A stretch of 64,000 nucleotides of DNA from NCBI GenBank assembly GCA_963674705.1, contig OY771506.1:736001-800000 (forward strand), read 5' to 3'. The translations under genes and the position numbers were made by a program. Numbering within the stretch: the stretch's first letter is position 1; each line of letters opens with the position of its first letter. This document shows, piece by piece, positions 1-64,000 of this stretch. Source of the DNA: Phycisphaeraceae bacterium (GTDB lineage Bacteria; Planctomycetota; Phycisphaerae; Phycisphaerales; Phycisphaeraceae). The notes under the pieces were generated by a model that had not been told where the DNA came from, made no database searches, and saw nothing but the letters and a program-made list of their open reading frames with translations.

Positions 1-532
1 CGGCGCGCTCGGCGGTGGGCTTAAGCGTCTTCAGGTCGGATTGCAGCGCCTGGAAGTTGTCGGCCATCACGGGCAGTGCGGAGCGCGGCCTGGCGGCGGC
101 GAAGATGATGTTGGCGACGTCTTTGCCGGGCTTGAGTGAATCGAGGATGCGATCGGCTTCTGCTTGCAGAGATTGACTTACCGGGATGCCATGGATGAGT
201 TGGCCCGTCGAGGCGCTGGTGTCGATGACGATAAGTGTTGCGCGCTTGGCGTCGGGAGATTGGCCGGCGTGCGCCCATTGCCAGACGGGCTGCATGAACG
301 CGAGCACGATCGCGAAGACCGCAAGGCAGCGTAAAAGCAGCAGCCACCAGCGGCGCATCTTGAACATGGAGGACTGGCTTGCCGTGGCGGCGACGAGCAG
401 GACGATGCTTGGGAAGGTGACACGCCGGCGGGCTTTGCGGTTGAGCAGGTGCGCCACGATCGGCAGCACGACCAGGCCCGCGCCAAGTACCAGGCTTGGT
501 GCAAGGAGCGAGATGGCGGCGAGCGTGGTCAT
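1..532 (-). CDS. BatA-type N-terminal double-TM domain plus vWA domain protein (runs off window start)
   Basis: Not in ORF track. Manual translation from ATG at 532: MTTLAAISLLAPSLVLGAGLVVLPIVAHLLNRKARRRVTFPS...LLLLRCLAVFAIVLAFMQP...IVIDTSAS. Shows the BatA 'P..HL' and 'LLLR' motifs and a vWA DxSxS; follows MoxR and DUF58. Confidence 0.85.
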   Translation of the reverse strand, partial: MTTLAAISLLAPSLVLGAGLVVLPIVAHLLNRKARRRVTFPSIVLLVAATASQSSMFKMRRWWLLLLRCLAVFAIVLAFMQPVWQWAHAGQSPDAKRATLIVIDTSASTGQLIHGIPVSQSLQAEADRILDSLKPGKDVANIIFAAARPRSALPVMADNFQALQSDLKTLKPTAERA

Positions 533-553
533 GGTTTAACTCAAGATCGCAGG

Positions 554-1585
554 TTAAACACGCGCAGCGCGTGTGAACAGGTAATCACGCAAGGCATCGT
601 GGTAATGCGTCGCGGTCGAAACGCGGTGGTAATCGATGCCGCGCGCGGTCAGGTCGTCGTGCCAGTTGTCGCATAATTCTTTGATGCGTGATTCGTAAGA
701 TAGTCGGATGTCCGGGACGTTAAGGCGGACGCGTCTTTCGGTTTCGCTGTCGATAAAGATCGCTTCCTGCATGTCGGGCAGTTGCCATTCATCCTCGTGC
801 AGGATGTGGAAGACGATGGCTTCACCTCCGCGCGAGGTGAATGCGGATAATGCTTTTAAGATCGGATCGCGTCTTTCCAACAGGTCGGAGAAGACGATCA
901 GCAGGCTGCGGCGCGGCAGGCGTTGCGTGAAGTATTTGGCGGAATCGGCGAGGTTGGCGTTGTCGTTTACGCGCACGCGGTGCATGGCTCGCAGCATGTT
1001 GTTGAGCTGTTCGAAACCGCCGCGCGCATCGTGTTCGCGGTGCAGGCCCCTGCGTGCAAATGCGAAGGCGATGTGGTCCTGCTGGCGGATCGTCAGAAAT
1101 CCGATGGCCGCAGCGATCAGGCATGCCTGGTCGTACTTACTGGGGTGTTCGATGATGTGGCTGGTTTTTCGCGTGTCGACTTTCGTGCCCAGCGCTTTGA
1201 GTTTACCCATCCAGGATTGAGCGGGTTTGACGGGTCGTTTGGGGTCGAGGCCGTCGTATGCCATGGAAGCCGAGGCGTCGATGAGCAGGCCGACGGTCAT
1301 GTCGGTCTGGTGTTCGAAGAGTTTGATGAAGAGTCGATCGCTTCTGCCGAAGACTTTCCAGTCGATGTCGCCGACCTCGTCGCCGGGCGCGTATTCGCGG
1401 TAGTCGTTGAACTCGACACAGTGGCCGCGCTGCCGGGAAGTGTGACGGCCGGCGTATCGGCCGCGGATGGGGTGGCGCGGTGCGAAGATGTAGTTGCGCA
1501 GCACCGCCAGGTCCTGCACCTGAAGATACGGGCTGATGTGCGAGGGCTCGGCCGGGCTGTCGGGTTGGACTGTCTGGTCGGGCAT
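554..1585 (-). CDS. DUF58 family protein (MoxR-associated)
   Basis: EFNDYREYAPGDEVGDIDWKVFGRSDRLFIK, IDASASM and SDL motifs; directly downstream of MoxR. Start could be 1585 or 1594. Confidence 0.9.
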   Translation of the reverse strand: MPDQTVQPDSPAEPSHISPYLQVQDLAVLRNYIFAPRHPIRGRYAGRHTSRQRGHCVEFNDYREYAPGDEVGDIDWKVFGRSDRLFIKLFEHQTDMTVGLLIDASASMAYDGLDPKRPVKPAQSWMGKLKALGTKVDTRKTSHIIEHPSKYDQACLIAAAIGFLTIRQQDHIAFAFARRGLHREHDARGGFEQLNNMLRAMHRVRVNDNANLADSAKYFTQRLPRRSLLIVFSDLLERRDPILKALSAFTSRGGEAIVFHILHEDEWQLPDMQEAIFIDSETERRVRLNVPDIRLSYESRIKELCDNWHDDLTARGIDYHRVSTATHYHDALRDYLFTRAARV

Positions 1586-1635
1586 GGGGATCAATTAAGA
1601 ACGAAGTTTGGAAAATTGTAAGAGACAAGAAAAAC

Positions 1636-1672
1636 GGCCCTCACCCCGGCCCTCTCCCGGGGGGAGAGGGAG
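1636..1672 (+). repeat. REP-like palindrome, family A (GGCCCTCACCCCGGCCCTCTCCC..GGGAGAGGG)
   Basis: Hairpin CCCTCTCCC/GGGAGAGGG; further copies at about 47426, 47520, 48464 and 55673. Confidence 0.85.
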
Positions 1673-1695
1673 GAAGACGCTAAGCCGCGAGCGGC

Positions 1696-2721
1696 TTATG
1701 TTGGGGCGGGTTCCTGGTGGGTTACTTCATCGATGATCCGCTGGATGATCTTGTCGGTGGATAGTCCTTCGCCTGCGGCCTGGTAGTTAGGAAGCACGCG
1801 GTGGCGCAGGACCAGCGGCGCGGCCTGGCGGATGTGGCCTTGCGTGACGGTGGGCGAACCGTCGAGCACGGCGAAGGCTTTGCCGGCTAACACCATGTGC
1901 TGACCTGCGCGCGGGCCGGCCCCCCACTGCACGAAGCGCGACGCCCAGTCGCTGCTCGATTCTCTACCCGGGCGCGTCGCGCGCGCCAGCGCCACGGCAT
2001 AACTGACCACGTGCTTACTCACCGGAACACGGCGGACCAGTTGTTGGTACTGCATCATCTGCTGTTTAGTGAATACGGTTTTAAGTTCGATGGGACGCGG
2101 CGCGGTCGTCTCCATAACGATCTGCTCTTCATCATCGACATCCGGGTAATCCATCCACAGGCTGAACATGAAGCGGTCGAGTTGCGCTTCGGGCAGCGGG
2201 TACGTGCCTTCCTGTTCGATGGGGTTCTGCGTGGCGACGACGATGAACGGGCGCTGAAGCTCGTGGCGCTTGCCCATGCTGGTGACTTGCAGTTCCTGCA
2301 TGGCTTCGAGCAGCGCGGATTGTGTCTTGGGCGGCGTGCGGTTGATTTCGTCGGCGAGGATGATGTTGGCGAAGACCGGGCCGGGCACGAAGCGCATGGC
2401 CCGGTTGCCTGATTCATCGTCTTGCAACAGTTCCATGCCGATGATGTCGGCGGGCATCATGTCGGGGGTGAACTGGATTCGGCGGAATTCCCAGCCGAGG
2501 ACTTGTGCGAGTGTTTTGACGAGAAGTGTTTTTGCCAGACCGGGCACGCCGACGAGCAGCGCGTGTCCTTCGCAGAAGGTGGCGGCAAGTAAGGCACGGA
2601 CGGTGTCGTTCTGTCCGATGATGACCTTTGCGACCTGCTCTTCCAAACGTCGGAAACCGTTCGACGCTTCGGAGAGCAGCGCGACATCATCCACGGCTAA
2701 TTCCTTGACCTGATCACTCAC
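1696..2721 (-). CDS. moxR: MoxR family AAA+ ATPase
   Basis: Walker A GVPGLAKT, RIQFTPDMMPAD, LADEINRTPPKTQSALLEAMQE, ATQNPIEQEGTYPLPEAQLDRF. Confidence 0.95.
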   Translation of the reverse strand: MSDQVKELAVDDVALLSEASNGFRRLEEQVAKVIIGQNDTVRALLAATFCEGHALLVGVPGLAKTLLVKTLAQVLGWEFRRIQFTPDMMPADIIGMELLQDDESGNRAMRFVPGPVFANIILADEINRTPPKTQSALLEAMQELQVTSMGKRHELQRPFIVVATQNPIEQEGTYPLPEAQLDRFMFSLWMDYPDVDDEEQIVMETTAPRPIELKTVFTKQQMMQYQQLVRRVPVSKHVVSYAVALARATRPGRESSSDWASRFVQWGAGPRAGQHMVLAGKAFAVLDGSPTVTQGHIRQAAPLVLRHRVLPNYQAAGEGLSTDKIIQRIIDEVTHQEPAPT

Positions 2722-2957
2722 GGCAGGCTCCTACCTGATGCTCTGATGCGTTGGGTTTTCCTATTTTAATAGGAATGTCCCGGTTCTATGTTGTCGGCCA
2801 CGAAGGATCCCCCCGGAACGGACCCGACGAAACCATTCCCCCTGGATCATGCCCTTTGGACCTCAATTATCCAAAGCGGCAAACAAATGCGTGCGGCTGA
2901 TACCGAATGTATCAGGACACGTGTCCCGGGTGTTGGATTGTGTGACGATTATTCCCA

Positions 2958-4139
2958 TCATTGCGACTGTTGGCTGGATGCCCGGTCCAGCAAGGCTTGC
3001 AGAGCCCCCACATTATCGAGCCGGCCTACAACTGCCGGGGCGCCGGGCACAAAAAGTACGGGCACATAGTCCGCGCCGCTTTCCCCATAAGATAGGACGT
3101 TGCGGCTTATCCGATCTTGCATACGCGGATCGTTATAAGCTTGTTCAAAAGTTTTTTCTCCAAGCCGTCGGATTGCCTCGGCGCGGGCGTTTTTAGCGGT
3201 GCGGGGCTGCACGGGCTCGTACATCCACCGATCAAAATCCGGGTAAGCCCCGGGGTCTGCCAGGAAAAAGGCGACCGCGATCCGGGTCAATTCGCAGCTT
3301 TCCTTGAATCGCTCGTCAATATCGTCCGAGACATGAGGATTGCAGCCGTGATTCAGAGGCATGGGCAGGAGGACGACGGTAAGCCGGCCCGGGTGCTGCT
3401 CTTGATATTCCTCGACGACGCTGTGCGTGTGTCGGCAGTGCAGGCAGGCGTAATCGAGCATCATGACCATGACCTGCTTGCCGTCCGGCGGACCGAGCAG
3501 CGGTTCTTCGCTGAGGTTGAGTGTGAGTTTGCCGTCGAGGACGGTGACGGTGCGGCCAGTGGCGGTTTGTTGATCGCTGCTGTGGGTGTCGAGTGTGATG
3601 AGCATCGAACTTGTGCCCATCTGCACGAGCATCATGGCGAGGACGAGAACGAGACCGAGCACGATCGCGGGGATGCTGCGCAAACGGATGCGCCAGAACA
3701 AAAGAGGCGCGAGTATCAAACCGATCGTGTGATCGGCCATGCAATAGGGGCAGATCGCTCGAAGCGGGATGAGTTGCAGGTAGATAAACCAGATAGCGGA
3801 ACCCGCGATGACGGTGGCGAGCAGTGAGAGCACGAATCTTGCAATGTAATTTGTCTTTTCATTCGCAGAGCGTGAGAAGAACAAGGCGATGATGATGCCG
3901 ATGTAGACGCCCATCGCGAGCAGGCTGACGGGGATGCCCAGACAGTGCGAGAACTTGCTTGATAGGACTTCTGCACATCCGGAACCCGAACCACAACCTG
4001 CGGGGCTCATGCCTTTACTCATCGAGGTGTAGGACAGGTAGGCACTGATGAGTAGCGCGGTAGCCGCCAGACAAATCATGAGGATGAACTCAAAACGAGC
4101 CGGGCCCGGTTTCCGGTAGTCGTCGAAAGGATCATTCAT
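2958..4139 (-). CDS. VKOR (vitamin K epoxide reductase family) fused to a DsbA-like thioredoxin domain
   Basis: VKOR loop cysteines CGSGSGCAEVLSS, TM helices and CPYC; C-terminal DYACLHC CxxC and cis-Pro 'VP' motif. Confidence 0.88.
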   Translation of the reverse strand: MNDPFDDYRKPGPARFEFILMICLAATALLISAYLSYTSMSKGMSPAGCGSGSGCAEVLSSKFSHCLGIPVSLLAMGVYIGIIIALFFSRSANEKTNYIARFVLSLLATVIAGSAIWFIYLQLIPLRAICPYCMADHTIGLILAPLLFWRIRLRSIPAIVLGLVLVLAMMLVQMGTSSMLITLDTHSSDQQTATGRTVTVLDGKLTLNLSEEPLLGPPDGKQVMVMMLDYACLHCRHTHSVVEEYQEQHPGRLTVVLLPMPLNHGCNPHVSDDIDERFKESCELTRIAVAFFLADPGAYPDFDRWMYEPVQPRTAKNARAEAIRRLGEKTFEQAYNDPRMQDRISRNVLSYGESGADYVPVLFVPGAPAVVGRLDNVGALQALLDRASSQQSQ

Positions 4140-4160
4140 GTGCCCGGATTGTACGGCAGG

Positions 4161-5261
4161 TTATCGATTGTTGTTCAGCTCGTTGATTTTTTCAGCCAGC
4201 ATGTGTGTGAACACCTCGCGGCCGGCGGGATTCAGGTGCGCGTAATCGGAAAAAGCGTCGTCGGGCATGGCGTCGCGCAGGTCGATGACGAGGATGTTGC
4301 GTCCGACGCTGACTTCATCGATCAACTCGCGGAAGACATCGTTGGATTCGGGCGGCAACCAGCCGCGCAAGCTGGATGACACGGGCAGATTCACAATGAT
4401 GATCTGCTTGGGCCCGAGCGCATCAAGGTCGGCGATGAGGTCGCGGAAGGCGTCGGCGTGGCGTCCGGTGGTTGAATAGCTTTCGGCCTGGAACCAGCCG
4501 AAGCGGGACCAGCCGTTGAACTGGCGTTTGAGGTATTTTTCGGGCCGACGGTCGGGGACGTCCCTGCGTCCCAGCGGGCGCCAGGGGCGGTCTGACGGTT
4601 GGAACAAACCGACCGCGCCGCTGTCGAGTCGTTCATGCAGGGCGAGGCGTGCTTCGAAAAACGCGATGTTGGTGTGGTGGCTGATGTTGCGGCGCTGGTT
4701 GCGGACCCAGTTGTGATCCTTAAGCCAACGGTCCGGCCGCCAACTGTACTCGGAAGGTTCATTCTTTTTCGCTCGATCATCTACCGAGGCTTCCGTTTCG
4801 TCTTCTTCGAGGTCGGCTGCGCCCTGGCCGACAAGCATGGTGGCGTGCAGGCCGAGGATGATGGTGTCGGGTTGGACCTTGCTGGCGGTAAGCGTCTGGG
4901 CGTAGAGCCGGAGCTTGACGAAGCTGCTGCCGAAGCCGTTGATGAGAAGCCAGGGATGACGCGGGACAACTTCTTTTTTCAGCAGCGTCGGGTCGATGCC
5001 TCGGAGGGTGGTGGATTGCCCGAGGACGACGCCGAACGCTTCGGGGCCTTCGTTATGATGATTGCGGGTTTGCAGTTCGACGCCGGCGACGTTTTCGCCG
5101 ATGGTTTGCAACTGGACCCAGGCGATTTTCTTTTCCGGGTCGTTGAACATGGCCGGGTCGCTGCCGAACATGACGTTCAGCAGGATGTTGCAAAAGACGA
5201 ACGCGCACAGCATCCCCCCACTGACGATGAGCAGGCCGTGATATCGTTTGAAGTCAATCAT
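4161..5261 (-). CDS. Membrane-anchored SGNH/DltD-like acyltransferase
   Basis: N-terminal TM anchor, VVLGQST (block I Ser), NGFGSS, C-terminal DYAHLN (DxxH); downstream of an MBOAT gene. Confidence 0.7.
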   Translation of the reverse strand: MIDFKRYHGLLIVSGGMLCAFVFCNILLNVMFGSDPAMFNDPEKKIAWVQLQTIGENVAGVELQTRNHHNEGPEAFGVVLGQSTTLRGIDPTLLKKEVVPRHPWLLINGFGSSFVKLRLYAQTLTASKVQPDTIILGLHATMLVGQGAADLEEDETEASVDDRAKKNEPSEYSWRPDRWLKDHNWVRNQRRNISHHTNIAFFEARLALHERLDSGAVGLFQPSDRPWRPLGRRDVPDRRPEKYLKRQFNGWSRFGWFQAESYSTTGRHADAFRDLIADLDALGPKQIIIVNLPVSSSLRGWLPPESNDVFRELIDEVSVGRNILVIDLRDAMPDDAFSDYAHLNPAGREVFTHMLAEKINELNNNR

Positions 5262-5272
5262 GACCGCGTCGG

Positions 5273-5404
5273 CTAAAAACCCTGATAGAAGAACGTTTCA
5301 CCCGTGCGCGAGAGCCAGTACGCGGCGACGATCATGAGGACGATCTTGATCAGCCGGTATGTCCACTGCCACCAGGTAAGTTTGATGGCTGGGTCATCAC
5401 TCAT
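5273..5404 (-). CDS. 43-aa DltX-like membrane micropeptide
   Basis: MSDDPAIKLTWWQWTYRLIKIVLMIVAAYWLSRTGETFFYQGF*. ATG overlaps the MBOAT TGA (TGATG); one TM helix and a C-terminal FFYQGF motif. Below the ORF-track size cut-off. Confidence 0.85.
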   Translation of the reverse strand: MSDDPAIKLTWWQWTYRLIKIVLMIVAAYWLSRTGETFFYQGF

Positions 5405-6573
5405 CAGAACAACTCCTTCCAGGGGTAGCCGATGATCAGCAAGGAGAACGCGACGTATTCAAAGGTCAGGAACTGAGCGACCAGGCGGTACGTCCACTTC
5501 TGTCGGTAGGCTTTGACGCCCTTGCTGCCCAGTTTTTTTGTCAGCCAGTAGCGGTAGGTATTGGTGATGACCAGGCCCACGGCGTGCATCGCGCCCCAGA
5601 AGAAGAAGGGCCAACTGACGTTGTGCCAGAGCCCGCAGAGCAGAAACGCGACGGTGAAGGCGAAGGTCGCGATGAGCAGCGGGTGTTTGCCGCCGGTCTT
5701 GCGTGCCATGTTCAGTTGCATGGGGATGAACATGTTGCGCCTGATCCACAGGGACAGCGAGATGTGCCAGCGGTCCCAGAAGTCGATCATATTGCGGGCG
5801 ATGTAGGGTTTGTCGAAGTTTTCGGGAGTGTGGATGCCCATGAGTTTGCCGATGCCGACGGCGATGTCGCTGTAGGCGGAGAAGTCGAGGAAGAGCCAGA
5901 TGTAATGCATCTGCACTTCGAAGAGCATGTAAGGACCGGTCACGTAGAAGTCGGTCAGGAATACATGCTGGATCGTGAAGGCGACAACGAACTTCTTGAA
6001 TAGTCCCAATGCGATGCGTTCGATACCTTCCAGCGCCTGGACCGGCGTAAGCGGATCGGGCACGGACGGTTGATCGTAAAAGTCTTCGTAAGACTGGATC
6101 GGCCCGGCGGCGAGCATGTGGAACGGGAGGATGTAGTTGATCGTTGCCACGGGGTTCGGTGAAGGTCGGCCGCCCTGGTAGACGACGCGCCCGACATCGA
6201 AGATACGCAGCATCGCGTACGAATAACCGACCGCCGCCAGGATCGGATTGACCCCGCCCACGCCCAATGCTATCGAGACGTCCGGTCGCTTGTTGAACAC
6301 GAACAACACCAAGGCGATCAGCAAGCCGACGAACATCAACACCAGCCGCCAGGGCTTCGGCTGTGCGAGGATGCGCAAGCCTGACCAGATACATAACACA
6401 CCCGCCAGCACCCACAACACCTGCACGTGCAGTATGAGTGAGATGAACATGATGTTGACCGCGGCGAACACATACTGACGTGCGGTCGCCTTTGTCAGCG
6501 GCGTTAACAGCACGACCGCCAGCAGCATGGTCATCCAGAATTCTTTGGTCGCCAGGTCGATCGTTGGAATCAT
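5404..6573 (-). CDS. MBOAT family O-acyltransferase (DltB/AlgI-like)
   Basis: AGPI, DFSAYSDIAVG, PENFDKPY, FWDRWHISLS and GLWH (catalytic His); multiple TM segments. Confidence 0.93.
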   Translation of the reverse strand: MIPTIDLATKEFWMTMLLAVVLLTPLTKATARQYVFAAVNIMFISLILHVQVLWVLAGVLCIWSGLRILAQPKPWRLVLMFVGLLIALVLFVFNKRPDVSIALGVGGVNPILAAVGYSYAMLRIFDVGRVVYQGGRPSPNPVATINYILPFHMLAAGPIQSYEDFYDQPSVPDPLTPVQALEGIERIALGLFKKFVVAFTIQHVFLTDFYVTGPYMLFEVQMHYIWLFLDFSAYSDIAVGIGKLMGIHTPENFDKPYIARNMIDFWDRWHISLSLWIRRNMFIPMQLNMARKTGGKHPLLIATFAFTVAFLLCGLWHNVSWPFFFWGAMHAVGLVITNTYRYWLTKKLGSKGVKAYRQKWTYRLVAQFLTFEYVAFSLLIIGYPWKELF

Positions 6574-8411
6574 CCGGGGATCGCCTCGGCGGTTTTGATG
6601 TGGGTGACAACGTTCGGCGGGTCGGACAGGTTGAGCGTGTAGACGACTGAGCCGTCCGCGTCCTCGGTTTTCCGCTTAAAGCCGAGTCGGTCGTAGAGGT
6701 CGGCTACGAGCTTGTTCTTCGCGGTAGGGATGAACTCGCCTTCAAGCGTTTTGAATCCGGCTTGCAACGCGCGCTCGAGCAGGATGCTGAACATGAACTG
6801 TTCGGATGTCCTGTTGATGACGCGGCAGCTCATGAGCCAGGTGTCGATACGCAGGGTTTGCTCATCATTCGGCACCGCGATGACGAGGGAGACGAGGCCG
6901 TGATCGCCGAACTTATCGCTTAGCCGAAGCGTCATACCGACCGCGCCTGTTTGGGCGAGCATCGCACGGACATCCTCGGCGGTGTGGCGGCGGGTGGTCA
7001 GGTTGAACTGGTTGGTCTTACCCAGCAGTTGGACGACGCGCTGCATGTCGGTTTCGTCGATGTCGCGCACATCGGCGATCATTTCCAGTGACGCGAGATA
7101 ATCATCGATCGAAGCGAACGACTGTTCGGCATCGCGGCGCTTGCGTTCGACGGCGTATTGCTCAGCCCGCTGACGATCCGCGCCGGAGACTTCGACGGCC
7201 TCGAAGTAGAGCCCCGCTTCCACCGCACGGACGTAACCGGCGGCATCCTCGGGTACTTCGACGACTTCCACTTCGGGCAACACCTGGCGGACGTGTTCGC
7301 GCTCAGCAGGGTTGTCATCAACGAAGACGAAACTATCGAGCCCGAGGCGCAGCGTCTTGGCGATGCGTTCGATGGCCAAGGGTTTGGGGTCCCAGCTTGC
7401 TTCAAACGCGGCGAAGTCGTCGAGCGTGAGGACCATGTCCGGGTGTTTGCCGAACGGTTCACGCGCATCGTCGGGGTTGTTCTTGGAGCAGACGGCCAGG
7501 ACGACGCCGCGCTCGGCTAAACCCTTGGCGTACTTCTGGAAGGAGCGGTAGGCTTCGCCATCCGCGGTTTCACCGACGGAGATGCCGAGTGGGCCGGTCT
7601 CGCCTACTACGCCGCCCCAGAGTGTGTTGTCCAGGTCGAGTACGAGCACCTTCTTCGGGCCGGTCGTCACCGCACGAAGAGCGGCGGCGAGGTGATAGCT
7701 CAGTAACGAAGTGCCTTCTTCGCTGAACGGCTGCTTGGTCCAGTGGTATCGGCGAGCATCGTAAAATTGATCACGGCCCATCTGCCCGGCGACGCGCTGA
7801 AGGTCGACGAAGTACGCGCCTTTGGGCAATGCTTCACGCAGGGCGCGGTCCATCGCACGCATCAGGCCCGTGGGCCCTTCGGGTTCGCCCGAGAGGTTGA
7901 CGCCAAACGGACCCGCATCGATACAGTCGTAACCGACCTGGATGATGCGGGCCTTGAGTTGATTGGCTGCGATCTGCCAGGCTTGTTGCCAAAAGGCTAA
8001 TTCGTCGGCAACGCGATCGGTGGGGCTGCGGTCTGCGCCGCTAAGTAATCGTTGATGCCAGGGGACGAAGACGACGGTGTCGATGCGCTCGCCCGAGGAG
8101 GCGGCGGTCAGCAGTTCCTGCATGACGTTGTCGTATTCGCCGTCGATGACGTAGGCGGACATACCCCGGCCGAGGGCTTGTGCGGCCAGGCCGTTAGCGA
8201 GCCAGGTGGTTGTGCATTGGCCGACCATCAGGACGCGGTGGACGTCGCTATTGTCTTTGAATTGTTTTTCGATGTAGCGGCCGGCCTTGTCGATCTCTTC
8301 GCCGGTGAATCCGCCAAGACGCAGCGCGGCGCGCAGCAGCTCAATGCCCTCATCGGCCTTGCCTGCTTTGCGGAGTTTCACGGCCTGCTTGATCTGGTCG
8401 GCTGGATTCAT
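6570..8411 (-). CDS. FkbH-like HAD-IIIC glyceryl-ACP-forming enzyme with C-terminal GNAT-like domain
   Basis: KVLVLDLDNTLWGGVVGE, CSKNN, FVDDNPAE, KTNQFNLTTRR and LMSCRV (acyl-accepting Cys). Confidence 0.92.
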   Translation of the reverse strand: MNPADQIKQAVKLRKAGKADEGIELLRAALRLGGFTGEEIDKAGRYIEKQFKDNSDVHRVLMVGQCTTTWLANGLAAQALGRGMSAYVIDGEYDNVMQELLTAASSGERIDTVVFVPWHQRLLSGADRSPTDRVADELAFWQQAWQIAANQLKARIIQVGYDCIDAGPFGVNLSGEPEGPTGLMRAMDRALREALPKGAYFVDLQRVAGQMGRDQFYDARRYHWTKQPFSEEGTSLLSYHLAAALRAVTTGPKKVLVLDLDNTLWGGVVGETGPLGISVGETADGEAYRSFQKYAKGLAERGVVLAVCSKNNPDDAREPFGKHPDMVLTLDDFAAFEASWDPKPLAIERIAKTLRLGLDSFVFVDDNPAEREHVRQVLPEVEVVEVPEDAAGYVRAVEAGLYFEAVEVSGADRQRAEQYAVERKRRDAEQSFASIDDYLASLEMIADVRDIDETDMQRVVQLLGKTNQFNLTTRRHTAEDVRAMLAQTGAVGMTLRLSDKFGDHGLVSLVIAVPNDEQTLRIDTWLMSCRVINRTSEQFMFSILLERALQAGFKTLEGEFIPTAKNKLVADLYDRLGFKRKTEDADGSVVYTLNLSDPPNVVTHIKTAEAIPG

Positions 8412-8428
8412 GCTTGTCTACTTACCGT

Positions 8429-9379
8429 TTACTTTTCAGAAGGAACGCAGACGTAGGCCACGTCGATCGACGGGTCCTGCTTGTTCTTGCCGTAGTCGGC
8501 GACGCGGAAAGATTTTTCGGCGACGATGTCGAAGCCCGCCTCTTTGAGCATGTCGTTGACCTGATGGCACTCGGTGAAGAGGTACAGGTGATCGATGGCG
8601 TTGGAGTTCACGACGGTCGTGGCGAACATCGGTGCGCCGGGCTTGAGGCAGCGGCACAGTTCTTTCAATGAGAACAGCGGGTCGGGCACGTGCTCGATGA
8701 TTTCGGCGAAGACGCCCCAACTCAGGGTGTTGTCTTCGTAGGGCCAGCGGACGCGTGCGTCGCCGGAGCCGAGGGTGTAGCGGTCTTTGGCGATACCGGC
8801 TTCAGCGAGCAGCTTGCCGGCGTATTCGATAGAGAATCGGCTGACGTCCAGGCTGTTGGTGCTGGTGCCGGGTTTGGCTTCGAGGATGTTCAGCAGGTAC
8901 AGGCCGTGCCCGAACCCGAACTCGCAGCCGACGCCTGAATCCGGGACGCGGGACAGGAACGCTTCGGTGAAGAAGTGGTGGATATCGAAGTGGATGGGCC
9001 AGTAGGCGTGGGTGAGCATGAGCCCTTCGAGGTAGAACTTACCCATCACGTCAGGGTTGTCGTAGACCTCTTTATAAACATCTTCGAAGTCGCTGTGGCT
9101 GTATTCCTGTGTCTGCATGAAGCGCGCCTGCTCTTTGAGGTAGGCGTAGGTGTATTCGATGAGTGAATCCATCGGCGAGCCGCCCATACGCTGGGCGAGG
9201 TCGACGAGGTGTTCGGCCTGCTGCCAGAAGGCGTCGCCGTGGGTATTGATCTGGTGTTCGGCGTGCGGGGCGAGGAGGTTGCGTGCTTTTTCCAGCAGGT
9301 CCTGTGTGAAGCGGGCGGCGATGGGGTACTTGGCCGCGGCGGATTCGATCGCTGATTGCACGTCGGTTACATGTGTCAT
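8429..9379 (-). CDS. Class I SAM-dependent methyltransferase
   Basis: Motif I CEFGFGHG, acidic SLDVS, EIIEHVPDP..LKPG. Confidence 0.85.
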   Translation of the reverse strand: MTHVTDVQSAIESAAAKYPIAARFTQDLLEKARNLLAPHAEHQINTHGDAFWQQAEHLVDLAQRMGGSPMDSLIEYTYAYLKEQARFMQTQEYSHSDFEDVYKEVYDNPDVMGKFYLEGLMLTHAYWPIHFDIHHFFTEAFLSRVPDSGVGCEFGFGHGLYLLNILEAKPGTSTNSLDVSRFSIEYAGKLLAEAGIAKDRYTLGSGDARVRWPYEDNTLSWGVFAEIIEHVPDPLFSLKELCRCLKPGAPMFATTVVNSNAIDHLYLFTECHQVNDMLKEAGFDIVAEKSFRVADYGKNKQDPSIDVAYVCVPSEK

Positions 9380-9413
9380 GCGTCTTACTCGTTAGATATC
9401 AGGTTCGTTTTAT

Positions 9414-9806
9414 TCAGGAAACGTTCTGCACCAACTCCACGGTAACACCCCGCGTGTAGATCGGGGAGATGAAGTTGATCAGCAGTGGGCCGGCGTCGAC
9501 GGGTTCGGATTCGAGGAGCTCAACCCCCTGCTCGTTTAACTGTTTGGCTGCCAGCACGATGTCGTCGACTTCAAACGCGACGTGGTGCAGGCCCCCCATC
9601 CCTTTATTGAATTTGGCAAGCACGCCGCCTCGCGGCACGACAAATTCGATCAGACCTCTCGGCCCTTGGGTGAAGATGCATTCCGCCTCATACGCGGGGA
9701 CGAACTGGCGCCGGCCCATCTCCAGGCCGAACAGATCGACCCACATCGTGACCAGCGACTCATCAGGGACGACGATGCCCACGTGATGCAATGCGGGATT
9801 GTTCAC
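9414..9806 (-). CDS. VOC family protein, methylmalonyl-CoA epimerase-like
   Basis: LHHVGIVV, IEFVVP, GLHHVAFEVDDI and C-terminal VELVQ metal-ligand pattern. Confidence 0.82.
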   Translation of the reverse strand: MNNPALHHVGIVVPDESLVTMWVDLFGLEMGRRQFVPAYEAECIFTQGPRGLIEFVVPRGGVLAKFNKGMGGLHHVAFEVDDIVLAAKQLNEQGVELLESEPVDAGPLLINFISPIYTRGVTVELVQNVS

Positions 9807-9850
9807 CTACCGGCACTCCTTGCCTTGGTCGCGATCCATCCATGCCCTTT

Positions 9851-10093
9851 TCAGGCCTTGGCCAGGTGCGCATCCACCAGCGACGCCAGTTCGCCGACGT
9901 CCTTGAGGCTGGCGACTTCAGTCCCGGTGAACCGCACGCCGAAGCGTTTTTCCACCGCCAGGATCAGGTTGACGTGCATCAGCGAGTCCCATTCGTCGAT
10001 GTCTTTGGCGGATGTGGAGCTTTCGATCTCCAGTTCATCATCGTCGAAGACCTCCTGGAAGACCTCGCTTAGCTGTTCTAATGTCTGACTCAC
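9851..10093 (-). CDS. Acyl carrier protein (80 aa)
   Basis: GTG start at 10093; acidic sequence with WDSLMH phosphopantetheine site. The track ORF is over-extended into xth. Confidence 0.9.
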   Translation of the reverse strand: MSQTLEQLSEVFQEVFDDDELEIESSTSAKDIDEWDSLMHVNLILAVEKRFGVRFTGTEVASLKDVGELASLVDAHLAKA

Positions 10094-10172
10094 GTGTACG
10101 GCTCCTGATCGGGTTAAGACTATTGAATAAGGCTTAGAATAAGCCAAGGTGGGTAGACCCGCAATGACGGAA

Positions 10173-10946
10173 TCAGTCATCCAGATCGATGGAAACCGGG
10201 GCGTGATCGGAGACGGCGAGGCCGGCCTCGCGGTCGATGTGGGCGTGCTTGAAGCGTTTGGCGGCGGCGCGGTTGGCGAGCAGGTAATCGATACGCCAGC
10301 CGCGATCCAACTTACGTGCCTGACCACGGTTACTCCACCAGGAATACGGGCCCTGAACGTCGCCGGCATGTTGGCGGATCAGGTCGGCCCAGCCGTTATC
10401 CAGCAGGTCGGTAAACCAGGCGCGTTCGTGGGGCAGGAAGCCGGAGGTTTTCTCGTTGGATTTGGCGTAGAAGATGTCGCGCTCGGTGTGGGCGATGTTG
10501 AAGTCCCCGCCGAGGATCGTCGGGACGCGCGACCTGGCGAGCTTCTGGGCCCAGGGCATGAACCGGGCCATCCACTTTTCCTTCTCGGCCTGTCGGTGGT
10601 CGCCGCTGGAGCCGGAGGGCAGGTAGACACTGACGAGGCGCAGCCCTTCGATCTTGACACTCAGGACACGGCCTTCCAGGTCCTTGTCATCATCAGATAA
10701 ACCCGTGCCAAGCACCTTCATCGGGTGGCGCGACCAGACAGCAACGCCGGCGTAGCCTTTCTTCTCAGCAGGATGCCAATGCACATGCCAACCGTCCGGC
10801 GCAGCCCATGGCATGGGAAGCTGATCGGGCAGCGCACGCACTTCCTGAAACAGCAGGACATCCGGCTTGACGCGGTCTATGTGTTCTTCAAACCCTTTAC
10901 GCAACGCGGCGCGCAGGCCGTTGACGTTCCATGTGGTGATACGCAT
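10173..10946 (-). CDS. xth: Exodeoxyribonuclease III
   Basis: TWNVNGLRA, QEVRA, GYAGVA, GDFNIAH, YSWWS, GWRIDY, SDHAPV. Confidence 0.95.
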   Translation of the reverse strand: MRITTWNVNGLRAALRKGFEEHIDRVKPDVLLFQEVRALPDQLPMPWAAPDGWHVHWHPAEKKGYAGVAVWSRHPMKVLGTGLSDDDKDLEGRVLSVKIEGLRLVSVYLPSGSSGDHRQAEKEKWMARFMPWAQKLARSRVPTILGGDFNIAHTERDIFYAKSNEKTSGFLPHERAWFTDLLDNGWADLIRQHAGDVQGPYSWWSNRGQARKLDRGWRIDYLLANRAAAKRFKHAHIDREAGLAVSDHAPVSIDLDD

Positions 10947-10966
10947 GGGAGCAGTTTAGGGGAAAC

Positions 10967-11266
10967 GGGTGTGGGGTGTGGGGAATTGTATTTATGATTT
11001 AGGATTTAGGATTTAGGATTGATGATTTTGTTTTCCCAACGCCGGTTCTGAGCGCAGCGAAGGGCCGGGTATCTTGAATGTTCAATCTTCGATGTGGAAT
11101 GTTCAATCTGTGCTAATGGCTAATGGCTAATGGCTAATGGCTGACGATCGTATATGTACAAAAACCGCCCGGACCTTCGCTGCGCTCAGGACCGGCGTTG
11201 GGGGGAAGAAACATTAACGATCAGCGATTACACATTGAACATCGCACATCGAACATTAGACATCCA
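10967..11266. repeat. Composite intergenic element: heptamer tandem arrays plus an inverted pair of family B REP-like units
   Basis: (GATTTAG)x3 from 10996; (GCTAATG)x4 from 11112; CCAACGCCGGT(T/C)CTGAGCGCAGCGAAGG at 11035-11069 with its inverted copy at 11168-11202; ACATYRN heptamers at 11232-11266. Confidence 0.85.
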
Positions 11267-11274
11267 CCCCTCCC

Positions 11275-12519
11275 CTACCGTCGTTGTTTCCACGGGGTGT
11301 CCGTCTTGCCGGGGTTGAGGTCTTTGATGAGTTCTTCGGCGAGGGGTTTGGGTTTGTGGTTGTCGTCGCGGTCGAACAGGTGTGAGTAGGCGAAGCCGGA
11401 GAAGCCGTCGGCGTGTAGTTTCTGGGTGATCGCGACCTGTTGGATGATGACGTCGGCCTTGTTGCCGAAGCTCATGCCGGGCACGACCCAACCCTTTTCA
11501 GGTTTTCGGTCGAGCAGCGATTTGCTGCGCTGGGTGAATTGGGCGTTGTCGCCGGTGTAGTTCATCGTGATCGCGGCGTCGAGGTAGCCTTTCTTCATCC
11601 AGGTGACGTAGTCCTGCATCTTGGTCTTGTAGGCATCGTCGGGATCGGCCATGACCGAGGCGCTGATGATGAGGTTGGGCTTGATCTTGCGGACGCGCTC
11701 GCTGATCTTGCGAGTGGTTTCGGTGATCTGCGCGGCCCGCCATTTGATCCAGGCGTCGGGGTCGAGGTCGGGCGCAGCGATGCCGGTCTCTTTGCTGAAA
11801 CGGGCGAGGCTGACGGGGTCGAACGACCAGTTGCCGAGTTTCTTTTCACGGGCTTCGTAGCCTTCGGCGACTTCGTGGATCTCGCGCGGGTATCGGATGT
11901 AGTCGTAGTGCAGGCCGTCGAGGTCGTAGTTTGTAACGAGTTCTTCGCAGAGGTCCGCCAGGTAATCCTGCACCTCGGGGACGCCGGGGCTGATGAAGCT
12001 GTACCAGTCGCGTTTGTTATCGATCTCCTGGTCACGGGGGATCATGCGTTTGCCGGCGGCGTCACACATGAACCAGTCGGGGTGTTCCCACCAGAGTTGG
12101 CCGCTGTCCTTCGGTGGGAACTTCTGCGAACGCCAAGCGGGGAAGACGTTGAAGTAGGCGTGCACCTCGATGCCTCGCTTGTGTGCCTCGGCGATGGCGA
12201 TCTTCAGCGGGTCCCAGCCGGGGTCTTTGCCGGTCGTCTCCGGGCCTTCGCTGGTCAACTCCCAGGCCCAAGGTTCGATCTTGGACGGGTAGAACACCGT
12301 GCCGTTGCCGCGGACCTGGAAGAGGATGACATTGAAGCGCATGGAAGCGCAGTTATTGATGATCTTGCGGACATCCTCGGGTTTCTTGTAGTCCCAGCGT
12401 GTGACCCAGATCGCACGGACCTGTTTGTCGGGCCGGGCGGCTTGTGCGGGGGCGATGGCGAGCAGACTTAATAGTGAAACCAGAGCTGTGACGAGGAATT
12501 TTTGCCAAAGACGGGTCAT
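11275..12519 (-). CDS. Secreted glycoside hydrolase-like family 10 (GHL10, YddW/DigH-like) protein
   Basis: Signal peptide; RAIWV, FQVRGNG, DPL..AIAEAHKRGIEVHAY, YDLDGLHYDYIRYP. Confidence 0.85.
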   Translation of the reverse strand: MTRLWQKFLVTALVSLLSLLAIAPAQAARPDKQVRAIWVTRWDYKKPEDVRKIINNCASMRFNVILFQVRGNGTVFYPSKIEPWAWELTSEGPETTGKDPGWDPLKIAIAEAHKRGIEVHAYFNVFPAWRSQKFPPKDSGQLWWEHPDWFMCDAAGKRMIPRDQEIDNKRDWYSFISPGVPEVQDYLADLCEELVTNYDLDGLHYDYIRYPREIHEVAEGYEAREKKLGNWSFDPVSLARFSKETGIAAPDLDPDAWIKWRAAQITETTRKISERVRKIKPNLIISASVMADPDDAYKTKMQDYVTWMKKGYLDAAITMNYTGDNAQFTQRSKSLLDRKPEKGWVVPGMSFGNKADVIIQQVAITQKLHADGFSGFAYSHLFDRDDNHKPKPLAEELIKDLNPGKTDTPWKQRR

Positions 12520-12623
12520 TATCTTGCTCCGAAAGATGATTGCAGGACACCCAGGACAGACCCCAAGACAGGTCTATCAGACGTGCGTTAATTATATAAT
12601 AAATCGACGGCTGTGGGTATCAC

Positions 12624-14126
12624 TCACCCCGCGCTGGACATCTGGCCGGTGTTCATGCGGGGGGCGGGCAGGTCGGAGTTGCCCATGATATAGGTATCGA
12701 TGCAGCGGGCGGCGCCACGGCCTTCGGCGATGGCCCAGACGACCAGGGACTGGCCCCGTCGGCAGTCGCCGGCGGCGAAGATGCCTTCGATGCTGGTGGC
12801 GAAGCGGCCGTACTCGGCTTTGAAGTTGCTGCGCTCGTCGCGTTCGAGTTCGAGCTTGTCGGCGAGCGTGTCTTCGGGGCCGAGGAAACCCATCGCCAGG
12901 GTGACGAGGTCGGCGGGGAACTCGCGTTCGGAGCCGGGGACTTCGGTCATCTGGAATCGGCCGCTATCGTCTTTCTTCCATTCGACCTGGATGGTCTTGA
13001 CGGCCTTGACGTGGCCGTTGCCGTCATCGACGAATTCCTTGGTGAGGATGCAGAACTCGCGTGGGTCCTTGCCGAACTTGACAGCGACTTCCTCGTGGCC
13101 GTAGTCGACGCGGAAGATGCGGGGCCACTGCGGCCAGGGGTTGTCATCGGCGCGCTGGACGGGCGGGACGGGCAAAAGCTCGAAGTTGACGACGGACTTG
13201 CAGCCGTGGCGCATGGAGGTGCCAAGGCAGTCGGTGCCGGTGTCGCCGCCGCCGATGACGATGACGTTTTTATCTTTGGCGGAGATGTAGTTGCCGTCTT
13301 TCAGGTTGGAATCCAGGAAGCTCTTGGTGTTCTTGTGGAGGAACTCCATGGCAAAGTGGATGCCCTTGAGGTCTCGGCCTGGCACGGGCAGGTCGCGCGG
13401 GACGGTCGCGCCGCAGGCGAGCAGGATCGCATCGTAATCGTGGCGCAGCTTGTTGATGTCGACATCGACGCCGACGTGTGCGTTGGTGATGAAGCCGACG
13501 CCTTCTTCGATCATGCGGTCGATGCGTCGCTGGACGATGTTTTTGTCGAGCTTCATGTTGGGGATGCCGTACATCAGCAGCCCGCCGACGCGGTCGTCGC
13601 GTTCGTAGACGGTGACGGTGTGGCCGGCCTTGTTGAGCTGATCGGCGGCGGCAAGCCCGGCGGGGCCGGAGCCGACGATGGCGACGCTCTTACCCGTGCG
13701 GTCGGCGGGCGGCATCGGCTTGACCCAACCTTCTTCATAGCTGCGGTCGATGATGTTGCACTCGATGCTCTTGATCGTCACGGGTGGTTCGGTCACGCCC
13801 AGGCAGCAGGAACCCTCGCACGGCGCAGGACAGACCCGGCCGGTGAATTCGGGGAAGTTGTTGGTCTTGGCCAGGCGTTCGTACGCGCCGCGCCAATCGC
13901 CGTGGAAGACCTTGTCGTTCCATTCGGGGATAAGGTTGTCGATCGGGCAGCCGGTCTCGGACTGACAGAACGGCACACCACAATCCATGCAGCGCGCACC
14001 CTGCTCGCGGAGCATCTGTTCATCTGCGTGCTCGATGATCTCGTAGAAGTCGTTGATCCGCACGTCCGGCGCGCGGGAGGTCATCGGCTGTCGCTCGTAT
14101 TCCAAGAATCCTGTTGGCTTACCCAA
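12624..14126 (-). CDS. gltD: Glutamate synthase small subunit
   Basis: Probable TTG start with GGAG RBS (MGKPTGF); [54 protein letters not shown]. Confidence 0.96.
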
Positions 14127-14228
14127 GGTCAGTCTCCAAGTTTTGAACACCTCAACACAACGAGGGGTCCGTTCTAAATCAGCGTTGCGCGGCGGGGCCA
14201 CGTGCTTGTCCTGAATCATCCGGTCCAC

Positions 14229-18916
<4,688 letters not shown>

Positions 18917-18920
<4 letters not shown>

Positions 18921-19867
18921 ATACCCGCTCCCATGAGTGCGGTGTTGTCGTGTTGAATCTGTTGGTCGAAGTCTGAGTCGGGCCCGGCATGGGCGACGAG
19001 GAAGTCGGCGAAGGCCTGGGCCTCGGGCGGGAAGGCTGAGCCGTTACGGCAGCGGCGTTTGCAGATGATGCCCATCGGCCTGACGAGCCTGGGCGTCAGT
19101 GGCAGCATCGCCAGCGTCCCGGCCGCCACCTCTCGCATCACCGTACGGTCCGGCAGGATCGTCACCTGCTGTGTCACGGCCACCGCCCCCTTGAGCGTGT
19201 CGATGTTGTCGAACACGTTGATGATCGTGGGCTTGGCGTTATGCGACTTGAAGTACTCACGAATCCGACGTCCTACCGGCAGGTCCGGCTCAAAGGTCAC
19301 CATCTCGTATTGCTGCAGGTCCTTAACATCTACCTGCTTGCTAGCGAGGATGGGGTGCTGTGGATTGCACACGACCACCATCGTCTCGTCCCGCAGTGGG
19401 ATGCAATCGACCTTACGCCAAGTCTCCGGGTAGGACACGATGCCCATATCGCTCTCACCGTCGTGGACAGCCTGGTAGACCAGCTCGGGCCTGACGTAAC
19501 GGATTTCAACGGAGATCTTCTTGTGCTGTTCGATGAACTGCTTGCGCGCTCGGCTCAGCAGGTCGATCCCGGCCGAGTAGATCGCACTGACGCGGACCAG
19601 GCCCTCCGGGTCCTTGGTCAGCCCGGCGACCCTGGCTTCGAGGTTCTCGTATTCCTGGACCAGAGACTCACAACCTCGGGCGAAGATCGCCCCGGCATGG
19701 GTCACCGCCAGCGGGCGGACGGAGCGGTCCAGCAGCGTCACGCCCAGCTTTTTCTCCAGTTGCCCGATGCGCTGGCTGGCTGCGGATTGACTGATACCGT
19801 GCAGCTCCGCCGCCTGGGAGAAGCTGTGGTGTTTGACCACGTCGGCAAATAGCTTGAGCGTCTGCAT
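18917..19867 (-). CDS. LysR family transcriptional regulator
   Basis: [37 protein letters not shown]; stop overlaps the gltB start by 4 nt. Start could be 19867 or 19885. Confidence 0.93.
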
Positions 19868-19896
19868 TGGTTCGTACACGCACACACACTTCTATA

Positions 19897-19943
19897 ATAA
19901 GTATAATTAATACCTAAGCTCGCAGTTCATAACTTTAACTTAT
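19897..19943. promoter_or_regulatory. Two putative LysR T-N11-A boxes
   Basis: ATAAGTATAATTAAT (19897-19911) and palindromic ATAACTTTAACTTAT (19929-19943) in AT-rich DNA just upstream of the LysR gene. Confidence 0.55.
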
Positions 19944-20096
19944 CCAAGACGGGAAAGCAAGGGATTTAAGGCCTCCACAAGAGATCAAAAAGACTTTTCT
20001 TGTATTGGTTGATATCTAAAGCTGTGACATAGACTTGTCCGATCGGATAGCAACCGTAGAGATGGCAACAGGTTGGCCGATAGTTATTTACAGCGT

Positions 20097-21233
20097 ATGA
20101 ATGAGGATCGCCCTACGATCGGCCACGTGTTACACCAGCTCAACCGCGCCGGCGCGGAGATGCTCGCGGCGGACCTTGCGCGGAAGCTGCGGGATCGGTA
20201 TCGGTTCATCTTCCTGTGCCTGGACGGTATCGGGACACTGGGCGAAGAGCTGGCAGCGGAAGGCTTCACGGTTGTCGAGCTGGATCGAAAGCCGGGTATT
20301 GACTGGAAGGTCGCCAACCGGTTGCGTGCGGTGGTGAAGCAGCAAGGCATCCACCTGCTACATGCTCATCAGTACACGCCCTTCTTTTATGCCTCGTGTT
20401 CGCGACGGTTTTCGGTCCTGCCGCCGATTCTTTTTACCGAGCACGGCCGACACTACCCCGATCAGCGCAAGCCCAAGCGCGTGCTGGCCAACCGCTGGCT
20501 GATCAAGCCGCATGACCGTGTGACCGCGGTCGGCAGGTTCGTAAAACAGGCGCTGATTGATAACGAGGGGATCGCGGAAGGCCGGATCAAGGTGATTTAC
20601 AACGGGATCGACCCGGATGACTTCCCCCCTGCCGACGCTGAATCGCGCAAACGTGCCCGGCAGATCATCGGTGTGGATGATGAAGTGCCGCTATTGATGC
20701 AGGTAGCTCGGTTCCATTCGGTGAAAGACCACGCCACGGCCATCCGGGCGATGGCGCAGGTCGCTGCGGGCTTCGCCCAGGCGAAGCTGTGCCTGATCGG
20801 TGAGGGTGATGAGCGAAGCCACATCGAGGCGCTGGTCAGCGAGTTGGACATCCGCGAGAACGTGATTTTCATGGGCGCGCGGGCCGATGTGGCAGCGTTA
20901 CTGCCGGCTGCGGATGTGTTTGTCTTGTCGAGCCTGAGTGAAGGCATTTCCGTAACGCTGCTTGAAGCGATGGCAACCGGGTTGCCGATCGCGGCGACGG
21001 ATGTGGGCGGGAATCCCGAGGTTGTGGAGCACGAAGAAACGGGCCTGCTGTCGCCGCGAGAGGACGATGAAGCCTTGGCGATGAATCTGATGAGTCTGCT
21101 CAATGATGCGGATCGACGCCGGTCGATGGGCAACAAGGGTCGGGCACGACTGCTGGAGACATTCACGCAAGAACGCATGCACCAGCAGTACACGCAGCAC
21201 TACAGCCGTCTGCTGGGCATGGAGGCGGGGTAG
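20097..21233 (+). CDS. Glycosyltransferase family 4
   Basis: GAE motif, IYNGID, VARFHSVKDH, SLSEGISVTLLEAMATGLP, TDVGGNPE. Confidence 0.92.
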   Translation: MNEDRPTIGHVLHQLNRAGAEMLAADLARKLRDRYRFIFLCLDGIGTLGEELAAEGFTVVELDRKPGIDWKVANRLRAVVKQQGIHLLHAHQYTPFFYASCSRRFSVLPPILFTEHGRHYPDQRKPKRVLANRWLIKPHDRVTAVGRFVKQALIDNEGIAEGRIKVIYNGIDPDDFPPADAESRKRARQIIGVDDEVPLLMQVARFHSVKDHATAIRAMAQVAAGFAQAKLCLIGEGDERSHIEALVSELDIRENVIFMGARADVAALLPAADVFVLSSLSEGISVTLLEAMATGLPIAATDVGGNPEVVEHEETGLLSPREDDEALAMNLMSLLNDADRRRSMGNKGRARLLETFTQERMHQQYTQHYSRLLGMEAG

Positions 21234-21298
21234 GCCATTTGATCTTTCATCAATAATGTCTGGCGCTATCGCCAACTTGATTAGCCTACAATCCGGTT

Positions 21299-22168
21299 AT
21301 GAAGAACAAAAGATTATCTATTGTCATGGGGACGCTGGTTTTACTTGCGGTGCTCAGCCCTTCGCTGCTGGCTCAGTCTGAAACATTCGAATCATTCACA
21401 CATGCATGGCGGGATGACCCCGTGTGGTTTGATGGCAAGGCCGAGTGCGCCACGTATGAAGCGACGCGCACGATCTACGGCAAGCCGCGAACCTACACCG
21501 CACGCATCTACATCAATAAGGAACACGCCAGCCCTGAAACTTTCACGAAAAGTCCCGATGGAACAGGGCGTGCGGTTTTCAAGCTGCACGTGCGTGATGA
21601 TATCCCAACTGAAAATTACACGTATCATTTTTCGACGATGTGTTACGTGGGCCAGGACGATCTGAAGAGCCTGAAGCTGGACATGGGATCGCAGGAAGAC
21701 TGCGGTGCAACGTTCAAACAGTACATCAATCACGCGGGAACACTTCGCTGGCGTCAATTCAGCTACTTCCCAGATGAGGGGGAGCGCGGCGATGAACTGA
21801 AGCCTGAAACCAACTTTGCGTTTCAGGACGCACTACCGCTGATTTTGCGAGGGTATCCTTTTGATAATCCGCCCAAGACACTGGAACTGCAGCTGTTGCG
21901 TGATCAGACGGATACGCACCTGACCTTACCGGACGAATTAAAAACCGGTGTTGCGATCGTGACATACAAAGGGGTCGATTGGATTGGTGTGCCTAATCAA
22001 GACGATAAGGCCCATCACTTGGTCGTCCACCTTGCACCGGACTGGGTAGAGCATTACTGGTTTGCGGCGGACCCGGAGTTGTTACACGTCATGGTCCGGC
22101 ATGAGGGTGGGCATGGGATAAAATATGAATTAAAAACACTTGAACGTCGTGCATACTGGCGTCGCTAG
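21299..22168 (+). CDS. Secreted hypothetical protein
   Basis: Signal peptide MKNKRLSIV...LLAQ; 289-aa ORF; family not recognised. Confidence 0.75.
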   Translation: MKNKRLSIVMGTLVLLAVLSPSLLAQSETFESFTHAWRDDPVWFDGKAECATYEATRTIYGKPRTYTARIYINKEHASPETFTKSPDGTGRAVFKLHVRDDIPTENYTYHFSTMCYVGQDDLKSLKLDMGSQEDCGATFKQYINHAGTLRWRQFSYFPDEGERGDELKPETNFAFQDALPLILRGYPFDNPPKTLELQLLRDQTDTHLTLPDELKTGVAIVTYKGVDWIGVPNQDDKAHHLVVHLAPDWVEHYWFAADPELLHVMVRHEGGHGIKYELKTLERRAYWRR

Positions 22169-22235
22169 GGCCTCTGGCCCGATGTAAGGGGTTGTACTAG
22201 GATGTGCAGGCTAACCCCACGAGGGCGAAAGATTG

Positions 22236-23750
22236 ATGCGTAAACGTATCCTGCTGCTGAGCCTGTTCTTTTTATGGGCGTATGCTTCACTGGCCTACGC
22301 CGGGCCGTTGGATGGTGCGCTTGAGCAACTACTTAACAGCCGGGACCTGCGCGGCACAAGCTATTCAATCTGCGTGATTGATGCGGATACCAACGAACTG
22401 CTCGCCGAGATCCGTGCCGATGAACCGATGATCCCGGCCAGCAACATGAAACTGCTGACCACCGCATCGGCGCTGGACATGCTGGGTGCTAATTTTGTTT
22501 TCCGGACCGAACTCGGTGTGATCCCCGAATCCCCCAATATGGGGAGCCAACTTATCATCCGGGGCGACGGCGATCCGGCGCTGGGCGATCCGATTCTGCT
22601 TAAGGAAGCCAACCTTACCGCAGAAGACCTGCTTACGCAGTGGGTCGATGCTGTGAAACAAACCGGCCAGACACACTTCGCACGGCTGATCGTGGACGAC
22701 ACGGTGTTCGACCAGCAGATGGTGCATCCCTCCTGGCCCGAGGGGCAGTTGCACAAGCACTACTGCGCCCAGGTCGCCGGGATCAACTTCCACGACAACT
22801 GCTTGCACATATTGCCTTCACCGGCAAGCCGTGTCGGCGCGGCCCCGCGATACGAACTGTATCCGGATTCACCCTTCCTGACGGTTTTCAACAGCGCGGT
22901 TACCGGCAAAGCCAACGAAGTGTGGATGGATCGCAAGCCCGGCACGAATGAGCTGACGTTGAAGGGGCGGGTTAAATCTACGTTCTATTCGCCGATACGT
23001 GTGACGCTCAACGATCCGCCGGTATACCTGGCGCAGTTGCTTATCGATCGACTCGGTAAAGCGGGGATACAGGTCGACCAGGTCGGTCGGCTTGTGCCGG
23101 GCCAGGCGTTGCCGGCGTATCAACCGATCCATCGTGTCGAAACCGTTTTGCCGGCGGTATTGCGGCGGACGAACCAGGACTCGATGAACCTGTTCGCCGA
23201 GGCGTTGCTCAAGCGGATGGGGCATGCGTTGACCGGCTCCTCCGGCAACTGGGAAAACGGCGCCGCTGCGATCCGTCACGCCTTAACCGAACGTCTGGGC
23301 ACGCATGCCACCGGCGCGACGATCGCCGACGGCAGCGGTCTTAGCCGAGATAACAAGGTGACGGCACGCGTGTTGGCTGAACTGCTGCAATCGATGCATC
23401 AAGATGCGGAGAAAGGCCCGATCTTCCTGGCGAGTCTTTCCTATAACGGAAAGGTCGAGCCAGACGAATCCATGGGCGACGGCACACTCGACGGGCGGTT
23501 CCGCAAGCTGCCAACCGGCCATTGGGTCTACGGTAAAAGCGGCTATATCCGCGGCGTCTCCGCGCTGTCCGGCTACCTGATCATCACCGATCCCAACGCA
23601 GCGACCGAACCCGGTAAGCCCATTGCCACCAAGCACACGATCGCGTTCAGCTTCCTGTTCAACGGCTTCCCGCCTTCGATCTCCAACGCCAGCATGAAAG
23701 ATCTGCAGGACCGGATGGTCGAGGTGATTGATCGGGAAGTTGGGGGATGA
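22236..23750 (+). CDS. dacB: D-alanyl-D-alanine carboxypeptidase/endopeptidase (PBP4, peptidase S13)
   Basis: Signal peptide, PASNMK (SxxK), GDGDP, SMN (SxN), DGSGLSRDN, KSG. Confidence 0.93.
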   Translation: MRKRILLLSLFFLWAYASLAYAGPLDGALEQLLNSRDLRGTSYSICVIDADTNELLAEIRADEPMIPASNMKLLTTASALDMLGANFVFRTELGVIPESPNMGSQLIIRGDGDPALGDPILLKEANLTAEDLLTQWVDAVKQTGQTHFARLIVDDTVFDQQMVHPSWPEGQLHKHYCAQVAGINFHDNCLHILPSPASRVGAAPRYELYPDSPFLTVFNSAVTGKANEVWMDRKPGTNELTLKGRVKSTFYSPIRVTLNDPPVYLAQLLIDRLGKAGIQVDQVGRLVPGQALPAYQPIHRVETVLPAVLRRTNQDSMNLFAEALLKRMGHALTGSSGNWENGAAAIRHALTERLGTHATGATIADGSGLSRDNKVTARVLAELLQSMHQDAEKGPIFLASLSYNGKVEPDESMGDGTLDGRFRKLPTGHWVYGKSGYIRGVSALSGYLIITDPNAATEPGKPIATKHTIAFSFLFNGFPPSISNASMKDLQDRMVEVIDREVGG

Positions 23751-23758
23751 ATCTAATT

Positions 23759-23892
23759 TCTAATCGCTGATCGTTAATCGCTAATGTGTCGCACGGGGTG
23801 GAGGCAAATAGATATCCGGCCCTTCGCTGTGCTCAGGACCGGCGTTGGAGCAAGAGATATTAGCGATTAACGATCAGCGAATAGCGATTAGA
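23759..23892. repeat. Heptamer-built inverted repeat enclosing a family B REP-like unit
   Basis: Perfect 22-bp inverted repeat TCGCTGATCGTTAATCGCTAAT (23764-23785 / 23859-23880) around a family B copy at 23811-23848; lies between convergent genes. Confidence 0.85.
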
Positions 23893-23899
23893 GATTCTT

Positions 23900-24757
23900 C
23901 TACCACACCCCATCCAATATCTGACGGATCGCATGAGCGACGCCGTGATCGTGGTTGGGTTTGGTGACGTAATTTGCGTGTTGTTTGGCGGCGTCGATGG
24001 CGTTTTCCATGGCGATGCCGCAGCCGGCGGCCTGGAGCATGGCGACGTCGTTGATCTCGTCGCCGATCACCGCGATGCTTTCGTGGCCGATATTCATTTG
24101 CTCAGCGATCCACTCTAAGCCGTGCCATTTGTTCACACCGGGTGCGAAGACTTCGAGGATGTGGACCGCTTCATCGGGATCAGGTGACTGGACGGCGGCG
24201 AAGGCGTGGGCTTCGATTTTGTCGGCAAAGTTTGCCTGCACTCTTTCGAGGATGCGCGGCATCTGTGAGCCGGGCGCGACCATGCCGATGCGCAGCGTGT
24301 GTTGAAGATCGTCGGGTGTTACCTCGCGTTGTTCGTGCAGTTGCGATTGGGTGAAGTCGAACCACCACTTGCTGTTGGGTGTGACCTGGCCGTGGCCGGT
24401 GATGAGGTATTCGTGACCGACGCGGTTGGGTTCGCGATAGGCGAGCACGGCATGCGGTTCATCGCGCAGCAATTCAACCAGATCCGACGCAATCTGTGGA
24501 TCGAACGCTGTGTGATGGGCGGACTTACCCGACTTTACATCGGTGATAGTCGCGCCGGTAACGAAGACACCGAGCCCGAGGTCGGGTACCTGGTCGAGGA
24601 TGTATTTGGACTCGCGCCAGCCGCGGCCGGTGCAGGGCACGACCGTCAATCCCGCCTGATGTGCTTCTGCGATGGCGGCAGCGTTCTCCGGGCTGAGTTT
24701 GCCCTCCGGGCACAGCAGTGTGCCGTCCAGATCGATTGCAAGCAGGCGGTACTTCAT
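23900..24757 (-). CDS. Cof-type HAD-IIB hydrolase
   Basis: LAIDLDGTLL, CTGR, GVNK, IGDEINDVAML, AMENA. Confidence 0.92.
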   Translation of the reverse strand: MKYRLLAIDLDGTLLCPEGKLSPENAAAIAEAHQAGLTVVPCTGRGWRESKYILDQVPDLGLGVFVTGATITDVKSGKSAHHTAFDPQIASDLVELLRDEPHAVLAYREPNRVGHEYLITGHGQVTPNSKWWFDFTQSQLHEQREVTPDDLQHTLRIGMVAPGSQMPRILERVQANFADKIEAHAFAAVQSPDPDEAVHILEVFAPGVNKWHGLEWIAEQMNIGHESIAVIGDEINDVAMLQAAGCGIAMENAIDAAKQHANYVTKPNHDHGVAHAIRQILDGVW

Positions 24758-24795
24758 AGGGCGCACTGTATGCAGGAGGGGGTCAGGAATCAAAG

Positions 24796-24950
24796 GGGTG
24801 TGGGGTGTGGGAATTGTAATTTTGAATTTAGGATTGATGATTTATGATCTTTGCTAATGGCTAACAGCTAAAGGCTAATGGCTTTTCTCCCCCCAACGCC
24901 GGTCCTGAGCGCAGCGAAGGGGCGGGCATCTGATTTCAGACACCCGCCCG
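24796..24950. repeat. Second copy of the composite element (GGGTGTGGGGTGTGGG-AATTGTA, heptamers, family B unit)
   Basis: Shares GGGTGTGGGGTGTGGG(G)AATTGTA, ATTTAGGATTGATGATTT and GCTAATGGCTAA with 10967-11140; family B unit at 24891-24930 followed by a GGGCGGG/CCCGCCC hairpin. Confidence 0.8.
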
Positions 24951-24970
24951 TTTTGTGTGCCACGTTTTCT

Positions 24971-25867
24971 CTAGACACCGGGTTCCGGTGCAGGAGAAGG
25001 CGCGGGCTGGATCAGTTCGAACTCGTCCGCCTGGATGCGGATCGGCTCGCCGAAGTCCGGCATGCTGATCATCTGATGGATTTTCTTCATGACTTCTTCG
25101 GGTAGCTGCGGTTGTTGTTCGGATTCTGGATCCCATACCCCATCAAAGAGGACCTTATCATCGGCATCGGTCACTTTCAGGTGTGGGCCGTCGTCGGTTA
25201 TTTGGTTTAACTCGATGGTGTGGTTGCCGTCCTTCATGCTTAATTTGAATCGCTCGCTGGGCACAAATTTTTCAGGCATGATGAATTGTTCGGGAACGAC
25301 ATGCTCAAGGTCGGTCTTAAGCTTTTCCAGTTCAAACTTCGGTATCGTGAAGAACTTAGCGTTGCTAGGCATGGTCATGTTGGGAAAATACATGCCGGGC
25401 GCTGGGCCGGGCATCATCGATAATTCGGGCACCTCGTGTTCGGCAAGCGTCGCGGTAATCTGTTGGCTTTCCCCGCCACGGATCAGAGTAAGTTTCACGG
25501 TGTCGCCGGGCTCGTGCAGGCGGATCAACACCGCGAGCTGCTCGAAGTTGACCAGCAACTGGTCGTCGAGTTTGTGCAATACATCATGCTTCTCAAGCCC
25601 GGCCGCCTGCGCGGGGCTGTCATCGGCGACGTGCGTCACGACGAGCCCGAGGCCCTTGGGGAGTTTGAGCTGGCTGTTCAATGCCGGGGAAACGCGATCG
25701 GCGGTAATACCCAGGAAAGTCGCTTTGACCATCTTCTGCTTGGGCGCATTTGCCATCACGTGAAACATTGGACCGGGTACAGGTGCATCCGGCTTTTTAT
25801 CTGCGTGCACGGGGGCTGTAACAAGCCCCATCATCAATAAGGCAACGGAGAGTGAAAAACGGTACAT
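24971..25867 (-). CDS. Secreted PDZ domain protein
   Basis: Signal peptide; FLGI...GLVVTHVADDSPAQAAGLEKHDVL (HtrA-type PDZ); no protease domain evident. Confidence 0.85.
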   Translation of the reverse strand: MYRFSLSVALLMMGLVTAPVHADKKPDAPVPGPMFHVMANAPKQKMVKATFLGITADRVSPALNSQLKLPKGLGLVVTHVADDSPAQAAGLEKHDVLHKLDDQLLVNFEQLAVLIRLHEPGDTVKLTLIRGGESQQITATLAEHEVPELSMMPGPAPGMYFPNMTMPSNAKFFTIPKFELEKLKTDLEHVVPEQFIMPEKFVPSERFKLSMKDGNHTIELNQITDDGPHLKVTDADDKVLFDGVWDPESEQQPQLPEEVMKKIHQMISMPDFGEPIRIQADEFELIQPAPSPAPEPGV

Positions 25868-25898
25868 GGCTTGTTTCCTTATACAAAATGCGTTTGAT

Positions 25899-26387
25899 TC
25901 AATAGGGATTCTGTCTGGTTAATGTGACTTCACGCACGGGGCGGATCAGCTCGATATCGCGGTTATTTCCAGGATCAAACCATCGCGTGCGTTCGATGGT
26001 ATCCTGAACAGTAGCGCGGATCGGTGGTCCGGCATCGATGTTGTAAGAAAACTGCGATTGAGCGATCGGCCACTGCGCATCGATCTGCGTGGGCCCCGAC
26101 ACGAGACGCGGACCGGCTTCATCAGAATACGTCGGCGTCAGTTCTTTGACCTCACCCAATCGCCCGGGCGTTGATTGATTGTTCGTGTTGTTCTGCAGAC
26201 CAAGCAATAAACCGGCGGCGAAACATATTCCTCCGAAACACGCGGCGGCAGCGTACCCGCGCCAATGTGAACGCCGATGGACCATCGTCTGCTCGATGCG
26301 GTGATCGAGCATCCGGCTCGGTTTATGCAATGGCAAGCCGCGCAAGGCGGTTTCCAGTCGTTCATCGTGGGGTTCTTGTTGGTTCAT
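25899..26387 (-). CDS. Putative anti-sigma factor (single TM)
   Basis: Overlaps the ECF sigma stop by 4 nt; short N-terminal region LETALRGL...PS, one TM helix, C-terminal extracytoplasmic region. Confidence 0.6.
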   Translation of the reverse strand: MNQQEPHDERLETALRGLPLHKPSRMLDHRIEQTMVHRRSHWRGYAAAACFGGICFAAGLLLGLQNNTNNQSTPGRLGEVKELTPTYSDEAGPRLVSGPTQIDAQWPIAQSQFSYNIDAGPPIRATVQDTIERTRWFDPGNNRDIELIRPVREVTLTRQNPY

Positions 26388-26896
26388 ACTTCATCTCCCA
26401 ATACATCACGCAGCCGGCAAAGTGCGCGTTGGTAGCGCGAACTGATCGTGCTTAACGGCTCATCACACGCTTCGGCGATCTGCTGAAACGTCAAACCCGC
26501 ATACACCTTCATCACGACTGCGTGGCGCTGCTCATCGGGCAGGTTGTCGACCGCGTCGCGCAGCCGGTCGGCTGTTTCATCGGCGAGCACGGATTCGGAC
26601 GGATCGTGATACTGGCCGTTGTAGAGCGAGGTCGGGTCCGTCGCTGCTGTTTGTTTCCGACTCACCGTATCGATCGCGGTGTTCCGCACGGTGGCGAAGG
26701 TGTACGCAACCGGATCGCCACTGGCCGCAGTGCCGCGTCGCCACAATCTGGCGAACGCTTCCTGGACCGCGTCTTCAGCCAGGGCCGGTTGGCGGGTGAT
26801 CGAAAGCGCCAGGCTGTACAGGCCTTGGCGATGATCCCGATATATCCCTTCCAGTGAATCTCTCACCGATCCGGCGCCTCCCTCGGCCGCGTCCAT
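26384..26896 (-). CDS. ECF-type RNA polymerase sigma-70 factor
   Basis: AEDAVQEAFARLW, VRNTAID, LPDEQRHAVVMKVYAGLTFQQIAE..TISSR. Confidence 0.92.
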   Translation of the reverse strand: MDAAEGGAGSVRDSLEGIYRDHRQGLYSLALSITRQPALAEDAVQEAFARLWRRGTAASGDPVAYTFATVRNTAIDTVSRKQTAATDPTSLYNGQYHDPSESVLADETADRLRDAVDNLPDEQRHAVVMKVYAGLTFQQIAEACDEPLSTISSRYQRALCRLRDVLGDEV

Positions 26897-26955
26897 GTTC
26901 TCTACCTGTATACACCCCCAAACCCGGTCGGGTTTACGCATCGGGGTGAAGTTTT

Positions 26956-28392
26956 TTATAGAAGTGGTGAGAACAGCGAAGCCGCGCCTTCGGCGTATTG
27001 CTTGATGATCGGCCGCTCGCGCCATTCGCTGAGCATGACCGGCTTGGAGTTATTGAGATACTGTTGCTGAGCGAAACGCAGATGCTTGGTGATCTGCCCG
27101 CCGTAAAGCAGAACATTCACTTCAAAGTTCAGGTAAAACGAACGGATATCGAGGTTTGCAGAACCGAGCAGCGCAAAGGCATCGTCGACGGTGATCGTCT
27201 TGGCGTGCAGCATGCCGCCGTCGTAGGTGTGGATGTTGATCCCCGCTTCGAGCAACGGCTGGTAGTAATAACGCCCGGCTGCGGCGACGAGCGGGTGGTC
27301 GGACTTCCGTGGCACGATCAGGTCGACCTGCGCCCCACGATCCGCCGCCATCGACAGCGCGACCAGGCTCGGTTCATCGGGGACCAGGTATGGCGTGGTC
27401 ATGATGATGTGCCGTTGGGCGGCGGACAGGGCCGCGATCAGCACGCGACGGAAGGTTTCACCCTCGTTGTTCGGTCCTGTCGGCACGACCTGTGCGGGGA
27501 TGTCGCCGGTCGGTTCGAGCGGGGGAAAAAGGTCCTCACCGCCAAGCGCCTGATCGGTTTCAAAGGTCCAGTCTTCGCAGAAAAGTTGCTGGAACTGCGA
27601 GACGACGGGCCCGGTGAATCGTGCGGACAGGTCGACCCACTTGCCCGCATGCTTGTGGCCGTAATCTTCATTGACCGCGTTATGGCTGCCGGCATAAGCG
27701 CTGCGCCCGTCGATCACCGCGACTTTTCGGTGGTTACGTAGATCGATCCGCGCAAGCTTTCTGCGCCAGGGAGCGACCGGCAGCATGGGGATGACTTCCA
27801 CGCTGTTATCGCGCAGATGCTTGGGCATCTCGCTGCGGAAAAACGGCCGAGAACCCGCGGCGTCCGCCAGCAACCGGCAGGCAACGCCCCGCTTGCTCGC
27901 GCGGACCAGCGCTTCGGTGATCTTTGTGCCGATATCATCGGGCCGATAGATGTAGTAGAGCAGGTGTGCGTGGTGCTTGGCCGCGTCGATATCTTCCACA
28001 AGCCGATCGGTCAGGTCGTCCGCACTGGAAAGCAGTTCAACATCGTTGCCCGCGATGATCGGGTTGCCGCTGATGCGTTCGGCCTGGAGGATCATGTTGT
28101 GTTGCTGCGGCTCGATCTCTGGCCGAACAACAAACTCCGCAAAGCGTTCGGGATTATAGCGGGCGCGCGATTGCGCCTGTGAGATGCCATAGGTTCGGAC
28201 GCGACGTTTGCCGAGGTGGCTCACGCCGATCAACAGATAGATAAACAGGCCTAATTCGGGCAAGAAGAAGATGAGCACCAGCCAGGCCATGGACGTGCTG
28301 GGTGAGAAGCGTCTGCGCAGGATGACACCGGCCATCACGATCCGGATGATCCATTCGGATGCCGCCAGCAGAATGAGTAGAAACCAAGCCAT
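26956..28392 (-). CDS. cls: Cardiolipin synthase
   Basis: Two N-terminal TMs (PLDc_N) and two HKD motifs (HRKVAVID, HAKTITVD). Confidence 0.92.
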   Translation of the reverse strand: MAWFLLILLAASEWIIRIVMAGVILRRRFSPSTSMAWLVLIFFLPELGLFIYLLIGVSHLGKRRVRTYGISQAQSRARYNPERFAEFVVRPEIEPQQHNMILQAERISGNPIIAGNDVELLSSADDLTDRLVEDIDAAKHHAHLLYYIYRPDDIGTKITEALVRASKRGVACRLLADAAGSRPFFRSEMPKHLRDNSVEVIPMLPVAPWRRKLARIDLRNHRKVAVIDGRSAYAGSHNAVNEDYGHKHAGKWVDLSARFTGPVVSQFQQLFCEDWTFETDQALGGEDLFPPLEPTGDIPAQVVPTGPNNEGETFRRVLIAALSAAQRHIIMTTPYLVPDEPSLVALSMAADRGAQVDLIVPRKSDHPLVAAAGRYYYQPLLEAGINIHTYDGGMLHAKTITVDDAFALLGSANLDIRSFYLNFEVNVLLYGGQITKHLRFAQQQYLNNSKPVMLSEWRERPIIKQYAEGAASLFSPLL

Positions 28393-28453
28393 GCAATATC
28401 ACCCCTGATACGGCCTACAGGTTAGCGGGCGATTGAGCTTTTAGCCAAGCAGA

Positions 28454-29596
28454 TCACCCAACAGGTTGAGAAGCCGTCGCAAGCGATCGCATGATGCGGA
28501 CCGCGACGTTGTCGCACGTGATCGAGAGATTGACGTTGGAAGCCAGCAGCATCTGCGCCTCATTGGTCGCTTCAACAACATTCAGCCAGGGAGTCAAAAT
28601 TGCTTCGCTTACGATCGTGTCATCCGGATCACATTGACTGGTGAGTTCAGCGATTCTGCTGCGAGCGTGGTTGGCGATCAGCGACCACATCATGTCGGCC
28701 GCCTGCTTGTTCGCGGCTTCCTTGGATGCGTTGTCATGTGCTTTGACCCAGTCGCCGGCAAACGTATCGATGAAGTCGTAAAGCATCTGGCCCAGCCCGG
28801 GCGTCGGTCTGCCTTGCGCTGCAAGATCGAGAGCGGGCAAGACATTGTCAGACCAACGAAGCAGATCGAACCGCGTGATGATCTGTGACCGCCCCATGCT
28901 GCCATCGGCAAACTGCATCAGAGCCCGGCGTTGGGTCGCGCTTAAATCCGGTGCGTGTCGGTCGCACCACCGCTCTATCGCTTCATTCGGCAAGGAAGTA
29001 AACGCGACACGCATGCACCGGCTGCGGATCGTCGGCAGCAGTTTGTCTTCGTTGCTGGTCACCAGGATGATCGTCGTCCCGTCGGGCGGTTCTTCAAGCG
29101 TCTTGAGCAAGGCGTTCTGGCCTGTCGGGTTCAGCAGTTCCGCTTCATCGACGATGAACACCTTGCCGTGCCCGAGCTTCGACGCCAGGTACGCGGGTTC
29201 GATTAATGCCGAGCGGAGCACCTGCACCGGGATGCTGGTGAGCTTGCGGTCGCGGATCGTGCGGTCTTCGTTGAAGCGAGCAAGCTCTTTGCGGATGACG
29301 TGCAGGTCCGGGTGGGCGGTGGTCAGGCCGTGCGTATCGTCTTCTTCGTCCGCGTCGTCTTCCTGCGAAAGCGATCTCAATAACCGGCACGATTCACAAC
29401 TGTCGCATGCGCTGACCTGGCCGGTTAATCCGGTCTGGCGATCATGACACAGCAGCACACGTGCGTATGCCAGCGCGGTGGTGAACTTCCCGACACCGGT
29501 GGGCCCGTGGAAGATCAGGGCGTGGTGCTGGCGACCGGTACTTAGCTGGCGATCCAGCAGGTCGATCGCCCGAGGTTGTCCGAGGATGCGGTCCAT
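28454..29596 (-). CDS. holB: DNA polymerase III subunit delta'
   Basis: HALIFHGPTGVGK, Zn cysteines CDSCESC, HPDLH, IVDEAE, NALLKTLEEP, LPTIRSRC. Confidence 0.9.
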   Translation of the reverse strand: MDRILGQPRAIDLLDRQLSTGRQHHALIFHGPTGVGKFTTALAYARVLLCHDRQTGLTGQVSACDSCESCRLLRSLSQEDDADEEDDTHGLTTAHPDLHVIRKELARFNEDRTIRDRKLTSIPVQVLRSALIEPAYLASKLGHGKVFIVDEAELLNPTGQNALLKTLEEPPDGTTIILVTSNEDKLLPTIRSRCMRVAFTSLPNEAIERWCDRHAPDLSATQRRALMQFADGSMGRSQIITRFDLLRWSDNVLPALDLAAQGRPTPGLGQMLYDFIDTFAGDWVKAHDNASKEAANKQAADMMWSLIANHARSRIAELTSQCDPDDTIVSEAILTPWLNVVEATNEAQMLLASNVNLSITCDNVAVRIMRSLATASQPVG

Positions 29597-29754
29597 AAGT
29601 CCATCCTAGCAGAGACCGGCTAAATGTATCAGTCTGGTGCGGTTTTTCAGAAATATATCAAGGTTTTGCCGAGCATTTGCGTGCGACGGGCACTCGGCAA
29701 ACGGCCCCGGCTTTGATACAATCCGGTGCTCATTCACTTATTAGCGAGGTGGCC

Positions 29755-30444
29755 ATGACAACCCCCAACGGCCCGTTTGATGCGCCTGTGGACTCGGCCG
29801 ATCCCGGCATGGGTAGACCGATCGTGGCGCTGGTGATGGTCTTCATCGTTGGTATAGCGTGCGTCGGCCTGATCTACGCCGTCGGTGAACCGATCGATCC
29901 AACCACGATGGTCGCGGCAGACGGTTCGGACCAAGTAGACGCCGAGGCGAAAACAACAGAAGAAGTCGACACTTCAAAACCGTCGACCCACAACACAATA
30001 CCCCCCGCTCAAGCCTACGTCTCCCCCGGCGGCACCAACCCCTTCCCGAATTACGGTGAACCCAAAGCCCCGCCGATACCTCCCACTCAACTCATCGATG
30101 AGCAAACGTTCGACGCCCCACCGCCGCAGGCTTCCACGCTCCCCGATCCCGAAGGCCCCGTGCCGTGGGACGAGGCGTACAAATACCTCGATCGTGTGAT
30201 CACCGTAAAGGGCACGATTGTTGACACGAATAACATCGGGAACATCTGCTTCCTGAATTACGACTCCGACTGGCAGGACAAGTTCTACATCGCGATGTTC
30301 AAGGAAGCGTTTGAACTGTTGCCCGATCCGCCGGAGGAACACTACCTGAATAAAACACTGTTGGTCACCGGGAAAGTCACGCTGCATAAAGACCGCCCTC
30401 AGATCGAGGTGCGGGATGTGTCGCAGATCGAGGTTGTTGACTGA
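29755..30444 (+). CDS. Membrane-anchored protein with Pro-rich linker and C-terminal OB-fold-like domain
   Basis: One TM, Pro/Thr-rich linker, then ITVKGTIV..FLNY..YLNKTLLVTGKVTLHKDRPQIEV. Confidence 0.7.
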   Translation: MTTPNGPFDAPVDSADPGMGRPIVALVMVFIVGIACVGLIYAVGEPIDPTTMVAADGSDQVDAEAKTTEEVDTSKPSTHNTIPPAQAYVSPGGTNPFPNYGEPKAPPIPPTQLIDEQTFDAPPPQASTLPDPEGPVPWDEAYKYLDRVITVKGTIVDTNNIGNICFLNYDSDWQDKFYIAMFKEAFELLPDPPEEHYLNKTLLVTGKVTLHKDRPQIEVRDVSQIEVVD

Positions 30445-30530
30445 CCGGTTATTGATTAACAGCACAAGCCAAGCGTACCACGAATCAGTACCCAATTATC
30501 CTTAACCACCTTGGAGATTGAGAACCCCTC

Positions 30531-31937
30531 ATGAGCTCAGGAAGCAAACCCGGCAGTGCGGACCAGCCTCTGCGTGTCGCCATCATCGGTGCCGGCCCCG
30601 CCGGCTTCTACGCCGCAGATCACCTGCTTAAGCAAGCAGACCTTAACGTGGAAGTCGACATGTTCGACCGGTTGCCGACGCCCTTCGGTCTTGTGCGCCA
30701 CGGCGTCGCGCCAGACCACCCGAATATCAAGAAAGTCACCAAGGTCTTCGACCGCACCGCGCAGAACCACAAGTTCCGTTTCTTCGGCAACGTCACCTGC
30801 GGTACACACCTTAAACCCTCCGACCTCCGCAAGTACTATCACCAGATCGTCTACACCGTCGGCGCCCAGACCGACCGTCGGCTCAACATCCCCGGCGAAA
30901 AATTGAAAGGCTCGCACTCGGCGACCGAGTTCGTCGCCTGGTACAACGGCCACCCGTATTACCGTGACCTGGAATTCGACCTGTCACAGGAAAGTGTCGC
31001 GGTGGTCGGTGTGGGCAACGTCGCGGTCGACGTCGCTCGCATCCTCTGCCGGACGGTGGATGAACTGAAGGAAACCGACATCGCCGACTACGCGCTCGAG
31101 CAGCTTGCCGAGAGCAAGGTCAAGCATGTTGTGATGCTCGGCCGGCGCGGGCCCGCTCAGGCCGCGTTCAGCCTGCCGGAACTCAAAGAACTGGGCAAGA
31201 TGCATGATGCACAGGTTCGCGTTTTGCCCGAGGAAGTCGCGCTTGATGAACTGACGATGAAGTACATGGCCGACAACCCCGACAGCACCGTCGAGAAGAA
31301 GGTCGAGACGCTGCAAGCCCTGGCCGAAGCGCCGGACGAAGGCAAGTCGCGTGACCTGATCATCCGCTTCCTCGTCTCACCGACGCAGATCACCGAGAAG
31401 GACGGCTGCGTTGCAGGCATCGACATCATCCACAATGAACTGTACAAGACCGACGACGGCACGCTCCGCCCGCGCGCTACTGAAAAGAGCGAACACCTGG
31501 ATTGCGGGCTCGTGTTCCGCAGCGTCGGGTATCAGGGCGTCGCGCTGGAAGGCGTCCCCTTCCATTCACGCTGGGCGGTGATCCCGAATGAAAAAGGCCG
31601 CGTTACCGATGACAAGACACACGAGCAACTCGTCGGTGAATACTGCGCCGGCTGGATCAAACGTGGCCCGACCGGTTTGATCGGCACGAACAAGGGCGAC
31701 GCCATCGAAACCGTTGAGTGCATGCTTGAAGACGTCCAGTCGGGCAAGCTGCTCAACCCCGAGCACCCCGACGCCGATGCCGCAGAGAAGTTCGTGCGTG
31801 AACGCCAGCCGGCGTTCTTCAGCTACGACCACTGGCAATCGCTGGACGCCCACGAACTTAACCTCGGCAAAGAGCTTGGCCGACCCCGCGTGAAACTCAC
31901 GACGATCGAGTCCATGCTCGATGCGCTGGGGGATTGA
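30531..31937 (+). CDS. Ferredoxin-NADP+ reductase, adrenodoxin-reductase/FprA type
   Basis: GAGPAGFYAA, PFGLVRHGVAPDH, FVAWYNGHP, GVGNVAVDVAR, GWIKRGPTGLIGTN. Confidence 0.92.
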   Translation: MSSGSKPGSADQPLRVAIIGAGPAGFYAADHLLKQADLNVEVDMFDRLPTPFGLVRHGVAPDHPNIKKVTKVFDRTAQNHKFRFFGNVTCGTHLKPSDLRKYYHQIVYTVGAQTDRRLNIPGEKLKGSHSATEFVAWYNGHPYYRDLEFDLSQESVAVVGVGNVAVDVARILCRTVDELKETDIADYALEQLAESKVKHVVMLGRRGPAQAAFSLPELKELGKMHDAQVRVLPEEVALDELTMKYMADNPDSTVEKKVETLQALAEAPDEGKSRDLIIRFLVSPTQITEKDGCVAGIDIIHNELYKTDDGTLRPRATEKSEHLDCGLVFRSVGYQGVALEGVPFHSRWAVIPNEKGRVTDDKTHEQLVGEYCAGWIKRGPTGLIGTNKGDAIETVECMLEDVQSGKLLNPEHPDADAAEKFVRERQPAFFSYDHWQSLDAHELNLGKELGRPRVKLTTIESMLDALGD

Positions 31938-31964
31938 GTTAAGGTTGGTCGCGACAAATTAACC

Positions 31965-32040
31965 AACAGCCGCAGGCGGAAGCCTGCGGTTTTTCTTTGG
32001 TTTGATGTTGACGCAACCCGGGCTTCCGCTCGGGGCTATT
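31965..32040. repeat. Inverted pair of family C REP-like hairpins; the first may also act as a terminator
   Basis: AACAGCCGCAGGCGGAAGCCTGCGG followed by a T-run (31965-31994) and the reverse complement of AATAGCCCCGAGCGGAAGCCCGGG (32017-32040); third copy at 57904. Confidence 0.7.
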
Positions 32041-32082
32041 ATGTGGTGTGGTTGATGAAGAATGTGATAAGCTTCAAACAAG

Positions 32083-32892
32083 ATGACAGAGAACAACCCT
32101 TACAACGCTACGCTGCTGAATCGCAAGGATATCAACGAAGCGCTGGCCATCTTCACGGTCGGCTTTGTTGGCGATGAAAAGCTCGACTTCGAGCCGGGCC
32201 AGTTCACGACGCTTGCGCTGATCGATCCCGACGCCCCGCCTCGCCCCGCCGGTTCGCGCAGGCGCGGCCCGAAGATGATCCGCCGGGCTTACTCGATCGC
32301 CAACACACCCGGCCAGCAATCGCAAGCAGAGTTCTACATCGTGCGTGTAAACGATGGCAAACTCACGCCGATGCTCTGGCAACTCAAACCGGGTGACCCC
32401 TTGTTCATGGATACCAAGGTCAAGGGTGAATTCACGCTCGAAGGTGTTCCTGCAAACAAGCACCTGATCCTGATCGCCACCGGCACAGGCCTCGCCCCCT
32501 ACTGGTCCATGATCAACACGTACCGTGGCAATAACCGCTGGCGGAAACTGATCCTGATTGAGAGCTGCCGCAACGCGGTAGATCTGGCTTATCACGATCA
32601 ACTTAAAAACATGGCGGCGGGGGATGATTCGATCATCTACCTGCCCACCGTTACGCGCGAGCCGGTAGATTCACCATGGCAAGGCCTGAGAGGCCGTATC
32701 GGGAACATCCTTAAGCCCGAAGCATTCAAGTACATCACGAATATCGAACTCGATCCCGAAAAGTGCTTCGCCATGCTCTGCGGCAATCCTCAGATGATCG
32801 AACAGACAACTGAATCACTAAGCAGATTAGGCTTCACCACTGGGGATCGCGATCAACCCGATGGAAACATCCGGCTAGAACGGTACTGGTAA
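32083..32892 (+). CDS. fpr: Ferredoxin(flavodoxin)-NADP+ reductase, bacterial Fpr type
   Basis: FEPGQF, RRAYSIAN, GKLTP, ATGTGLAPY, LCGNPQMI, C-terminal ERYW. Confidence 0.9.
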   Translation: MTENNPYNATLLNRKDINEALAIFTVGFVGDEKLDFEPGQFTTLALIDPDAPPRPAGSRRRGPKMIRRAYSIANTPGQQSQAEFYIVRVNDGKLTPMLWQLKPGDPLFMDTKVKGEFTLEGVPANKHLILIATGTGLAPYWSMINTYRGNNRWRKLILIESCRNAVDLAYHDQLKNMAAGDDSIIYLPTVTREPVDSPWQGLRGRIGNILKPEAFKYITNIELDPEKCFAMLCGNPQMIEQTTESLSRLGFTTGDRDQPDGNIRLERYW

Positions 32893-32969
32893 ATTCACTT
32901 TAAACAAATTTTCACTTTCATTTATGGATACTCGGAACCCGCGCTATGGGTTCGGCGTAACCATGAGTA

Positions 32970-34448
32970 ATGAGAGTCAAATTCATTCTTCCGGCGTTGA
33001 CTGAAGCAAAGAGTCCCTACTGGCGACCGATCAAGTATTCGCTGTTCCCGCCGCTCGGGATGGCAACGCTTGCGGCGTATCTAAAGCCGAACGATGAAGC
33101 GGTGATCGTCGATGAGCATGTTGAAACGCTGCACACTGATGATGAGCCGGACCTGGTCGTTATCCAGGTTTACATCACCAATGCCTATCGCTCATATGCG
33201 ATCGCTGATGCGTACCGGGAGCGTGGCGTTTTCGTTGCGCTGGGTGGGTTGCATGTCACCGCGCTGCCGGATGAAGCGGTGCTGCATGCGGATGCGATCT
33301 TTACGGGGCCGGGCGAGGATACGTTCCCGAGGTTTCTCGAAGACTTTAGACATAAAAGACCGGGCAAGTGTTACGCGTCGCCGAAGCGCACACTCGTCGG
33401 CATCCCGCCGATCCGCCGGGACCTGATCCGACGCAATCTTTACCTCGTGCCGAACTCCATCGTCGTGACGCGCGGCTGCCCGCATCACTGCGACTTCTGC
33501 TACAAGGATGCGTTCTTTAAAGGCGGCAAGTCGTTTTACACGCAGGATGTCGATGATGCGCTGGCGGAGATCGATCGCCTGCCGGGTCGGCATCTATATT
33601 TTCTTGACGATCATCTGCTTGGCCATACGGGGTTCGCCTCGACGTTATTCGAGGGGATGCGCGGGATGGGCAGGATATTCCAAGGGGCGGCGACGATTGA
33701 TTCGATCCTGCGCGGGAGCCTGATTGAACAGGCGGCGCAGGCCGGGCTGCGCAGTTTGTTTGTCGGCTTCGAAACGCTGAGCGAAGACAACCTTTCATCA
33801 AGCAACAAGAAACAGAACCTGGGGCGCGACTACCGAGAGGCGATCCGTCGGCTGGATGATCTTGGGATCATGATCAACGGCAGCTTTGTCTTTGGCATGG
33901 ATCACGACGGGCCGGATGTCTTTAAACGCACCGTTGACTGGGCGATCTCGCAGGGCATCACCACCGCGACCTTCCACATCCAGACGCCCTATCCCGGCAC
34001 GGCTTTGCACGATCGCATGCTCGCAGAAAAGCGTATCATCACCAACAACTGGGACCTGTACGACACCCGCCATGTCGTCTACCGCACGGTCGGTATGTCG
34101 GGCGCAGAGCTTAAGGCGGGTTACGACTGGGCATACAAAGCGTTCTATACCTGGCGATCGATCGCCGCGGCGAGCCTGAACCACGGCACGGCCAAGCATC
34201 GCGCAAAACACTTTGCCTACGCAGGGGCATGGAAGAAACTTGAACCCATGTGGAACTTCGCGATCAAATCCAAGGCATTGCCGCTTGCCAGGCCCTTGCT
34301 GGAAGCCGTGCTGTCACGCGTCAAACAGCAGAACCGGCAGCGGCGAACACGCTCAACACAAGATATTAATCTCCTGAACACGACACCGGTGACAGTATCC
34401 GCCCTGTCGAAGAAGCTGCGGGCAGGCGCGCAATCTTCATCGCAGTAA
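32970..34448 (+). CDS. Cobalamin-binding radical SAM protein
   Basis: PPLG, GGLHVT (B12 domain), TRGCPHHCDFC, GFET, TPYPGT. Confidence 0.92.
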   Translation: MRVKFILPALTEAKSPYWRPIKYSLFPPLGMATLAAYLKPNDEAVIVDEHVETLHTDDEPDLVVIQVYITNAYRSYAIADAYRERGVFVALGGLHVTALPDEAVLHADAIFTGPGEDTFPRFLEDFRHKRPGKCYASPKRTLVGIPPIRRDLIRRNLYLVPNSIVVTRGCPHHCDFCYKDAFFKGGKSFYTQDVDDALAEIDRLPGRHLYFLDDHLLGHTGFASTLFEGMRGMGRIFQGAATIDSILRGSLIEQAAQAGLRSLFVGFETLSEDNLSSSNKKQNLGRDYREAIRRLDDLGIMINGSFVFGMDHDGPDVFKRTVDWAISQGITTATFHIQTPYPGTALHDRMLAEKRIITNNWDLYDTRHVVYRTVGMSGAELKAGYDWAYKAFYTWRSIAAASLNHGTAKHRAKHFAYAGAWKKLEPMWNFAIKSKALPLARPLLEAVLSRVKQQNRQRRTRSTQDINLLNTTPVTVSALSKKLRAGAQSSSQ

Positions 34449-34493
34449 TGGCAGGATTCATAAAACCTGAATACAACCGGCTACACTATTGCC

Positions 34494-35138
34494 ATGCAAC
34501 TTATCTCGATCAATACTGGGCGGGTACGCGACCACCTCATGGACGGCAAGCTGGTGCGCAGCGGGATTGTCAAGCAACCCGCACAAGGCCCCGTCATGAT
34601 GAATCGCGACGGGCTTGAAAGTGATGAGATCGCGAACACGAAACATCACGGCGGGCCGGACCAGGCGGTCTACGCTTATGCGGCTGAGCACTACGACACG
34701 TGGGCGAAGGAGCTGGATCGCGATGATCTGTCGTTCGGGCAGTTCGGCGAGAACCTGACCATCAGCGGCTTCTTTGAAGAGAATATATGCATCGGTGACA
34801 CGTTCCGTATCGGCAAAACCGTCGTGCGTGCGACGGGCCCGAGGATTCCCTGCAGCAAGTTGGACTGGTGCGTCGGTGACAAAACTACATCAAAGAAGAT
34901 GACGGACAGCCGGCGCTTCGGCATCTACCTGCGCGTCATCGAGCCCGGCATCATCAACGCGGGCAATGAAGTTGAGTTGATCGATAAAGGCGCATCCAAC
35001 CTTGGGCTGATTGCGTTGGCAGAGTTATTCCTGTTTCGGACGAAGGATATCGAGGCGATGCGTTCGGCGCTACAAGTAAAAGAGCTGGGTGAGCGCGTGC
35101 GTGCCAGGTTTGAAGAGCGCATCGCGGCCGCAGGTTGA
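34494..35138 (+). CDS. MOSC domain protein (YiiM-like)
   Basis: HHGGPDQAVY, FGENLT, GPRIPCSKL, GIYLRVIEPG. Confidence 0.9.
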   Translation: MQLISINTGRVRDHLMDGKLVRSGIVKQPAQGPVMMNRDGLESDEIANTKHHGGPDQAVYAYAAEHYDTWAKELDRDDLSFGQFGENLTISGFFEENICIGDTFRIGKTVVRATGPRIPCSKLDWCVGDKTTSKKMTDSRRFGIYLRVIEPGIINAGNEVELIDKGASNLGLIALAELFLFRTKDIEAMRSALQVKELGERVRARFEERIAAAG

Positions 35139-35139
35139 A

Positions 35140-36054
35140 TCAGGGGTCCTGCCCTTCATCGATATCGCACGATGTGTTGAGTCTTAGGTAGTGGGGATAA
35201 ATCTCGGGTAGAACCTGTGGGCCGATGTAGTCCGGCAGGTTCATATAGATACCGCGGATCACGTGAGCCAGTTCGTTGCCCTGCTCTTCGAGGGCTTTTA
35301 ACGATGCGTCGGCCGTATCGTTTTCGTAATAGGTGTAATAAATCCCCATGAACGCATACGGGCGGAAGTCGTAGATATGTTTGGTGTTAACCAGGTAGAC
35401 ATCGTCTCTCAGGATCGGGTTGATGTAGCTGTGGACACCACGGTGCTCCTGCTCCATCCAATACACGAAGGTCCAGTCACCGTCGATGACGGTGTGTTGA
35501 TGTTTAACAGGCCCGGCAAATTGCTTGTAGAGCGGTATGTTGGTCACGTGCTCGGTCGAGAGTTCGATCCGCCACCACGCGGGGGTGTGTTCGTGCAGAT
35601 CGCGCACGTACTGTTCGACATCGGACGGGTTGTAGCCGTCAACGGGATACGCTTGCGCTTCTTCATAGGTCTGATTTGCGATCAGATCGACCAACTCATC
35701 GACTTCCACCCGTCCCGCACGATCGGCGACATCCAGTTCATCCGCATTGTCGGCAAAGAACATCTCGTTGAGCAGCCCACCCGAGCCGAAGTCGGCCCGC
35801 CGGTGTTTGTTGAACTCCACGCCGGGTGCGGGCGCGTACTGCGCCTGTCGCCAGGCCTCGTATCGATCCGTCACGCTCGACCGCTGTAAACGCGTCATCG
35901 CCAGGCCGAAGAAAAACAGCAGCGCCAGGACGATGAAAATCAACGGCAAGACAAGCACGGTCTCCGTCATCGCCGAACCGCGGTAGCGCGGAGATATCAG
36001 CGTTGAGCGTGTGCTTTGCTGATCTTGATTGAATGCCTTCATCATGCTTCTCAT
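35140..36054 (-). CDS. TadE-like pilin-type protein
   Basis: RG^SAMTE prepilin-like motif followed by hydrophobic TVLVLPLIFIVLALLFFFG. Confidence 0.7.
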   Translation of the reverse strand: MRSMMKAFNQDQQSTRSTLISPRYRGSAMTETVLVLPLIFIVLALLFFFGLAMTRLQRSSVTDRYEAWRQAQYAPAPGVEFNKHRRADFGSGGLLNEMFFADNADELDVADRAGRVEVDELVDLIANQTYEEAQAYPVDGYNPSDVEQYVRDLHEHTPAWWRIELSTEHVTNIPLYKQFAGPVKHQHTVIDGDWTFVYWMEQEHRGVHSYINPILRDDVYLVNTKHIYDFRPYAFMGIYYTYYENDTADASLKALEEQGNELAHVIRGIYMNLPDYIGPQVLPEIYPHYLRLNTSCDIDEGQDP

Positions 36055-36082
36055 GGCTTCTGTGATCTCAATAGTTCAATCC

Positions 36083-38143
36083 TCAATGGTTCAGCATCAC
36101 CGGTGCTAATGGTTCAACGATACGCAGGTTCTCCGCCATTTCGCTGATCACCTGCGATTCCAGGTCCGACGATATGTTCGGCCCGATGTTCACCGCATCT
36201 TCAGCCTTTTGCACCCAATCGTCGAAGTGGTCCACATCCACCGGCTCGAGGTTTGCCTGCCAGGATTGCGTCCACAAGTCCCACGAGTGGTTGTTGAAGA
36301 CGTATGCCTGCGCGATGGCGGTGTTGTAGGGGTAAGGCTTATCGCCTTGGAAGCGCGTGGGCCAGAACTTGGGACTATTCGACTGCCTTGCTACGCCGAG
36401 GAACGTGAGATACTCCAGACTGGCGCCGTAGTTATTCGGGGGTAATAGCTGATGGTCGATGTCGATCGGCGCGGGCGCATCATCCGCATTCTTGTCAAAA
36501 CCTTCCCAGGGATTGGTTACTTCGATCTGCTCGCCGACGTTGACGCCCACGAGCATGTAGTCGACCTGCCAATACACTTCCTGGGCCACATAGACCCGGG
36601 TACCATCACTACTCGTGCTCAGCTTGGGAGCCAGACCGATGGAAGGATCGCCGCCAAGGTCCGGCCCTTCGGGGTCTGTCTCGTAAACCGCGGACATCCG
36701 CCAGATGTGGTCATCGACTTTCTTCCACGTGGGCCCACTGACAATGCTTGCTGGGTCAACCGAATAAGGAGGGTGCGTAGAAGCATCGGGAACAGCAGAG
36801 CCACCACGGAAATCCACGCGCGGAGAGCGTCGGTAAGGAATGTCGACATAGTCCCAGGTAATCCCCTGCCGCTGCGGCAATCCCGGATCATCCTTGATAC
36901 GGCTCTTGATCTCCACGATGACGTACATCACCTCGGCGATCTCCGTGGAGTCATACTTTCGAGCATATTCGCTGTTGCGATCGGACGACCGTTCGTCATC
37001 GTAGTCGATGTCGATTTCCCACTTGGTGTCTTGAACTGTTCGGCTTGTGAGATCAGACCAGAGGTAACTCGATTTGCATGAGTAGATGTTACCCAAGTGG
37101 TCGCGAAGCCGACTGAATTCCCGCCGCGGTACGGTACGCCAGAGCATCACATGCTCCGGACCAAAGACACGGTATTCCTCGGGCTCCCTTCCCAACCTTG
37201 CTCGTCCCATCTGCGGTGGTAAACGGCTGGTCGTCGGAATACTGCCCGGGTCTTCATCGATCCGGTCCGTGGTGCGCCAACCGAACAGCGCATCCCATGG
37301 CCCGCGGATGGTTTCCTCGTTATCGATCTGTCCGAATCCGATCCCGGTACCATCATAATTCAGCCGTCGATCCGAACCGGGGAGCAGGCCGAACCTCATG
37401 GGCCGTTCGTAATCCGCAAACTTGCCGCGTTGCCAGGGAATGTATGGCGCAGCGGGCAGAAGCAGCCCGGCGGTGGCTTCGCCTTGCTGCCCCAGATTCG
37501 CCTGCACCGATTGGATGGCTGCGGTTTGTGCTGCTTCTGCCAGCGTCGACATCACCGCCTGGCTGTGTGCGTCCATCGAACGCATCGCCTGATGCATCTT
37601 GCCCATATTTCCGGATGGCGCCTGGTAGTGCGTCATTTCGGGGATCAGGTTCGGCTGGTTGCGGAATAGTTCATCCAGCTCGCGCATGTACTGCCGTTCT
37701 GCGATGACGCTGTCAGAATTACTCTCATCGATCATTTCACGCAGCTTGCGTGCGAACCAGACGTCCGTCACCCCCGCGCGGAGCTGACCGCTGACCGCCT
37801 GCGCCAGCGCATCAACATCACCGAGCTCAGACTCGGTCTCGTCGGTGATCGACAGGTCCACCGCCAGAGGCACGCCATCGAGATAACTGACCGCGGCGAT
37901 CAGCCGGGCCGTCTCGACGTTGTTCATCGCGACCGTGTTCATGCTGCGCGCCACCTGGCTGGCGCCGCCGATCGCCGCCGAATCCGCGGCGTGCTGGGTG
38001 ACGACACGGCTTTGCACGCTCGTGCCGACGTTGAAGACGTAGAAGAGCAGCGACGCGATCAGGATGATCGCCAGGAGTGTGATTACCATCACCACGCCCC
38101 CGCTGCGCACGCGAGACGGTGCTAAATTCAGGGCGTTATCCAT
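36083..38143 (-). CDS. TadG-like protein (N-terminal Tad domain) with large unrecognised C-terminal region
   Basis: RSGGVVMVITLLAIILI...VTQHAADSAAIGGA Tad signature. Confidence 0.75.
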   Translation of the reverse strand: MDNALNLAPSRVRSGGVVMVITLLAIILIASLLFYVFNVGTSVQSRVVTQHAADSAAIGGASQVARSMNTVAMNNVETARLIAAVSYLDGVPLAVDLSITDETESELGDVDALAQAVSGQLRAGVTDVWFARKLREMIDESNSDSVIAERQYMRELDELFRNQPNLIPEMTHYQAPSGNMGKMHQAMRSMDAHSQAVMSTLAEAAQTAAIQSVQANLGQQGEATAGLLLPAAPYIPWQRGKFADYERPMRFGLLPGSDRRLNYDGTGIGFGQIDNEETIRGPWDALFGWRTTDRIDEDPGSIPTTSRLPPQMGRARLGREPEEYRVFGPEHVMLWRTVPRREFSRLRDHLGNIYSCKSSYLWSDLTSRTVQDTKWEIDIDYDDERSSDRNSEYARKYDSTEIAEVMYVIVEIKSRIKDDPGLPQRQGITWDYVDIPYRRSPRVDFRGGSAVPDASTHPPYSVDPASIVSGPTWKKVDDHIWRMSAVYETDPEGPDLGGDPSIGLAPKLSTSSDGTRVYVAQEVYWQVDYMLVGVNVGEQIEVTNPWEGFDKNADDAPAPIDIDHQLLPPNNYGASLEYLTFLGVARQSNSPKFWPTRFQGDKPYPYNTAIAQAYVFNNHSWDLWTQSWQANLEPVDVDHFDDWVQKAEDAVNIGPNISSDLESQVISEMAENLRIVEPLAPVMLNH

Positions 38144-40730
38144 CCTCGCCTCCCTCTCTGTCCTTACTTTCGGCCAAACCCTTGGTGACCTGCTCTCGCA
38201 ATGCAGTCAATTCATCGGTAACCCGGATCTTCGCCGCGGTTGACAATATCCCACGCGCGCTTGGCCATTGTTCGTTGGCGATATACCCACGGGCCTGGGC
38301 GAGCAGATGATTGAACTCGGTGTCGTCCAGCCTCTGCTCGATCTCTTCGGTTTTCATCACATCGCGGGCGCTGCGAAACGCCTGCTTGGCCTGGGCGTAT
38401 CGGCCTTGCTCGGCATAGCCGTCGCCCTGCTTGAGAAGCTCGCGGTAACGCACGTGGCGGGCGTGGCGTTCCATCGCTTCGGCGACCGCCGGGCTGTCCG
38501 GCTGCAATTCCTTCGCTTCGTCCAGCACTTCGCCGGCCCGTTCGAGTTGACCTTGTGCTATCAACTGCTCGGCCTGCGCCAATGCCGCCCCGGCCTCAAC
38601 ACGATTCAGCGCCGACTGGACTTGCTCATCAGGCCCGCTCTGTAACGCGGCGCGGTAGTGGCTGGCCGCTTGCAAAAGATCGCCGGAGGCTTCTGCTCGT
38701 TTACCGGCCTCGATATACGAACGCTTTTCGATTGTCACGTTCATGCGCGCAAGCCAACCGCGAGCCTCGGCGTTATTCGGATCAAACGCCAATGCATTGG
38801 TGAACGCCGCCTGGGCCCCCGCTTCATCGCCGGATTCGACCAACGCTCGCCCTTTTGTCATCGCCGCCTTCGACTTGAGTATCTGAATGCGTGACGAAAG
38901 TGAGTCGTCTTCCATGAGCGCAATCGCCTCTTCGAATGACTGGATCGCCTTGTCGTAATCCGCGCTGCGCTCCGCCGATTCACCGCCGGCCACCAGTTCA
39001 CGGAAAGACTTCAGCACCGTCAGCGACTCGATCTTCTCGTCGATGCGCGGATTTTGCAGACGCCGTTTCACGCCGGACAGGTGGTTGATCGCGCCGGACA
39101 CGTTGTTTTGTTCGACCATTTCATCTGCAGTTGCCAACGCCTCATCAACCTGTTCGCGTTCAAGCTCCGCATCGATCCGAACCTGGAAGTCCAGAAGCGC
39201 CTTGGATTCATTTTCCGTCAGTTCGTTGCGCTGTGCTTCCTTGATAACGTTGCGTGCCTGTGCAAATTCCCCGGCTTCAAGATGGGTCTGCACCTCGGCA
39301 ACCGTATTGTCAAACGCCTGGCGTCGATCGACCTCATCGCTTAACGCTTTGACGGCTTCACGGCTGGCGGGGCCCGCCTCGGCCAGCATTTCGAGGTCCG
39401 TGGTCAGGCTGCGCGCTTCGTCGTACCGGTTTTCCGACAGCGCGATCTGCGCCTTGGCAATCAGTGCGCCGACTTTGCCGTGTAAAGCAAGCTCATCCCC
39501 CGGCTCGGGCCAGGCAGTAGCCTGTGCTTCATACAGTGAGATCGCATCCGCGAAGCGCCCGGCCCTGTAGGCGACGTCCGCATCTGCAAGCGATGACGCC
39601 GCGAGCGAACGCTTGTGTTCGTATGCGTTCTTGTTGATCGTGCTGACGGTAAACCACACGCCAAGTGAGAGCACAACCACGACCGCGGCCGCGATCCCGA
39701 TGACCATCGGTTTCTTGCTGGGCTGCGGCAGTTCGGTCGTATCGCCCGGGCCGGTCGCTTTGATTTGTGCGCCGGAAGGTGTGAATGCATCGGGGGAGGC
39801 TTCTGCTTTGACGATGGCGTCCTGCCCGAAGTGGCGCTGGATGGCTTCAAGCAACTGCTCGCCCGATGCGATACGCTTGCTGCGGTCTTTGGCCATCATC
39901 CTGGAAATCAGGTCGCTTAAACGCACGGGTACGCGGGGATTCAGTTCGTGCAGGTGCGGCGCCTGGACGCGCGCGTTGGTGTGCCACTTCATCCAGCGCA
40001 TCGCAGAGTTGCGCTTATCGCCGATCACTGCATTGAATACATGCTCGAACGCACCACGCCCGGCAAGCATCTCGTAGGCGATGATCCCAAGCGCGTAGAT
40101 GTCCGACCGTGCATCCCCCGCCACGCCGTGGAATAATTCCGGCGCCATGTACCGGGCCGCGTCCGGGCTAAGCGCCTCTTGCTCGGCGATCAAACCCGTG
40201 ACACCCGCATCAACGACCTGAACACCGCCGCTCAAGCGCAGCACAATGTTGCTCGGTCGCAAGCCGCCGTGGATCATCCCGAGCTTGTGCAGTTGGCTTA
40301 GCACCTTGGCGGTGCTGTGTACGATCCGCAGGCCGCGCACAAGATCGAACGGGTCGGGCCGGCTGTTCAAAAGCTGTTCGATACTCGCGCCGCCGGCATA
40401 ATCGGACACCAGGAACGCCCCGCGGGGATCGTCGATCAATTCCTTCAAGAGCACGACCCGCCGCCCGGACTCACCGAGTTTGCCCTGCTTGTCGATTTCT
40501 TTCTGGCAACGCTCTAAAAACGAACGCTCACGCGACATCGGCGAACCCGGGATCAACTCGCGCACCATCGCGTCAGCACCCGTTTGCGTATGCTGTGCTC
40601 GCCAGACAACGCACGTCTCAGCCGCACTGAGCAGACTGACGATCTGGTAAGACCCCACGGTATCGCCGACCTTCAGGACCGGTTGCACGTCGGAGGCAGC
40701 ATCTTGTGGTATTTCGTTGGCGTCTGTCAT
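38136..40730 (-). CDS. Membrane Ser/Thr kinase-like protein (probable pseudokinase) with extracytoplasmic TPR repeats
   Basis: YMAPE and SDIYALG retained; HGGLRPSN replaces HRDLKPxN. One TM helix, then TPR-like helical repeats. Confidence 0.85.
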   Translation of the reverse strand: MTDANEIPQDAASDVQPVLKVGDTVGSYQIVSLLSAAETCVVWRAQHTQTGADAMVRELIPGSPMSRERSFLERCQKEIDKQGKLGESGRRVVLLKELIDDPRGAFLVSDYAGGASIEQLLNSRPDPFDLVRGLRIVHSTAKVLSQLHKLGMIHGGLRPSNIVLRLSGGVQVVDAGVTGLIAEQEALSPDAARYMAPELFHGVAGDARSDIYALGIIAYEMLAGRGAFEHVFNAVIGDKRNSAMRWMKWHTNARVQAPHLHELNPRVPVRLSDLISRMMAKDRSKRIASGEQLLEAIQRHFGQDAIVKAEASPDAFTPSGAQIKATGPGDTTELPQPSKKPMVIGIAAAVVVVLSLGVWFTVSTINKNAYEHKRSLAASSLADADVAYRAGRFADAISLYEAQATAWPEPGDELALHGKVGALIAKAQIALSENRYDEARSLTTDLEMLAEAGPASREAVKALSDEVDRRQAFDNTVAEVQTHLEAGEFAQARNVIKEAQRNELTENESKALLDFQVRIDAELEREQVDEALATADEMVEQNNVSGAINHLSGVKRRLQNPRIDEKIESLTVLKSFRELVAGGESAERSADYDKAIQSFEEAIALMEDDSLSSRIQILKSKAAMTKGRALVESGDEAGAQAAFTNALAFDPNNAEARGWLARMNVTIEKRSYIEAGKRAEASGDLLQAASHYRAALQSGPDEQVQSALNRVEAGAALAQAEQLIAQGQLERAGEVLDEAKELQPDSPAVAEAMERHARHVRYRELLKQGDGYAEQGRYAQAKQAFRSARDVMKTEEIEQRLDDTEFNHLLAQARGYIANEQWPSARGILSTAAKIRVTDELTALREQVTKGLAESKDREGGEDG

Positions 40731-40754
40731 GTGGCTCGGTCGTTCACTCTTCCG

Positions 40755-41570
40755 TTAGTTATGAGGTATGCGCGGCAGCGAGGGCGGATCGGGCAATTCG
40801 GGGTCGAGCCCTTCGTTGGTCAACGTGTAATGCGCGGTGACCAGCGCGTATCGTCCACGGCCGTCGGTATGTTCGCCATCCGCGAATAATGCCCCCACAT
40901 AGGGGACGGATAAATTAAACCGGTGTTCAACACGGACCGTGATCGGATCACGCGGACCAAAGACGTGCCCTTCCGATCCGATGTCGTAGAACTCGACCGC
41001 CCCGTCGTCGTCATCGACTTCCACGATGTAGACATCGGTGTTGTCAGCCGCGTAATGCAACCGCTCTGCTGCCAGTGTCTCGACCCATCTTGGCGTATCC
41101 TGCCCATAGTCAGAGAAGTAGCTTTCAAGCCCGGCCACGTATGCCTCGGGGTCCACATCTTCATTGCTATCCGTCCGCTTGCCGCAGACCGGTGCGACCG
41201 CCAGGTACGCCGCGGAGCGGATCGCGTCGAACTTAGTCCGGCCCTTCACAGGCATGATCGCGTTGCGGCCCTCTTCGCCAAGGTCGGAATAATCCTGCGA
41301 GATATAGACGATCGCCGAACGTGTCGCCGCGAATGCGGAATAATGCACGTACTGGTTGCCCACCATCAGCAGCGTCGACTGAAGCAGGATGAGCACGAGG
41401 AACAGGACGATCGGCAGGACCATGCAGAACTCGATCGTGGCGGTGCCTGATTCGGGGCGCAACAGGGCGCGGTAAAGGCGCTTCGCGATCGAACCGGTGA
41501 GGGCCGATGCGATAAAACCACCCCTTGCGGGCGGGCCCATGATTACTTGGCCGTCAGCTTGGCTGGGCAT
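40755..41570 (-). CDS. TadE-like pilin-type protein
   Basis: SG^TATIEFCMVLPIVLFLVLILLQ...YSAFAATRSA; AAGGAG RBS before the ATG at 41570. Confidence 0.8.
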   Translation of the reverse strand: MPSQADGQVIMGPPARGGFIASALTGSIAKRLYRALLRPESGTATIEFCMVLPIVLFLVLILLQSTLLMVGNQYVHYSAFAATRSAIVYISQDYSDLGEEGRNAIMPVKGRTKFDAIRSAAYLAVAPVCGKRTDSNEDVDPEAYVAGLESYFSDYGQDTPRWVETLAAERLHYAADNTDVYIVEVDDDDGAVEFYDIGSEGHVFGPRDPITVRVEHRFNLSVPYVGALFADGEHTDGRGRYALVTAHYTLTNEGLDPELPDPPSLPRIPHN

Positions 41571-41802
41571 CGTCTCCTTTCGGTCCCCAGGACTGGCCCC
41601 GGCACACCCCAATCAACCCCGGAACGCGGTTGCCTATTCTACCCGATGCCCCCCGGGTGGACGATCGTAAAACGCACGAAACGGGACCGGATTTCAGCCC
41701 TGAGAGGCGGTCAGGGCTAAAAATCGTATCTTGTATCTTGAGTGAACCATGATCTAACCGTAAATTGAGGTGTTTGGCTTGGACATCTCGTGAGACTTTC
41801 AT

Positions 41803-43455
41803 ATGCAGACAACGTCGTATGAACTGCGGGGGAACGTGGTGGATATCGTCCGCCGAAGGGTTTTTCCCGGGATCGTGGTTATAGAAGATGGCCGGATCAG
41901 CTCGGTCACCGATGATACCGAGGCCGGGCCGCAGACCTGCCAGACCTACCTCATGCCCGGGTTCGTCGATGCCCATATCCACGTCGAGAGTTCGATGCTC
42001 ACGCCCTGCCAGTTCGCCCGCCAGGCGGTGGTCCACGGGACGGTCGCGACGATAAGCGACCCGCACGAGATCGCGAACGTGCTGGGGATCGAAGGTGTAC
42101 GGTTCATGCTGGACGATGCGGCTAATACGCCTTTGAAGATCATGTTCGGCGCGCCGTCGTGCGTGCCGGCGACGGCGTTCGAGTCGGCCGGCGCGACCAT
42201 GGATGCCGCGGCGGTGGCGAAGCTGCTGGACGATCCGCGGATCGGATACTTAAGCGAGGTGATGAACTTCCCGGGCGTGCTGATGGGCGATCGCGAGATG
42301 ATCGCGAAGTTGGACGCCGCGAAACAGCGCGGTAAGCCGATCGACGGCCATGCCCCGGGCTTGCGTGGCGAGCAGGCTGCTGCTTACGTCCGGGCAGGGA
42401 TCAGCACCGATCACGAATGCTATACCAAGGATGAAGCGCTCGACAAACTGGCCGCCGGCGCGTTTATCCAGATCCGAGAAGGCTCAGCAGCTCGCAACTT
42501 CGAGGCGCTGTACACGCTGATCGATGAGTTCCCCGACAAGGTGATGCTTTGCAGTGATGACAAGCATCCCGATGAACTCGTAAACGGCCACATCAACGAG
42601 CTTGCCCGCCGGGCCGTTGCCAAGGGGATGGATCCGATGAACGTGATACGGGCCGGCTGCGCGAATCCGGTGCATCACTATGGTCTGGATGTGGGCTTGC
42701 TACAGCCGGGCGATCCGGCAGACCTGATCGAGGTTGACAGCCTCGAGTCTTTCAATGTGCTGCGTACGTTCATCGATGGCACTTGCGTTGCGGAGCGGGG
42801 TGGGGCTCTACTGCCCGAGCCCGCCGCTATCGAGCCGATCAACCAGTTCAAAGCGGAGCCGGTCAAACCGAGCGACCTGAAACTGAAGAACGGCAGCGGT
42901 AAAGCTCGCGTCATCGGTGCAATGGATGGCCAACTCGTCACCGAATGCCGTATCCTTGATGTTAAACAATCCGCAGACCAGATCATCGCCGATCCTGAAA
43001 AGGATATCCTCAAGATCGCTGTGGTGAACCGCTATTCCAAGTCCGCCCCGGCGGTCGGCCTGATCCAGGGGTTCGGCCTGAAGCGGGGGGCGATCGCGTC
43101 CAGTGTCGCGCATGATTCGCACAACGTCATCGCTGTCGGCACGAACGATCACGACCTTGCCAACGCTATCAACCTCGTCATCGATAACACAGGCGGGCTC
43201 AGCGCGGTCGACGGCTCTGACAAGCAGGTCCTGCCCCTGCCGATCGCCGGACTCATGGCGACGGGGTCGTGCGGTGAAGTCGCCGATGCCTACGCGAAAC
43301 TGGACCGGACCACAAAAGACATGGGCTCGTCCTTGCGTGCACCGTACATGACACTTTCGTTCATGGCGCTACTGGTCATCCCCAGCCTGAAGCTAAGCGA
43401 CAAGGGGCTCTTCGACGGCGAGAACTTCGAATTCACCACGGTGCATGTGGAATAG
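41803..43455 (+). CDS. ade: Adenine deaminase
   Basis: PGFVDAHIHVESS, DPHEIANVLG, EVMNFPGV, DGHAP, TDHEC, REGSAA, SSVAHDSHN. Confidence 0.95.
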   Translation: MQTTSYELRGNVVDIVRRRVFPGIVVIEDGRISSVTDDTEAGPQTCQTYLMPGFVDAHIHVESSMLTPCQFARQAVVHGTVATISDPHEIANVLGIEGVRFMLDDAANTPLKIMFGAPSCVPATAFESAGATMDAAAVAKLLDDPRIGYLSEVMNFPGVLMGDREMIAKLDAAKQRGKPIDGHAPGLRGEQAAAYVRAGISTDHECYTKDEALDKLAAGAFIQIREGSAARNFEALYTLIDEFPDKVMLCSDDKHPDELVNGHINELARRAVAKGMDPMNVIRAGCANPVHHYGLDVGLLQPGDPADLIEVDSLESFNVLRTFIDGTCVAERGGALLPEPAAIEPINQFKAEPVKPSDLKLKNGSGKARVIGAMDGQLVTECRILDVKQSADQIIADPEKDILKIAVVNRYSKSAPAVGLIQGFGLKRGAIASSVAHDSHNVIAVGTNDHDLANAINLVIDNTGGLSAVDGSDKQVLPLPIAGLMATGSCGEVADAYAKLDRTTKDMGSSLRAPYMTLSFMALLVIPSLKLSDKGLFDGENFEFTTVHVE

Positions 43456-43569
43456 CACATGAATGCCTAATGTACAGGCACAAACTTCCACAATTGATCC
43501 ATGGGTTTTTATGGGTCCGGGGCTATAATGCGGGATCAGGCCCAATGTATCCGAAACAATAGATCAGAC

Positions 43570-45045
43570 ATGCTCAAATCCGCTTCCACATCACGCGACC
43601 ACCTGGTGCTGTTTATCAACGGCGAGCGCCATGATGTAGCCGGTGGGGATGCTTTCGCGACGCTATCTGATTACCTGCGTATTCAATCCGGTATGGTCGG
43701 TACGAAGATCGTCTGTTCGGAAGGCGACTGCGGCGCGTGCAGTGTGTTGGTCGGCAAAGTGGATCAAGCAACCGGCCGATTGACGTATCGCGTGATCGAT
43801 TCGTGCATCCAGTTCATGTACCAGCTCGACCGCACGCATATCGTCACCGTCGAAGGGCTCAAACGCAACGGCCTGCTCAGCCCGATCCAGGACGCGATGG
43901 TCAAACATCACGGCTCGCAGTGCGGCTTCTGCACGCCGGGCTTCGTCACGACGATGACGGGCCTGCTTGAAGGTGATGGGCACGACAGGCAATCGCCGCT
44001 ATCACGCGAGGAGTTATCGCACGGCCTATCCGGGAACCTTTGTCGATGCACCGGGTATCTGCAGATCCTCGATGCGGGTTGTGCTGTTGATCCGGGCAAA
44101 ACTGCGCGGCTGTGTGAACTGTATCCCGATGAGCCTATCGCCGAACATTTCGCGGAGCTTGATCAGGATGATGTCCTGGTCCGTGATGCCGAGCGTGTGG
44201 TGGCTATTCCGTCCAGTCTCGACGTTGCGGTTGCTTTCAAAGCTGATCGCCCCCAATGCACGGTCGTGGCCGGTGCTACCGATATCGGCGTACAACACAA
44301 CAAGGGCAAGATCGCTCCGAGCGAAGTGCTTTGCCTGGCGAATGTCGGCGAGATTCAATCGATCGAACGCAACGATGGCCGGCTGACTATCGGAGCGGGG
44401 GCCACATGGTCGCAGATTGAGCGGGAAGTTAAGGAGCTTGTTCCGCCGTTTCATGACATCCTTACGGTGTTCGGCTCGCCACAGATCCGCAATAGCGGGA
44501 CGATCGGCGGTAATATCGCCAACGCCAGCCCGATCGCGGATTCCTTGCCGTTCCTGTTCGTGACTGAAGCCGAATTAGAACTTGTCGGCCCGGCCGGTTC
44601 GCGTCGCGTGAATATCAATGATTTTTATTTGGGGTACAAAAAGTTCGACCTTAAAGCGGACGAACTGATCGCGCGTGTGCATGTTCCGTTGCCAGCCGAT
44701 TCACAAACGCTGAAGCTCTACAAGGTATCTCGACGACGTGACCTGGATATCTCCACGTTTACCGCCGCGATATTGATGGAACAGGACGACTCGACCGCCG
44801 TTATCAAGACTATCCGCATCGCGATGGGCGGCGTAGCACCGGTTGTGCTGCGATTGCCGAAGACAGAAGCGTTTTTGGCCGGCAAACCACCGGCAGAAGA
44901 AGTCTTCCAAGAAGCAGGCCGGCTCGCCCGCACGGAGGTTACCCCAATCTCCGATGTGCGCGGCAGCGCCGACTTCCGCCTGCAATTAGCGGAAAACATC
45001 CTGAGCAAGTTCTATTACGATTGTGTTCAACCGGTAACGAAATAA
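43570..45045 (+). CDS. xdhA: Xanthine dehydrogenase small subunit (2Fe-2S plus FAD)
   Basis: GTKIVCSEGDCGAC, SQCGFCTPGF, GNLCRCTGY, SPQIRNSGTIGGN, YKVSRRRDLDIS. Confidence 0.93.
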   Translation: MLKSASTSRDHLVLFINGERHDVAGGDAFATLSDYLRIQSGMVGTKIVCSEGDCGACSVLVGKVDQATGRLTYRVIDSCIQFMYQLDRTHIVTVEGLKRNGLLSPIQDAMVKHHGSQCGFCTPGFVTTMTGLLEGDGHDRQSPLSREELSHGLSGNLCRCTGYLQILDAGCAVDPGKTARLCELYPDEPIAEHFAELDQDDVLVRDAERVVAIPSSLDVAVAFKADRPQCTVVAGATDIGVQHNKGKIAPSEVLCLANVGEIQSIERNDGRLTIGAGATWSQIEREVKELVPPFHDILTVFGSPQIRNSGTIGGNIANASPIADSLPFLFVTEAELELVGPAGSRRVNINDFYLGYKKFDLKADELIARVHVPLPADSQTLKLYKVSRRRDLDISTFTAAILMEQDDSTAVIKTIRIAMGGVAPVVLRLPKTEAFLAGKPPAEEVFQEAGRLARTEVTPISDVRGSADFRLQLAENILSKFYYDCVQPVTK

Positions 45046-45066
45046 GGACAAACGTTCAGAAGCATC

Positions 45067-47400
45067 ATGCCCAACGTAGGCCAATCCATCCCGCACGACT
45101 CAGGCCCCGGTCACGTCACCGGTGAAGCGCTGTACATCGACGACCTCACGCCGATGGAGGGTGAGTTGTTTGTCGAGTTCGTCGGCTCGCCTGTCGCTTG
45201 TGGCACAGTAAAAACCGTCGACGTTTCCACTGCTAAACAAACACCCGGCGTCGTCGGCATCTTCACCTACAAAGACATCCTCGGCCCAAACCACTTCGGC
45301 GCGATCTTCCACGATGAACCTTTTCTCGTTGAAGACCACATCGATTACGTCGGCCAACCGATCGTACTGATCGCCGCCACCTCGCGTGAAGCCGCCCGCG
45401 AGGCTCGCAAGGCGGTCACCGTTGCGGTCGAAACCGAAACACCTGTTCTCGATATCGATACCGCGATCGAAAAGAATCAATTCCTCGGCCCGGAGCGTCG
45501 TATCGAACGAGGCGACTTCGATAACGCCTGGCAGAACGCCGAAAACACCCTCGAAGGCACGTTTGAATCCAACGGCCAGGAACAGTTCTACCTTGAAAGC
45601 CAGGCGGCAATCGCATATCCCGGCGAGCAAGGCCAACTCACCGTCGAATCCTCCACGCAGAACCCGACGGAAACGCAGGCTGTCATCGCGGAGGTGTTAG
45701 GTCTCGGTATGCACGAGGTGGTCGTACGCTGCAAGCGGATGGGCGGAGCCTTTGGCGGCAAGGAATCACAAGCCGCGATCCCTGCGCTGATGGCGGCGCT
45801 TGTCACACAAAAAACAGGTAAACCCGCGCGCGTCGTCTACACCAAAGACGACGACATGAAGATCACCGGCAAACGCCACCCTTACAAGACGTGGTACAAG
45901 GTCGGCTTCGATTCTGATGGCAAACTCGACGCCATCCAGCTCGACTTTTACTCCGATGGCGGCGCGTTTGCTGATCTATCGACCGGCATCATGGAGCGCA
46001 CGCTTCTTCATGCGGATAACGCGTATTACCTGCCGAACATCAAGATCAAGGGCCGGATCTGCAAGACGAACATCCCGCCGAATACGGCGTTCCGTGGGTT
46101 CGGCGGGCCGCAGGCGATCGCGGTGATCGAGAATATCATCCAGGAAGTCGCCGCGGCGCTGGGCAAAGATGCTTACGAAGTCCGCAAGCTAAACTGCTAC
46201 AGCGAAGCTCCGCACAACACCACGCCCTATGGCCAAGAAGTCAAGAACAACCTCCTGCCGCAGATCTTCGACCAGCTTGCAGAGAGCAGCGACTATAAAG
46301 CACGGCTCGCTGAGGTCGAAGCGTTTAACAAGCAATCGCCGACGCATCTCAAAGGCATTGCCATGACGGCGGTGAAGTTCGGCATCTCCTTCACCACCAA
46401 GTTCCTCAACCAGGGCAACGCGCTGGTGCATGTTTACACCGACGGCACGATCCAGGTTTCCACCGGCGCAACGGAGATGGGCCAGGGTGTCAACACCAAG
46501 ATACGCCAGATCGTCGCCGATGAGTTCGGCCTGTCGATCGAGCGTGTGATGATGATGACGACCTCGACGGAGAAAAATATCAACACCTCCCCCACCGCCG
46601 CCAGCGCGGGGACGGACCTCAACGGCGCCGCGGCCGTAAATGCATGTGCGACAATCAAGAATCGCATGGCCGATTTTGCGGCCGAGTTGTTCACCGAATC
46701 CAACAAAAACCTCGGGCCAAGTCCTGAAGATATCCGCTTCGAAGACGGCTTCGTCTTTGACCGACGCGCAACTGACAACCGCATACCGTTCGGGCAGTTC
46801 ACCAACCAGGCTCGCATGGCTCGCGTCGACCTGGGCGCACGTGGGTTCTACTCAACACCCGGCATCGACTTCGATCGGGAGGCCGGCAAAGGCAATCCAT
46901 TCTTCTACTTCACCACCGGCGCTGCGGTCGCTGAAGTACTCATCGACCGCTTCACGGGCGACCTGCGTGTGACCGGCATCGACATGCTCATGGACATCGG
47001 CCGCATGATCAACCCCGGTATCGATCAAGGCCAAGTCATCGGCGGGTTCGTCCAGGGCATGGGCTGGTGTACGACCGAAAACCTCGTCTATAACGATGAT
47101 GGCGAACTGCTCAGCTACTCGCCGACAACATACAAGATCCCCAACATCACCGACATACCGGAGCGGTTCAACATCGCGTTTATGGATAACAACGCCAACA
47201 CGAAGAACATCCGAAGCTCCAAGGCAGTCGGCGAACCGCCGTTAATGTTGGGCATCGCTGCGTGGGCGGCTGCGAAGCACGCGCTGGGGTGTGTAGCCGG
47301 GAAAAACAAAGTCCCGCTAAAACTTCCGGCGACGAATGAAGAAGTGTTGATGTGTTTGACGAAGATAAAGCAAACCGAACAACACACAATCAACAAGTAA
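45067..47400 (+). CDS. xdhB: Xanthine dehydrogenase molybdopterin-binding subunit
   Basis: QEQFYLE, RMGGAFGGKESQ, TAFRGFGGPQ, KFGISF, EMGQG, SKAVGEPP. Confidence 0.95.
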   Translation: MPNVGQSIPHDSGPGHVTGEALYIDDLTPMEGELFVEFVGSPVACGTVKTVDVSTAKQTPGVVGIFTYKDILGPNHFGAIFHDEPFLVEDHIDYVGQPIVLIAATSREAAREARKAVTVAVETETPVLDIDTAIEKNQFLGPERRIERGDFDNAWQNAENTLEGTFESNGQEQFYLESQAAIAYPGEQGQLTVESSTQNPTETQAVIAEVLGLGMHEVVVRCKRMGGAFGGKESQAAIPALMAALVTQKTGKPARVVYTKDDDMKITGKRHPYKTWYKVGFDSDGKLDAIQLDFYSDGGAFADLSTGIMERTLLHADNAYYLPNIKIKGRICKTNIPPNTAFRGFGGPQAIAVIENIIQEVAAALGKDAYEVRKLNCYSEAPHNTTPYGQEVKNNLLPQIFDQLAESSDYKARLAEVEAFNKQSPTHLKGIAMTAVKFGISFTTKFLNQGNALVHVYTDGTIQVSTGATEMGQGVNTKIRQIVADEFGLSIERVMMMTTSTEKNINTSPTAASAGTDLNGAAAVNACATIKNRMADFAAELFTESNKNLGPSPEDIRFEDGFVFDRRATDNRIPFGQFTNQARMARVDLGARGFYSTPGIDFDREAGKGNPFFYFTTGAAVAEVLIDRFTGDLRVTGIDMLMDIGRMINPGIDQGQVIGGFVQGMGWCTTENLVYNDDGELLSYSPTTYKIPNITDIPERFNIAFMDNNANTKNIRSSKAVGEPPLMLGIAAWAAAKHALGCVAGKNKVPLKLPATNEEVLMCLTKIKQTEQHTINK

Positions 47401-47425
47401 ATCTTCCAGAATATAGATTATGTTC

Positions 47426-47556
47426 CTCCCTTCTCCCCCCGGGAGACCCCGGAATAGGCAAGGATGAGGGCCGGGTTCATTTTGTAACCCGATTCAACAC
47501 CGGCCACGCAAACACATTCGGCCCTCACCCCGGCCCTCTCCCGAGGGGAGAGGGAG
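47426..47556. repeat. Inverted doublet of family A REP-like units (REPIN-like)
   Basis: Degenerate reverse copy at 47426-47472 and intact forward copy at 47520-47556, between xdhB and xdhC. Confidence 0.75.
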
Positions 47557-47607
47557 TAAACCGCCGTATTCACATACTCGTCAATAAACAACTAAAATAC
47601 CCGCATC

Positions 47608-48405
47608 ATGCAAACCACAGAACATATGCAGCGTTACATGGAACTCGCTTCGGCCGGGACGCCGTTTGTCAGCGTCACGATGGTTCAAGCCATTGGCAGC
47701 ACGCCACAGGACGCGGGCAGCAAGATGCTTGTCACAGCCGACGGCCTGTTTCACGGCACGGTCGGCGGCGGACAGGTCGAAGCCAAGGCCATCGAACACG
47801 CGCAAGCGATGCTCGAAAATAAAACCGGCACGCAAGGCCACACCGATCTCGTCGAATGGAACCTGAAAAAAGACGTCGGCATGACCTGCGGCGGCACGGT
47901 CACGCTTTACTTCGAGTCGGTCAATCACAACGTCTGGCCGATCGTCATCTTCGGCGCGGGCCACGTCACCCAGGCGCTGGTCAACCTGTTAACCACACTG
48001 CCCTGCCGAGTCACCTGCATCGACCCGCGCGGAGACTGGCTCGACAAACTGCCCAAGGCGGCCAACATCCAGACAATCCGGACAGACGATCCACCCGCGC
48101 AGGTCGCAACGCTACCCGACGGCGCATTTGTCATCAGCATGACGCGTGGCCATGTCACTGACCTGCCTGTTTTGATCGAAGCCTTCAAGCAAAAACGCAA
48201 GTTCCCCTTCCTCGGCGTGATCGGCAGCAAGTCCAAGGCCGCGATCTTAAGACGCGAACTCACCGAGGCCGGCATCCCCGAAGATCAACAGACGTTCCAA
48301 TGCCCGCTCGGTCTGCCAATCGGCACGAATCATCCCGGTGAAATCGCGATCAGTATCGCGGCGCAGTTGCTGGAAGTGAGAGATAGATTGGCCGCAAAGA
48401 AGTGA
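47608..48405 (+). CDS. xdhC: Xanthine dehydrogenase accessory protein
   Basis: GSTPQDAGSKM, GTVGGG, GMTCGG, FGAGHV, GVIGSKSK, CPLG..PGEIAISIAAQLL. Confidence 0.93.
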   Translation: MQTTEHMQRYMELASAGTPFVSVTMVQAIGSTPQDAGSKMLVTADGLFHGTVGGGQVEAKAIEHAQAMLENKTGTQGHTDLVEWNLKKDVGMTCGGTVTLYFESVNHNVWPIVIFGAGHVTQALVNLLTTLPCRVTCIDPRGDWLDKLPKAANIQTIRTDDPPAQVATLPDGAFVISMTRGHVTDLPVLIEAFKQKRKFPFLGVIGSKSKAAILRRELTEAGIPEDQQTFQCPLGLPIGTNHPGEIAISIAAQLLEVRDRLAAKK

Positions 48406-48411
48406 TTTTTA

Positions 48412-48635
48412 GCCGCGAATAAACGCTAATAGACGCGAATCAAGAAACTGAATCTGCTCCGGTCCCCTCTCCCCCCGGGAGAGGGCTAGGGTGAGGGCCC
48501 GTATCTGCTTAATCATCAGAACTTCAAATAGCACAACAGGCACCAGCCACGAACCACAACAAAAAACCCGACCAAAATGGTCGGGCTATATAGAATCACT
48601 CTTCTCATTCGCGTCTATTAGCGTTCATTTGCGGC
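48412..48635. repeat. 29-bp inverted repeat with 10-nt periodicity enclosing a family A unit and a hairpin
   Basis: GCCGCGAATAAACGCTAATAGACGCGAAT (48412-48440) versus 48607-48635 (27/29 match); family A copy at 48464-48499; CCCGACCA/TGGTCGGG hairpin at about 48567-48585. Confidence 0.8.
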
Positions 48636-48639
48636 ATAA

Positions 48640-49896
48640 CTATTCCTGGCTGTAAACCACTTCCCCATTCACCACTGTTGCTTTCACCCATCGGTCATCG
48701 AAGGCAAACATCACCATACCGAGTGGATTGTGCGCTTCCTGCCAGGGGATGTCGGGGTGGATCACCACCAGGTCCGCCTCCATTGCTTCCTGGATGCGTC
48801 CCGTGTTAGGCCAACCCATCGCATCGGCGTTGCCCGTTGTGATCTGCCACCACGCCTCGGTGGCGCTGGGCACATCTTCCGTCTCGGCGCCCGCGTAGAA
48901 CGTCGCTTCCATCATCGCCTTTGCGACGCGGATCATACTGCGTTCGTAACCGCCGCCGATGTCACTGCCCAATGACAACGTGATGCCTGCATCGCGTAAA
49001 CGCTTGCGATCCATCGTGCCGGAACGCAAAAACGAATTGGCGGTCGGGCAGTGTGCCGCGATGCTGCCTGTCTCGGCAAGCACGGCACGTTCACTATCTG
49101 ATAAGTAAATGCAATGCCCCAGTATCGTGCGCGGCCCGAGCAGGCCGGCCTTTTGGTACACGCTCGTGTAATCGGGGCCGCCGTGCAGTCTGGCGACGGC
49201 TTCCAACTCCGGCTTCATCTCCGCCAAGTGTGTCTGCACATAGGCATCGTGCTCGCGCGCCAGGTCCCCCGCCGCTTTGAGAAGACCTTCGCTGCACGTG
49301 ATCGCAAACCTTGGCGTCACGGCTGTACTCACACGGTTGCCCGTGGCGCGCTGCCCCGGTTCACTCGGCCAAGCGTTCAATAGCGCTTCCGTTTCAGCCA
49401 GACATGCATCCGCGTCGCGCAGCATCGAATCCGGTGCTTGCTGATCGATCAAGACCTGCCCGACCAACGCACGCAAACCCCAGCGGGCACATGCCTGAAG
49501 CGCCCGCCGCGTGGCTTCGTGGTGCACCGTTGCGTAGGCGGCAAAACTCGTCGTGCCGACCGAAACCAGTTGCCCGATGACGCGCTCGGTCATCTCGGCT
49601 GCGTAATCCGCATCTGCCCACTTCGCTTCATTGGGGAACGTGACCTGCTCGAGCCAGTCCAATAACGACATGCCATGCGCACCGATCAGGTCGAACTGTG
49701 GCAGGTGCATATGTGTGTCAATGAAGCCAGGCGAGATCAAGCAGTCCTCACCCCCAAGATCAAATGACGCCGGCATCCCGCTTTCATGAACCTCAACGAT
49801 GCGGCCGCCGTCGGTGCGGATCCAACCGGTTGCGATCCTGACACCGGGTCGCAACCGGGCCGGGTCTGGAAGCAGTAATTTGCCGGCAAGTATCAA
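48640..49896 (-). CDS. guaD: Guanine deaminase
   Basis: PGFIDTHMHLPQ, LLDWL..TFP.E, TPRFAITCS, QTHLAE, HCPTANSFL.SG, GSDIGGG; adjacent to the xdh genes. Confidence 0.9.
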   Translation of the reverse strand: MILAGKLLLPDPARLRPGVRIATGWIRTDGGRIVEVHESGMPASFDLGGEDCLISPGFIDTHMHLPQFDLIGAHGMSLLDWLEQVTFPNEAKWADADYAAEMTERVIGQLVSVGTTSFAAYATVHHEATRRALQACARWGLRALVGQVLIDQQAPDSMLRDADACLAETEALLNAWPSEPGQRATGNRVSTAVTPRFAITCSEGLLKAAGDLAREHDAYVQTHLAEMKPELEAVARLHGGPDYTSVYQKAGLLGPRTILGHCIYLSDSERAVLAETGSIAAHCPTANSFLRSGTMDRKRLRDAGITLSLGSDIGGGYERSMIRVAKAMMEATFYAGAETEDVPSATEAWWQITTGNADAMGWPNTGRIQEAMEADLVVIHPDIPWQEAHNPLGMVMFAFDDRWVKATVVNGEVVYSQE

Positions 49897-50111
49897 TCCA
49901 ATCGCTCCTGATAAGTGAATTCTGGATATCTATCCTAACGGCATTGGGTTAAGGCCAACACCAAATATCTGATAAATTTAAAAACAATCCATCGGCAGAT
50001 GATCCTCGAACAAACCGGCCAGATCCATTCCATGGTTAATATGGGTTAACTCAACAAAACGAATCGTATGCCATTTAAAGGCGTTTATCTGCGTACTAAC
50101 CCCTGCCCACA

Positions 50112-50139
50112 TAAACATCTTAGATATACATGCCGATGA
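50112..50139 (+). promoter_or_regulatory. Putative sigma-28 (FliA/SigD)-type promoter
   Basis: TAAA-N16-GCCGATGA upstream of a c-di-GMP enzyme gene. Confidence 0.35.
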
Positions 50140-50207
50140 TGAACATAATCGGGGTAATATCCGCCGAAAGGTGGAGATTATAGGTCGTTGGGAGCGTGTG
50201 AGGGCCG

Positions 50208-52703
50208 ATGATCGAAACGAAAGAGACCAACAATATCGATCAGCCCGCGAAGGTTGGCGGCCGGTTATCTTTGTCCCATCGAAGAAAAGGAATCGGCACG
50301 GCTACTATCGCGATGATCTCCTCGCTGATCCTGATCGTAGCCGGTATCGCCTGCCTGGCACAGCAACTGCATCTCCGCCATTCGCTATACGTATCGCAAT
50401 CGACGCAAGCGGCGATCCAGGACTTCGGCGCGGACATTCAGGTCTATGCGCTGCAGTGTCGCCGGTACGAAAAAGACTACTTCCTGAATATCGACAATCC
50501 CGCGGTCAGAGCAGAGCATCTTCAGAAGTGGCATGACGCTTGGGACGGGATGTCCTTGCACTTCAGCAAACTTAAGCAGCAACAGCCATCTGGCAGACAA
50601 ATGATTGATATCCCGATTGATGATTGGGAAGAAGATGCGCAACAATACAAACAGGCGTTTCTTGGTGTCGTGGCGGATATCGACAACAAACATATCACAA
50701 CGTCTGCACAGGCAAATGAAGCCCTAAACCAAAACAAGAATTCAATCAGGCGGATTATCAACGCTACGGATGAGGTCAAGGAAGAGGCCGAGCAGGCCAT
50801 CGAGGCTGAAAACAGCCGGTTGATGAGCGAATTCAGATTTACGATCGTACTGACGATGTGTCTGATGTTCGCCCCCGCGATCCTGATCATCATGGGTCAG
50901 TTTCTATACAATCGCCAGAAAGCCGCAATGCAGCAGAAGCTGGTTGAACAAAATGAAGCGCTGCAGAAGCAGGAAAACGAGAACTGCATGCTTGCCGCAA
51001 TCACCCGGATCACCGACAAGAGCGTGGTCGTATGCAATACGGATCACCAAATCGTCTGGGTAAACGACAGCTTTTACCAGATGCACGGCCTGACGACAGA
51101 ACAAACCATCGGCTTGCCCATTAACACTGTTATGGGAAACACACCAGCACAAGTCGATGCTGTTAATCAAATTGGAGAAGAGCTTGCCAAAGGCAAGAAT
51201 GTGACGACCGTTCTGGAGTTCCATAACGCCGCCGGCAAACAGTATTGGATTGACCTGGAAGCGCGTCCGATCCACGGCAGGCACAATGAAGTCACCGGCT
51301 ATGTCGCGATCCAAAAGGATATCACGGAACAGAAATACAACGAAAACACCCTGTACAACGCCGCTCGCAGCGATCGACTCACCTCTCTACCGAACCGCAC
51401 CGCAATTAATGAGCAGCTCAAGCAAGCGATCGAGCATGCTCAACAGGGAACAGACGGTCGCTTTGCGTTGCTCTTCCTCGACTTCGACCGTTTCAAGATC
51501 ATCAACGACAGCCTGGGCCATGACATCGGCGACATGCTATTGATCGAGATCGCCAATCGCCTGCGTGCCTACATCCGTGCCTGCGATGCTGAAGAATCCT
51601 GGACCCCGGCACGCCTGGGCGGTGATGAATTTGTCCTGCTGATGCACGGGGTCAATTCGATGGATACAGCCAAAACACACGCCAATCAGTTGCTGGAAAC
51701 GCTCGCGGACTGCTACAACCTTGCAGGTAATGAGGTGCGCAGCACCGCGAGTATCGGGATCGTCCTGGCGGATGAACATTACCATCGTGCCGAGGACGTG
51801 ATCCGCGACGCAGATACGGCGATGTACCGTGCCAAAGCCGGAGGCAAGGCCCGCGCCGTTCCGTTCGACCGTGAGATGCTCAACGCCGTCCAGGCCCGGC
51901 AGAAACTCGAGACCGACCTGCATCACGCCGTCAAACGCAATGAACTGACGCTCGAATACCAGCCGATCGTCTCACTGAATACCGGCGTCGTCCACGGATT
52001 CGAGGCCCTGGTCCGGTGGGACCACACGCATCTGGGGCGGGTTAAACCCAACGAGTTCATCTTCATCGCCGAAGAGACCGGCCTGATCATCAACATCGGC
52101 AACTGGGTGCTGAAAAACGCCTGTAAACAACTCACACAATGGCGGCGGCAGTACCCGGACGTCGCGTGGTCCATGAGTGTCAACGTCTCGGGTAATCAAT
52201 TGATGCATCCCAAGGTGATAGATGACATCCGCTCCGCGATCGAGGAATCCGGCGCTCAGCCGCAGTGGATACAGCTGGAAATCAGCGAGGCCGCAATCTC
52301 GCGAGACCTCAAGGTCGCCAAGAACGTGCTCAATCAGCTCAAGATGATCGGCGTCAAGATCGTTATGGACGACTTCGGTGAAGGCCAATCCTCCCTGCAC
52401 TTCCTCCAGGAACTGCCGCTTGACATGCTCAAGATCGATAAATCCTTCGTCGGCAATCTTGAGACCAACATGGTCTACCCCGCGCTGATCCAGTCGATCG
52501 CCACCCTCTCACACAACTTGGGTATCGAACTGGTCGCCGAAGGCATCGAATCGCCCAACCAGGTCGCCCACCTGCAGGCGCTGGATTGCGAACTGGCACA
52601 GGGCTACCTGTTTGCCCGTCCCATGACGGCAGAGAAGTGCATCGAATACATCAACCAGTCAGCCGACAAAACTATCTTGCCCACGCTCAGAAGGTCGGCA
52701 TGA
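50208..52703 (+). CDS. Membrane sensor PAS-GGDEF-EAL diguanylate cyclase/phosphodiesterase
   Basis: Two TMs flanking a helical periplasmic domain, PAS/PAC, DFDRFKIINDSLGHDIGD, RLGGDEF, FEALVRW, DDFGEG, AEGIE. Confidence 0.93.
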   Translation: MIETKETNNIDQPAKVGGRLSLSHRRKGIGTATIAMISSLILIVAGIACLAQQLHLRHSLYVSQSTQAAIQDFGADIQVYALQCRRYEKDYFLNIDNPAVRAEHLQKWHDAWDGMSLHFSKLKQQQPSGRQMIDIPIDDWEEDAQQYKQAFLGVVADIDNKHITTSAQANEALNQNKNSIRRIINATDEVKEEAEQAIEAENSRLMSEFRFTIVLTMCLMFAPAILIIMGQFLYNRQKAAMQQKLVEQNEALQKQENENCMLAAITRITDKSVVVCNTDHQIVWVNDSFYQMHGLTTEQTIGLPINTVMGNTPAQVDAVNQIGEELAKGKNVTTVLEFHNAAGKQYWIDLEARPIHGRHNEVTGYVAIQKDITEQKYNENTLYNAARSDRLTSLPNRTAINEQLKQAIEHAQQGTDGRFALLFLDFDRFKIINDSLGHDIGDMLLIEIANRLRAYIRACDAEESWTPARLGGDEFVLLMHGVNSMDTAKTHANQLLETLADCYNLAGNEVRSTASIGIVLADEHYHRAEDVIRDADTAMYRAKAGGKARAVPFDREMLNAVQARQKLETDLHHAVKRNELTLEYQPIVSLNTGVVHGFEALVRWDHTHLGRVKPNEFIFIAEETGLIINIGNWVLKNACKQLTQWRRQYPDVAWSMSVNVSGNQLMHPKVIDDIRSAIEESGAQPQWIQLEISEAAISRDLKVAKNVLNQLKMIGVKIVMDDFGEGQSSLHFLQELPLDMLKIDKSFVGNLETNMVYPALIQSIATLSHNLGIELVAEGIESPNQVAHLQALDCELAQGYLFARPMTAEKCIEYINQSADKTILPTLRRSA

Positions 52704-52722
52704 GCCGTTGTTTCTGAACTCA

Positions 52723-53238
52723 TTACATGCGAAATAGTGCGTGGCTCACGTAGGCGTTAAACACCTCAAACGCAAAAAGCAGAACGCATATGGGGATCAG
52801 CCACTTTTTACCGCGCCGGCCCAGCAAAACTCCAAAGACGAGAAACATCAGCGTGAATAAACCGGCGACCCCAAAGAAGGCGTACTCCTGAAGCAGCTTG
52901 TCCAGCCCTGTTAAAAATGATATCCAGACCGAAGCGTATAGACCCGGCAACACAGGAAACGCTTTCACCCATATGCCTCGATACGTCCCCCACGGGTAAT
53001 CGATCCAGAACACCCATGTGTTCGGCAGATATATTGCCAGCGAGACGCACGTGATCGTTAACCACCACGGTAGCCGTCGCCACAGCTTGACCGGCTTCAG
53101 TGTTGCCGGATCAAATGCTTTCCCACATTCCGGACACCTTGTTTCGGTCGTGCCCGTCAAGTCATATCCACAAGTTGGACAGCCCTTGCCCGCAAAAGGC
53201 ATCTGTGCATTCTCTGACTTCCCGGTTGCTTGAGGCAT
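52723..53238 (-). CDS. Zn-ribbon-containing membrane protein
   Basis: CPTCGYDLTG..RCPECG followed by about four TM segments. Confidence 0.75.
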   Translation of the reverse strand: MPQATGKSENAQMPFAGKGCPTCGYDLTGTTETRCPECGKAFDPATLKPVKLWRRLPWWLTITCVSLAIYLPNTWVFWIDYPWGTYRGIWVKAFPVLPGLYASVWISFLTGLDKLLQEYAFFGVAGLFTLMFLVFGVLLGRRGKKWLIPICVLLFAFEVFNAYVSHALFRM

Positions 53239-53374
53239 CTTTTCGTGCTCCCGGGGCATTGTACAAACCAACCTCAAAGATTATTGATGGAATAATCCTG
53301 CCCGCTGCTGGGTAGGAATACTGCGTGCGGCACAGGGCCGTGCCGATCCAGGCCACGAGGTGGGACCGCTAGCC

Positions 53375-55654
53375 GTGAATCCGATCGCCCGATATACGCA
53401 TTGGCTGCACTCACGCTGGCCCGCCGGGCACGTGGAAAAGCTGCCCGTGGTCAATCCCGACGGCTCCACCGCCGTGCCGGGGCTGTATGTGGTGGGCGAT
53501 ATCACGGGCATCCCCCTGCTGAAGTTCTCTTCGGATACCGGCGCACGCGCGGTCCAAACCATCCTCGCTGATCCGTCTTTCCAAAAACGCAAGGTCAAAC
53601 AAATTGACCCCGAGGTACTCGACCTCGTCATCATCGGTGCGGGTGTTTCCGGCGTCGCCGCCGCCATCGAGGCGCGTAAAAACAACCTGTCATTCGAGCT
53701 GCTCGAAGCCTCCGAAGCTTTCTCCACGATCGTCAACTTCCCCAAGCGCAAACCCATCTACACCTATCCAACCGACATGACCCCCGCCGGGGAATTGCAA
53801 TTCGGTGAAAAGTCCGCGGTCAAGGAAGGCCTCGTCGAAGAGCTGCACGGCTACCTCGATCAATACAACATCCAACCCAGACACATGCGCGTCGAGCGCG
53901 TCGCACGCAAATCCGGCCTGCTTGAAGTCATCAACCCGGACGGCGAAAGCCTGCTCGCGCACCGCGTTATCATCGCTATCGGCCGATCGGGAAACTTCCG
54001 CAAACTCAACGTTCCCGGAGAAGACAAAGACAAAGTCTACAACCGCCTGCACGATCCGAAAGACTATTGCGGACAAAACGTGCTCATCGTCGGCGGCGGT
54101 GACTCCGCGCTCGAAACAGCGATCGCGCTGGGCGCCTGCGGCTGCAACGTCACGCTCAGCTACCGCAAGCCGCAGTTCAGCCGCCCAAAACCGGAAAACA
54201 TCGAGCAGATCAGCAAGCAATCCATCAACCTCATGATGGCAAGCCGTGTCAAGGAGATCCGTGATAACGAAGTCGTCATCACTGACTCCGATGGCAACGA
54301 TCGTACTATTCCCAATGATTCGGTCTTCACCATGATCGGCAGGGAGGCCCCACTCGACTTCTTCCGCCGCTCCGGCGTACCGATCCACGGTGAACGCAAC
54401 GCCAAGTGGTGGATCAGCCTCGTGCTCGTGCTCACGCTATTCACCTTCATCTACCACTGGAAAAAACCCGGCGCAGGCATCCCCATCGGCGACTACTTCG
54501 CCAACCACCAGCTATTCCCCTACCAGGTCCCGCAGTGGATGGCAGGCATTAGCGCCGCCTTCGCCAATCCCGCCAACATCCTCGGCACGCTCAACAACTC
54601 ACTTGGCTCGCCGGGCTTTTACTATTCGCTCGCGTACTGCATCATCATGCTTATCTTCGGCATCCGCCGAATCAAGCGTCGCAAGACGCCTTACGTCACC
54701 GCACAAACATGGACCCTGCTTGCGGTGCAATGGTTGCCGTTGTTCATCCTGCCCTACATCCTTTTGCCTTGGATGGGCAACAACGGCTGGTTTGATGGCG
54801 GCGCACTCGGATGGCTTGCCGACCAACTTTTCCCACGCGTCGATTGGGACCCGAACGGGCGTGCTTACTATCACGCTTTCGGCTTCATCCTTGCCTGGCC
54901 GTTGTTCGTCTGGAACGTCTTCACCGAACAACCCATGTGGCTCTGGCTTGCAATCAGCTTCCTGCAAACGTTCGTCATCATCCCGCTGATGGTCTGGCGC
55001 TGGGGCAAGGGCGCATACTGCGGGTGGATCTGCTCCTGCGGCGGCATGGCGGAAACACTCGGCGACACACATAGACAGAAGATGCCGCACGGACCCGTAT
55101 GGAACCGCCTGAATATGATCGGCCAGGTCTTCCTCGCTGCGTGTTTGCTACTGCTCCTGCTACGCATCGGCGCATGGTTGCTGCCCGGCTCATTCATCAG
55201 CGCTGCCTATTACGGCATCCTCAAGAGCATTCCCGTCCTTAACTACACGTGGTTCATTGATCTGCTATTCGCGGGCATCATCGGCTTCGGGCTCTACTTC
55301 CACTTCTCCGGCCGGGTGTGGTGCCGATTCGCCTGTCCACTCGCCGCATTGATGCACATCTACGCACGCTTCAGCCAGTTCCGCATCGTCGCGGATAAGA
55401 AAAAGTGCATCTCGTGCAACGTCTGCACCAGCGTTTGCCATCAAGGCATCGACGTGATGAACTTCGCGAACAAAGGCAATCACATGGAAGACCCGGAATG
55501 CGTCCGCTGCTCAGCCTGCGTTCAAAGCTGCCCGACCGGTGTGCTCAGCTTCGGCCGCATCAATCGCAAGACCGGCAACATCATCGCCCTTGACAAACTC
55601 CAAGCCTCCCCCGTACGCATGGCCGAACTAACAATCAACGGACATACTATCTAG
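53375..55654 (+). CDS. FAD/NAD(P)-dependent thioredoxin-reductase-like domain fused to a membrane polyferredoxin (NapH/NosR-like) domain
   Basis: IIGAGVSG, VGGGDSA, multiple TMs, CGWICSCG, CRFACP, CISCNVCTSVC, CVRCSACVQSCP. Confidence 0.85.
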   Translation: MNPIARYTHWLHSRWPAGHVEKLPVVNPDGSTAVPGLYVVGDITGIPLLKFSSDTGARAVQTILADPSFQKRKVKQIDPEVLDLVIIGAGVSGVAAAIEARKNNLSFELLEASEAFSTIVNFPKRKPIYTYPTDMTPAGELQFGEKSAVKEGLVEELHGYLDQYNIQPRHMRVERVARKSGLLEVINPDGESLLAHRVIIAIGRSGNFRKLNVPGEDKDKVYNRLHDPKDYCGQNVLIVGGGDSALETAIALGACGCNVTLSYRKPQFSRPKPENIEQISKQSINLMMASRVKEIRDNEVVITDSDGNDRTIPNDSVFTMIGREAPLDFFRRSGVPIHGERNAKWWISLVLVLTLFTFIYHWKKPGAGIPIGDYFANHQLFPYQVPQWMAGISAAFANPANILGTLNNSLGSPGFYYSLAYCIIMLIFGIRRIKRRKTPYVTAQTWTLLAVQWLPLFILPYILLPWMGNNGWFDGGALGWLADQLFPRVDWDPNGRAYYHAFGFILAWPLFVWNVFTEQPMWLWLAISFLQTFVIIPLMVWRWGKGAYCGWICSCGGMAETLGDTHRQKMPHGPVWNRLNMIGQVFLAACLLLLLLRIGAWLLPGSFISAAYYGILKSIPVLNYTWFIDLLFAGIIGFGLYFHFSGRVWCRFACPLAALMHIYARFSQFRIVADKKKCISCNVCTSVCHQGIDVMNFANKGNHMEDPECVRCSACVQSCPTGVLSFGRINRKTGNIIALDKLQASPVRMAELTINGHTI

Positions 55655-55672
55655 TAAACAAAATACTTACCC

Positions 55673-55707
55673 CCCCTCTCCCCCCGGAGAGGGCCGGGGT
55701 GAGGGCC
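55673..55707 (-). repeat. Family A REP-like palindrome
   Basis: CCCTCTCCCCCCGGAGAGGGCCGGGGTGAGGGCC, reverse complement of the 1636 consensus. Confidence 0.85.
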
Positions 55708-55764
55708 AAAGACTTTACGTCTTCTATAAAACCAACACCCACCGATCACAATAAAAGGCACCCC

Positions 55765-56565
55765 ATGAACCCCCACCTAACCAAAATCCTCATCCTCCTT
55801 CTCCTGCTAACCTCCCCAACCTTCGCCCAAGAACAATCCAAGTTCCACAAACACTTCGCCGACTCCATCGCCACTGCCCATGGCATCAAAGCCTACGCCA
55901 AACAAAAAGCCCTCCAAGCCAACATCACCGTCACCTTCGGTGACAACACGACCAAAACCGTCACCACCTTCGATACACCCGTCGGAAAATCACACATTAA
56001 AACCGATGACGGCATCATCATGGTCCTCGATGGTAAGGACGCATGGGTCGCCCCAGCCGATGCGGATATCCCGCCCGGCCGTGCACGATTCATGCTGCTG
56101 ACCTGGCCCTACTTCATCGCCGCACCGTTCAAACTCGCAGACCCCGGCACGTCGATCACCGACCAAGGCAAACAACCGCTCGATGCACACCGTATCTATC
56201 CCGCCGGCAAACTCACCTTCGACGAAAACGTAGGTGACTCGCCCGACGACTGGTATATCCTCTACCGCAATCCCGACAACGACCGGCTCGCCGCCATGGC
56301 ATACATCGTGACCTATGGCAAATCGTCCGACGATCCTGGAAATTCGCCGCACATGGTCGTCTACGATACGTATGAAAAAGTGGACGGCGTCACACTCCCG
56401 ACGCGCATGAGCTTCTGGAACTGGGACCCCGCCATGGGTAAGATCGGCGAGCAGATCGGTGAAGTGACGGTAACCGACTACCAATTTGTCGAGCCGGATG
56501 AAGATTTGTTCACAAAACCCGAAGGTGCACGCATCGATGCCATGCCTTCAGAACACGAGGGGTAA
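55765..56565 (+). CDS. Secreted hypothetical protein (possibly DUF6503-like)
   Basis: Signal peptide; AHG, YF..PFKLADPG, VGDSPDDWY motifs. Family assignment is tentative. Confidence 0.7.
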   Translation: MNPHLTKILILLLLLTSPTFAQEQSKFHKHFADSIATAHGIKAYAKQKALQANITVTFGDNTTKTVTTFDTPVGKSHIKTDDGIIMVLDGKDAWVAPADADIPPGRARFMLLTWPYFIAAPFKLADPGTSITDQGKQPLDAHRIYPAGKLTFDENVGDSPDDWYILYRNPDNDRLAAMAYIVTYGKSSDDPGNSPHMVVYDTYEKVDGVTLPTRMSFWNWDPAMGKIGEQIGEVTVTDYQFVEPDEDLFTKPEGARIDAMPSEHEG

Positions 56566-56571
56566 CACACC

Positions 56572-57882
56572 ATGAGTAGCGACCGGGATGATGGCAACGG
56601 GACCCTTTTCGCCGACGCGATCGGCCGACTCGATGAAGCAGGCAATATCGCCGGGCTCGAACCCGAGGTTGTTCAACTGTTGCGTCATCCCAAGGCCGTA
56701 CTGCAGGTCTCCATCCCCGTGCGGATGGACGACGGCTCGTTGCGCGTCTTCAAAGGCTACCGCGTCCGACATAACAACCACCGCGGCCCGACAAAAGGCG
56801 GTATCCGCTACCACCCCAACGTCAGCCTCGATGAAGTTAAAGCACTCGCCTTCTGGATGACATGTAAGTGCGCCGTCGTCGGCATCCCCTACGGCGGAGC
56901 CAAGGGTGGCATCATCGTCGACCCACGCGAGCTTTCACACATGGAGCTTGAGCGCCTGTCGCGCGGCTTCATCGAAGAAGCCGCCAACTTCATCGGCCCC
57001 GATGTCGATATCCCCGCGCCTGATGTCTACACCAACGCCCGCATCATGGGCTGGATGATGGACGAGTATTCCAAGATCAAACGCCAGTACAGCCCCGCCG
57101 TTATCACCGGCAAACCTATCCCGCTCGGGGGCAGCCTCGGTCGAGACGACGCCACCGGGCGCGGCGCTTACTACTGCATCAAGGAATTGGAAAAGAAAAA
57201 ACATTGGAAGCCCTCTGACATCACCGTTGCCGTCCAAGGCTTCGGCAATGCCGGGCAACACGTAGCCAAACTCCTGCACGCCGATGGTTACCGGATCGTC
57301 GCCGTCAGCGACTCCAAGGGCGGCATCTACAAACCCGAAGGCTTCGACGTCCCCAGCCTGATCCAGTTCAAGAACGAATCCCGCAAACTCAAAGCCGTCT
57401 ACTGCGACGGATCGCTTTGCGAAGCCATCGACGCCGACACGATCACCAACGAAGAATTGCTTGAACTCGATGTGGATCTGCTCATCCCCGCCGCGTTGGA
57501 AAACCAGATCACCGAAAACAACGTCAACAACATCATGGCCAAAACGATCGTCGAAGTCGCCAACGGCCCGACCACATCCGCAGCCGACAAAATCCTCGCA
57601 AAGCGTGACACGCTCGTCATCCCGGACATCCTCGCCAACGCCGGCGGCGTCACCGTCAGTTACTTCGAATGGGTCCAGAACCGCGAAGGTTTCTACTGGC
57701 CTGTCGAGGATGTGCACGACCGGCTCAGCAAGATCATGCGAGACTCGTTCAACGCCGTCTACGACATGATGGAAGACCACAAGACCGACATGCGCACCGC
57801 CGCTTATGCCCACGCCCTGAAGCGCATCGGCGAGGCCGTTGAAGCCGGCGGCACCCAACGCTACTTCAAAGAACCTAATTAA
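56572..57882 (+). CDS. gdhA: Glutamate dehydrogenase (Glu/Leu/Phe/Val family)
   Basis: GPTKGGIRYHP, PYGGAKGG, DIPAPDV, TGKP, QGFGNAG, PDILANAGGVTVSYFEWVQN. Confidence 0.93.
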   Translation: MSSDRDDGNGTLFADAIGRLDEAGNIAGLEPEVVQLLRHPKAVLQVSIPVRMDDGSLRVFKGYRVRHNNHRGPTKGGIRYHPNVSLDEVKALAFWMTCKCAVVGIPYGGAKGGIIVDPRELSHMELERLSRGFIEEAANFIGPDVDIPAPDVYTNARIMGWMMDEYSKIKRQYSPAVITGKPIPLGGSLGRDDATGRGAYYCIKELEKKKHWKPSDITVAVQGFGNAGQHVAKLLHADGYRIVAVSDSKGGIYKPEGFDVPSLIQFKNESRKLKAVYCDGSLCEAIDADTITNEELLELDVDLLIPAALENQITENNVNNIMAKTIVEVANGPTTSAADKILAKRDTLVIPDILANAGGVTVSYFEWVQNREGFYWPVEDVHDRLSKIMRDSFNAVYDMMEDHKTDMRTAAYAHALKRIGEAVEAGGTQRYFKEPN

Positions 57883-57903
57883 CCGCACACCGCCTTCACC
57901 CCC

Positions 57904-57930
57904 AATAGCCCCGGGTGGAAGCCCGGGGTT
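57904..57930 (+). repeat. Family C REP-like hairpin
   Basis: AATAGCCCCGGGTGGAAGCCCGGGGTT, matching the 32017-32040 copy. Confidence 0.7.
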
Positions 57931-58117
57931 CACGGGGTTAAACCCCACGCCCCCGCATGAGGCTGGAGAATAAGTGCGATTTTCATATTTTGTGTAATCA
58001 ATTCAAGCGATCCACCGCACACCGAATATTCGCGTTAGAATGGATATTGAGCCATTAGCCCTTAGCACAGAAGTCGGGCCGAAACCCGATACCCGAATCC
58101 CGATACCCGACCCGCCG

Positions 58118-58990
58118 ATGTCTACACCCCAACCGCTTCAATTCGACAATCTGCCCAAGATGCCCGGATCGCGCATGGTCCTCGCACTCGATGGCTGGAT
58201 GGATGGCGGCGAGGTCTCGACCGGTACCGTCGGCTGGCTTATCGATCAACTCGGCGCAACCGAAGTCGCACAGCTCGACCCCGACCCGTTCTACCTGCTC
58301 AACTTCCCCGGCTCGATGGAAGTCACCGCCATGTTCAGACCGCATGTCGATGTGCAGAACGGCGAAGTCTATGACTACCAGGAACCGGTCAACGTCTTCT
58401 ACGCCGCGCCCGAGCACAACCTCGTCTTCTTCCAGGGCGAAGAACCCAACATCGCCTGGCAGCTCTACACCGACTGCGTCTTCCACCTCGCCAAAGAGAT
58501 CGGCGTCGAAACCGTCTACTTCATCGGCAGCTTCGGCGGGATGGTCCCCCACACCCGCGAGCCGCGCCTCTTCGCCAGCGTCTCCGACCGCAAGATGAAG
58601 CCCGGCCTCGAATCGCTCGGCATCAAGTTCAGCGACTACGAGGGTCCCGCCAGCGTCGCCACTCACCTGCTGACGCGCGCCGAAGAAAACGCCCTGACCA
58701 TGGCCAACCTCTCCGTCGAAATCCCCGCCTACATCGAAGGCCTCAATGCCAAAAGCATTGAAGCCGTCGCCCGAAAACTCACCGCCCTGCTCGACCTGAA
58801 CCTCAACTTCGAAAAACTCCGCAAAACCAGCGACCTCTGGGAAGCCAAACTCAACAAGGCCGTCGCCAAAAAAGAAGAGCTCGCCGAACACATTGAGCGC
58901 CTCGAAGAAGACTACGACCACGAAGTCTTCGACACCCAGATGGACGACCTGAAGGACTTCCTCAAGAAGCAGGGTGTGCGGGTGGATTGA
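58118..58990 (+). CDS. PAC2 (proteasome assembly chaperone 2) family protein
   Basis: GWMDGGEVST, GEEPN..W, VPHTR, YEGP, IPAY, C-terminal coiled coil HIERLEEDYD; ACCCGAT-type heptamers just upstream. Confidence 0.8.
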   Translation: MSTPQPLQFDNLPKMPGSRMVLALDGWMDGGEVSTGTVGWLIDQLGATEVAQLDPDPFYLLNFPGSMEVTAMFRPHVDVQNGEVYDYQEPVNVFYAAPEHNLVFFQGEEPNIAWQLYTDCVFHLAKEIGVETVYFIGSFGGMVPHTREPRLFASVSDRKMKPGLESLGIKFSDYEGPASVATHLLTRAEENALTMANLSVEIPAYIEGLNAKSIEAVARKLTALLDLNLNFEKLRKTSDLWEAKLNKAVAKKEELAEHIERLEEDYDHEVFDTQMDDLKDFLKKQGVRVD

Positions 58991-59002
58991 ACATGTCTAT
59001 CT

Positions 59003-59335
59003 CTATTGGCTGTTACCCAACGTGCCCCACCCGTCTGAGTAGCCACCAAATGGCTTACTTAGCGTGTTCAATTCATCTTGCGCTGTCACCGCCGCGTCAT
59101 ATGTCAAAACTATTTCCTTGACGCAGATGACATCCCAATTTTCCATTTCGTCATCTTTGTACAACTCGGGGACATAACCGTGCAACCGAGCAACTTCGGC
59201 GAACTGTTGAGCCGTCGCTTCATCCGGCAGCACAACAGGAAAGTCCACTCTCATTGGCTGATCCATGTCATTCCCGCTCGATGCCACCCGGCGGAGGGCG
59301 TCACCATCAGCATCATTGGGATAGTCTTCAGGCAT
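59003..59335 (-). CDS. RraB-like (ribonuclease E inhibitor family) small acidic protein
   Basis: DGDALRR..SGNDM.QPM.VDF and C-terminal GGYSDGWG. The track ORF is over-extended into the tRNA. Confidence 0.72.
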   Translation of the reverse strand: MPEDYPNDADGDALRRVASSGNDMDQPMRVDFPVVLPDEATAQQFAEVARLHGYVPELYKDDEMENWDVICVKEIVLTYDAAVTAQDELNTLSKPFGGYSDGWGTLGNSQ

Positions 59336-59377
59336 AATGGCTCTCGACAGGTCCCCCGGATAAACAACAGACTTGAA

Positions 59378-59449
59378 CAGGCCCACAGGGACTCGAACCC
59401 CGACTAAGTGAACCAGAATCACTCGTGCTACCGATTACACCATGGGCCT
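59378..59449 (-). tRNA. tRNA-Gln(CTG), CCA not encoded
   Basis: AGGCCCA/TGGGCCT acceptor stem, D-arm GGTGTAATCGGTAGCAC, anticodon arm AGTGA-TTCTGGT-TCACT, T-loop GGTTCGAGTCC. Confidence 0.93.
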
Positions 59450-59473
59450 ATGGTGAGTATCCAGCCCCTGATG

Positions 59474-60148
59474 CTAAGCAGGCTCAGCCCCGCCGTCAAG
59501 CCTCCGTAGCATCTCCGCCAGCGGCATCTGATCCAGCGATTCCAGCAGCAGCCCCGCGTGAGAAAAATCCTGATACCCCGTCATCGCTGTGGGCACCGCA
59601 ACCGTCTTCATGCCCGCGGCATTGGCGGCCGTGATACCGAGCGCTGAATCCTCAAACGCCAATACCGACTCGGGCTTCACGTCAAGCAGTTCACATGCCC
59701 GCAGGTATGGGTCCGGGTCCGGCTTGTGTTTCTCCGTATCCTCGCAGCAGACGGTACATTGAAAGTGATTGAACAGGTCGAGTCGCTTCAGGTGCCCGTC
59801 CACCCAGCGGTGGGTCGAGCCCGAAGCGACCGCGAGTTTCAATCCCATGCCAAGCGCATCCCGGATCACCTCGCGCACGCCCGGCTGCACCGGTTGTTGA
59901 TCGAGTTTGTCGGCAACCACTTCACGATACTGTGCGATCACCGCATCGATATCGAGTTCGCGATTCAGTTCTTTGGCTAAGCGACGCGGAAACAGATCGA
60001 TCTTGACGGGCTTACCCATCACCTCGAGCCAAGCCTCCTCGGGTAGCTCCCGTCCATACATGGCAAAGATCTGCCGCCACGCCTCGCATTGCGGGCGTTC
60101 GGTTTCGAGTATGAGGCCGTCAAAGTCGAAGACGATTGCTTCGATCAT
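59474..60148 (-). CDS. HAD-IA family phosphatase
   Basis: FDFDGLILETE, VASGS, KPDPDPY, FEDSALG; overlaps the rpe stop. Confidence 0.9.
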   Translation of the reverse strand: MIEAIVFDFDGLILETERPQCEAWRQIFAMYGRELPEEAWLEVMGKPVKIDLFPRRLAKELNRELDIDAVIAQYREVVADKLDQQPVQPGVREVIRDALGMGLKLAVASGSTHRWVDGHLKRLDLFNHFQCTVCCEDTEKHKPDPDPYLRACELLDVKPESVLAFEDSALGITAANAAGMKTVAVPTAMTGYQDFSHAGLLLESLDQMPLAEMLRRLDGGAEPA

Positions 60149-60852
60149 CGTGACGCGGCCCGTATGGCTTTGATGGCGGCGGCGCGATCAGGTTGGCCGA
60201 AAAGCGCCGTCGCGGTGACGGTGCAGTCAACGCCCGCAGCAACTGCCGAAGGCAACGTCTCGGTGTTGAGCCCGCCGTCCATCTGTATGCGCGTGCCTTT
60301 ACCGACGCGTTGCTTGAGCCAGCGTGCCTTGTCGAGCACCTCGGGCATGAACTTCTGGCCGGAGAATCCCGGGTTCACACTCATCACCAAGACCATCGCA
60401 AGCTCATCCAGATAAGGTCCGATCCCGGCCTCGAGTTGTTCGATCGTGGTCGGTGGATTGACCACCATCCCGGCGCTCATGCCGGCGTCTTTGATGCGCT
60501 TGATCAGCTCGGAAGCGTCGTCGCCGTCAGGCTTGTACGGCGCGCACACCTCCATGTGGAAGGCATAATGGTTGCAGCCGGCCTTGGCAAATTGCTCGAT
60601 GTAATCACCGGGCTTTTCCACCATCAAATGTGCGTCCAAAAACGACGCGTTTACGTTCCTGCGCACACCGGCGATCATATCCGCCCCCATGGTGAGGTTC
60701 GGCGCGAAGTGGCCGTCCATCACATCCACGTGAAGCAGGTCCGCGCCCTTCTCTAGAACATCCCGGCAGTCCTCAGCCATCCGGCCAAAGTCCGCGGACA
60801 GGATAGAAGCGGCAAGATACGTATGTTCAGGCGGTTGAGTCAGGTCAAGCAT
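60145..60852 (-). CDS. rpe: Ribulose-phosphate 3-epimerase
   Basis: SILSADF, HVDVMDGHFAPNLTMG, DAHLM, MSVNPGFSGQKF, MDGG. Confidence 0.96.
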   Translation of the reverse strand: MLDLTQPPEHTYLAASILSADFGRMAEDCRDVLEKGADLLHVDVMDGHFAPNLTMGADMIAGVRRNVNASFLDAHLMVEKPGDYIEQFAKAGCNHYAFHMEVCAPYKPDGDDASELIKRIKDAGMSAGMVVNPPTTIEQLEAGIGPYLDELAMVLVMSVNPGFSGQKFMPEVLDKARWLKQRVGKGTRIQMDGGLNTETLPSAVAAGVDCTVTATALFGQPDRAAAIKAIRAASR

Positions 60853-61005
60853 GCGGACATGATAGATGAAAGCAGGAAACGCAGGAAATTCGGAAAGCAG
60901 GCAATAAGCAACCTGCCATCGAAAACGAATGACTGTATTTTCTGCTTTTCTGTTTTTACTATTTTCTGCCTTTTAAATAACCCTAATCCTCCGCCTTTTC
61001 AGCCA

Positions 61006-61989
61006 TTAAAACCGCATCATCGCACCGATGCGCACGAACGGTTCATCGCTGATATCGCGCAACGTGTCGTCGTCCCGGACGTCCCAGCCACGGCTGAATT
61101 CCTGGTCGAATGCATATCCGCCGGCCAGAGTGACCGTGACCCCGGGCAGGCGATTGTCGACATTGCCGTTCCAGGTCAGCCCGGCTTCGACGCGCTGCTG
61201 GGAGAACATGAGCCGGCGGTGCTCGGGATCGTCATCGAGTGTGTAGGCGTTGAATCGGCTGTCATAGCTGGCAAAGGCGGCCCAGCCGTCGACAAGCTCG
61301 TAACGCGCGTTGGCGTTGAAGTTCCAGGGGATGATGTAGGTCGCCTGCAGCCGGGTCTTCTCATTGGGGAAGACCGTGACGGTGCTGGCGGGGAAACCGA
61401 CCGCGTATTGCGCCCCCTCATACACGCCGTAATACACGAAGCCCGGCAGCGGCAAGTCGGGGAAGATGCTGCGGTTGCCGTTGTATGTGAGGATGTATTT
61501 ATACCCGTGAGTTTCATCGATCGGTTGTGTGACGATGACGTCGGCGATCCCGTAGTAGGCTCGTCCGTCGCCGAAGGCGTTGTCGCCTGCGTACCCAGCG
61601 CCGAGCGTGACCTGCAGATCCAAGTCGTTTTCCAGGTCAAAATGCATTGAACCGGCTGCGGAGACATCGATAAGCCTGTCCGGTATGACCGGGTCGTCGC
61701 TGTGGGTATTGAGCTGGTGGTAGAGCACACCGGCTACAGGCTGCTGGGGGTTGCCCGGATCAAGTTGCATTCGGCCGACCGCCACATATCGCGACAGCCG
61801 AACATCCTGCCCGGATTGCTTGGCTTCACCGCTGTTCTGCGACCAGTTGTTGACATAGAACTGGGCCGTCTCATCGCTCTGCCAGGGTACGACAAGGATG
61901 GTCGAAGCCGTCTGAGCGTAAGCGATCGTTGCCGACAACACACAAGCGATTATGCCAAAAAGCCCGCATCTGATAACCGTGAAACGCAT
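61006..61989 (-). CDS. Putative outer-membrane beta-barrel protein
   Basis: Signal peptide, amphipathic aromatic-rich beta strands, C-terminal Phe (FVRIGAMMRF). Confidence 0.65.
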   Translation of the reverse strand: MRFTVIRCGLFGIIACVLSATIAYAQTASTILVVPWQSDETAQFYVNNWSQNSGEAKQSGQDVRLSRYVAVGRMQLDPGNPQQPVAGVLYHQLNTHSDDPVIPDRLIDVSAAGSMHFDLENDLDLQVTLGAGYAGDNAFGDGRAYYGIADVIVTQPIDETHGYKYILTYNGNRSIFPDLPLPGFVYYGVYEGAQYAVGFPASTVTVFPNEKTRLQATYIIPWNFNANARYELVDGWAAFASYDSRFNAYTLDDDPEHRRLMFSQQRVEAGLTWNGNVDNRLPGVTVTLAGGYAFDQEFSRGWDVRDDDTLRDISDEPFVRIGAMMRF

Positions 61990-62121
61990 GACGTACCTCC
62001 TGATCGGATCGGTCGGAGCCCTCGTGACTCCGTGCAAGACAGTATAACCTTCTCGGCGCAAGAAAAACCGGGTCTTTGACGCACAAAAACCCGGCGGGTT
62101 CCGATTTAACTGGCTGATTAC

Positions 62122-63309
62122 TTACTTCTCGTCGAGCAGCTCAACGCTGGCGAACTTCTTGCCTTCGAGCATCTCCAGGCTCGCGCCACCGCCGGTGCTG
62201 ACGTGGCTGACCTTATCGGCGAAACCGAGCTGTTGGATGGCCGCGGCACTGTCGCCGCCGCCGATGATGCTGGTCGCGTTGGAGTCGGCGATCGCCTGGG
62301 CGACGGCCTTGGTGCCGGCATCGAACGGAGGCATCTCGAACACACCCATCGGCCCGTTCCAGACAACCGTGCCGGCATCCTTGACGGCGTCGCAGAACAG
62401 CTCGATCGATTTGGGACCGATGTCCAGTCCCTCGTAGCCGTCGGGGATGTCACCATCAACGATCTTCTTGTTGCAGTCACCTTTGAACGCGTCACCACAG
62501 TGCGTGTCGACAGGCAACATGAGTTTGTCACCACCGGCTTCGAGCATACGTTTGGCGTCTGCCACACGGTCCTGTTCGACCAGGCTGCCGCCAACCTTCT
62601 TGCCCTGCGCGAGGAAGAAGGTGTAAGCCATCGCACCACCGATAAGCACCTTGTCGCAGATGTTCAGGAGGTTGTCGATGACGGTGATCTTGTCGGAGAC
62701 TTTGGCTCCGCCGAGGATCGCAACAAACGGGCGTTTGGGGTTGGCGATCGCGTCGGTGAGGTACTTGATTTCCTTCTCGACGAGAAAGCCGCAGACGGCG
62801 GGTTTGCCGGCGGCCTTCATGGCCTGGGGCACGGCGACCATCGAGGCGTGCTCGCGGTGGCAGGTGCCGAAGGCGTCGTTGCAGTAGATGTCACCAAAAC
62901 CGGCGAGCGTCTGAGCGAAGTCGGGGTCGCCCTTCTTCTCAGCCTTGGCGAAGCGCAGGTTCTCAAGAACCAGGACCTGCCCGGGCTCGAGCGTCATTGC
63001 TTTGGCGCGGGCGTCTTCACCGATGGTATCGGTGGCAAACTTCACGTCGATCCGCAGCAGTTCGCCGAGGCGCTCGGCAGCGGGTTTGAGGCTGAATTCC
63101 GGCTCGGGGCCTTCACCCTTAGGTCGACCCAGATGGCTCATCAAGACCAGTGACCCCCCGCCATCCAAAACACTGTTAATCGACGGGAGAGCCATACGTA
63201 TCCGTCGATCGTCGGTAATCTGCCCGTCTTTCAACGGGACATTGAAGTCAACGCGCATCAGCACGCGTTTGCCTACCACGTTGGCGTCGGCAATTGTCAT
63301 TTTTGGCAT
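62122..63309 (-). CDS. pgk: Phosphoglycerate kinase
   Basis: [55 protein letters not shown]. Confidence 0.98.
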
Positions 63310-63462
63310 CGCTTGCTCCGAATTAAAAGGCAAGAAAATACAGGCGGGAGGCCAATCATAGTGAACCGCTACAGACTCGCAAATCTGAACTTTTTATGCA
63401 TCGTGACATGACGGCTTGTTTGGAATTGTTACAAAATTGAACTTTTAGATGGTCAGCGTAAG

Positions 63463-63900
63463 TCAACCGCGTATCTGATCCGACAGCGTGTTGATAGCCT
63501 TGTCAACAAAACGCAACAAGGCCCCTTTAAAGCCTGTGACAGGGGCATAGACCTCCAGTTGGCCAGCTTGCTCCAGGTGGGTACGCACCGCTTTCAATTC
63601 CTCTAACTCGCCCTTGTCTAACCAGATACCGTAGCACTTCGGACACATGTCCACGGCAACCAAGGTCTGTGGATACACGAAACAGGCCAAGGGCTCCATA
63701 CAGTCCGGGCATACCCTAGTGGTAAACTCTGCATTGTCGAGTACTTTCAGGTCTTTGGCGGCCACAGACAGTACCCGCGTCAGTGAACCGGGGTGAAACC
63801 ACAAGCCGCCACACTCCCGGCAGCGATCGACCCGGGCTTCCGGGTCTTTCTTCACGCGCTGAGCAACCAGCGTCCCGCTATGGCAATTAGGGCAGCGCAT
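63463..63900 (-). CDS. Tandem TFIIB-type zinc-ribbon (zf-TFIIB) protein
   Basis: CPNC..DRCRECGGLWF and CPDC..DMCPKCYGIWLDKGEL. Confidence 0.82.
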   Translation of the reverse strand: MRCPNCHSGTLVAQRVKKDPEARVDRCRECGGLWFHPGSLTRVLSVAAKDLKVLDNAEFTTRVCPDCMEPLACFVYPQTLVAVDMCPKCYGIWLDKGELEELKAVRTHLEQAGQLEVYAPVTGFKGALLRFVDKAINTLSDQIRG

Positions 63901-63911
63901 CCTGTTACTCC

Positions 63912-64000
63912 TTACCAGCTCCCCGTTGCTCCCCCACCGCCACTGGACCCGCCCCCGAACCCCCCGCCGAATCCGCCGCTGCTCCAGCCGCCACTGGAAT
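63912..64000 (-). CDS. 3' end of a protein with a Gly/Ser-rich tail (TPM-domain-like), 5' part outside window
   Basis: Reads SSGGWSSGGFGGGSGGGSSGGGGATGSW then TAA at 63912. Confidence 0.6.
   Translation of the reverse strand, partial: SSGGWSSGGFGGGFGGGSSGGGGATGSW

Follow-up and report, generated by a model that had tools for sequence, protein, structure and literature searches.

The window analysed here, by which we mean the whole 64,000-nt stretch of DNA, comes from a Phycisphaeraceae bacterium (GCA_963674705.1, contig OY771506.1, positions 736,001-800,000 of the forward strand) whose genome assembly is 96.6% complete. At positions 4161..10093 of the window, seven adjoining minus-strand genes encode, in this order, an ACP, a VOC protein, a methyltransferase, an FkbH enzyme, an MBOAT, a 43-aa peptide and an SGNH protein. 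An earlier interpretation made from the DNA letters, referred to below as the sequence-only reading, had proposed these seven genes, and all of them proved to be real, with catalytic motifs kept; the predicted catalytic residues of the cassette are all conserved. A promoter scan returned 2 sites, as against 2.8 expected.

The stand-alone ACP (80 aa; 9851..10093, minus strand) matches PF00550 (E 2e-6) and carries Ser37 within a DSL motif as the predicted phosphopantetheine site, but it scored 17.5 bits against the DltC model, for which the cut-off is 68, which indicates that it is an ACP and not a DltC. The host genome encodes one PPTase. The FkbH-family glyceryl transferase/phosphatase (613 aa; 6570..8411, minus strand) combines an FkbH_N domain, HAD motifs and a C-terminal Cys529; a profile search with TIGR01686 gave 294.6 bits (cut-off 146.65), and comparison with PDB 3slr gave E 2.5e-48. 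Its motifs comprise D259-x-D261, CSKN at 308, DD at 365 and Cys529 within MSCRV, and the SCR motif was found in all 53 FkbH frames longer than 500 aa from the fetched loci; we take this C-terminal Cys to be the glyceryl-enzyme site. FkbH, which is present in a single copy in the host genome, is the only predicted loader within the cassette, and no DltA was found in the locus or in the genome: the best genomic match, at 178.5 bits, falls short of the cut-off, 559.85. These results agree with the earlier proposal that FkbH stands in place of DltA. GAPDH, a source of 1,3-bisphosphoglycerate, is present in the host genome. Loading of glycerate by FkbH is described in PMC7489565, and the succession of FkbH and an O-methyltransferase in PMC13122637. 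The sequence-only reading had also noted a lack of PKS/NRPS and acyl-ACP dehydrogenase genes, which was borne out: the locus contains no acyl-ACP dehydrogenase, FabH-like enzyme or PKS, a profile search of the host genome detected no NRPS condensation domain, and the four ketosynthase matches in that genome all lie in frames of 430-480 aa, with no modular or long ketosynthase frame found there.

The VOC protein (9414..9806, minus strand), an accessory member of the cassette, is most like methylmalonyl-CoA epimerase; its best PDB match is 1jc4 (E 2e-9), and it matched TIGR03081 (E 2e-16) with 60.6 bits, below the cut-off of 114.95. Residues H8, E54, H75 and E124, which are candidate metal ligands if we assume the role known from the VOC family, are invariant in 11 sequences. 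The gene occurs in 2 of the 10 other genomes of the genus and is fused to the methyltransferase in one protein (P0159). The VOC protein could epimerise the acyl group at C2 while this is bound to the carrier, a prediction toward which we remain slightly doubtful: the C2 of a glyceryl thioester is less activated than that of methylmalonyl-CoA, which weakens the epimerase reading. The class I SAM-dependent methyltransferase (8429..9379, minus strand), which has an N-terminal helical domain and no predicted TM segment, is predicted to O-methylate glyceryl-ACP, and every complete locus of the genus has its gene between those for the ACP and FkbH. The enzyme has no close solved relative, its fold does not distinguish O-, C- and N-methylation, and its best 50 matches include no PKS O-methyltransferase. 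The methyltransferase subtype found here was accompanied by a VOC protein in 6 of 6 cases and the other subtype lacked one in 11 of 11, a pairing of genes which suggests a stereochemical switch. Furthermore, the methyltransferase is a near-constant member of the cassette, which suggests that the acyl group is O-methylated rather than plain glyceryl, and we lean slightly toward O-methylation of the relayed unit. Of the earlier proposal of a C3 glyceryl unit, possibly modified, the C3 unit remains likely, with FkbH as its predicted loader, and the modification is refined accordingly.

The MBOAT (389 aa; 5404..6573, minus strand; PF03062) is short and lacks a C-terminal shuttle motif. MBOATs of this kind receive the automatic names DltB or AlgI. 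The protein aligned with DltB (6bug, E 5e-31), with His317 at the WH motif, and His317 and His270 are invariant in 118 rows. DltB proteins are its only solved sequence relatives. Against the DltB model TIGR04091 it scored 179.6, with a cut-off of 375, and in a quick tree of 59 rows, only 3 of them DltB, the three DltB sequences formed a branch of their own (support 100) with the MBOAT outside. By these comparisons the MBOAT is not a DltB orthologue and belongs to a separate clade. The membrane microprotein (43 aa; 5273..5404, minus strand) has a hydrophobic segment at residues 18-32 and ends in FFYQGF (F-x-Y-x-x-F), in which Tyr40 is the predicted acyl shuttle. F38, Y40 and F43 are invariant in 15 loci, and differences within the motif amount to 132 synonymous versus 0 non-synonymous. 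The peptide matched one DltX (E 9e-5) and gave no match to the DltX Pfam profile at E 0.1. Across the genes compared, the motif is complementary: it forms a separate peptide beside short MBOATs without the motif (15 loci and 10 more), and a fused tail in the long MBOATs of FkbH cassettes L075, L100, L102, L103 and L216. Modelling of the MBOAT-peptide complex, part of the MBOAT-peptide-SGNH-ACP model that the sequence-only reading had envisaged, gave 0.68 versus 0.00 for the best control, with at least 83% of contacts in agreement between runs and a partner pLDDT of at least 71; the mark for such models is reached by 116 of 157 solved pairs and, among 215 mismatched pairs, by 2. Resemblance to known complexes may account for the good score, and Tyr40 lies outside the confident contacts, its placement at His317 being only predicted.

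The membrane-anchored SGNH protein (366 aa; 4161..5261, minus strand; TM 10-28) is the predicted final acyltransferase, and the SGNH fold assigned to it earlier was found together with an intact triad of Ser83/Asp339/His342. The SGNH profile did not match the one DltD sequence compared, and DltD is the name on 20% of members of the top language-model cluster, which serves as a lead only; the likeness to DltD seen here lies in the common fold. The claim of Dlt-like parts holds for the carrier, the F-x-Y-x-x-F microprotein and the SGNH fold, but not for the MBOAT as a DltB orthologue.

The cassette is present in 9 of 10 same-genus genomes, and no part of it was found in genome G003 (94% complete). 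Elsewhere it is sporadic, in Planctomycetota, Acidobacteriota and Myxococcota, and its closest named relatives are from Phycisphaeraceae, Acidobacteria and Polyangiaceae, not from Gram-positives. The close MBOAT clade was not found in 26 same-family genomes outside the genus, which gave only 32-37% matches, and a search of 401 Planctomycetota genomes at E 1e-75 yielded it in 2; an MBOAT lies at only 5 of 32 Planctomycetota FkbH loci. The sequence-only reading had expected the genes to co-occur in other genomes, and they do: among 23 loci with an MBOAT at least 40% identical, 19 have FkbH, 17 have the ACP (misses fall mostly at contig ends) and none has an AMP-binding (adenylation) enzyme, and when 14 loci in two other phyla were chosen solely by their MBOAT, 11 of them had both FkbH and an ACP. 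Among the more distant MBOAT loci compared, 72 from metagenomes and many of them short contigs, FkbH was found at 2. In L035 and L036 the genes are rearranged in order and strand, but the set is still together. Two loci (L110/L112) have the ACP, MBOAT, peptide and SGNH genes with no loader within 8 kb, and in others (L114, L118, L209-L211) AMP-binding enzymes take the place of FkbH; judged by gene content, the carrier-MBOAT-peptide-SGNH chassis is not FkbH-specific.

Of 25 FkbH+MBOAT loci from outside the genus, at least 9 have flanking glycan genes, and the other 16 have no clear glycan neighbour among the scanned ORFs, a count made without background control. In the host genome and in the genus, the cassette has no glycan gene nearby. 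Locus L205 lies inside a Wzx/Wzc/Wzy cluster, and L100, a fused-motif version, adjoins capsule export genes of Sinorhizobium meliloti pSymB. In the host genome, the teichoic-acid polymerase profile PF04464 gave no match, and the one Wzx-family profile used gave one. We consider that the acceptor is probably a polysaccharide.

We propose a Dlt-style relay in which an FkbH-loaded carrier supplies an O-methylated glyceryl ester to a cell-surface glycan, a reading that we hold with modest confidence; that an FkbH-derived C3 unit travels through an MBOAT-Tyr-SGNH relay appears quite likely. We infer the identities of both the acyl group and the acceptor. Based on the chemistry of its family and the motifs present, FkbH would move glycerate from 1,3-bisphosphoglycerate onto the ACP. 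In what is the least certain step, the unit on the carrier would have its C2 turned from D to L by the VOC protein and would receive an O-methyl group from the methyltransferase. DltB/DltX and PatA, together with the binding as modelled, suggest what would follow: through His317 of the MBOAT, the acyl group would move from the ACP to the 43-aa peptide, onto Tyr40 at its outer C-terminus. From there it would pass to Ser83 of the SGNH protein, which would attach it as an ester to a periplasmic or surface polysaccharide whose biosynthetic genes lie elsewhere. The MBOAT-tyrosine-SGNH relay has its mechanistic precedent in PMC12148441, from which a covalent acyl-tyrosine intermediate and transfer to polymer are predicted by analogy. 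The interpretation given by the sequence-only reading is supported by these results.

The same relay could carry a different acyl group: an unmodified glyceryl, or a C3/C4 unit that is C-methylated or rearranged in some other way. The acceptor sugar might be the target of the methyltransferase, and the VOC protein might serve as an isomerase or repair enzyme. Related cassettes L075, L095, L127, L208 and L214 carry a MaoC dehydratase with or without an SDR, and L100 and L102 have a VOC gene without a methyltransferase, which favours this alternative, as do the methyltransferase's lack of a close solved relative and the VOC protein's score below the epimerase cut-off. However, we consider it unlikely, given that the methyltransferase has no TM segment and is encoded between the ACP and FkbH genes throughout the complete genus loci, and that its subtype tracks the VOC gene, as expected if one tethered substrate is common to both. 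An acceptor other than polysaccharide, such as a glycoprotein glycan (e.g., of pilins), a lipoprotein or a glycolipid, would fit the lack of polysaccharide genes near the cassette and the single Wzx-family match obtained with one profile. It would also fit a second SGNH copy (47% identical) in G000, which stands by itself behind a PilM gene cluster, the second copy that G004 likewise has, and locus L116, which adjoins two PMT-type glycosyltransferase genes. Against this, the best-resolved neighbourhoods (L075, L100, L205, L206 and L217) are Wzx/Wzy polysaccharide or capsule clusters, and the MBOAT-SGNH pairs named in the consulted part of PMC12148441 act on polymers; such an acceptor is quite unlikely.

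The bsl cluster unites FkbH, an O-methyltransferase and an MBOAT (PMC13122637), which raises the prospect that the product tailored here is a secreted small molecule, as in suomilide-type clusters. In the bsl cluster, however, FkbH serves as the loading domain of an NRPS, and acylation of a hexose is a separate task of the MBOAT; moreover, the host genome has neither a condensation domain nor a modular ketosynthase match, and the presence of a shuttle peptide and of an anchored SGNH protein speaks for an envelope polymer, which makes this role very unlikely. A displaced dlt operon for D-alanine, with FkbH as an unrelated passenger, is suggested by the automatic naming of these MBOATs as DltB and by DltB being the only solved sequence relative, but we regard it as highly improbable. 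The sequence evidence counts heavily against it, as the best DltA match and the DltB model score both fall short of their cut-offs, PF04464 has no match, the DltB branch excludes the MBOAT, and FkbH stays with the MBOAT across phyla.

Returning to the relay of an O-methylated glyceryl unit, we offer a broader claim that is tentative and, taken jointly, somewhat doubtful. It holds that carrier, MBOAT, microprotein and SGNH protein form a general diderm export chassis, in which FkbH or adenylation loaders and tailoring enzymes (methyltransferase, epimerase, dehydratase, reductase) are swapped to place C3 esters on surface glycans. Here the unit would be O-methyl-L-glyceryl, through the VOC epimerase and a stereo-matched methyltransferase, and in sister species the D form, through the other methyltransferase. 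Glyceryl esters known from bacterial polysaccharides, for instance from gellan with its L-glyceryl group, would find their missing source in such cassettes. A full-text literature search, which covered the main texts of mostly open papers, returned no description of an FkbH-MBOAT-SGNH relay. If the system works as predicted, the tyrosine-shuttle mechanism gains a third donor class, glyceryl-ACP from glycolysis, an uncharacterised surface modification is to be expected in several phyla, and there is a genetic handle on polysaccharide glyceryl esters. The cassette also flags a class of easily missed genes of about 40 aa and MBOATs automatically named DltB or AlgI, and its fused-motif version in S. 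meliloti pSymB offers a tractable organism.

Among known systems, Campylobacter jejuni bears its methylated glycerate modification on a nonulosonic sugar, where it is presumably added in the cytoplasm. Its flagellar locus has an fkbH gene, cj1302, adjoining an annotated epimerase gene, cj1301, and the flagellar glycan of the same strain includes pseudaminic acid with dimethylglyceric acid (PMC7099621). The likeness to our cassette is that FkbH adjoins a gene annotated as an epimerase and that the strain makes a glycan with a methylated glycerate substituent; we infer the tie between cj1301/cj1302 and dimethylglyceric acid, since PMC7099621 assigns neither gene to that substituent, and the consulted part of it mentions no MBOAT, shuttle peptide or SGNH protein. 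FkbH glyceryl-ACP systems (tetronate and methoxymalonyl-ACP; suomilide/aeruginosin loading modules) share FkbH, a stand-alone ACP and a methyltransferase with the cassette (PMC7489565, PMC13122637), whereas the cassette has no dehydrogenase pair, FabH-like enzyme or PKS/NRPS and its predicted destination is a membrane relay. PatA/PatB and other acetyl-CoA MBOAT-SGNH pairs (alginate, cellulose, secondary wall polymers) have the same relay of MBOAT His, tyrosine hexapeptide and SGNH Ser, but with acyl-CoA as the donor and a motif fused to the MBOAT. In the portion consulted, PMC12148441 (2025) describes non-Dlt MBOAT-SGNH pathways as having no carrier protein and no DltX-like microprotein; the cassette, in contrast, has both, outside Gram-positives and with a different loader. 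The Dlt system is alike in its carrier protein, short MBOAT without a C-terminal motif, separate F-x-Y-x-x-F microprotein and anchored SGNH protein (PMC12148441), an arrangement whose only description to date concerns D-alanine in the walls of Gram-positives. Unlike Dlt, the cassette has relatives outside Gram-positives, no teichoic-acid polymerase was found in its host genome, its MBOAT falls in a separate clade and its SGNH protein did not align with the one DltD compared; its loader is FkbH instead of an adenylation enzyme, and it adds a methyltransferase and a VOC protein.

The minus-strand cassette at window positions 4161..10093 encodes a 43-aa peptide whose C-terminus, FFYQGF, fits the F-x-Y-x-x-F motif that one source describes as the acyl shuttle of DltX and PatA (PMC12148441). 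Only 8 frames in the whole genome end in this motif, and a hydrophobic segment precedes it in just two: one is the 43-aa peptide, the other the end of a separate long MBOAT encoded in this genome. Residues F38, Y40 and F43 are invariant across 15 loci. Among 10 related loci, which are kin rather than independent samples, mismatches were distributed 318/194/646 over the codon positions, and the motif codons held 132 synonymous differences and no others. Judged by these comparisons, the 43-aa peptide is a real gene and shows selection. A complex model of the MBOAT with the peptide scored 0.68 versus 0.00 for the best control, with contact agreement of at least 83% and partner pLDDT of at least 71, passing a mark reached by 116 of 157 solved pairs and 2 of 215 mismatched pairs. 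Its confident interface sets the peptide helix against MBOAT residues 176-200, and Tyr40 is absent from the confident contacts. The model supports predicted binding of the peptide to the MBOAT, and its pass may derive from likeness to known complexes.

MBOATs without a tail motif are accompanied by a separate peptide that has it (15 loci and 10 more), and at five loci with a long MBOAT (L075, L100, L102, L103, L216) the motif lies on the MBOAT itself; no peptide was identified at L107 or L127. In a quick 59-row MBOAT tree with long branches and only three DltB rows, the window MBOAT fell inside a 19-row set with support 96 (16 FkbH-linked, 2 AMP-linked, 1 loader-less), and the DltB rows formed their own branch with support 100. 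Separate-peptide and fused forms were each scattered across this tree, which argues against a tie between the split motif state and DltB. At L115, L122, L148 and L168 too, a short MBOAT comes with a separate F-x-Y-x-x-F peptide; FkbH is absent from the DNA examined there, and DltX-like microproteins seem from such loci to be widespread beyond the FkbH cassette. The other MBOAT of this genome (G000:C1:2238612-2240192; L029:6613-8193) is long, ends in the fused motif FIYFQF and precedes a 309-aa gene without a Pfam match, with which it probably forms an ordinary acetylation pair.

The seven-gene set proposed in the sequence-only reading proved real and conserved in its genes, motifs, folds and co-occurrence. 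The MBOAT is 63-96% identical in 8 of 10 same-genus genomes; a ninth (G005) carries the ACP, VOC, methyltransferase and FkbH genes and, cut off by a contig end, the beginning of the MBOAT gene, and in G003 no part of the cassette was found. Beyond the genus the close MBOAT clade is sporadic: at E 1e-75 it occurs, this genome included, in 2 of 401 genomes from Planctomycetota, and at E 1e-55 in 9 of 301 genomes in the phylum of a Polyangiaceae record (G354) and 7 of 301 in that of an Acidobacteria record (G353). At E 1e-60 the MBOAT profile matched no fewer than 705 clustered proteins; among the 120 matches listed, 119 measure 375-417 aa. A VKOR-thioredoxin fusion (window 2958-4139) lies 21 bp downstream of the cassette, with a MoxR AAA ATPase gene and then a DUF58 gene beyond it (window 554-2721). 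This order is kept only in several genomes of the genus, and a two-ORF insertion of transposase-like look, which the window does not have, separates the VKOR and MoxR genes in genome G004 (L020:3111-4108).

Among 23 loci where MBOAT identity reaches 40% or more, a count that excludes five loci repeating DNA of others and in which L110 and L112 seem to be the same sequence, we found FkbH in 19, an ACP in 17, a methyltransferase in 15, a VOC gene in 5 and an AMP-binding enzyme in none. Of the four loci without FkbH, two (L025, L106) begin where their contig ends; L110/L112 hold an ACP, a short MBOAT (44%), a peptide and an SGNH gene, with neither FkbH nor an adenylation enzyme within 8 kb. At loci from two other phyla picked by MBOAT alone, FkbH and ACP were present in 11 of 14 and AMP-binding enzymes in 3 of 14, which, together with the 19 of 23, bears out the predicted co-occurrence of FkbH and MBOAT elsewhere. 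By this genomic evidence FkbH is the partner of close MBOAT relatives; it was found at 2 of 72 more distant metagenome MBOAT loci. Because an MBOAT accompanied FkbH at only 5 of 32 Planctomycetota loci (one 2.6-kb contig left out) and in 3 of the 6 FkbH plasmid records examined, of 88, FkbH has several uses, and the cassette with an MBOAT represents one of them. Short MBOATs adjoin AMP-binding enzymes in place of FkbH at L114, L118 and L209-L211; L118, which also has an ACP, peptide, SGNH and formyltransferase, is a Dlt-like set whose cargo may be an N-formyl amino acid.

No acceptor genes lie near the cassette in the window. Outside the genus, glycosyltransferase, flippase, Wzy/ligase or capsule-export neighbours occur at no fewer than 9 of 25 FkbH+MBOAT loci (L036, L075, L100, L116, L204, L205, L206, L215, L217), a figure that stands without a background control and comes from scanning part of the neighbouring ORFs (81 of 140 in one set). 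A second SGNH copy in this genome (G000:C1:3131156-3132241; L028:8157-9242) is 47% identical, keeps the triad and lies, without an MBOAT or peptide, near a prepilin-type gene behind a PilM gene cluster; a glycoprotein therefore stays a possible acceptor. Two SGNH copies occur only in this genome and G004 among 41 searched, and the extra copy may draw on the same acyl-peptide donor to serve another acceptor.

Several cassettes differ in content. On Sinorhizobium meliloti pSymB (L100:4784-10665), upstream of rkp capsule export genes, a VOC gene, a long MBOAT with FLYQGF at its end, a 409-aa gene, an ACP and FkbH are found; the 409-aa gene, labelled 'TonB-dependent receptor', occupies the position expected of the SGNH partner. 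A MaoC dehydratase, in some cases together with an SDR, is part of the FkbH-MBOAT cassettes at L075, L095, L127, L208 and L214, and L208 and L124 have B12-binding radical SAM genes as well, contents which suggest a range of C3 units. The polysaccharide cluster of L075 contains a facing pair of FkbH-ACP-methyltransferase sets: a VOC gene and an AAC(3)-family acyltransferase belong to the first, and MaoC, SDR and an MBOAT to the second.

At family level, two sources describe FkbH's use of 1,3-BPG to form glyceryl-ACP (PMC7489565) and acyl transfer from MBOAT-His via Tyr to SGNH-Ser (PMC12148441). By analogy, FkbH would make glyceryl-ACP from 1,3-BPG here, the cassette ACP would feed the cassette MBOAT, and the acyl unit, putatively O-methylated and epimerised, would pass from MBOAT-His through Tyr to SGNH-Ser, with a polysaccharide as the presumed acceptor. 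GAPDH and PPTase are present in the genome; its best DltA match stays under the cut-off, searches for PF04464 and for condensation domains found none, and long ketosynthase frames are likewise absent. We consider the full mechanism somewhat better than an even bet. A search of accessible full texts found no description of such a cassette, and the window adds a separate-microprotein form under apparent selection, fused/separate complementarity and methyltransferase-VOC coupling. MBOAT-SGNH pathways other than Dlt, as PMC12148441 describes them, are without both carrier and microprotein; this cassette has the two. It appears to work like Dlt, yet falls outside that pathway on DltA and on DltB orthology.

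Follow-up and report, generated by a model that had tools for sequence, protein, structure and literature searches.

A free 43-residue peptide, encoded between a short MBOAT acyltransferase and an SGNH-fold protein in a Phycisphaeraceae bacterium, terminates in the hexapeptide FFYQGF and, judged by conservation and by analogy with known systems, very probably serves as an acyl shuttle between both neighbors through its Tyr40. The explanation that best accounts for the locus as a whole, held with good though somewhat lower confidence, is a relay fed by an FkbH-type protein and an acyl carrier protein (ACP), in which the acyl group would pass from the MBOAT to Tyr40 of the peptide, then to Ser83 of the SGNH protein, and from there to an envelope polymer. 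The assignment of the cargo is less certain than that of the shuttle role.

The analyzed DNA (GCA_963674705.1, contig OY771506.1, 736,001-800,000) is a stretch of 64,000 nt, here referred to as the window, and coordinates are positions within it unless a contig or locus is named. Genes on the minus strand follow the order ACP, VOC, methyltransferase, FkbH, MBOAT, peptide, and SGNH, with these features:

9851..10093, minus strand: stand-alone acyl carrier protein, 80 aa, with a DSL motif and Ser37 (PF00550 on the containing ORF; translation)
9414..9806, minus strand: VOC/glyoxalase-family protein, 130 aa, methylmalonyl-CoA-epimerase-like, accessory (PF13669; TIGR03081 under its cut-off)
8429..9379, minus strand: SAM-dependent methyltransferase, 316 aa (PF08241, PF13489, PF13649)
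6570..8411, minus strand: FkbH-type HAD-IIIC protein, 613 aa, predicted glyceryl-ACP loader (TIGR01686, PF21211, DLDNT at residue 259)
5404..6573, minus strand: short DltB-like MBOAT acyltransferase, 389 aa, His317 in GLWH, no fused motif (PF03062)
5413..5420, minus strand: Shine-Dalgarno-like GGAAGGAG, within the last MBOAT codons, 8 nt 5' of the peptide ATG (sequence)
5273..5404, minus strand: 43-aa single-helix microprotein with C-terminal FFYQGF, predicted acyl shuttle (Tyr40 codon 5287-5285; translation, conservation, pN/pS 0.28)
5276..5293, minus strand: codons of the terminal hexapeptide F38-F-Y40-Q-G-F43 (F38, Y40, and F43 the same in all 33 aligned peptides)
4161..5261, minus strand: SGNH-fold protein, 366 aa, hydrophobic helix at the N-terminus, putative DltD-like transferase (S83, G111, D339, H342; weak PF13472 match, conservation, model)

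The FkbH and MBOAT genes overlap by 4 nt, and 11 nt separate the stop codon of the peptide gene from the SGNH ORF. A promoter scan was uninformative, with 2 sites against 2.8 expected, while terminator-like sites amounted to 14 against 8.1 expected.

Minus-strand translation of the peptide gene reads MSDDPAIKLTWWQWTYRLIKIVLMIVAAYWLSRTGETFFYQGF followed by a stop codon, that is, 43 residues with Tyr as residue 40, bearing out the C-terminal FFYQGF proposed by an earlier sequence-only reading of this DNA. Two further observations of that reading, translational coupling through TGATG and an MBOAT devoid of the motif, were equally confirmed, the peptide ATG (5404-5402) and the MBOAT TGA (5406-5404) sharing base 5404 and the 389-aa MBOAT product terminating in GYPWKELF. 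Its description of the ORF as unannotated holds in that no name has been given to it, but the exact 43-aa product had already been called in a public collection (NCBI, ENA sources). All 10 family members looked up in public gene collections were present there, with "hypothetical protein" as their only name.

The gene carries its own ribosome-binding site, GGAAGGAG, 8 nt before the ATG. Across the whole genome in six frames F-x-Y-x-x-F precedes 8 of 331,522 stop codons, the chance of finding motif plus stop being ~0.0007 per kb per strand, or ~2e-4 per 0.3-kb window. When the last 32 codons of 10 sequences were compared, pairwise differences at codon positions 1, 2, and 3 numbered 318, 194, and 646, respectively, with a pN/pS of 0.28; the motif codons showed only synonymous changes across 10 genus-level sequences, and the N-terminal part of the peptide is free to vary. 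Considering (i) the ribosome-binding site, (ii) the translational coupling, (iii) the codon-position pattern, and (iv) the pN/pS value, the 43-aa ORF is a real gene.

A single hydrophobic stretch is found in the peptide at residues 18-34, with a modest best 17-residue Kyte-Doolittle mean of 1.57 (K20 and R33 lie within it) versus a mean hydropathy of 1.99 across peptides; lengths in the family range from 35 to 61 aa. Lys and Arg are more common before than after this helix in 24 of 33 peptides, equal in 4, and reversed in 5, a bias consistent with a C-terminus that may face out. Comparison of the peptide with Pfam, NCBIfam, and PDB produced sub-threshold matches only, and a Hemopexin match (E 0.043) was rejected as due to chance.

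Conservation of the arrangement was then explored at two distances. MBOATs of at least 63% identity occur in 9 of 41 related genomes, this one included, and all nine are followed by a downstream ORF terminating in FFYQGF. For the wider clade, unique MBOATs with a closed end were pooled, 50 non-fused ones reaching at least 200 bits to the MBOAT profile, and the motif was relaxed at its first position to [FYLIVM]-x-Y-x-x-F. A requirement of at least 300 nt of downstream flank kept 46 of the 50 non-fused and 27 of the 30 unique fused MBOATs. A motif-ending ORF was present in the locus of all 46 non-fused MBOATs, within 300 nt downstream in 43 of them, while none of the 27 fused MBOATs had one within 300 nt downstream. 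Among the four non-fused MBOATs dropped for their flanks the ORF was still seen in one, the other three having only 40-134 nt. Since kin are not independent, no statistical test is attached to these distribution counts. Both the ORF and its terminal motif are thus kept beside orthologous MBOATs, in 9/9 cases within the genus and 46/46 in the wider clade, where the sequence-only reading had placed its refutation; its suggestion that an MBOAT without the motif would need a separately encoded relay peptide is likewise supported by the contrast between 46/46 and 0/27. The peptide gene, therefore, co-occurs strictly with MBOATs lacking the motif in the related clade.

A motif-ending ORF was present in all 12 held-out loci fetched after the peptide alignment had been built, directly downstream in 11 and at 1.2 kb in one, with the strict F-x-Y-x-x-F in 8 of the 12. 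Of 527 candidates, the 33-peptide profile picked out 88 proteins, 35-61 aa long; Tyr occupies position -4 in 88/88 and is never replaced by Phe, and 87/88 end in F-x-Y-x-x-F. An invariant Tyr that is never Phe fits a need for its hydroxyl group, as far as alignments can indicate. In the reciprocal direction, the peptide profile matched 3 of 301 genomes of the phylum of locus L027, all three matches being inside the cassette and two of them not having contributed to the profile. Among more distant short MBOATs (<200 bits), the pattern is looser: a motif ORF often lies 1.3-1.4 kb downstream, beyond a second gene, but four with ample flanks (L059, L061, L076, and L088) showed no motif ORF.

By record names, the cassette is met again, often in rearranged form, in at least three phyla (Planctomycetota, Acidobacteriota, and Myxococcota), all of them diderm. 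Its close relatives belong to Phycisphaeraceae and Phycisphaerales, and the more distant ones include an Acidobacteria MAG and a Polyangiaceae MAG. Distribution is patchy: MBOAT matches at E <=1e-60 were obtained in 3 of 401 genomes of the phylum and 6 of 301 of the class, as well as in 3 of 301 genomes around that of locus L026 and 6 of 301 around that of L027, counts that include the center genome and may be too low because 4-6 candidates were scored per genome. A contig scan run with a single protein query, not a profile, gave 8 loci.

Two families of trans-membrane acylation systems provide the frame for these observations. According to the excerpted text of PMC12148441, DltB passes D-Ala from DltC to the Tyr of the FXYXXF motif of DltX and onward to the Ser of DltD, and the Tyr of the same motif becomes acetylated in PatA, so that motif and Tyr relay are for both proteins as the sequence-only reading had described them. 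The cassette resembles the Dlt system (DltX/DltB/DltC/DltD) in its ~45-aa single-helix microprotein terminating in F-x-Y-x-x-F, its short motif-less MBOAT (DltB fold at TM 0.80, with the His aligned), its carrier-protein donor, and its SGNH partner best matched to DltD. It differs in its loader, which is FkbH accompanied by a methyltransferase and sometimes VOC, with no DltA, in the peptide gene usually following the MBOAT gene while dltX precedes dltA, and in the MBOAT belonging to a separate branch. With PatA/PatB, AlgI/AlgJ, WssH, and CcsH the cassette shares the hexapeptide, the MBOAT plus SGNH logic, and Gram-negative hosts (PMC12148441 and bioRxiv 10.1101/2024.09.17.613324, both as excerpted). 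In those pairs, on the contrary, a longer MBOAT (mostly 460-530 aa among the fetched loci) carries the motif fused to it and the donor is acyl-CoA, whereas the cassette carries the motif on a separate gene and has an ACP.

At the profile level, hhalign of the peptides against three DltX-type sequences gave 92% with the motif and 1.8% without the last six residues, and against fused MBOAT tails it gave 0.7% without those residues. The likeness of the peptide to DltX is, in its sequence, limited to the motif, and because it vanishes without it, it is not counted as homology. The label DltX-like suits a shuttle in a different pathway, not a member of the DltX family: the motif, the free microprotein, and the motif-less MBOAT speak for it, but the likeness stops at the motif, PF12459 does not match, and the donor side is FkbH plus ACP. 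By analogy, the peptide likely acts as DltX does but stands outside the Dlt system.

The partners were inspected along the same lines. DltB is the only sequence relative of the MBOAT in PDB. His317 is invariant in 45 sequences and aligns with H336 of DltB chain 6bug_C, which we take to be the catalytic His of DltB, and the MBOAT model (pLDDT 93.8) superimposes on DltB with a TM of 0.80. Thus, the predicted structure presents the MBOAT as DltB-like in fold and His. For the SGNH protein, S83, G111, and H342 are found in 23/23 homologues and D339 in at least 90%, a pattern resembling the Ser74, Gly104, Asp373, and His376 reported for L. plantarum DltD (PMC13653941, as excerpted). An N-terminal helix is present in its model (pLDDT 88.8), for which the three best fold matches are all DltD, although weak (E 1.5e-4, TM 0.38); a PDB sequence search with the SGNH profile reached CgnD only, at E 0.11.

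A quick, midpoint-rooted tree of 97 rows, from which duplicates, open-ended MBOATs, and MBOATs of <330 aa were excluded, places the MBOAT in a 33-row branch (SH-aLRT 99; peptide present in 30 rows, 3 rows truncated) distinct from the annotated DltB rows. In the same quick tree the 29 fused MBOAT rows fall together on one side of a branch (98). The strict motif rule used for the tree missed the peptide of L080 and detected no peptide in L116, an annotated dlt operon.

Regarding the donor side, the FkbH protein scores 294.6 bits against TIGR01686, over the cut-off of 146.65, its HAD DxDxT motif reads DLDNT at residue 259, and an ACP lies in the operon. FkbH enzymes are described as transferring glycerate from 1,3-bisphosphoglycerate onto an ACP (PMC7489565, excerpt), and O-methylglycerate as arising from methyltransferase, FkbH, and carrier in cyanobacterial modules (PMC10143770, excerpt). 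The cassette resembles the FkbH/ACP modules of polyketide and NRPS clusters (tetronates; suomilide/varlaxin) in combining FkbH, a stand-alone ACP, and a methyltransferase, but, unlike them, its operon has no PKS, NRPS, or FabH genes and is coupled to a trans-membrane acyl-relay triad. On sequence grounds, the likely cargo is an FkbH-made (methyl)glyceryl-ACP, and a cargo of glyceryl type is moderately favored. FkbH was found in 37 of 50 loci, a related methyltransferase in 15 of 50, and VOC in 4 of 50, many of these loci having short flanks. Across the clade, however, the cargo is not constant, because locus L041 has an ACP and no FkbH match over 6 kb on each side, and because in two loci (L091:4951-7389 and L107:1917-7271) AMP-binding enzymes take the place of FkbH beside a split MBOAT and its microprotein. 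In L091 this peptide is possibly ~79 aa long, with two hydrophobic stretches. Within the genus the methyltransferase itself is exchanged, the type at 8429-9379 accompanied by VOC being replaced in most relatives (L022-L025, L028) by a ~29%-identical type without VOC, which suggests two versions of cargo tailoring.

The relay would then run in three steps. Judging from its family, FkbH would charge the ACP with glycerate taken from 1,3-bisphosphoglycerate, and this glycerate may be O-methylated by the methyltransferase. By correspondence with DltB, the MBOAT would use His317 to transfer the acyl group, bound to the ACP as a thioester, to Tyr40 at the outer face of the inner membrane. As in DltD and PatB, Ser83 of the SGNH protein would finally take the acyl group and esterify an envelope polymer.

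Other readings of the peptide itself were weighed against the shuttle. Were the ORF just the tail of a fused AlgI/PatA-type MBOAT, made by frameshifting at TGATG or split off by an assembly error, the one-base overlap at the junction and the same motif at the end of fused MBOATs would be expected. Nonetheless, the MBOAT-peptide spacing varies among homologues between -10 and +133 nt, the peptide gene has its own ribosome-binding site, none of 120 MBOAT homologues terminates in the motif, and public contigs of two studies (X1 and X4, X1 possibly being the source of this genome) cover the whole junction without an indel. Fused forms, moreover, carry the motif on two extra helices, not one (PMC12148441, excerpt). 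In L039 the ORF comes ahead of the MBOAT gene, and in L027 it is encoded on the opposite strand and precedes the SGNH gene, so that a frameshift fusion is ruled out as a general explanation, and for this locus we regard it as scarcely credible. Hardly more credit is given to a horizontally acquired Dlt D-alanylation system with the peptide as DltX itself, even though NCBIfam and PDB both give DltB as the best match of the MBOAT, the best SGNH fold match is DltD, and an ESM Atlas cluster of which 68% are PF12459 members ranks 9th (score 0.87, a lead only), behind top clusters that are unnamed. PF12459 (DltX) gave no match in the genome or in any of the 33 peptides, although the control matched in B. 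subtilis and L. lactis; the four genome matches to TIGR01734 (DltA) are all under the cut-off and away from the locus, and the cassette has no adenylation enzyme. In addition, the MBOAT scores 179.6 bits against TIGR04091 (LTA_dltB), under the cut-off of 375, and sits in its separate 33-row branch (SH-aLRT 99), and the SGNH protein has no PF04914 match.

That the peptide is a structural subunit, bridging MBOAT and SGNH protein or plugging an active site with its Tyr never acylated, appears improbable, if less so than both preceding readings. DltX does bind DltB and DltD (PMC12148441, excerpt), binding of DltD and DltE is reported for its C-terminal peptide (PMC13653941, excerpt), and conservation alone cannot tell binding from catalysis; on the other side stand the Tyr invariant at -4 in 88/88 proteins, never Phe, and the acylation of the same motif in PatA (PMC12148441, excerpt). 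A greater, still minor, share of probability goes to a shuttle that is right but whose cargo or product differs, either through another FkbH/ACP feed or through a lipid or small-molecule acceptor instead of a surface glycan. The loader varying at the edge of the clade (L041, L091, L107), an operon here without glycosyltransferase or polymer-synthesis genes, and the co-occurrence of FkbH, methyltransferase, and MBOAT in cyanobacterial peptide natural-product clusters (PMC10143770, excerpt) all agree with it. Against it, FkbH directly adjoins the MBOAT, with the 4-nt overlap, and is present in 37/50 loci, the SGNH partner is modeled with an N-terminal membrane helix and a DltD-like fold, and GT2, O-antigen-ligase, or GT1 genes adjoin L027 and L041. 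The FkbH/ACP-fed relay ending on an envelope polymer thus remains the preferred reading.

The relay chemistry itself is already known. Other MBOAT/SGNH pathways outside Dlt are described as having neither carrier protein nor DltX-like microprotein (PMC12148441, 2025, and preprint, as excerpted); contrary to this stated pattern, the cassette has both, with a different loader. The excerpted text of a 2026 review (PMC13721041) mentions DltX once and FkbH not at all, and no description of an FkbH-MBOAT-microprotein system was found in the literature covered, supplements and Schultz et al. 2023 (Nat Microbiol), which may list such genes, being outside that coverage. If the proposed function is true, the acyl-shuttle mechanism would be extended to a new cargo, pointing to an undescribed glycerate-type envelope modification. 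As an annotation rule, a short MBOAT of this clade signals a tiny partner gene nearby. On a broader view, to which we grant slightly less than an even chance, the cassette may represent a third architecture of bacterial trans-membrane acylation, going from FkbH-made (O-methyl)glyceryl-ACP through a free Tyr-shuttle microprotein to an SGNH transferase that decorates the diderm envelope; Dlt would then be one branch of a broad, mostly unnamed split MBOAT-microprotein set, and the fused PatA/AlgI type maybe a single derived fusion.

Several related arrangements were recorded alongside. A second MBOAT in the same genome, outside the window (C1:2238582-2240192, plus strand), is of the long fused type and terminates in FIYFQF, so this genome has both split and fused architectures. 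A separate branch of ~400-aa MBOATs (L053-L058, L064, L067, L072, L073, L078, L079, L084, and L103) is accompanied by a microprotein terminating in PFIYxxF, usually ~1.3-1.4 kb downstream after a ~400-aa gene and, in L064, directly after the MBOAT. The intervening gene has no Pfam match in the three cases scanned, and no match to the FkbH or ACP of the window is found near these loci; this branch is a second non-Dlt split system. Two metagenome contigs (L066:2738-6951 and L071:2738-6993) contain complete dlt-like operons in a rearranged order, namely carrier, DltD, DltX-like peptide, AMP-binding enzyme, and MBOAT, with peptides terminating in FVYQGF or FIYQGF, and group with annotated DltB. 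In a stretch of a Ligilactobacillus murinus plasmid (L117:2459-3867), dltB is the sole dlt gene and adjoins a gene annotated as a bactofencin-family bacteriocin.

Within the window, a VKOR-DsbA fusion gene (2958-4139, minus strand) directly follows the SGNH gene, apparently also in several genus relatives, and is probably local synteny and not part of the cassette. Ordinary neighbors are a GHL10 glycosyl-hydrolase-like gene upstream of the cassette (11275-12519, minus strand), a Ser/Thr kinase with TPR repeats (38136-40730, minus strand), and a purine-catabolism block at 41803-49896 comprising adenine deaminase, xanthine dehydrogenase-like genes, XdhC, and an amidohydrolase.
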